Of a stretch of 20,000 bases of DNA, positions 1 to 20,000 are shown in pieces (within the stretch, counting starts at the first letter, position 1; every line of letters starts with the position of its first letter). The position numbers were made by a program, and so were the translations under genes. Under the pieces are notes generated by a model, which was not told the DNA's origin, searched no databases, and saw nothing but the letters and a program-made list of their open reading frames with translations. Where the stretch lies: sequence record SRR22947725_171; one strand, 5' to 3'.

Positions 1-926
1 CCCTAATGGCGAGAGAAATGGAAATTGATATTGCAGTTAACCTCGGGGGTTACACACAATCCTCAAGAACGGAAATTTTTGCAAAATTAGCTGCGCCAAT
101 TCAGGTGAGTTATCTAGGTTTTCCAGGGACAATGGCTCTAGACTACATAGATTATTTAATCGCAGACTACACCCTAATACCTTTAAATATGCAAAAACAT
201 TACTCAGAAAAAATTGTCTACATGCCTGACAGTTATCAGGTAAATATTTCAGATAGGGATTTCTCTAATAAGGTAATAACACGTGCACAACATGGACTAC
301 CTGAAAAAGCCTTTGTCTTTTGTTGTTTCAATAATAATCATAAAATCACACCATATACCTTTAATAGTTGGATGCGAATTCTCAAACAAGTTAAAGGGAG
401 TGTGCTCTGGTTATTTGAAAATACTGAGGATATGGTTGAGAACATATCAATTGAAGCAGAAAAATTTGGAATAGATAGAAATCGTTTAGTTTTTGCTAAG
501 TATATGCATGTTGAGGATCACTTAAATAGACTCAAATGTGCCGATATTTTTCTTGACACTCTGCCATATAATGCTCATACGACAACGAGTGATGCTCTTA
601 GAATGAGGCTTCCTGTTTTAACCCTTATTGGTAATTCATTTGCAAGTAGAGTTGCTGCAAGCCTTTTAAATGCGGTAAATTTACCTGAGCTAATTACCAC
701 TTCTCAGGAACAGTATGAGTCCTTTGCTATTAATTTAGCTTTAAATCCTAAAAAGCTTACTGCCATTAGAGAGAAACTCGACAACAACTTAGCTTCGGCC
801 CCGCTATTTAATTCTCTTTCATTCACACAAAACTTAGAAAAAGGATTCGAAGAGATGCTCCAGCGCTATAAGTCGGGTCTTAAGCCAGATCACCTATACC
901 TCAAAGAAGAGCATAGTCTTAAATAA
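1..926 (+). CDS. GT41 O-GlcNAc transferase/SPINDLY-family glycosyltransferase, C-terminal catalytic region (5' part lies upstream of the window)
   Basis: Motifs IDIAVNLGGYT, APIQVSYLGFPGT, FCCFNNNHKI, DIFLDTLPYNAHTT and SRVAASLL are typical of GT41. The frame is open to the window edge, so the ATG at 6 is probably internal. Confidence 0.9.
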   Translation, partial: LMAREMEIDIAVNLGGYTQSSRTEIFAKLAAPIQVSYLGFPGTMALDYIDYLIADYTLIPLNMQKHYSEKIVYMPDSYQVNISDRDFSNKVITRAQHGLPEKAFVFCCFNNNHKITPYTFNSWMRILKQVKGSVLWLFENTEDMVENISIEAEKFGIDRNRLVFAKYMHVEDHLNRLKCADIFLDTLPYNAHTTTSDALRMRLPVLTLIGNSFASRVAASLLNAVNLPELITTSQEQYESFAINLALNPKKLTAIREKLDNNLASAPLFNSLSFTQNLEKGFEEMLQRYKSGLKPDHLYLKEEHSLK

Positions 927-964
927 TTAATACTTTTAATAACAAATTAGTTTTTAAAGTCACT

Positions 965-1945
965 CTACTTCTGCCAATTCGGTAGTGAGTCATATCCCAA
1001 CTGCAATAAAAGATGCGGTACATCGACAAACACCCAATTTTCCACTAAAAGCTCATTTTCACGGCGCCACCAATCACAAACACGCATAAAAACTCGCTCG
1101 TTGATTGGGCCTTGTCCTAGGAAAGGTTTGATGTTAACCCCTGTCAAGGATGGCCAGCCTCCTGAACAGGTGTAATTACCCTCGCCAAATCTTGTGAAGT
1201 GTTTTGTAAAGCCATTGTTTTTTGTTCCGCCTGACCATCCTTCAAACTGAGATTCAAACGGGACCTGAAATGAAGCGAATTCGTCAACACCAATAAAAGA
1301 GCCAAACGCACCCGGTCCATACCACATCATATTCTTATGCCAATAGGGTCGCCAAGCCTCATCCTTTGTCGCTAATTTATCAAGCATATCAGTCACAATT
1401 TGATAGCTTTGCTGGCCTTCAGCAGGATCTAAAGAACTTTTGAGAACGCCATCTTGTGATGCAGGCCCTTGAATTAGTCCAGTGTAACCTCGCGAAAGTC
1501 CTGGGCCCATATCCAAAGGCCACTGATTACAAGCAATCATCAGTTCAGGAATGTCTAGATAGATATAGCTTTCAACAGCTTGGCCTTTCTCAATACGGTG
1601 GAATTCACCATAGCGAATATAACTAAGCGTTTTCGTCGCTTTAAGGCCAATCCAATCTCTTACAAATTGCCCCACATAATAACCTGTTGAGCTAATCCAA
1701 TTTTGTCCCTCAAATTCTCCAGCCATGAAGATATCATCGCGCCGATAAAGGCCTTCAAATGAGTATTGAAGTGGCAATAAAAATTCATTAAGGTAGACAT
1801 CAGCACCTTTTAACTGATTAAACGGATGGACAACATTAATGTCAGCATCCTCACTGTAAAAACTCGCAATGTTCGAAGAGAAGTCTCCCGGATGGCTCAA
1901 TGCATTTGCATATGTTAAATAAAGTTTACGATTATTTATTGACAT
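965..1945 (-). CDS. Two-domain SnoaL/NTF2-like ('ester cyclase' family) protein
   Basis: 326 aa with two repeats ending in YIRYGEFHRIEKGQAVESYIYLD and FMRVCDWWRRENELLVENWVFVD. It aligns by eye over its full length with 8269-9324. Confidence 0.8.
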   Translation of the reverse strand: MSINNRKLYLTYANALSHPGDFSSNIASFYSEDADINVVHPFNQLKGADVYLNEFLLPLQYSFEGLYRRDDIFMAGEFEGQNWISSTGYYVGQFVRDWIGLKATKTLSYIRYGEFHRIEKGQAVESYIYLDIPELMIACNQWPLDMGPGLSRGYTGLIQGPASQDGVLKSSLDPAEGQQSYQIVTDMLDKLATKDEAWRPYWHKNMMWYGPGAFGSFIGVDEFASFQVPFESQFEGWSGGTKNNGFTKHFTRFGEGNYTCSGGWPSLTGVNIKPFLGQGPINERVFMRVCDWWRRENELLVENWVFVDVPHLLLQLGYDSLPNWQK

Positions 1946-2004
1946 AATTTTTTCTTTTAAATTAGATAATCCTTAGATCAACTTAGTGCATAAATGTTTT
2001 AAAA

Positions 2005-2709
2005 CTAGGTACGGGATTTTTCAAAATCCTCCCATGCTTTTTTAAAATCATCAAAACTAAATTCTGTTTTTTCTGCAGGATCTAATATGAGCCTCTCAGA
2101 TGCAAACAACTTGTGAATTGAATCTTTCAAAATAGGTATAACTTCAGAAGGAATTACAACAGCTCCATGACGATCAGCATGAATTAACTCGCCTGGTGCC
2201 ACAGTCATACCAAAGATATTTACAGGGGTATCTATCTCACGCACATGGACAAAACCATGACTAGGACCAACCGATCCTGCAACAACTGGAAAGGCTTCAG
2301 CAAGATCCCCTAAGTCTCTCATTACTCCATTTGTTAGAGTTCCTGATAGTCCAAACCCTTTGTGAACTTTTGTATTAATCTCACCCCAATAAGCGCCAAT
2401 ACAATCAGGATAGTCAACATCCTCAATTACAGTGACCATTGGCCCATCAACCTCGGACATATATCGGTAGTAATTCATTCTGCGCTCTTTAATAATATCT
2501 TGATTTTCGGTCGGCGGATCAAGTGCAGCAATTTTTGCAGTCTTGGCAAAACCAACTATAGACCCACCTTCAGGATCTGAGCAAATCATTGTGCCTCGTG
2601 TAAACTTTGAAAAACCCCTTTTGCCTTGAGCCACTTCGATAGCATTACAGACCGTTGGCGTATCAACTGAGCGAAGGAGTGTGAGTAATTCTGGATCTAA
2701 TTTAGCCAT
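2005..2709 (-). CDS. RraA-family protein, HMG/CHA aldolase-like
   Basis: Motifs DTPTVCNA, AYWGEINT, TNGVMRDL (G-x-x-R-D) and PGELIHADRHGAVVIP match the RraA/LigK fold. Confidence 0.85.
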   Translation of the reverse strand: MAKLDPELLTLLRSVDTPTVCNAIEVAQGKRGFSKFTRGTMICSDPEGGSIVGFAKTAKIAALDPPTENQDIIKERRMNYYRYMSEVDGPMVTVIEDVDYPDCIGAYWGEINTKVHKGFGLSGTLTNGVMRDLGDLAEAFPVVAGSVGPSHGFVHVREIDTPVNIFGMTVAPGELIHADRHGAVVIPSEVIPILKDSIHKLFASERLILDPAEKTEFSFDDFKKAWEDFEKSRT

Positions 2710-3386
2710 TTTTTTAATACCTCTGTTGTTTCTTTTGGTTGCTCTAATGTAGGAATATGACCAGCATTGTTAATAATTTTTAACTCTGAATCATTGATTA
2801 TACTATGCATCAACTCATGCCTTTCTACTGGACATAATATATCGTTTGAGCCACATATCACCAATACTGGAACCGCAATTAAGCGCAATGTACTTTGTTG
2901 GTCTACTCTTGTTTTCAAGGCCTTTGATTGATTTATAAATACTTCTGGGCCCATCGATTTAGCCATCTCCATACAGGTATGGAGGATACTCTCTCGATTA
3001 TCACTAGCATCTAAATAGTTAGGCTTCATCTCATCACGCATGACATCAACAAGCTTGCCTTCCTTTGCAGCCTTCATTTGAGGGTCTCTCATCGCTTTAA
3101 CCTCTTCAAGCTCCGCTTTATGATTGGTATCCATAAGCACCAACTTTTCAATTCGACTGGGCTCCTGGGCGTACATCTCCATAGCGACAATACCTCCCAT
3201 AGAATGACCTAAGAGATGAAACTTGGGTGGTGATTTTTTGAGTACTTCAGCTGCTAAGTCCTGAACAGTTGAATGTCCAGAAATATCTGCGACAATAATC
3301 CTTATTGAATCGCTAAGTCCTTCAATTTGTGGTGCAAAAATACGTTCATCACACATCATTCCAGGAATCATAACAAGAGTCTTCAC
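2697..3386 (-). CDS. Alpha/beta-fold hydrolase
   Basis: Nucleophile motif GHSMGG, acid in GSNDILCP and His in AGHIP. The GTG start overlaps the upstream TAG (TAGTG). Confidence 0.9.
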   Translation of the reverse strand: MKTLVMIPGMMCDERIFAPQIEGLSDSIRIIVADISGHSTVQDLAAEVLKKSPPKFHLLGHSMGGIVAMEMYAQEPSRIEKLVLMDTNHKAELEEVKAMRDPQMKAAKEGKLVDVMRDEMKPNYLDASDNRESILHTCMEMAKSMGPEVFINQSKALKTRVDQQSTLRLIAVPVLVICGSNDILCPVERHELMHSIINDSELKIINNAGHIPTLEQPKETTEVLKKWLN

Positions 3387-4516
3387 TATTGATTGCTCGC
3401 AATCTTAGCACCCTCGGATAGTGACTCTAGCTTAGCAAATGCAATGTCTGGATCCACTGCACCAAAACCTGCAAAAGTACCAAAACCGCAATCTGAACCC
3501 GCAATGACTCTCTCTTTTCCGACTATATTGACAAATTTATTAATTCGTTCAGCCACCAACTCAGGATGCTCAATAAAGTTAGTTGTTGTGTCTACAACAC
3601 CTGGAACAAGTATTTTAGTATCAGGTATTTCACTCTTACGATCACGAAAAACTGTCCATTCATGAGCGTGTCTAGGGTTTGATGTCTCAAATAAAGTATA
3701 TCGAGCCTTTGCTTTCATCAATGTTCCAAAAACTTTATTCATATCAATATCACAGCAATGAGGTCCCTCATAATTACCCCAACAAATATGAATTCTTACT
3801 TTTTCTTCTGGAACATTCGACAAGGCATGATTCAGTGCCTCCATATGTGATTCTGCAATCTTTATGAATTCAGAGTCAGATAGATCACTGAAAAGCATAT
3901 GCCGAGATAAAGCAAGATCAGGGCAATCAAGCTGCAAGTCTAAGCCCGATGCGACAATTGTTTCATACTCATCTTTCATTGCATCAGCTAGTGCTGCTAA
4001 ATATGCATCTCGAGTTGGATAGTAATCATTCTGCAAAAATAAAGAAATGACGCCAGGTGATGCTGCATTCATAAAGCCTCTTTGAACTTCATTTACAGAC
4101 ATTGCTTTTTTTAAGTTTAAAATATCTTTTTGCAGTTCCCCCTGTCCTTTTGATTTAACTTCACCTGTGCACATCGGCCTAGCATATTGAGGCGTTCCAC
4201 CATCATCAGAAAGCCTTTTTAAAAATCCTGGGAAGAGCTTCAGATCTTCTGGAGCATTTCTAGGGCTATCTCCAGAAAATCCCGTATATCTGTCTTTAAC
4301 ATAAGTTGCATATGATATTTTTGAGGTTTCTCCATCACTCACAATATCAATGCCCGCTTTTTTTTGCTTTTCAACTGTAGTCAAAACGTTGTTTTGCATG
4401 CATGCATCAAAACTTTTTTCATCATACTCTTGATTATTTTCTCTTGCAAAAATATAATCTACAACCTCTTGACCTCTTGGCAATGAACCTACATGGCTCG
4501 TTAAAATTCTACTCAA
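3386..4516 (-). CDS. Stand-alone cobalamin-independent methionine synthase II (MetE C-terminal)-family Zn-thiol alkyltransferase
   Basis: N-terminal HVGSLPR and SDGE; Zn ligands in HICWGNY, LFETSN and GSDCGFG. It is only 376 aa, so it lacks the N-terminal MetE barrel. TTG start with AGGAGAA Shine-Dalgarno at 4521-4527. Confidence 0.88.
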   Translation of the reverse strand: MSRILTSHVGSLPRGQEVVDYIFARENNQEYDEKSFDACMQNNVLTTVEKQKKAGIDIVSDGETSKISYATYVKDRYTGFSGDSPRNAPEDLKLFPGFLKRLSDDGGTPQYARPMCTGEVKSKGQGELQKDILNLKKAMSVNEVQRGFMNAASPGVISLFLQNDYYPTRDAYLAALADAMKDEYETIVASGLDLQLDCPDLALSRHMLFSDLSDSEFIKIAESHMEALNHALSNVPEEKVRIHICWGNYEGPHCCDIDMNKVFGTLMKAKARYTLFETSNPRHAHEWTVFRDRKSEIPDTKILVPGVVDTTTNFIEHPELVAERINKFVNIVGKERVIAGSDCGFGTFAGFGAVDPDIAFAKLESLSEGAKIASNQ

Positions 4517-4539
4517 TTAATTCTCCTATATAAAATAAA

Positions 4540-5505
4540 CTATTCTCTCCATGTTGACCCTGCTGGGTCGTTTGTTTTTGTGACTTTAAATAAGCTCGCT
4601 TCATCTAAACCAATAGGGGTCATCTTGTAGGATAAGTCGGGGCGGATTAAGCAAGTATCTCCAGCAGAAATGCGAGTTGAATTTCCATCCCACTCGAGAG
4701 TCCATTCTCCTCTCATAACCATGTTGACTTCGTATTGGCTGGGCGAGTGCATTTCGTCAACAAAGGTCTCATTCGAAATGAAATCCACCTCAAACCCTGG
4801 CTTATCTTTCAAAAGACCATTAGCTCCTATGACCTTAAGTGGTGTGTCTTTAGAGTGGTGAGATAAGTCTGATGCACTGACAAAAAAATTACTCATAAAC
4901 GCTTCTGTAGAAACCTTTGGGAAGTTTTTAAGCTCTTCATCAGTTAATAATTGCATGGGTGCAATATGCTCTGGAAGCAACTCTCCATTTTTTGTGTCAT
5001 ATAAGACTCCATTATCTCCAAGCAGAAGTCCAAAATCCTTAGCTTCATTAATCACCTCAGGGGCCCACGTCACACCGCCCCCAGCATCATCACCACCAAG
5101 AATGGCCATTAACATTCCATAGCCATCTCCAACATTTTCAAAGGCTCTAAATATCCCTGTTGGTATATTCACCAAGTCGCCTTCATTTGCAAACAATTCT
5201 CCATCTTCACCATAGCGTCCCCAGAAAAAACGCCAGCTTCCCTTGAGCACATAAAAGACTTCAGCAGTTGTGTGAGTATGCAAAGAGTTCTTGCAACCAG
5301 GTGGTTGTCCAGCCGCACCTATATTAAAACCTGGAGTTTCATTAATATGTACATGCTGGTCTCGACTTTCTGAAACACCGCCACCAATAATAGTAAAGTT
5401 TTCTTTTTGATCAGATCCTGGTGTATGGGCATCAATGAAAGCCGTCTTGCAAGGCTTCAAGTCTGAATACCTAACGATAAATTTTTCCATTTCTTCTGGA
5501 GTCAT
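4540..5505 (-). CDS. Bicupin-like protein
   Basis: N-terminal cupin motifs HTHTTAEVFYVLKG and GDLVNIPTGIFRAFEN; a degenerate second cupin in EVNMVMRGEW...AGDTCLIRP. Confidence 0.8.
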   Translation of the reverse strand: MTPEEMEKFIVRYSDLKPCKTAFIDAHTPGSDQKENFTIIGGGVSESRDQHVHINETPGFNIGAAGQPPGCKNSLHTHTTAEVFYVLKGSWRFFWGRYGEDGELFANEGDLVNIPTGIFRAFENVGDGYGMLMAILGGDDAGGGVTWAPEVINEAKDFGLLLGDNGVLYDTKNGELLPEHIAPMQLLTDEELKNFPKVSTEAFMSNFFVSASDLSHHSKDTPLKVIGANGLLKDKPGFEVDFISNETFVDEMHSPSQYEVNMVMRGEWTLEWDGNSTRISAGDTCLIRPDLSYKMTPIGLDEASLFKVTKTNDPAGSTWRE

Positions 5506-5508
5506 TTT

Positions 5509-6477
5509 TTAACCTGTCTTAATGATGATTTGTTTCCAGATTGCTGTTTCATCGAAGAGTGTATATTCTCTCCTAAGCCCCCAAGGTCCAAATTCTGCAT
5601 GTGAAACGCCCATTACATATAAGTCAGCACCAGTAGGCTCACCAAAAATACCCCAACCATCATGCTTGCCTTTAAGGTTCCATCTCACTGCAGCTCTGGG
5701 AGAGAGGTGACTATCTTCACGTCCAATTTGATGTTCAACTGTAAAAACTGCGCTTGGCATAGAAGAGCGTAGCCCTCTCCAAAACTCTTCAGCATCCACA
5801 TACGAATGACCACATACCCCTCCTGGGTATTCTAGATGACATCCACGATCATATTCAGATCTATAAACCGAAGCGTCGTCGATCATAATACGATTAAGTA
5901 TATCGACATACTTTTCACCCCACACATTCGTATTTCCATTGCCGATGTAGGGGCCTTTCTTGTCCATAGAATCATTAAATGGATGGTTGCATTTTTCTAT
6001 GCCGCCTTCGAGATTTATTTGATCTCTTGCAAAATCCTTTGGCATCATTCCTAGCTGGCGAACAATAGCGCCCTGATCTCGAATTAACCATTCATCATTT
6101 ACTTGATTGTTAATAGCATGACAGTCTGCGATTGTTCTAAAAACAACCTTCTTACCTGTTGCCTTCCCAAATGAGCCATCTCCCAGATGAGAAGCTGTAG
6201 AAATAATTCTATGTGAGGACAACATACCGGTCTCCGGTGTCCCTGACCAAATTACATCTTCTCCTAATAACTTGCGATCAGGAAATTCTGATAATGTTGC
6301 TTTTGTTGCATCAATAACCGTCTTATTTCCAATCACAAGGGAGGATGGGGCCCTTAAAATAATATCATCTGAGTACAAGTAAAGGAGCTTATCAATACCC
6401 CTTTCTTCCCAAATTTCATGAGTAATGCCATTAATCCAGTCAGGAAAATTAGCATATTGTGAATCAAACCCTTTCAT
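5509..6477 (-). CDS. Two-domain SnoaL/NTF2-like protein (divergent from the other three)
   Basis: Two repeats containing HLGDGSFGKATGKKV...DEWLIRD and HDGWGIFGEPTGADL...REYTLFD, the H-x-G-x-F/G-x-P/A-T-G pattern of the ester cyclase family. Confidence 0.8.
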   Translation of the reverse strand: MKGFDSQYANFPDWINGITHEIWEERGIDKLLYLYSDDIILRAPSSLVIGNKTVIDATKATLSEFPDRKLLGEDVIWSGTPETGMLSSHRIISTASHLGDGSFGKATGKKVVFRTIADCHAINNQVNDEWLIRDQGAIVRQLGMMPKDFARDQINLEGGIEKCNHPFNDSMDKKGPYIGNGNTNVWGEKYVDILNRIMIDDASVYRSEYDRGCHLEYPGGVCGHSYVDAEEFWRGLRSSMPSAVFTVEHQIGREDSHLSPRAAVRWNLKGKHDGWGIFGEPTGADLYVMGVSHAEFGPWGLRREYTLFDETAIWKQIIIKTG

Positions 6478-6488
6478 TCTATTCTCTC

Positions 6489-7502
6489 CTATTTATCAGA
6501 AATTTTTGCCGAACCCCTAACCATTAGTGGTCCATCAATTTCAATTCTTCTAGCAGTTGTTGTTTTATTTTCAATACTCTCAATTAGAATTGAAACCGTT
6601 TCAGCTACCATTCGATTGGCTGGCTGTCGAACTGTTGTTAAATCATAAGCAGGCCATGAGGAAATAGGCACATCATCATAACCAACGACAGAAACTTGTT
6701 CAGGGACTTGTAATCCTAGCTCAAACCTAATAACATCGATTACTGCAATTGCCATAGCATCATTAGCAACGAATACTGCATCTGGAAAATGTTTTTTAGA
6801 AAACATTGTTCGCGCTGCTTGTCTGGCTTCATCAGAATTAAAGTTACCCACTTCTCTTGCATATAATTCCTGTCCATTTCTAACTAGTTCTTCAGTAAAG
6901 CCTTTTTCTCGGTCTCGTTGAGTCGATGCCCCCTCCCAACCAGCAATATATCCAATACGCTTATGCCCACCTGCCAAAAGAAATCTAGCAACTTTCTGAC
7001 CACCTTGAAAATTATCAGAGGTTACCGCCGATAGCCTATCATCATCTTGAGTTCGATTAAATAAAACAACTGGAACACCTGCAGAGGTGCATCTCTTAGC
7101 AAGGTCTGAGGACATAGAAACCGAAGCAGCTATAATGCCATCAACTTGATAATCTAAAATTTCATCTACCGCATCAGCAATGTCACCCTCTTTGTTTCCA
7201 GACATAAAAATTAAAACGTGATAACCTTTCTTTTGAAGAGCACTTGAGAGTAACTCCAAAGCCTCTGGATAAAAGTAGTTATCCAAATATGCCACTACGA
7301 GCCCAATCATTCGAGACTTTCCTGTGATTAATGAACGCGCTAACACATTGGGCCTATATCCTAATTCTGCTGCTGCTTTACGAACTAGCTCGTTTGTTTT
7401 CTTAGAGGATGAAGCACCAGGTGTGAAGACCCTTGAAACAGCAGACTGGCTTACACCAGCTAATTTTGCTACCTCCATTGATGTAATTTTTTGAGTGCTC
7501 AT
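6489..7502 (-). CDS. LacI-family transcriptional regulator
   Basis: HTH TSMEVAKLAGVSQSAVSRVF, hinge LGYRPNVLARSL, C-terminal VSVVGYDD and LTTVRQP. Confidence 0.96.
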   Translation of the reverse strand: MSTQKITSMEVAKLAGVSQSAVSRVFTPGASSSKKTNELVRKAAAELGYRPNVLARSLITGKSRMIGLVVAYLDNYFYPEALELLSSALQKKGYHVLIFMSGNKEGDIADAVDEILDYQVDGIIAASVSMSSDLAKRCTSAGVPVVLFNRTQDDDRLSAVTSDNFQGGQKVARFLLAGGHKRIGYIAGWEGASTQRDREKGFTEELVRNGQELYAREVGNFNSDEARQAARTMFSKKHFPDAVFVANDAMAIAVIDVIRFELGLQVPEQVSVVGYDDVPISSWPAYDLTTVRQPANRMVAETVSILIESIENKTTTARRIEIDGPLMVRGSAKISDK

Positions 7503-8272
7503 TAGTCCGCTGTCCAGCCCCCATCAATCATCAATGCTGAACCTGTAATCATGCCAGATGCCTCTGAGGCTAGAAATACCACTGCCCCCATAATATCTTC
7601 AACTTCACCTGCACGTCCAAGTTTTATTTTTTCTTCAATCCACTTTTTGCGTTCAGGATTATCAAATGTAGATTGTGTTAACGCCGTTCGGATAAATGTT
7701 GGGCAAATTGTGTTGACCCTAATTTGATGGCCTCCCCATTCAATTGCCATGGCCTTTGTAAAGCCCTCTACAGCATGCTTGGAAGCAGAATATACCGCTC
7801 GGTCTACTCCGCCAACATGTCCCATTTGAGAAGAAATATTAATTAGTGAGCCTGGTTTTTTTGCCTTTATCAGTCCTCTTGCTACTGCTTGTGTCAAAAA
7901 GTAAGCACCCCTAAGATTGACATCCATGACCTCATCAAAATCCTCAGTAGAGGTTTCTAATGAAGGTGAATGACGACCCATGCCAGCACTATTTACAAGG
8001 ATATCAAAGGGCTTTTGATTTTTAAAAAAAAGCTCGATTGCGTCTGTATCAGCAATATCCAGCTGAACAGCCTCAACACTATTGCCCTTTAATTTTATTG
8101 CATCAGAAGCTTTTTGAAGAGCTTCAATATTTCTTGATGCCAAGACGACCTCAGCGCCTGCATCCGCAAGTGCTACAGCACAAGCCAGACCAATGCCAGA
8201 TGAAGCTCCCGCAATAAGGGCAGTTTTATTATCTAATCTAAAAGATGGTGTAGTCGGAAGTTTCAAAATCAA
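7502..8272 (-). CDS. Classical SDR NAD(P)-dependent oxidoreductase (sugar-acid/polyol dehydrogenase-like)
   Basis: Motifs AGASSGIG, NSAG, NISS, catalytic YSASK and C-terminal DGGW. The TTG start overlaps the upstream TGA. Confidence 0.93.
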   Translation of the reverse strand: MILKLPTTPSFRLDNKTALIAGASSGIGLACAVALADAGAEVVLASRNIEALQKASDAIKLKGNSVEAVQLDIADTDAIELFFKNQKPFDILVNSAGMGRHSPSLETSTEDFDEVMDVNLRGAYFLTQAVARGLIKAKKPGSLINISSQMGHVGGVDRAVYSASKHAVEGFTKAMAIEWGGHQIRVNTICPTFIRTALTQSTFDNPERKKWIEEKIKLGRAGEVEDIMGAVVFLASEASGMITGSALMIDGGWTAD

Positions 8273-9324
8273 TTACCGTTTATGTTTTTAGCTTTGTTAA
8301 ATTCTCTTAATCTACCGAGAACATCAACACCAATTTGATTATAGATATCCAGAATATCTATCATGACCCAGTTTTCCCTTATTTTTCCTTCTTCCAACCT
8401 CCAAAAATCAAGTGACCGAAGAAAAACCTCTTTATTACTTGGGGCGATACCCATCCAGCCATCATGAGTGAGTGTTTGTTTCATATTTGGCCAGCCAGTT
8501 ACAGCTGCATATTCTCCATCTCCAAAAAAGTGATATCCAATTTGATCCCCCCAACCATCTCTCTTACTATAAGTTGTATCTTTTCCTCTGTCTGGCATAG
8601 CATTCAAAAATGGTATTTGATGCCAGTTTCTAAAACCTTCAATGCCTCTTCCACTTCCTATTCCAGAGGGACCATACCAATTCATTTTGGGATGCCAATA
8701 GTAATCCATTTTCATGACCTCAGGACCGCCCTCAGAGGGATGCTTTTTCATAGCATTAGCCATTCCTAGAATATGCTCCATTGAGGCATCACTTTTTTCA
8801 GGGTCATATGGACTATCTGAAATCCCATCCATTGTTGCTGGGCCTGGGACGCACCATTCTCTTCCAAGAGTTGGGGCCATTGGCCAAGAGTCAGACTGCA
8901 TCATAAGTTCTGGTATGTCCCACAACGCCTGAACTTCAATTATTTTGTCCTCCTGAAAGCAATAAAATTCATGGAATCGCATATGTGCAATATGGCCAGT
9001 TGGAGGGATATCTAAAAATGACTTTAAAAAAGTACCATTGTAAAAGCCAGCACATCCAACCCAATGCAAATCCTTTTCAGTTTTCCCAGCGATAACGATA
9101 TAGTCTCGTCTTTCAAGATCAGGCATTGATTCAAACAGTGGTTTAAGTGCTTGATTATAAAAACTAGTTGGACCTAGAATATCTCCAAAAGGGTGGGATA
9201 GATGAATAATCGCCTCCTCATCAAATAGAGACTCGAGGCCACTTCGAACTCCATCCTCCGTAAAACTATACATACTCAATCTTAGAGGCTTTATTAGCTC
9301 TTTAAGATGGTTGGCTCTATGCAC
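8269..9324 (-). CDS. Two-domain SnoaL/NTF2-like ('ester cyclase' family) protein
   Basis: Contains FLDIPPTG...MRFHEFY...WDIPELM and WMGIAPSNKEVFLRSLDFWRLEEGKIRENWVMID. Paralog of 965-1945. GTG start. Confidence 0.82.
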   Translation of the reverse strand: MHRANHLKELIKPLRLSMYSFTEDGVRSGLESLFDEEAIIHLSHPFGDILGPTSFYNQALKPLFESMPDLERRDYIVIAGKTEKDLHWVGCAGFYNGTFLKSFLDIPPTGHIAHMRFHEFYCFQEDKIIEVQALWDIPELMMQSDSWPMAPTLGREWCVPGPATMDGISDSPYDPEKSDASMEHILGMANAMKKHPSEGGPEVMKMDYYWHPKMNWYGPSGIGSGRGIEGFRNWHQIPFLNAMPDRGKDTTYSKRDGWGDQIGYHFFGDGEYAAVTGWPNMKQTLTHDGWMGIAPSNKEVFLRSLDFWRLEEGKIRENWVMIDILDIYNQIGVDVLGRLREFNKAKNINGN

Positions 9325-10634
9325 TACTGGGCCGCCTTCCCATATGGTACGTCTTCACCGCCATAGCGCCTAACCCTTATATTGGCTTGCTCTGCATGAC
9401 CAACAAAAGACTCTAACATGCAAAGTCGAGAGCAATATCTTCCAATCTTTACGGCTGCCTCATCCGTTGTTATTTTTTGATAACTATGCGTTTTGAGATA
9501 CTTTCCTACCCAGAGACCGCCTGTATAACGCCCCGCTTTTTTAGTCGGCAAAGTATGGTTAGTTCCAATCACCTTATCACCATTCGATACGTTTGTTCTT
9601 GGACCCAAGAATAGTGCTCCATAAGAATGCATATGATCTAAAAACCAGTCATCACGGTCAGTCATAACCTGAACATGTTCTGAAGCAATATCATTGGCAA
9701 CTTCTAGCATTTCATCATAAGTATCACAAACAACAACCTCGCCATACTCTGCCCAGCTGACACCCGCCGTATCTGCTGTCGGAAGAATCGTTAGTATTCT
9801 ATCAATCTCTACTTGTGTTTCTTCGGCAAGTTTTTGACTGTTCGTAACCAAAACCGCTGGTGAGTTATAGCCATGTTCGGCTTGACCTAAAAGGTCAGTT
9901 GCACATAGTTCAGCATCAACTGTCTCATCAGCAATAACCATCGTTTCTGTAGGTCCGGCGAATAAGTCAATACCAACTCTACCAAAGAGTTGTCTTTTAG
10001 CCTCAGCCACAAATGCATTACCAGGGCCAACGAGCATATCTACTGGATTAATCGACTCAGTTCCAAGAGCCATAGCTCCAACAGCTTGAATACCTCCAAT
10101 CACATAAATTTCATGAGCGCCGCCAAGATGCATTGCAGCAATTACGGCTGCGTTTGGCGCACCTTGATATGGCGGAGTGCAGGCTACAATTCTAGGAACT
10201 TTTGCAACACTAGCAGTCACAACTGACATATGCGCTGAAGCGACCATAGGAAACTTTCCTGCTGGTACGTAGCAACCTACTGACTGTACAGGAATATTTT
10301 TGTGTCCAAGAATAACACCTGGCATTGTTTCAACTTCGATATCTTGCATTGAGTCTCTTTGGGCCTGGGCAAAATTCCTGACCTGTTCCTGTGCAAACTT
10401 GATATCTTTCATATCTCTATCAGACACATTTGCAATAAGGCCATCAATCTCAGCTGAACTTAACTTGTATGATTTTGGTGAGTAATTGTCAAACTTTTCT
10501 GAGAACTCTCTAATAGCAGAATCTCCTTTTTCTTCAATTACTTTTAAAGTATTTTTGACAACTTCACTAACCTCAGCATCATCAATTGCTTTGTCAGCAG
10601 CTGTCTTTCCTTTTTTTAAATATTTAATAGCCAT
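9324..10634 (-). CDS. Histidinol dehydrogenase-superfamily enzyme, HpsN (sulfopropanediol 3-dehydrogenase)-like paralog; probably not biosynthetic HisD
   Basis: Motifs [44 protein letters not shown] and [13 protein letters not shown]. It has GDK rather than the GDY of biosynthetic HisD, and no his genes are nearby. Confidence 0.88.
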
Positions 10635-10645
10635 AATAATTCCAA

Positions 10646-11149
10646 TTAATTAGGTTTTGGTGGTTGGACTTCACCTCGATCAAACGTTTCCCAACCCATT
10701 CCATTGAAAACATCAATTCCGAGTTGAGACAATATGCTTGGAAAATCAACATTAACCCAATTATCAATAATGAGGCCATCTCTGACTTCCCAAAAATCTG
10801 TGTAATGAATTTTCACACGCTGATTCGTTGGCCTAATACCCATGAATTCACCACTATGAAGCGCATCGATGTGTCCAAAACAGGAAGCCCATTCACCATC
10901 CACAAGAAACTTGTCCGTCTTATATATCCGATCTGTAAAGGCTGCTCTTAATGGCAGCTGCCAGTTATTTCTAAACTCCTCAAGGTTGTTTTTTATGCCG
11001 CAGCCCTGGTTGCCCATCCAGCGAAACTCTTTATGAAAATATTGATCCATGTCATTTGAGTTAGCTCCCAAAGCATCTTCCATTGCCTTTACAACTTCAA
11101 GAGTTTTTTGAGATTTTGAATCATAACTCATAGGAAGCTCAACACTCAT
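10646..11149 (-). CDS. Single-domain SnoaL/NTF2-like ('ester cyclase' family) protein
   Basis: [15 protein letters not shown]...[18 protein letters not shown]...LSQLG is a canonical SnoaL-like signature. Confidence 0.88.
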
Positions 11150-12197
11150 TTTCTAACATTTGACCAGTTTCACTGTCAAATAATAAACACAAGTTAGCAG
11201 AAATATTGGCCATCACATTAGAGCCAATATCAACATGATAATTCTTATCCGACTTCATCGAAATAAGTTCGTCGCCAGGCCTAACTGAAACCATAGTCAT
11301 ATCACCAAGTAGCTCCATTGAGAATGCTGGCGCTGAAATATCACCCTTGGATTTGACGATTACAGCGTCCTCCGCACGGAAACCCAGGGTTATACTTCCA
11401 TTATGCTTTTTACTCAACCCTTTAATCTTAACTCCCTCACTCGTAAAGACGCCATCGCTTATTGATCCTTTTAATAGGTTCATCGCAGGTGATCCAATAA
11501 AGCTTGCTACAAAACTATTAGCCGGTTTATTGTATATTTCTTGAGGTGTTCCAACCTGTTGTACAATTCCAGCATTCATTACTACAACTCGATCTGCAAG
11601 GGTCATGGCTTCAACCTGGTCATGGGTCACGTATATTGTGGTAACTTTTAAATTATGCTGTAGATTTTTAATTTGCGCCCTTGTGGAAACACGTAACTTG
11701 GCATCTAAATTTGATAACGGTTCATCCATCAAGAAAACTGTTGGCTCTCTCACAATTGCCCTAGCTAGTGCTACTCTTTGTCTCTGTCCTCCGGATAGCT
11801 CGGCAGGTTTTCGATGCAAAAAGTCATTCAATTCGACCATCTCCGAAGCGTTCATTACTTTTTCATCATGAAGCGCTTTATCAATCTTCCTAACCTTAAG
11901 TGGAAAACGAATATTTTCATAGACTGTCATGTTGGGATAGAGCGCATAGGATTGAAAAACCATTGCTACGTCGCGATCCTTTGGCTCTAGAGTATTGACT
12001 ACTTTACCCTTAATGAGTACTTCTCCACTAGTGATGGTTTCTAAACCAGCTATCATTCTCATTGTCGTAGTTTTACCGCAGCCAGAAGGGCCCAACAATA
12101 CTAAAAACTCTTCGTCAGCTATTGTAAGGTTAAAGTTATCAACTCCTACAAAACTACCCCATCTTTTTGTTAGATTTTTTAATTCAATTTCTGCCAT
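11139..12197 (-). CDS. ABC transporter ATP-binding protein, MalK/UgpC (CUT1) type
   Basis: Walker [10 protein letters not shown]-loop VFQSYALYP, signature LSGGQRQR, Walker B FLMDEP, H-loop VTHDQ and FIGSPAMN. Confidence 0.96.
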
Positions 12198-12246
12198 AAT
12201 ATTTGTATGTAAACTAATTCCTAAAACTTAAGTATTGCAAGCATAA

Positions 12247-12260
12247 TGCATACGATTGCA
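12247..12260. promoter_or_regulatory. Putative LacI-family operator O1 (TGCATACGATTGCA)
   Basis: Imperfect 14-bp palindrome with central CG. It overlaps the predicted transcription start of the minus-strand operon, which encodes a LacI regulator. Confidence 0.7.
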
Positions 12261-12264
12261 AAAT

Positions 12265-12275
12265 ATTATAGCACA
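12265..12275 (-). promoter_or_regulatory. Sigma70 extended -10 promoter of the 12-gene operon (TGTGCTATAAT)
   Basis: The reverse complement of attatagcaca is TGTGCTATAAT, a perfect TRTGnTATAAT about 70 nt upstream of the ATPase start. Confidence 0.7.
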
Positions 12276-12300
12276 TGGTTTTTTCTTATAAAGATAATGT

Positions 12301-12314
12301 TGCAATCCTATGCA
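12301..12314. promoter_or_regulatory. Putative LacI-family operator O2 (TGCAATCCTATGCA)
   Basis: Its reverse complement TGCATAGGATTGCA matches O1 at 13 of 14 positions. Confidence 0.62.
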
Positions 12315-12333
12315 AAAATAAATTTATTTTTAT

Positions 12334-12362
12334 TTCAAATTTACAAGTTTTGCAAATAAAAT
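12334..12362 (+). promoter_or_regulatory. Possible sigma70 promoter for the carnitine genes (TTCAAA-N17-TAAAAT)
   Basis: Near-consensus hexamers with 17-nt spacing, upstream of a purine-rich AAGGGGA ribosome-binding site and the ATG at 12392. The AT-rich background weakens the call. Confidence 0.3.
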
Positions 12363-12391
12363 AACTAATGTTCAGATAAAGGGGAAATGAC

Positions 12392-13303
12392 ATGACAAAC
12401 CTTCAACCATCAAGAGAAGTCTTTATTACCTGCGCCGTCACTGGCTCTGGTGATACAACTGGTAGATCAGAAAAAGTTCCAATTACACCTCAACAAATTG
12501 CAGACTCATGTATCGAGGCAGCTGAAGCAGGCGCTGCAATTGTGCATATTCATGTTCGTGATCCAGAAACTGGCATTCCAGCTCGTGATCCTAGACTATA
12601 CAGCCAAGTTGTTAATATCATCAAAGAGTCAAAAGTTGATATGGTCATCAACTTTACTGCTGGAATGGGTGGTGACATTGTTTTTGGGTCAGCTGAAAAG
12701 CCTTTCCCACTGGATGAAGCTGGTACCGACATGGTTGGAGCAACAGAGCGGCTTGAACATGTCCGTAATCTACTTCCAGAGATATGCACCATCGATTGCG
12801 GCACTATGAATTTTGGTCATGGCGATTATGTAATGACCAATACCTCCTCAGTTCTGCAAGAAATGGCACGCCAGGTTCAAGCGCTTGGGGTCAGGCCAGA
12901 GATTGAGTGTTTTGATACTGGACATTTACAATTAGCTATCTGGTTAAAAAATCAAGGACTTATTGATGACCCTGTGATGATCCAGCTATGCATGGGCATT
13001 CCTTGGGGAGCGCCAGATGATATGCATACATTCTTAGCAATGACCTCCAGTATTCCAAAGGACTGGACTTTTTCAGCCTTCTCTATAAGTAGGAATCAAC
13101 TTCCATTTGTTGCAATGTCAATCCTAGCAGGGGGTAATATTCGTGTAGGACTTGAGGATAATATTTATCTTAAAAAAGGAGTTCTTGCGACAAATGGCGA
13201 CCTTGTTAAACAGGCAGTTAAGACTGCTGAAGGAATGGGTTGCACAATCATAGGACCAGAGCAAGTTCGTAAAAATTTAAAGCTTGAAAAGCGCTGGGGA
13301 TAG
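12392..13303 (+). CDS. cdhC: BKACE (DUF849) beta-keto acid cleavage enzyme, probable 3-dehydrocarnitine cleavage enzyme
   Basis: Motifs ITCAVTG, AGAAIVHIHVRDP, DCGTMNF and RVGLEDN. It lies directly upstream of a carnitine dehydrogenase. Confidence 0.88.
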   Translation: MTNLQPSREVFITCAVTGSGDTTGRSEKVPITPQQIADSCIEAAEAGAAIVHIHVRDPETGIPARDPRLYSQVVNIIKESKVDMVINFTAGMGGDIVFGSAEKPFPLDEAGTDMVGATERLEHVRNLLPEICTIDCGTMNFGHGDYVMTNTSSVLQEMARQVQALGVRPEIECFDTGHLQLAIWLKNQGLIDDPVMIQLCMGIPWGAPDDMHTFLAMTSSIPKDWTFSAFSISRNQLPFVAMSILAGGNIRVGLEDNIYLKKGVLATNGDLVKQAVKTAEGMGCTIIGPEQVRKNLKLEKRWG

Positions 13304-13305
13304 TT

Positions 13306-14778
13306 ATGAAAAGTATTAAGTCTGCAGGTGTAATTGGAGCGGGCGTTATTGGAAGTGGTTGGATTGCAAGGCTAATACTCAATGGAATTGATGTCTGTGT
13401 TTTTGATCCTTCAAAGGATGCTCCAAAGAGTGTTGAAAAAGTCATTAATAATGCAGAGAGAGCTTATAAAAATTTACTCAGGTCCCCACTTCCAAAAAAA
13501 GGAGTGTTGTCATTTCTTGATACCATTTCAGAAGTTGCAAAATCTTCAGAAATAATTATCGAAGCTGTTCCAGAAAGGCTTTCTGCAAAGCAATCTGTTT
13601 ATAAAGAAATTGAGTTAAATGCTTCTAACGAATTAATCATTACCTCATCTACCTCAGGAATTCTTCCATCTGATTTGCAGTCAGAAATGAAAAATCCAGA
13701 AAGATTAACTGTGGCCCATCCATTCAATCCAGTTTATCTTCTGCCTTTAGTTGAGGTCGTTGGTGGATCCAAAACTTCACAAAAAGTAATCGACGAAACG
13801 TGTAGTATTTTTTCTAATATTGGGATGTTTCCTCTTCATATTAAAAAGGAGATACCCGCATTTATCGCTGACAGGTTACTTGAGTCTGTCTGGCGAGAAG
13901 CATTATGGCTAGTCAATGATGATATTGCAACGACAGAAGAGATTGATGATGCAATTCGTTATGGTTTTGGGCTTCGCTGGGCACAAATGGGGCTGTTTGA
14001 AACATATAGACTAGCTGGAGGTGAAGCAGGGATGCGTCACTTTATTTCACAATTTGGGCCCTGCCTAGAATGGCCATGGACTCACTTGATGGATGTACCT
14101 GAATTTACAGAAGAGCTTGTAGACAAAGTGTCAAATCAATCAGATGACCAATCTGGAAAGCGCAGTATTGACGAACTTATGCAAAAGCGAGACGACAATT
14201 TAGTTGACTTCTTAAAGGTTTTAAAAGAAAACCGATGGGGCGCTGGCAATACCTTAAAAGAATTTGATGATAGCCTAGGTAAGTCTAGGATAGACTTTTC
14301 TGAATTAGATGTATCTAAACCCTTAAAAACCTTTTCAACTCATATTCCTAAAGATTGGGCTGATTATAATGGTCACATGACAGAGGCGCGCTACCTAGAT
14401 TGTTTTTCAGAAGCAACTACTGAGCTGATGGCCATCATTGGCGCTGATGAAGAATATATTTCGAATATAGGCTCCTACTTTACTGTTGAAACGCATATTC
14501 GTCACCTAGATGAAGTACTTATTGGTGAGGGTATTCATTCTAAAACTCAAGTAATATATGGTGAAAATAAAAAACTACATCTCTTTCACTGGCTCCATCA
14601 TAATGACGGAAGGCTTTTAGCTACAGCAGAGCATATGCTCATTCATGTAGACTTAAAAACACGGGGCGCGAGTATGCCAGGAGATTCAGTCATTGAGAAA
14701 ATGGAGCGCATATACAGCGCACATAAAAATTTACCTAAACCTGAGGGCTTAAGTCGAGCCGTTGGAGACAAAGTTTAA
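13306..14778 (+). CDS. lcdH: L-carnitine 3-dehydrogenase fused to a C-terminal hotdog (betainyl-CoA) thioesterase
   Basis: N-terminal 3-hydroxyacyl-CoA dehydrogenase fold (GAGVIGSGW, EAVPE, SSTSG, HPFNPVYLLPLVE, GLRWAQMG) plus thioesterase motif WADYNGHMTEARY. Confidence 0.9.
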   Translation: MKSIKSAGVIGAGVIGSGWIARLILNGIDVCVFDPSKDAPKSVEKVINNAERAYKNLLRSPLPKKGVLSFLDTISEVAKSSEIIIEAVPERLSAKQSVYKEIELNASNELIITSSTSGILPSDLQSEMKNPERLTVAHPFNPVYLLPLVEVVGGSKTSQKVIDETCSIFSNIGMFPLHIKKEIPAFIADRLLESVWREALWLVNDDIATTEEIDDAIRYGFGLRWAQMGLFETYRLAGGEAGMRHFISQFGPCLEWPWTHLMDVPEFTEELVDKVSNQSDDQSGKRSIDELMQKRDDNLVDFLKVLKENRWGAGNTLKEFDDSLGKSRIDFSELDVSKPLKTFSTHIPKDWADYNGHMTEARYLDCFSEATTELMAIIGADEEYISNIGSYFTVETHIRHLDEVLIGEGIHSKTQVIYGENKKLHLFHWLHHNDGRLLATAEHMLIHVDLKTRGASMPGDSVIEKMERIYSAHKNLPKPEGLSRAVGDKV

Positions 14779-16316
14779 TACCATTCGTCTTTCATACTCT
14801 CTTTCTTTTTAGCAATAAAATCAACTAATCCTTCGTCTATAGACTGATCAAGAGATGGCTCGACATAGTTATCAAGCATTTCATTCCACCGCTCATAAGC
14901 TCTTTGCTGAGAATCCTTTGAGCCATCTTCTTCCCACTGCTCAAAAGAGTTGTTGTCGGGCAGTTCAGCACGATAATTTGCGGTTTCAAAATTTTCTGCA
15001 GTATGCTGAGTACCAAGAAAATTTTCACCAGGAGAATTTTCTAAATAAGCAGCTGTAGCTAATGAATTGTCATCAATAGTAAGCCCTTCAAACATTCTAT
15101 GTAGCATTCCTAGACGGTCTACATCAAGCATAAATTTTTCATAGCCAACTACCAATCCGCCCTCCAGCCAACCGGCTGCTTGATGAATAAAGTTTGCCCC
15201 AGCTAAAATTGCTGGATAAATTGAATCAACCGACTCTTGCATAGCCTGAGCATCAGCAACCTTTGAGGCAGTGTAGTGACCACCCGCCCTAAATGGAAGG
15301 CCTACCCTTCTGGCCATCTGCCCAACTGCATAGGTAGCTAAACTTGATTCAGCAGTTCCAAAGGTCGGTGCGCCTGACTTAAGGTCCATTGTTGTCAAAA
15401 AGTTTCCATATACTGCAGAAGAACCCGGTCTAATTAATTGCGTTAGAGCAACACCGACAAGGGTTTCAGCATGAGCCTGAGCGATGGCTGCTGGCATGGT
15501 CACAGGAGACATTGCCCCGCCAAGAATAAAAGGAGTGATTACAACTCCTTGATTTGCCCTAGCATAGCCTTTTAGAGCGTCGGTCATGGTCTTGTCATAC
15601 ACAAGGGGTGAGTTCACATTTATATTTCCTTGTATAACGCAATTTTTATCAACGATATCCTTACCAAAAACAATACGCGCCATTTCAATTGAATCCTTTA
15701 CTCTGTCAAGTGCCGTTACAGATCCCATAAACGGCTTATCTGAATATTTTAAATGTGAATAAACCATATCTAGATGACGCTTGTTCACTGGAACATCAAC
15801 TGGTTCACAATTAGTGCCACTTGTATGATGAAGCCATGGGGTCATATGCGAAAGTTTTATCAAATTATTAAAGTCTTGCATATTGCCTTGACGTCTCCCC
15901 CCCTTTAGATCGTAGACAAAAGGAGATCCATAAGCTGGACCTAGTACCAGCTTATTACCCCCAAATATGGTTGATCTTTTAGGGTTTCTTGCGAGCATTT
16001 CAAACTCACTGGGAGCAGTTTTACAAAGGCTTTGGATAAGACCTTTATCAAACTTTACAAGGGTTCCTTTAACGGTTGCCCCTGCTTCTTTAAATAAGTT
16101 TAATGACTCTTCGTCATCCCAAAACTCAAGGCCAACCTCTTTAAGAATCCAATCAACATGATCATCAATCTTTGACAGCTCTTCTTCACTGAGCATGTCG
16201 TAACACTTGATATTTCGTGTTAAATATCTAGGAGGTTCAATTTGTTCAGCTTTTTTTCGATCAGCAATTTTTGCTGACCGTCCACCCACTCTCCTTCTGT
16301 GCTGATGATCTGACAT
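14775..16316 (-). CDS. Non-pyrrolysine MttB-superfamily (trimethylamine/quaternary amine) methyltransferase
   Basis: 513 aa with PAYGSPFV, EPVDVPVNKRHLD, NVNSPL, MDLKSGAPTFG, SKVADAQA and AGWLEGGL; no in-frame TAG. Confidence 0.92.
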   Translation of the reverse strand: MSDHQHRRRVGGRSAKIADRKKAEQIEPPRYLTRNIKCYDMLSEEELSKIDDHVDWILKEVGLEFWDDEESLNLFKEAGATVKGTLVKFDKGLIQSLCKTAPSEFEMLARNPKRSTIFGGNKLVLGPAYGSPFVYDLKGGRRQGNMQDFNNLIKLSHMTPWLHHTSGTNCEPVDVPVNKRHLDMVYSHLKYSDKPFMGSVTALDRVKDSIEMARIVFGKDIVDKNCVIQGNINVNSPLVYDKTMTDALKGYARANQGVVITPFILGGAMSPVTMPAAIAQAHAETLVGVALTQLIRPGSSAVYGNFLTTMDLKSGAPTFGTAESSLATYAVGQMARRVGLPFRAGGHYTASKVADAQAMQESVDSIYPAILAGANFIHQAAGWLEGGLVVGYEKFMLDVDRLGMLHRMFEGLTIDDNSLATAAYLENSPGENFLGTQHTAENFETANYRAELPDNNSFEQWEEDGSKDSQQRAYERWNEMLDNYVEPSLDQSIDEGLVDFIAKKKESMKDEWY

Positions 16317-16447
16317 ATAAATCTTATGATAAATTTAGAATTTAAAAGAAATCTAAATTCATGTTAACTAAGAGCAAGTCAAAACTCAAGTTAAAAAATT
16401 AGAGAGATTTGTTGAATTATTTTAATTAATATAAATATATTAGTTGT

Positions 16448-17059
16448 TTAGAGTGAGCGTGTTTGACAAAGCACCCTTCCACTTATTGGTGCAGAAATAG
16501 TTCTCCTATATGCCTCAATAATACGTTTTTCAGATGTCGGCTCAAAGCCATCAAAGACCATTCCATAGTCCTCAACTGAATTCTCAATAATAGAAGGCGA
16601 AACAATATTTATTCTAAGTCTACCTGCATACTCTGCAGCCAATGTTGATACGCACATGTTTAATGCCCCATTAGCAGCAGCTGCACAGGAGCCTGACAAA
16701 ATTGGCTCATCACCAATGATGCCACTAGTTAGAGTGATTGATCCATTTTCAGTTAAAAAAGGAATTGCTGCCTTTGCTAAATTAAGTTGGCTAAAGCACT
16801 TATTAGATAACCCTAAGGCAAAGTCTGCCATGGTCAATTCCTCAAATGTTTTGAAAGGAGCTCGAACACCAGCACATGAAATTAAAGCATCGAAAGATCC
16901 GATCGAAGCAAATACATCAGACACGCTTTCAAAGTCCAAAGCATCAATTTTTAAATCGGGTCCAGTGCGGCCAGCACGAATCACCTCATAATCTTTAAGT
17001 CCTCCAACTACAAGTCTTCCAAGTCTTCCAGTTGCACCAACAACAATAATTTTTTTCAT
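16448..17059 (-). CDS. Short atypical SDR-fold oxidoreductase
   Basis: Rossmann motif VVGATGRLG, ITLTSG and RINIVSP. There is no YxxxK; CAAAANGAL occupies that position. Confidence 0.8.
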   Translation of the reverse strand: MKKIIVVGATGRLGRLVVGGLKDYEVIRAGRTGPDLKIDALDFESVSDVFASIGSFDALISCAGVRAPFKTFEELTMADFALGLSNKCFSQLNLAKAAIPFLTENGSITLTSGIIGDEPILSGSCAAAANGALNMCVSTLAAEYAGRLRINIVSPSIIENSVEDYGMVFDGFEPTSEKRIIEAYRRTISAPISGRVLCQTRSL

Positions 17060-17098
17060 AATGCCTCTTACAGTTTAAATAATAAAATAATGATATCA

Positions 17099-17680
17099 CT
17101 AATTAAGCAAACTACCGATTTGCTTTTTAACTTCCTCTTTGGTCGTATTTGAATTCAAACCCATTCCAATTTTTACCTTTACTTCGCGACGAAGCCTAAA
17201 CTTCATTCTCTTTTTAACTGACCTGGGTGCTTTTGAAAAAAAACTCCCCCACATATTTTTGATAGCGAAAGGAACAATGATGACAGTTTCTTTTGATTGA
17301 GATAAAACTTTTTCAAAGCCTCTTTTTAAGTCACTTAACTCTCCACTAGTTGAAACATGCCCCTCAGGAAATAAACAAACAACACAGTCATCGTTTAATA
17401 AATTTATAATGTTTTGCATGGCATTTCTACTATTCTCAGGTCTTATTGAGACTGCTCCAACTCCTCTAAGAATCCAATTAAAGATTGGCTTACTGTAATA
17501 ATCATCATGCACTATAAATCTTATTGTCCTTGGTGTGGCCCACTGAATTAATGCAAAATCAATATAACTAATGTGATTACCTAGAAGCAATACAGGCCCA
17601 TCTTTAGGAATGTTATCTATGCCGCTCACCTTTAATCGATAACGCCATCCAAACAATAGGAGGCCAGCCAGTTGACGCAT
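17099..17680 (-). CDS. PlsC-family (lyso)phospholipid acyltransferase, Aas-like acyltransferase domain
   Basis: HX4D motif NHISYID, block III LFPEG, and WGSFFS typical of Aas-type domains. Confidence 0.9.
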   Translation of the reverse strand: MRQLAGLLLFGWRYRLKVSGIDNIPKDGPVLLLGNHISYIDFALIQWATPRTIRFIVHDDYYSKPIFNWILRGVGAVSIRPENSRNAMQNIINLLNDDCVVCLFPEGHVSTSGELSDLKRGFEKVLSQSKETVIIVPFAIKNMWGSFFSKAPRSVKKRMKFRLRREVKVKIGMGLNSNTTKEEVKKQIGSLLN

Positions 17681-17682
17681 AG

Positions 17683-18981
17683 CTAGAGGATAGCTTTGAG
17701 TTTTTTCAGAACAATGCTAAAACCTGCGACCGCAATGAATGCATTAAAGTAGAGAATAAATTCACTACCAAAACTAAGGTTAGCTAGAATAACTGTAAAA
17801 ATTAAAAGACTGATCATAGCTATATTTTGAAGCCAGTTCTTGCCTGCAAGCATACTGCCTAAACCATCCTCAGGCGAGTGGGCTTGCATCAAAGCATTAA
17901 GTGGAACGATCATCATTCCTGCACCAACGCCAAATAATAGTATGACCGAGGTCACTAAAATAAGTGCGGTCGAGTTGGGAATAAATGTAAGGCTAGAAAT
18001 GACAGGGACCAAAATTGCACAAACTGTAATCAGAATCGAACCTGTATATATATTATTAATACGAATAAAATTCAAACTCTTTCTTCCAGAAAGGAATGCA
18101 CCAATCATTATTCCAATGACTGAAGATGCCAACATTGCATTTACAACTAGTGGGCTTTCGACACCAAAATTGACTTTTGCATGAGCAGGAATAACGGCAA
18201 CTAAATTTTGGGACATTCCCCAAAATATTGCTGTACCCAGAATAGAATACCAAACAATTTCATTGGACCTCATTGCTTTAAAGTTTGATGCTAAATATTT
18301 AAAAGAAATCAGCTTAGGGATTGAAAACTGGGCACTGATTAACTTAGTTGGATAAAAACGAGTCCCAAGGGTAGCCAAAAATTCTACCGTTGATAGACCA
18401 ACTAAAACCCAACCAACAGGAGCAATTTTCATCAATATCTCCTCAGGACTAGAAGCTTGCATAGTCCCAAGAAATGCTTCAAATAAATAGGAGAAGAAAA
18501 CGGTTCCTAATAGAATAGCAATCAACACAACAGAAGAGTGTAAAGCGTTCCCTCTACTTAAGCCAGCCTTACTCAGACACTCTTTAATATAACCCATTTT
18601 TGCAGGAGAATATATAGCGCTTTGCGTAGCAAGAAGTAGAGTGAAACCAAATGCAGTTTTATATAAACCATTGTAATAACAGTATGTAATGCCCAAGGTA
18701 ATTATGACAGCTGAAAAGGCGCTAAAACGCATTACACTTGTCTTGGCGAATTTATCAGAAAGATGGCCTGACAAAGTAAAGAGAAGAATAAAAGGAACTA
18801 GAATCATGGCATTAACGATGGCAGTCAAAATAATTTGCTGCTGCTCACCATAAATCATAAAGATGGTATTCTGAATGATTATTTTGTGACCTAAATCTAC
18901 AAATGCATTAAGAAAAACAGCAACTAGATAGATCGAAAATATGACTGATCGTTCTCTACTAATTTGTTGACTCTCTTCCAT
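17683..18981 (-). CDS. MFS transporter, lysophospholipid transporter LplT-like
   Basis: About 12 hydrophobic segments; motifs FLNAFVDLGHK, GHLSDKFAK, QSAIYSPAKMG and VPLNALMQ; adjacent to the PlsC domain. Confidence 0.87.
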   Translation of the reverse strand: MEESQQISRERSVIFSIYLVAVFLNAFVDLGHKIIIQNTIFMIYGEQQQIILTAIVNAMILVPFILLFTLSGHLSDKFAKTSVMRFSAFSAVIITLGITYCYYNGLYKTAFGFTLLLATQSAIYSPAKMGYIKECLSKAGLSRGNALHSSVVLIAILLGTVFFSYLFEAFLGTMQASSPEEILMKIAPVGWVLVGLSTVEFLATLGTRFYPTKLISAQFSIPKLISFKYLASNFKAMRSNEIVWYSILGTAIFWGMSQNLVAVIPAHAKVNFGVESPLVVNAMLASSVIGIMIGAFLSGRKSLNFIRINNIYTGSILITVCAILVPVISSLTFIPNSTALILVTSVILLFGVGAGMMIVPLNALMQAHSPEDGLGSMLAGKNWLQNIAMISLLIFTVILANLSFGSEFILYFNAFIAVAGFSIVLKKLKAIL

Positions 18982-19057
18982 AACTCCCCCATCACTACCT
19001 TTAAAGTAAACAGTATAAGAGAATTAGAGATTCGTTATTAGTAAATATTAAATTTGT

Positions 19058-20000
19058 CTAAAATTCAATGCCTTCAACTTCAGCAATGGTTTGCATATCC
19101 TTATCACCTCTTCCTGAGAGGTTAATGATAATAGATTTGTCACTAGACCACTCTTTGGCGAGTTTTACAGCATATGCAATTGCATGTGATGGCTCAAGAG
19201 CAGGAATAATACCTTCCACCTCAGTCAATAAATGAAATGCTTCTAATGCCTCTTTATCAGTAATAGCAACATACTCTGCTCTTCCAATATCTTTAAGGTA
19301 GGCATGCTCAGGACCAACTCCTGGATAATCAAGACCCGCTGAAATTGAGTGTCCCTCAATAATTTGACCATCATCATTTTCCATCAAGTATGTTCTGTTT
19401 CCATGCAAAACACCTACGCTTCCTGCAGTCAATGGAGCCGCATGTGCATCAGGTCCTAAGTCAATTCCACGACCGCCAGCCTCAACGCCGATAATTTTCA
19501 CTGAGGTATCCTCAATAAATGGATAGAACAGGCCTATTGCATTTGAACCACCGCCAACACAGGCAATAACAGCATCTGGGAGACCGCCAACCTGATCATC
19601 AAATTGCTCTTTAGCTTCTTTACCAATGACGCTCTGAAAGTCCCTTACTAACATAGGATAGGGGTGTGGTCCAGCTACCGTTCCAATAATATAGTAAGTA
19701 TCATCAATGTTAGTTACCCAGTCTCGCATTGCCTCATTCAAAGCATCTTTAAGAGTCTTTGAACCTGAGGATACAGGAACGACAGTCGCACCAAGGAGCT
19801 TCATACGATATACATTCTGGACTTGTCTAACAACATCAACTTCGCCCATATATACAACACACTCAAGACCCAGTCTGGCTGCAATAGTTGCCGAAGCTAC
19901 GCCATGCTGACCTGCACCTGTCTCAGCAATAATTCTAGTTTTACCCATGCGCTTAGCAAGAAGCGCTTGTCCAATTGTATTATTAATTTTATGTGCACCA
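19058..20000 (-). CDS. trpB: Tryptophan synthase beta subunit (5' end outside the window)
   Basis: The frame continues past 19948 as [18 protein letters not shown], which includes the PLP lysine. Also [32 protein letters not shown] and NLSGRGDKD. Confidence 0.98.

Follow-up and report, generated by a model that had tools for sequence, protein, structure and literature searches.

A gene cluster of marine bacteria, probably LacI-regulated, predicted to break down mycosporine-like amino acids

A run of twelve genes in a 20,000-nucleotide stretch of DNA (the window) belongs to a regulon that, on balance, likely imports and breaks down mycosporine-like amino acids (MAAs), with pyruvate, L-malate and methanol as the predicted end products. 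Abundant and rich in nitrogen, MAAs serve algae, cyanobacteria, corals and fungi as UV sunscreens. We infer the substrate and the reactions from which genes are present and how they are conserved, from the operators and active-site residues, and from the swapping of modules between relatives. The original prediction of a cyclic, methylated, polyol-like compound other than DHPS is supported, and our candidate agrees with it: 4-deoxygadusol, the C7 cyclitol core of mycosporines, which is O-methylated. In the literature searched, we found no paper assigning a substrate to this cluster and no described genes for MAA breakdown. It seems slightly more probable than a coin toss that the cluster is the first known to encode the complete bacterial mineralisation of mycosporines and gadusols, with land versions tuned to fungal mycosporine-glutaminol, and that its products include NTF2 amidine hydrolases, a HisD-family 3,4-dihydroxybutanoate-to-L-malate dehydrogenase and a new cupin dioxygenase for cyclohexanediones. 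If so, the transporter, regulator and enzymes of MAA turnover would be named and this turnover could be measured in ocean metagenomes, three new enzyme activities would be added, and the frequent mislabelling of such genes as hisD, metE and polyketide cyclase would be corrected.

Layout, control and spread of the cluster

The twelve minus-strand ORFs lie at positions 965-12197 (Table 1) in the order originally described, and their spacing was also as stated, with six overlapping junctions and a largest gap of 59 nt (junction gaps of -11, 11, -1, -4, -1, 11, 3, 23, -1, -13 and 59 nt). Pfam upheld the family labels of all twelve genes, the SnoaL match of the 965-1945 product falling below the Pfam cut-off. 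Contigs from RNA libraries span the operon in 4/4 runs, together with much of the flank, a pattern that tells neither the expression level nor whether there is a single transcript.

Table 1. Features of the window, in order of transcription, with the basis of each assignment
Feature	Coordinates	Strand	Basis or remark
Upstream LacI-type operator (predicted)	12301..12314		One mismatch to TGCAWWCGWWTGCA
Best sigma-70-like promoter candidate, TTTATA-16-TG-TATAAT	12265..12292	-	Consensus match only
Downstream LacI-type operator (predicted)	12247..12260		Exact match to TGCAWWCGWWTGCA; just past the -10 box
Sugar-type ABC transporter ATPase	11139..12197	-	Pfam; UgpC subfamily score 450 vs cut-off 432
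Single-domain NTF2/SnoaL protein, predicted to remove amines by hydrolysis	10646..11149	-	Pfam
HisD-family Zn/NAD+ four-electron dehydrogenase, clade A (GKFPM)	9324..10634	-	
Tandem NTF2/SnoaL protein, predicted to remove amines by hydrolysis	8269..9324	-	Pfam
SDR, predicted 4-hydroxy-3-oxobutanoate reductase	7502..8272	-	Pfam; invariant residues (see text)
LacI-family repressor	6489..7502	-	Pfam
Tandem NTF2/SnoaL protein, type C	5509..6477	-	Pfam
Bicupin, predicted ring-opening dioxygenase	4540..5505	-	Putative metal ligands (see text)
MetE C-terminal-like core enzyme, predicted methyl salvage to methionine	3386..4516	-	Accessory
Alpha/beta hydrolase, predicted methyl-esterase	2697..3386	-	S62-D182-H210 triad intact
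RraA/HMG-type aldolase	2005..2709	-	Invariant residues (see text)
Tandem NTF2/SnoaL protein, last gene of the window's unit	965..1945	-	32% identical to the 8269..9324 SnoaL protein
Departure of the window from the G001 arrangement	944..944		In G001 a second unit with its own operators follows

Both operators follow the palindrome TGCA-WW-CG-WW-TGCA, and two were seen where 0.10 would be expected by chance (two sites occurred in 0/200 shuffles). The motif was present within one mismatch in 55/80 related loci, compared with 0, 4 and 9 in three shuffles; in relatives it is often paired, about 54 bp apart, and an identical operator type is common to the marine, land and Ensifer Otn variant loci (the last described below). 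Judging from these sites, the cluster's own LacI repressor is the likely binder of the operators and switch of the regulon. The best promoter site (12292-12265) scores 10/12 plus TG and is positioned between both operators, with promoter-like sites in the region numbering 31 against 32.0 +/- 6.1 in shuffles, i.e., chance level. Of the "single strong promoter and operators" originally claimed, the operators stand and the promoter is weaker than stated.

The nearest genome, G001, has 98.5% nucleotide identity to the window over positions 1544-20000. Right after the last SnoaL gene it carries a second operator pair, followed by genes for a sugar-type binding protein, two permeases, a GMC oxidoreductase and a fifth SnoaL protein. 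The regulon is larger than the twelve-gene run, which forms one of its units; five more genes lie behind the second operator pair in G001. Of the transporter, the ATPase is in the window as listed, and the binding protein and permeases sit in the second unit, outside it.

The cluster is real, and its gene order is conserved across many marine bacteria. The gene-neighbourhood search that had been proposed as a check was run, and the cluster genes stay together in other genomes; for instance, Ruegeria lacuscaerulensis ITI-1157 (L053) has the full gene order. The marker cupin was found in 28/401 sampled Pseudomonadota genomes and in 52/121 genera sampled from one alphaproteobacterial family. One V. 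pelagius locus consists of the transporter and four NTF2 genes only.

Proposed route and module swaps in the lower pathway

In the route that we propose, a sugar-type ABC system would import MAAs, and the four or five NTF2 proteins would hydrolyse off their amino-acid or amino-alcohol arms to yield 4-deoxygadusol. The cupin would use O2 to cut the ring of 4-deoxygadusol beside the carbon that bears the methoxy group; from the methyl ester so formed the alpha/beta hydrolase would free methanol, and the resulting 4-hydroxy-4-(hydroxymethyl)-2-oxoadipate would be split by the aldolase into pyruvate and 4-hydroxy-3-oxobutanoate. The SDR would reduce the latter to (S)-3,4-dihydroxybutanoate, which the HisD-family enzyme would bring to L-malate in a four-electron oxidation, the carboxylate mirror of what HpsO and HpsN do with DHPS. 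A methyl group would be salvaged onto homocysteine by the MetE-like enzyme.

The core that persists in distant relatives comprises the cupin, the alpha/beta hydrolase and a 2-oxo-acid aldolase of either RraA or HpcH type. Among loci having both cupin and aldolase, RraA alone was present in 51 and both types in 1 of the top-80 set (n=52), RraA in 4 and HpcH in 11 of the plasmid loci (n=15), and RraA in 13, HpcH in 9 and both in 1 of the phylum sample (n=23). The HpcH-type proteins, whose fold is unrelated to that of RraA, match 2-oxo-4-hydroxy-acid aldolases, below cut-off; the swap of RraA for this type therefore points to a step that releases pyruvate. In the RraA protein, G109, E110, R131 and D132 are invariant (52/52), the G-E and R-D pairs presumably forming the metal and pyruvate-enolate site.

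A second replacement affects the HisD and SDR genes. From 55-57 matching plasmid records, 19 stretches were chosen for diversity, 15 of which have cupin and aldolase; in 4/15 of these (Ensifer L098, Vibrio pelagius L099, Thioclava L101 and Salinivibrio L102), HisD and SDR are missing and OtnK and OtnC stand in their place, sometimes together with OtnI. NCBIfam cut-offs were passed by OtnK in 3/3 cases, by OtnC in 2/3 (the L098 protein scoring 240.8 vs 250) and by OtnI in 1/1 tested. No threonate dehydrogenase is annotated in these four loci, with the ORFs checked in L098, and no pure Otn locus was found in the unbiased phylum sample (HisD-A only 16, both 1, neither 6; n=23). The substrate of OtnK and OtnC is HOCH2-CO-CH(OH)-COO-, as given in passages of PMC12540250. 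The exchange of HisD and SDR for a 3-oxo-tetronate kinase and decarboxylase thus indicates a product of the form HOCH2-CO-CH(X)-COO-; HOCH2-CO-CH2-COO- had been proposed before this swap was seen, and gadusol passing through the proposed route would give exactly 3-oxo-tetronate. For such a ketone and pyruvate to arise together, the precursor should be a C7 acid that has a tertiary C(OH)(CH2OH), which is C5 of the gadusols. Compared with the oxo-tetronate pathway (OtnK/OtnC/OtnI) as passages of PMC12540250 describe it, the window has no otn genes and G001 no OtnK, and in the variant loci the cupin, aldolase and hydrolase take the place of LtnD.

Two ideas were discarded. The OtnK of another genome, G370, was rejected as support, since it lies in a canonical LtnD operon, and a route in which HisD would first oxidise the ring CH2OH to give CHA, with aldol cleavage following, was dropped because it leaves no job for the SDR and does not explain the OtnK swap.

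Nitrogen arms and the methyl group

Against NF033407 (SnoaL/DnrD polyketide ester cyclases), the single-domain NTF2 protein scores 26.8 vs a cut-off of 200, and the other three are unmatched; PDB matches are weak, with E values of 5e-6 to 0.07, and are to ester cyclases and hydroxylases. We know of no NTF2 enzyme that hydrolyses vinylogous amidines. Bacteria including V. harveyi turn shinorine and porphyra-334 into mycosporine-glycine and 4-deoxygadusol (Dunlap and Shick, via passages of the review PMC3083659), which is the same arm removal as in our predicted upper pathway; those passages give no genes or enzymes and no ring breakdown. The type-C NTF2 protein was found in V. alginolyticus, V. 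owensii and a record bearing the name V. harveyi 1DA3; its presence in the Harveyi clade does not mean that the strain studied by Dunlap and Shick had it. No named Harveyi-clade protein was among the best 120 matches to the V. pelagius cupin, most of which are unnamed.

HisD of clade B (HisD-B) and an amidase or nitrilase occur together in 7 loci (Deinococcus, Priestia, Pantoea, Novosphingobium, Martelella, Roseibium and Devosia), with HisD-B alone in 1, amidase alone in 2 and neither in 100, the clade labels having been seeded from the same loci that were counted. This mostly land-derived pairing fits mycosporine-glutaminol, described in passages of PMC3083659 from terrestrial fungi and cyanobacteria. 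Roseibium and Martelella are marine, and the link to land is not clean.

The MetE-like protein keeps the Zn ligands H243, C245, E277 and C343 and the homocysteine-binding residues S11, E63 and D197, all of which are found in 26/26 aligned homologs (one with Asp for Glu277). These residues are shared with the core methionine synthases MesA-D (PMC7857596); in contrast to those, the MetE-like protein sits in a catabolic regulon and scores far under the family cut-offs (93 vs 406; 59 vs 392). Its gene is accessory, outside the core. Whether the MetE-like enzyme and the hydrolase stand in for each other as demethylases was judged across 52 loci: both genes occur in 35, the hydrolase alone in 5, MetE alone in 12 and neither in 0 (P = 0.25 by chance). 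All 10 MetE-only genomes tested (of 12) have a hydrolase homolog elsewhere. This is probably a widespread paralog, with a match in 78/121 genomes and a second copy in 4/4 genomes tested that have the cluster hydrolase; one extra copy adjoins a PHA depolymerase gene. No MetE-like match was found in the 5 hydrolase-only genomes. Novosphingobium DesD, considered as MetE-like, was rejected, being a glutathione S-transferase according to passages of bioRxiv 10.1101/160747.

The aldolase and C4 module swaps constrain the carbon skeleton and not the nitrogen arms, and the core-triad loci L100, L101 and L102 show no NTF2 gene, so the same lower pathway (pyruvate plus a 4-hydroxy-3-oxobutanoate-type C4 acid) might serve another branched C7 substrate, such as a valiolone/valienamine-type aminocyclitol or another methylated C7 cyclitol. 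We consider this fairly unlikely: the conserved serine hydrolase and the homocysteine-binding MetE-like enzyme point to an O-methyl group, and the four or five NTF2 paralogs of marine loci and the HisD-B/amidase module match the side-chain diversity of MAAs.

The cupin, the dehydrogenases and less probable readings

Set against the H-x-H-x3-E...H metal site of the C-C-cleaving cupin dioxygenases (ARD, Dke1 and quercetinase), the bicupin has invariant H76, H78 and E82 (36/36), and Arg120 stands in for the usual fourth His ligand. A sequence search gave acireductone dioxygenase as its single match (E 2e-4), with the two segments out of order, and a fold search with the predicted model (pLDDT 84) ranked oxalate decarboxylase at the top, followed by quercetinase (TM 0.41-0.50). 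As modelled, the bicupin appears only weakly tied to dioxygenases. With oxalate decarboxylases as its top structural matches and Arg as its fourth metal ligand, it may not be a ring-opening dioxygenase, in which case the substrate would be an unrelated N-containing or acyclic compound (e.g., an ascorbate- or sugar-derived reductone) whose tetronates Otn would serve; Otn genes are established in, and best known for, threonate catabolism from ascorbate, per passages of PMC12540250. This we think distinctly improbable, as the Otn variants have the cupin, aldolase and hydrolase instead of an annotated threonate dehydrogenase, and ascorbate breakdown needs no pyruvate-releasing aldolase.

The logic of the proposed MAA route is shared with 3-O-methylgallate catabolism (MgaAB/LigAB, MgaC/DesC, GalC/LigK), in which, as passages of PMC12314914 describe it, ring cleavage gives a methyl ester that an alpha/beta hydrolase removes before a pyruvate-releasing aldolase acts, the aldolase being RraA-type there as here. 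In contrast, our predicted substrate is non-aromatic, the cupin replaces LigAB, there is no tautomerase or hydratase, and the C4 compound predicted is a ketone bearing a hydroxymethyl group, where that route gives oxaloacetate. That the cluster is itself the lower pathway for a methoxylated aromatic (syringate/3-O-methylgallate type), proceeding to 4-carboxy-4-hydroxy-2-oxoadipate, is scarcely credible, even with an esterase and RraA/LigK-type aldolase that parallel MgaC/DesC and GalC/LigK: no LigAB, O-demethylase, hydratase or tautomerase is among the conserved neighbours examined, the importer is sugar-type and the repressor LacI, the RraA protein scores 30.2 against TIGR02798 (LigK/GalC, HMG/CHA aldolase; cut-off 304.5), and the HisD/SDR and Otn modules would have no role.

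The best PDB matches of the HisD-like protein are HpsN (E 4e-107), and it retains Q251, H254, E319, H320, D353, K354 and H413, with E319, H320, D353 and K354 (HpsN's catalytic Glu318, His319, Asp352 and Lys353) present in 83/83 homologs. As for HpsN and HpsO (PDB 8V35, 8WWE; PMC11382572, PMC11131964), an SDR adjoins a Zn/NAD+ enzyme of the HisD family, the catalytic residues and the D-K pair are shared, and the predicted chemistry is alike, i.e., ketone reduction followed by four-electron oxidation of a vicinal diol; by our own derivation from the CIP rules, the spatial analogue of R-DHPS would give L-malate. That this protein is a second HpsN, in a pathway for sulfonates such as DHPS or cysteinolate, could draw on these matches and on the invariant Lys354, which binds sulfonate in HpsN, but it is very unlikely. 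HisD-A keeps the catalytic and anion-binding D-K pair and has lost the sulfonate His126: the G-R-Y-A/S-H motif with His126 that defines HpsN is absent, and GKFPM stands in place of GRYAH in 81/83 homologs. The cluster differs from the DHPS system in having no HpsP, SuyAB or TRAP (a Pfam search of the window found no Zn-dependent HpsP) and in a predicted carboxylate substrate. G001 has a separate, true hps cluster, GRYAH-bearing, with TRAP, HpsP, HpsO and a SuyB-like gene, and the HisD-like protein is 44% identical to the HpsN of G001. Judged by these genes and residues, the twelve-gene cluster is not the DHPS (hps) cluster, in agreement with the original reading.

Pipelines call the 9324-10634 gene hisD because its TIGR00069 score of 428.8 exceeds the cut-off of 243.8, a label that was likewise foreseen. 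The protein is not orthologous to biosynthetic HisD, being 30% identical to the third HisD-family protein of G001, which has D-Y where the window's protein has D-K. The SDR is 35% identical to the HpsO of G001 and has Met where RpHpsO has Gln147 (Ser+2); its N94, S148, Y161, K165 and R47 are invariant, R47 being a basic residue of the kind typical of NADP(H) users.

Layout and conservation of the operon

The twelve genes lie on one strand in the order originally predicted (ABC ATPase, SnoaL, HisD-like, SnoaL, SDR, LacI, SnoaL, bicupin, MetE-like, alpha/beta hydrolase, RraA aldolase, SnoaL), with six overlapping junctions and a widest gap of 59 nt, and each family label is backed by Pfam. A single strong promoter with operators had also been proposed. 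The operators held up, as two palindromic sites are present where 0.10 would be expected by chance, and the promoter that they flank is plausible, nothing firmer, since the promoter scan in total was at chance level. The predicted LacI operator, TGCAWWCGWWTGCA, occurs with at most one mismatch in 55 of the best 80 loci (three shuffles gave 0, 4, and 9) and recurs in loci from Deinococcus, Pantoea, Novosphingobium, Sinorhizobium, Vibrio, and Ensifer.

Features of the window and of loci compared with it
Source	Position	Strand	Feature	Sequence
Window	1-944		Glycosyltransferase-41 (OGT-like) gene	
Window	965-12197	-	Twelve-gene operon	
Window	5509-6477		Tandem (type-C) NTF2 gene	
Window	12247		Palindrome, one flank of best promoter candidate	TGCATACGATTGCA
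Window	12301		Palindrome, other flank of best promoter candidate	TGCAATCCTATGCA
Window	12392-14778	+	Carnitine and betaine catabolic block	
Window	14775-16316	-	Carnitine and betaine catabolic block	
L038	2910-3794		Amidohydro_2 gene	
L087 (G001)	4248-12610		Complete hps-type cluster: TRAP, GntR, HpsP-like, HpsO-like, HpsN with GRYAH, SuyB-like	
L088 (Vibrio pelagius)	1-5707		Sarcosine oxidase genes and purU adjoining NTF2-plus-transporter locus	
L104 (Rhizorhabdus wittichii RW1 plasmid pSWIT02)	9617-13017		IS4 elements flanking SDR, hydrolase, HpcH, and cupin genes	
L124	4371-11442		HisD-A, glyoxylate/hydroxypyruvate-reductase-like gene replacing SDR, split OtnK	

The genes also stay together elsewhere, as the original prediction implied. 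Searching species genomes for the HisD-like protein gave at least 581 confirmed relatives, and the best 80 (79-93% identical) mostly keep the gene order of the window, with SDR in 73, LacI in 70, type-C NTF2 in 68, cupin in 64, MetE-like in 58, RraA in 52, and hydrolase in 43, some loci being interrupted by contig ends. Of 401 evenly sampled Pseudomonadota genomes, 28 carry the cupin, and 16 of these 28 belong to one family; at one genome per genus, 52 of 121 genomes of that family carry it. There, cupin and MetE-like genes occur together in 48 genomes, cupin only in 4, MetE only in 2, and neither in 67, the genomes being related and the counts thus not independent. An Amidohydro_2 gene accompanies a divergent NTF2 (SnoaL-type) gene in 24 of the 80 loci. 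Two loci, L049 and L059, are titled Nocardioides and Bacteroidetes yet share at least 80% identity with alphaproteobacterial genes, and are probably mislabelled or transferred contigs.

The operon is a real feature, an undescribed catabolic regulon; a literature search, mostly outside subscription journals, found nothing on the cluster or on catabolic genes for mycosporine-like amino acids (MAAs).

The HisD-like and MetE-like enzymes

HpsN, the HisD-like enzyme of the DHPS sulfonate pathway, is defined in PMC11382572 by a G-R-Y-A/S-H motif whose His126 binds the sulfonate. The window's protein and 81 of 83 homologs have GKFPM instead of this GRYAH-type motif, yet the D353-K354 pair, like the Zn and catalytic residues, is shared with HpsN and invariant among the HisD-like homologs. 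G001, the nearest genome, has three HisD-family genes: one of the operon's clade (HisD-A), a GRYAH-type HpsN set in a complete hps cluster, and a biosynthetic-type HisD. The operon is thus not a DHPS cluster, as had been argued. The missing His126, the kept residues, and the separate HpsN together suggest that the enzyme should oxidise a small anionic vicinal diol other than a sulfonate.

HisD-A (~80% identical) also occurs with an SDR and a different LacI at loci lacking cupin and NTF2 genes (L016, L048, L050, L057, L059, L064, L076, L079), with GKFPM present where checked. Some adjoin genes labelled from sequence as 3-hydroxyacyl-CoA-dehydrogenase-like or lactonase-like, and these loci possibly serve stand-alone 3,4-dihydroxybutanoate catabolism.

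The MetE-like enzyme likely methylates homocysteine, because every Zn and homocysteine residue listed for core methionine synthases in PMC7857596 is kept.

A proposed pathway and its likely substrate

We consider the pathway's C4 end fairly well constrained. Fifteen cupin-bearing stretches (by threshold) were found among 19 plasmid stretches hand-picked for diversity from 55-57 matching records. All 15 carry a serine hydrolase and an aldolase, either RraA (4) or HpcH (11), and none has the MetE-like gene. Both aldolase families have an established chemistry, the cleavage of 4-hydroxy-2-oxo acids with release of pyruvate; two unrelated folds in one role therefore point to such a step here. The core module looks mobile, being IS4-flanked in L104.

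HisD-A with an adjacent SDR is present in 8 of the 15 (seven by threshold, the eighth by annotation); four have the oxo-tetronate kinase and decarboxylase OtnK and OtnC in their place, with no threonate dehydrogenase annotated, and three have neither module. In an unbiased phylum sample of 23 loci, 16 have HisD-A, one has HisD-A with a split OtnK and also a 2-hydroxyacid dehydrogenase, and six have neither; three of these six genomes carry HisD-A elsewhere, and two of the loci are on short contigs. Locus L124, where no NTF2 match was found, could serve free gadusol. OtnK and OtnC act on HOCH2-CO-CH(OH)-COO- by phosphorylation and then decarboxylation (PMC12540250). Since the C4 product has to suit SDR-then-HisD and OtnK/OtnC alike, 4-hydroxy-3-oxobutanoate fits; it had been predicted before the Otn loci came to light.

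Adding pyruvate back gives HOOC-CO-CH2-C(OH)(CH2OH)-CH2-COOH, a branched C7 acid. Cutting 4-deoxygadusol with O2 next to its methoxy carbon and removing methanol would leave this skeleton. The cupin would make this O2-dependent cut, the alpha/beta hydrolase would remove methanol from the resulting methyl ester, the aldolase would split the C7 acid into pyruvate and 4-hydroxy-3-oxobutanoate, and reduction by the SDR followed by HisD-A oxidation would mirror HpsO/HpsN. By CIP rules, the stereochemical analogue of R-DHPS would yield L-malate; starting from gadusol, the C4 product would be 3-oxo-tetronate itself. In the cupin, the H76-H78-E82 site is invariant and comes with Arg120. The cupin's single match among PDB sequences, an acireductone dioxygenase, is weak, and its structure model resembles oxalate decarboxylase and quercetinase only loosely, so that its dioxygenase activity is a prediction. 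The hydrolase's intact S62-D182-H210 triad fits methyl-ester hydrolysis, which has a precedent in 3-O-methylgallate catabolism (PMC12314914).

On balance, we lean towards MAAs or gadusols as the substrate of the regulon. Against this, the Otn loci stem from the hand-picked plasmid set, Otn genes are known to work on threonate that comes from ascorbate, and we know of no precedent for an NTF2 protein in such a hydrolase role. MAAs consist of 4-deoxygadusol bearing amino acids, amino alcohols, or amines. Marine loci carry multiple NTF2 paralogs and at times a choline-dehydrogenase-like GMC enzyme that could act on the amino-alcohol arms. PMC3083659 reports that bacteria, naming V. harveyi, strip MAAs to mycosporine-glycine and 4-deoxygadusol. 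Records named V. harveyi 1DA3, V. alginolyticus, and V. owensii contain the type-C NTF2, and V. pelagius has a transporter and four NTF2 genes at a locus separate from its ring-cleavage genes. The sarcosine oxidase and purU neighbours in L088 are possibly tied to released glycine or methylamine.

A second HisD clade (HisD-B) accompanies an amidase or nitrilase in seven loci from three phyla, four from leaf, soil-type, or freshwater hosts and three from marine hosts; HisD-B alone occurs in 1, amidase alone in 2, and neither in 100. As the mycosporine-glutaminol arm has an amide and a primary alcohol, this module suits mycosporine-glutaminol.

Flanking regions

Sharing an intergenic region with the operon is a carnitine and betaine catabolic block containing a divergent BKACE gene, a carnitine 3-dehydrogenase (709.8 versus an NCBIfam cut-off of 592), and an MttB-family methyltransferase; the arrangement beside the operon is identical in G001.

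G001 is 98.5% identical to the window over 1544-20000, and the common sequence reaches down to 944. Beyond this, in place of the window's glycosyltransferase gene, G001 continues with another operator pair and with genes for a sugar-type binding protein, two permeases, a GMC oxidoreductase, and one more NTF2 protein, its fifth, so that the regulon would comprise about 17 genes in two units. The last SnoaL protein is 93.6% identical to that of G001, down from 97-100% elsewhere, a drop that suggests a recombination point or assembly join. One RNA-library contig extends beyond 944 and carries G001-like letters.

Follow-up and report, generated by a model that had tools for sequence, protein, structure and literature searches.

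A conserved operon of marine bacteria that may break down a methylated six-membered-ring metabolite of algal origin

Here, we analysed a DNA stretch of 20,000 nucleotides (the window) and find a single minus-strand operon, spanning positions 965-12197, whose promoter has a LacI-type operator on either side. We consider it somewhat probable (about 55%) that this operon degrades an algal metabolite, small and polar, with a six-membered ring that bears methyl and hydroxymethyl groups. That such a methylated ring would be demethylated, cleaved and split to pyruvate is supported because homologues of the MetE-like/NTF2 pair and of the hydrolase occur in methoxy-aromatic islands and because an HpcH aldolase can take the place of the RraA protein.

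Operon architecture, regulation and conservation

All gene families named in a first-pass annotation of positions 2005..10634 are present as intact minus-strand ORFs with profile matches (Table 1). The genes of that range stand; the real unit is larger and also takes in the ORFs at 10646-11149, 11139-12197 and 965-1945. Genes of the operon overlap or are separated by 0-60 nt.

Table 1. Features of the operon. The last column gives the number of loci with the gene among the best 80 of at least 591 (blastp, E 1e-10, at least half of the query).
Feature	Position	Strand	Evidence and remarks	Loci
LacI-type operator O2	12301..12314		TGCAATCCTATGCA on the plus strand, 1 mismatch to TGCAWWCGWWTGCA; directly upstream of the -35 hexamer	
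Best-matching sigma-70-like promoter for the operon	12265..12292	-	TTTATA, 16 nt spacer, TG-extended TATAAT; 10/12, a consensus match only	
LacI-type operator O1	12247..12260		TGCATACGATTGCA, no mismatch to TGCAWWCGWWTGCA; located 5-18 nt downstream of the -10 hexamer	
ABC importer ATPase, UgpC/MalK type (CUT1)	11139-12197	-	NF008653, 450 bits against a cut-off of 432	37
Single-domain SnoaL/NTF2 protein (NTF2_a), 167 aa	10646-11149	-	family match	47
HisD-family four-electron alcohol dehydrogenase, HpsN-like paralogue	9324-10634	-	PF00815, 445 bits	53
Tandem SnoaL/NTF2 protein, 351 aa	8269-9324	-	family match	
Classical SDR oxidoreductase	7502-8272	-	KduD- or gluconate-5-dehydrogenase-like; under all equivalog cut-offs	59
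LacI-family repressor	6489-7502	-	family match	53
Tandem SnoaL/NTF2 protein (NTF2x2_c), 322 aa	5509-6477	-	family match; pLDDT 91	67
Bicupin	4540-5505	-	family match	63
Single-barrel MetE-like Zn enzyme, 376 aa	3386-4516	-	PF01717, 47.9 bits	80
Alpha/beta-fold serine hydrolase	2697-3386	-	GHSMGG; PcaD-like	46
RraA-fold protein, putative class II pyruvate aldolase or decarboxylase	2005-2709	-	PF03737, 61 bits	44
Fourth NTF2 gene, tandem, 326 aa	965-1945	-	no Pfam match at E 0.001; last operon gene visible in the window	

The operator motif TGCAWWCGWWTGCA recurs at 34 sites in 19 of the 80 related loci, 30 of which lie upstream of cluster genes at a distance of up to 300 nt, and a shuffle control gave 0-1 sites. 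Judged from sequence, the operon is most likely LacI-repressed and catabolic. Orthologues of the importer ATPase (66-92%) are found in related clusters, and in the nearest complete genome (G001) the operon's last gene is followed by a second pair of operators and then by genes for a binding protein and two permeases. Among the best 80 of at least 591 loci, the permeases are present in 54 and 47 and the binding protein in 37; the latter weakly matches SmoF, a binder of sulfoquinovosyl-glycerol.

Relatives were gathered with the MetE-like protein, which gave at least 601 pattern matches, at least 591 of them confirmed; from these we retained the 80 best loci. Operon content and order are maintained in at least 591 species genomes, mostly of marine Alpha- and Gammaproteobacteria. 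Since both are conserved across the 80 fetched loci, many of which end at contig ends and which mostly share the same gene order, the arrangement is not a product of chance. The NTF2 gene with the most constant linkage to the MetE-like gene is that of the 322-aa protein. In four loci (L065, L074, L077, L082), genes for importer, NTF2 and MetE proteins occur with no HisD, bicupin or RraA gene within 21 kb, and therefore the methyl module can exist separately from ring cleavage. Variant loci among the relatives carry SSF symporters, TonB receptors and sulfatases.

Enzymes of the operon

The HisD-like protein had initially been read as an HpsN-type enzyme, and its closest relative is indeed HpsN: against structures it scores 362 bits with HpsN and 249 bits with HisD, it has the fold of the (R)-DHPS 3-dehydrogenase HpsN (PDB 8v35, 8wwe), its catalytic and Zn residues align, with equivalents of Glu318, His319, Asp352, Lys353 and the Zn ligands kept, and it is 44% identical to the HpsN-type paralogue of the nearest complete genome. 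However, of 54 cluster-linked ORFs, 50 have G-K-F-P-M in place of the HpsN motif G-R-Y-A/S-H, which includes the sulfonate-binding His126 (PMC11382572), and none of the 54 has the final His. With this His lost, the pocket is also more hydrophobic than in HpsN-type enzymes. The nearest complete genome encodes a separate G-R-Y-A-H paralogue in a canonical HpsN/DHPS locus elsewhere, whose neighbours are a TRAP transporter, a GntR regulator, a Zn-ADH, an SDR and a dehydratase-like gene. Because the sulfonate-binding His is missing and this canonical locus lies elsewhere, DHPS is unlikely as the substrate, and so is the specificity for DHPS that the first-pass annotation had named as one of the outcomes that would speak against its own proposal.

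For the MetE-like protein a Zn-thiolate chemistry had been suggested, and the site is intact: H243-x-C245, E277, C343 and an N-terminal H-V-G-S-L-P-R are invariant; all 11 orthologues compared share the Zn ligands and the GS-x-PR motif, which line up with MetE structures. The protein shares with MetE and the single-barrel "core" MetE-like enzymes (PDB 3rpd, 1ypx, 1u1h) the Meth_synt_2 barrel and the ligands His-x-Cys, Glu and Cys, and its GS-x-PR aligns to residues 434-443 of A. thaliana MetE. In contrast to MetE, it is a single barrel encoded within a catabolic operon, and at 93 bits against 406 it falls far under every NCBIfam methionine-synthase cut-off. We examined three annotated sphingomonad plasmids. 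Each carries a 47-50% MetE-like homologue that is paired with an NTF2 gene and a regulator of the IclR type and stands beside ligM-type demethylase, metF, purU and folD genes, with ligAB on two of the three and ligK on one. This setting in islands of methoxy-aromatic O-demethylation is consistent with a role in demethylation, but it would fit just as well if the MetE-like enzyme takes CH3-THF made by LigM.

The bicupin shares its architecture with C-C cleaving bicupins such as quercetin 2,3-dioxygenase, gentisate/salicylate 1,2-dioxygenase and oxalate decarboxylase (Foldseek E 4e-15 to 1e-12, TM about 0.5). Its sequence similarity is marginal (E 0.002-0.05), with weak matches to acireductone dioxygenase (E 0.018). 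As in these enzymes, cupin motif 1, H-x-H-x3-E, is invariant. In the N-terminal barrel His76, His78, Glu82 and Arg120 do not vary, so that three of the usual four metal ligands are present and an invariant Arg occupies the place of the motif-2 His, unlike in known bicupins; the C-terminal barrel is not conserved.

The window holds four NTF2 genes with seven domains in all. The fourth can be placed through its counterpart in the nearest complete genome, which is 33% identical to the 351-aa tandem protein (E 1.3e-47).

The RraA-fold protein had been proposed to be an aldolase for 4-carboxy-4-hydroxy-2-oxoadipate (CHA). The fold holds up, but the protein is a distant relative of such aldolases, reaching 30.2 bits against the LigK equivalog cut-off of 304.5 and matching 3noj at only E 0.016. 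It contains several invariant His residues, for which we know of no role in CHA aldolases. In two loci (L027, L031) an HpcH/HpaI pyruvate aldolase adjoins the hydrolase gene, and the RraA gene was not found there. The hydrolase has 3-oxoadipate enol-lactonase as its top NCBIfam match (108 bits, under the cut-off of 255.85) and is 29% identical over its full length to a hydrolase adjacent to ligM in sphingomonads (E 4e-30); it is probably DesC-like, as far as sequence can tell. In two sources (10.1101/160747, PMC12314914), DesC is described as an alpha/beta methylesterase for the ring-cleavage ester CHMOD, encoded in ligM-type clusters, and the SnoaL/NTF2 protein MgaD as the proposed isomerase of the same pathway.

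Proposed pathway and alternatives

Building on the genes present, how they are conserved, the operator sites and the motifs of the active sites, we propose the following catalytic steps. The substrate would enter through the CUT1 ABC importer. The HisD-like enzyme would oxidise a CH2OH beside a carbinol to COOH with 2 NAD+, and the MetE-like Zn enzyme may pass the methyl group to homocysteine or another thiol. The SnoaL/NTF2 proteins might interconvert enol and keto forms, remove water or hydrolyse C-N/C-O bonds, acting both on the ring and on the products of its opening, the bicupin metal enzyme would cleave a C-C bond, the DesC/PcaD-like hydrolase would open an ester or lactone, and the RraA-fold enzyme would split a 4-hydroxy-2-oxo acid into pyruvate and a second keto acid. 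NTF2x2_c, bicupin and MetE genes are also present in a MAG with the label Desulfofustis, a name that points to an anaerobe; this is awkward, as it counts against an O2-dependent step.

What could the substrate be? The best-fitting named candidate, and a special case of the methyl-bearing ring, is the core of MAAs (mycosporine-like amino acids), 4-deoxygadusol or gadusol, a tentative identification that is chemically coherent and, taken by itself, unlikely. NTF2 proteins would hydrolyse the amino-acid arms, the HisD-like enzyme would convert the C5-CH2OH to COOH, the MetE-like enzyme would move the 2-O-methyl group to homocysteine, and the cupin would cleave the resulting aci-reductone to CHA, from which RraA would release pyruvate and oxaloacetate. 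By our atom count, 4-deoxygadusol (C8H12O5), less the methyl, with CH2OH oxidised to COOH and O2 added across the enediol, would arrive at CHA, C7H8O8; the oxidised core might instead lose water through an NTF2 dehydratase, giving 4-O-methylgallate (C8H8O5) and leading into a gallate-type route. The intact MetE Zn site, the more hydrophobic HpsN-type pocket that lacks the sulfonate-binding His, and a bicupin of dioxygenase architecture that weakly resembles acireductone dioxygenase agree with this, as do carriers from algae, corals and sea ice, including Ruegeria (coral Galaxea), Octadecabacter arcticus and Marinovum algicola. Against it, HisD/HpsN substrates have a secondary carbinol that supplies the third Zn ligand, whereas C5 of MAAs is tertiary and offers no such ligand; the SDR and the DesC-like hydrolase have no necessary role in the scheme, RraA does not qualify as a LigK equivalog, and the fourth cupin ligand is missing. 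To our knowledge, there is no precedent for a sugar-type importer of zwitterionic MAAs. The literature searched contained no MAA catabolic pathway. A review (PMC3083659) reports that bacteria convert shinorine and porphyra-334 to mycosporine-glycine and 4-deoxygadusol, that dissolved MAAs occur in seawater and that MAA sulfate esters exist, and the latter could account for the sulfatase variants.

An algal or plant methoxylated aromatic, or its glycoside or sulfate, for example an O-methylgallate or a syringate-type phenolic with a side-chain diol, is a rather improbable substrate. It would be processed like syringate, through 3-O-methylgallate, CHMOD, OMA and CHA. In sphingomonads and Pseudomonas sp. 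NGC7 this lower pathway employs DesA/LigM, LigAB/DesZ, the methylesterase DesC or MgaC, the isomerase DesD or MgaD, and LigU/J/K. Its logic is that of our scheme: the ring bears a methyl group, an alpha/beta hydrolase acts on an ester formed by ring cleavage, the isomerase is an NTF2/SnoaL protein, and an aldolase of the RraA fold yields pyruvate. The MetE-like, NTF2 and hydrolase families recur beside ligM in its sphingomonad islands, some records of which include ligAB, ligK, ligU and ligI, DesC and MgaD offer precedents, and sulfatase and TonB-receptor variants occur among the relatives. In profile searches, however, the operon shows no homologue of LigAB/DesZ-type extradiol dioxygenases, LigU, LigJ or the THF-dependent demethylase LigM, and no OMA hydratase or tautomerase was recognisable within the window; conversely, the HisD-like enzyme, the SDR, the seven NTF2 domains, the sugar-type importer and the LacI regulator are extras to that pathway. 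It is unusual for aromatic acids to be handled by LacI regulators and CUT1 importers; together with SSF symporters, TonB receptors and sulfatases these typically point rather to sugar-like substrates. Moreover, a benzyl alcohol would not serve HisD-type enzymes, whose substrate must be a vicinal hydroxy or amino alcohol, and the operon is abundant in streamlined open-ocean genomes, where lignin-type aromatics should be scarce. A 1-substituted glycerol, X-CH2-CHOH-CH2OH, that is, a non-sulfonate DHPS analogue such as a glyceryl glycoside or a deacylated betaine-lipid head group, is a doubtful candidate too. The HisD-like enzyme and the SDR would oxidise the glycerol part, NTF2 would free X and the MetE-like enzyme would harvest an N- or O-methyl. 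HpsN, the nearest characterised enzyme, works on exactly this skeleton, CUT1 importers carry glycerol derivatives, in line with the weak SmoF match, and the Thioglobus-lineage operon has carnitine genes (BKACE, carnitine dehydrogenase) as well as MttB genes around it and a DMGDH-like gene farther on. These quaternary-amine neighbours are confined to that lineage, however (BKACE in 7 and MttB2 in 2 of 80 loci), the bicupin, hydrolase and RraA aldolase would have no obvious role, and a glycosidase is absent from the operon and the related loci examined. Finally, a pathway for DHPS or another sulfonate is suggested by the HpsN structures as top PDB matches and by the name sulfopropanediol 3-dehydrogenase, given by JGI to two 97%-identical homologues; an SDR is also encoded nearby, as in hpsNOP/TRAP DHPS loci. 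We consider it very improbable: the His126 equivalent is missing in all 54 cluster-linked ORFs, the canonical paralogue has its own TRAP-transporter locus with a dehydratase-like gene, and the operon has no TRAP transporter and, in profile searches, no sulfo-lyase, Xsc or CuyA family member.

Host and RNA data

The host of the operon is most likely a marine gammaproteobacterium of the Pseudothioglobus/SUP05 type. Ten RNA-seq runs contain 71% or more of the words sampled from the operon, and contigs from RNA libraries of four runs in four studies cover positions of about 944-14000 with few differences.

Gene content and boundaries of the operon

Twelve tightly packed ORFs run along the minus strand of the window from 12197 down to 965 (see table), and we put the probability at about 0.55 that they degrade a ring compound carrying a methyl group, which they would demethylate, cleave and split to pyruvate. 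All gene families named in the first-pass annotation were recovered in place by Pfam and NCBIfam searches, while the operon itself, which it had drawn from 2005 to 10634, extends further at both ends (965-12197). The nearest complete genome (G001) is closed, 1.71 Mb in size, 99% complete and 98% identical across window positions 944-12400; its counterpart of the last, 326-aa ORF shares 33% identity with the tandem NTF2 protein of 351 aa. Judged from named relatives, the window belongs to Candidatus Thioglobus/Pseudothioglobus (SUP05). By its predicted proteins the operon belongs to neither the HpsN/DHPS nor the syringate/3-O-methylgallate system, which are the closest known ones, and we found no literature description of it.

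Features of the window and of G001; the last column counts loci with the family by blastp among the best 80 MetE-anchored loci, many of them broken by contig ends
Feature	Position	Strand	Basis or context	Loci
UgpC/MalK-type ABC ATPase	11139-12197	minus	Pfam and NCBIfam; first in transcription order	37/80
Single-domain SnoaL/NTF2 protein (NTF2_a)	10646-11149	minus	Pfam/NCBIfam	47/80
HisD-family dehydrogenase	9324-10634	minus	PF00815, 445 bits	53/80
Tandem SnoaL/NTF2 protein (351 aa)	8269-9324	minus	Pfam/NCBIfam	
SDR	7502-8272	minus	Pfam/NCBIfam	59/80
LacI repressor	6489-7502	minus	Pfam/NCBIfam	53/80
Second tandem SnoaL/NTF2 protein (322 aa; NTF2x2_c)	5509-6477	minus	Pfam/NCBIfam	67/80
Bicupin	4540-5505	minus	Pfam/NCBIfam	63/80
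Single-barrel MetE-like protein (376 aa)	3386-4516	minus	Pfam/NCBIfam	80/80
Alpha/beta hydrolase	2697-3386	minus	Pfam/NCBIfam; nearest 3-oxoadipate enol-lactonase, under its cut-off	46/80
RraA-fold protein	2005-2709	minus	PF03737, 61 bits	44/80
326-aa ORF	965-1945	minus	no Pfam match; last in transcription order	
Tandem NTF2 family NTF2x2_b				43/80
Permease 1				47/80
Permease 2				54/80
Binding protein				37/80
Sigma-70-like promoter	-35 at 12292, TG-extended TATAAT ending at 12265	minus		
Palindrome TGCATACGATTGCA	12247-12260		just downstream of -10	
Palindrome TGCAATCCTATGCA	12301-12314		just upstream of -35	
GT41-like glycosyltransferase gene	3-926	plus	window left end	
BKACE	12392-13303		quaternary-amine island, divergent from ATPase gene	
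Carnitine 3-dehydrogenase with thioesterase domain	13306-14778		quaternary-amine island	
Non-Pyl MttB homologue	14775-16316		quaternary-amine island	
Acyltransferase	17099-17680	minus	NF006386 positions 420-601; adjoins MFS ORF	
MFS protein	17683-18981	minus	NF006386 positions 6-411	
Stand-alone S-methyl_trans (BHMT/MmuM-type) gene	G001 1111951-1112781		only one in G001	
G-R-Y-A-H HisD-family gene	L128 7102-8406		G001 (C1:218000-233000), within locus L128 1248-9610	

The dehydrogenase is unlikely to use DHPS

Among solved structures, HpsN (8wwe, 8v35) is the best match of the HisD-like enzyme at 362 bits, with HisD reaching at most 249 bits. Alignment to 8v35 and 8wwe shows that counterparts of Glu318, His319, Asp352 and Lys353 and the Zn ligands are retained, as are the segments A-S-E-H, G-D-K, N-H-x-L-P-T and G-Q-A-E-H. 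PMC11382572 defines the roles of the catalytic and Zn residues of HpsN and describes a motif peculiar to HpsN, G-R-Y-A/S-H; its last residue, His126, binds the sulfonate, and HisD has G-S-A-P-L in place of the motif. The window's enzyme has G-K-F-P-M at this position, and 54 cluster-linked HisD-like ORFs divide into 50 with GKFPM, two with GKYPL, one with GKYPM and one with GRYPL; none of the 54 carries the sulfonate-binding histidine. Pfam and NCBIfam annotation of the window places no DHPS transporter, HpsO/HpsP or sulfolactate-cleaving enzyme in the operon.

The HisD-family genes of G001 number three: a housekeeping type, the operon copy and a G-R-Y-A-H paralogue that is 44% identical to the operon enzyme. 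The paralogue has as neighbours a TRAP transporter, a GntR regulator, a Zn-ADH, an SDR and a galactarate-dehydratase-like gene, and this locus (L128) is, we infer, likely the canonical DHPS locus of G001. Because the sulfonate-binding histidine is absent and G001 has this separate locus, a DHPS pathway is an unlikely reading of the operon; specificity for DHPS, which the first-pass annotation had named as one of the findings that would speak against its own proposal, is correspondingly improbable. The operon dehydrogenase would work like HpsN or HisD but is predicted to be no HpsN: compared with the HpsN step of DHPS catabolism, fold and chemistry are the same, whereas recognition motif and context differ. 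Since proteins 97% identical to it (P0111 and P0117) are labelled sulfopropanediol 3-dehydrogenase by JGI, surveys that use hpsN as a marker of DHPS use may wrongly count the operon paralogue and inflate their estimates. The motifs G-R-Y-A/S-H and G-K-F-P-M tell the two apart.

The MetE-like enzyme and methyl-group handling

The MetE-like enzyme is the most conserved protein of the cluster, with 69-91% identity across classes. All 11 orthologues compared share H243-x-C245, E277 and C343, and these Zn residues correspond to H-I-C, E and C in 3rpd and to the D-C-G segment in 1u1h. The N-terminal GS-x-PR-type motif of MetE binds homocysteine, and the operon protein has H-V-G-S-L-P-R where A. thaliana MetE has T-I-G-S-F-P-Q. 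Its 376 residues form one barrel, not the two-barrel architecture with a folate-binding N-terminal half, and it scores far under every methionine-synthase equivalog cut-off (best NCBIfam match NF003317, 93 bits versus 406). No MetE- or MetH-type methionine synthase was found in G001 besides the operon gene, which is its only Meth_synt_2 match; the MetH activation domain (PF02965) was not found there. Methionine synthesis in this lineage may, on this gene complement, depend on organic methyl donors.

Homologues with 47-50% identity occur on annotated plasmids of three sphingomonads, Sphingobium RAC03, Croceicoccus marinus and Novosphingobium pentaromativorans (L124, L125, L126). On all three the MetE-like gene overlaps the 130-aa NTF2 gene behind it, and an IclR gene comes next; the module has as neighbours metF, purU and genes for a ligM-type aminomethyltransferase and an alpha/beta hydrolase, with folD or a bifunctional methylene-THF dehydrogenase/cyclohydrolase nearby (3/3). 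The genes ligAB are present on two of the three plasmids; ligK (1/3), ligU and amidohydrolases are found in Croceicoccus. These islands link the pairing of MetE-like and NTF2 genes to the handling of methyl groups during the breakdown of methoxy rings. The MetE-like enzyme could be a direct demethylase or a consumer of CH3-THF, this context being compatible with either. A term search of papers on sphingomonad aromatic catabolism gave no description of the module, and those on LigR and S6MTHFR do not mention the MetE-like gene. DmtS of N. aromaticivorans, considered as a MetE-like precedent, was set aside given its published description as VanA-like. Two further homologues are uninformative on the operon, one of 39% identity without cluster partners on a haloarchaeal plasmid (Halomicrobium, a single case) and one of 45% in Rhodococcus that sits with 2OG oxygenases.

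Hydrolase, NTF2, cupin and RraA-fold proteins

The hydrolase has a G-H-S-M-G-G nucleophile elbow; along its whole length it shares 29% identity (E 4e-30) with the hydrolase encoded next to the ligM-type gene in Croceicoccus. The latter may be DesC, as we infer from literature descriptions of DesC. In these sources (10.1101/160747, PMC12314914), the DesC protein of N. aromaticivorans is a methylesterase of the alpha/beta fold that acts on the ring-cleavage methyl ester CHMOD and reportedly clusters with ligM and metF in SYK-6, while in Pseudomonas sp. NGC7 the same job is ascribed to MgaC, an alpha/beta hydrolase, with MgaD, a SnoaL/NTF2 protein and proposed isomerase.

A model of the 322-aa NTF2 protein (pLDDT 91) is matched over both domains only by tandem-NTF2 polyether epoxide hydrolases, and poorly (TM 0.3-0.4); taken one at a time, its domains align with SnoaL2, IdmH and a Jannaschia SnoaL-like protein (TM 0.7-0.8). 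PDB sequences yielded only marginal SnoaL matches for the 351-aa protein.

In the bicupin, His53, His76, His78, Glu82, Arg120, Glu123 and Asn124 of the first barrel are invariant (13/13 for H76, H78 and E82) and the second barrel is unconserved. The usual cupin metal site consists of three His and one Glu, from motif 1 (H-x-H-x3-E) and the His of motif 2; here the motif-2 position is the invariant Arg120, not His, for which the invariant H53 might substitute. For the bicupin model (pLDDT 80), the structural matches are oxalate decarboxylase, quercetinases and salicylate/gentisate dioxygenases, with TM ~0.5.

The RraA-fold protein had been proposed as an HMG/CHA aldolase. It scores 30.2 bits against the LigK/ProA model TIGR02798 (cut-off 304.5) and 27.7 bits against NF006731 (cut-off 179); a profile of 12 orthologues gives 45 bits with the uncharacterised 3k4i and 17.7 bits (E 0.016) with the CHA aldolase 3noj. 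The Arg-Asp pair at the metal/pyruvate site of this fold is catalytic, and R131 and D132, invariant in 12 of 12 orthologues, align with the R-D of Croceicoccus LigK. The protein, which has both the fold and the pair, forms a distinct subfamily and is not a LigK equivalog. In two related loci (L027 and L031) the hydrolase gene has an HpcH/HpaI aldolase gene next to it and no RraA gene was found, which by analogy supports a pyruvate-aldolase role for the RraA protein. This replacement was not found in the 80 loci anchored on MetE, apart from a 30% HpcH homologue in one (L101).

Promoter, operators and the importer

The gap of 195 nt that separates the ATPase gene from the divergent BKACE gene contains the region's best sigma-70-like promoter, with a 14-nt palindrome on either side. 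The candidate LacI operator of the operon is TGCATACGTATGCA; the palindromes were located by eye and pattern search, an automated inverted-repeat search of 12180-12400 returning none. The consensus TGCAWWCGWWTGCA has 34 sites in 19 of the 80 related loci, 30 of them at most 300 nt upstream of a cluster gene and none within cluster genes, as against 0-1 sites in twenty shuffles of the same 1.46 Mb. This palindrome is a predicted LacI-type operator common to different classes.

The LacI protein combines an HTH with a sugar-binding fold and comes with a palindromic operator at the promoter, as in LacI-controlled CUT1 uptake operons; the binding protein and the two permeases that would accompany the ATPase gene in such an operon are not in the window. 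In G001 a second operator pair immediately follows the 326-aa NTF2 gene, and after it come a CUT1 binding protein, two permeases, a GMC oxidoreductase and a fifth NTF2 gene. The window parts from G001 at position 943/944, and positions 1-943 have no match anywhere in that genome, so the membrane parts of the importer are not visible in the window though the lineage has them. The loose end of one RNA-library contig (run X7) falls exactly at 944. Positions 1-943 may represent an island, a replacement particular to this strain or a join made in assembly.

Distribution, mobility and expression

The HisD-like protein is extremely common in metagenomes, its best 120 matches being 96-100% identical, and a single sequence is present on 999 contigs. 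A search with the MetE-like protein in one-genome-per-species contigs gave at least 601 pattern matches, at least 591 of them confirmed; the operon, anchored in this way, occurs in at least 591 species genomes, and in the best 80 of the 591 loci its gene order is mostly unchanged. Carriers include Ruegeria, Sulfitobacter, Tateyamaria, Shimia, Amylibacter, Planktomarina, Puniceispirillum, SAR92, Porticoccaceae, Granulosicoccus, Hoeflea, Stappiaceae and Rhizobiaceae, and among them are very abundant ocean lineages (SUP05/Pseudothioglobus, Planktomarina, SAR116, SAR92 and many roseobacters). The 351-aa NTF2 protein has matches in 13 of 401 sampled genomes of the class, and the tandem NTF2 family counts 1126 representatives at E 0.001 out of 1.84 billion.

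Carriers in culture include Ruegeria spp., Octadecabacter arcticus 238, Marinovum algicola DG 898, Sulfitobacter mediterraneus DSM 12244, Amylibacter marinus NBRC 110140 and Pseudothioglobus isolates. Plasmid-borne copies occur in Ruegeria, Octadecabacter arcticus 238 and Marinovum algicola. In O. arcticus the whole operon lies on the mobilizable 160-kb plasmid pOA238_160 with IS6-family transposase genes on either side, which suggests horizontal spread; a transposase fragment separates the importer/NTF2 part from the ATPase-HisD part. Some gammaproteobacterial versions have a TonB-dependent receptor and an SSF symporter in place of the ABC importer, plus a sulfatase of ~750 aa. Compared with the PDB, the binding protein of one related locus (L050) found generic sugar binders only.

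Ten RNA-seq runs contain at least 71% of the sampled words from 2005-10634, and assembled contigs from four of them, each belonging to a different study, together span ~944-14000; the pieces reach 3.4 kb and show few differences. The operon is probably transcribed in seawater, with the caveat that RNA libraries can contain DNA and that contigs cannot rank genes. Positions 1-667 are almost bare of RNA-library contigs, which is not interpretable alone.

What is the substrate?

The first-pass annotation had proposed that the operon degrades mycosporine-like amino acids (MAAs) or gadusols via 4-carboxy-4-hydroxy-2-oxoadipate (CHA), which would make it the first catabolic pathway for them. The SnoaL/NTF2 enzymes would strip the amino-acid arms, the HisD-family enzyme would make the C5 carboxylate, the MetE-like enzyme would pass the O-methyl group of the sunscreen directly to methionine, and the cupin would open the reductone ring to CHA, to be split to pyruvate and oxaloacetate. 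The bookkeeping of the CHA skeleton from the MAA core is correct by atom count: 4-deoxygadusol (C8H12O5), less its methyl group, with CH2OH oxidised to COOH and O2 added across the enediol, would give C7H8O8, which is CHA. Alternatively, the oxidised core, a beta-hydroxy ketone, could lose water to give 4-O-methylgallate (C8H8O5), a route that would provide roles for an NTF2 dehydratase, for the MetE-like/NTF2 pair of the methoxy-aromatic islands and for the DesC-like hydrolase. A review (PMC3083659) states that bacteria turn shinorine and porphyra-334 into mycosporine-glycine and 4-deoxygadusol, that MAAs are dissolved in seawater and that MAA sulfate esters exist. Vibrio harveyi is also reported to hydrolyse MAAs.

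Nonetheless, we regard MAAs or gadusols as unlikely substrates. In MAAs, C5 is a tertiary carbinol and lacks the third Zn ligand provided by histidinol and DHPS; the SDR is left without a role, the RraA protein is no LigK and the cupin lacks the fourth metal ligand. Moreover, an NTF2, bicupin and MetE trio occurs in a Desulfofustis-labelled MAG, and four loci have importer, NTF2 and MetE genes but no oxidative and cleavage genes. For the broader reading that we prefer, a methyl-bearing ring compound that is demethylated and cleaved, the syringate/3-O-methylgallate lower pathway offers the same logic, whereas dioxygenase and demethylase differ.

Given its wide spread in abundant ocean lineages, the operon marks a probably common flux of algal carbon and methyl groups. 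Were the substrate the MAA/gadusol core, a long-open gap would be closed, because our literature searches, judged on titles and abstract openings, turned up no catabolic pathway for such abundant sunscreens. New here are the paralogue argument against DHPS, the operator with its second copy ahead of the importer genes, the setting of the MetE-like, NTF2 and DesC-like genes in sphingomonads, a route variant through 4-O-methylgallate and a nearest genome without other MetE/MetH-type genes.

Genes around the operon

A quaternary-amine island surrounds the operon, at 12392-16316 in the window and at 6775-12125 in locus L036. In G001, beyond the importer genes, lie a second MttB paralogue with a tandem NTF2 gene directly upstream, a DMGDH-like DAO-GcvT fusion and an M24 peptidase. 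Farther along the window, the adjoining MFS and acyltransferase ORFs (17099-18981) match separate parts of NF006386, a 1147-position model of an acyl-[ACP]-phospholipid O-acyltransferase; no acyl-ACP synthetase part is visible in that interval, and from these matches the pair looks like a split or reduced LplT/Aas-type system.
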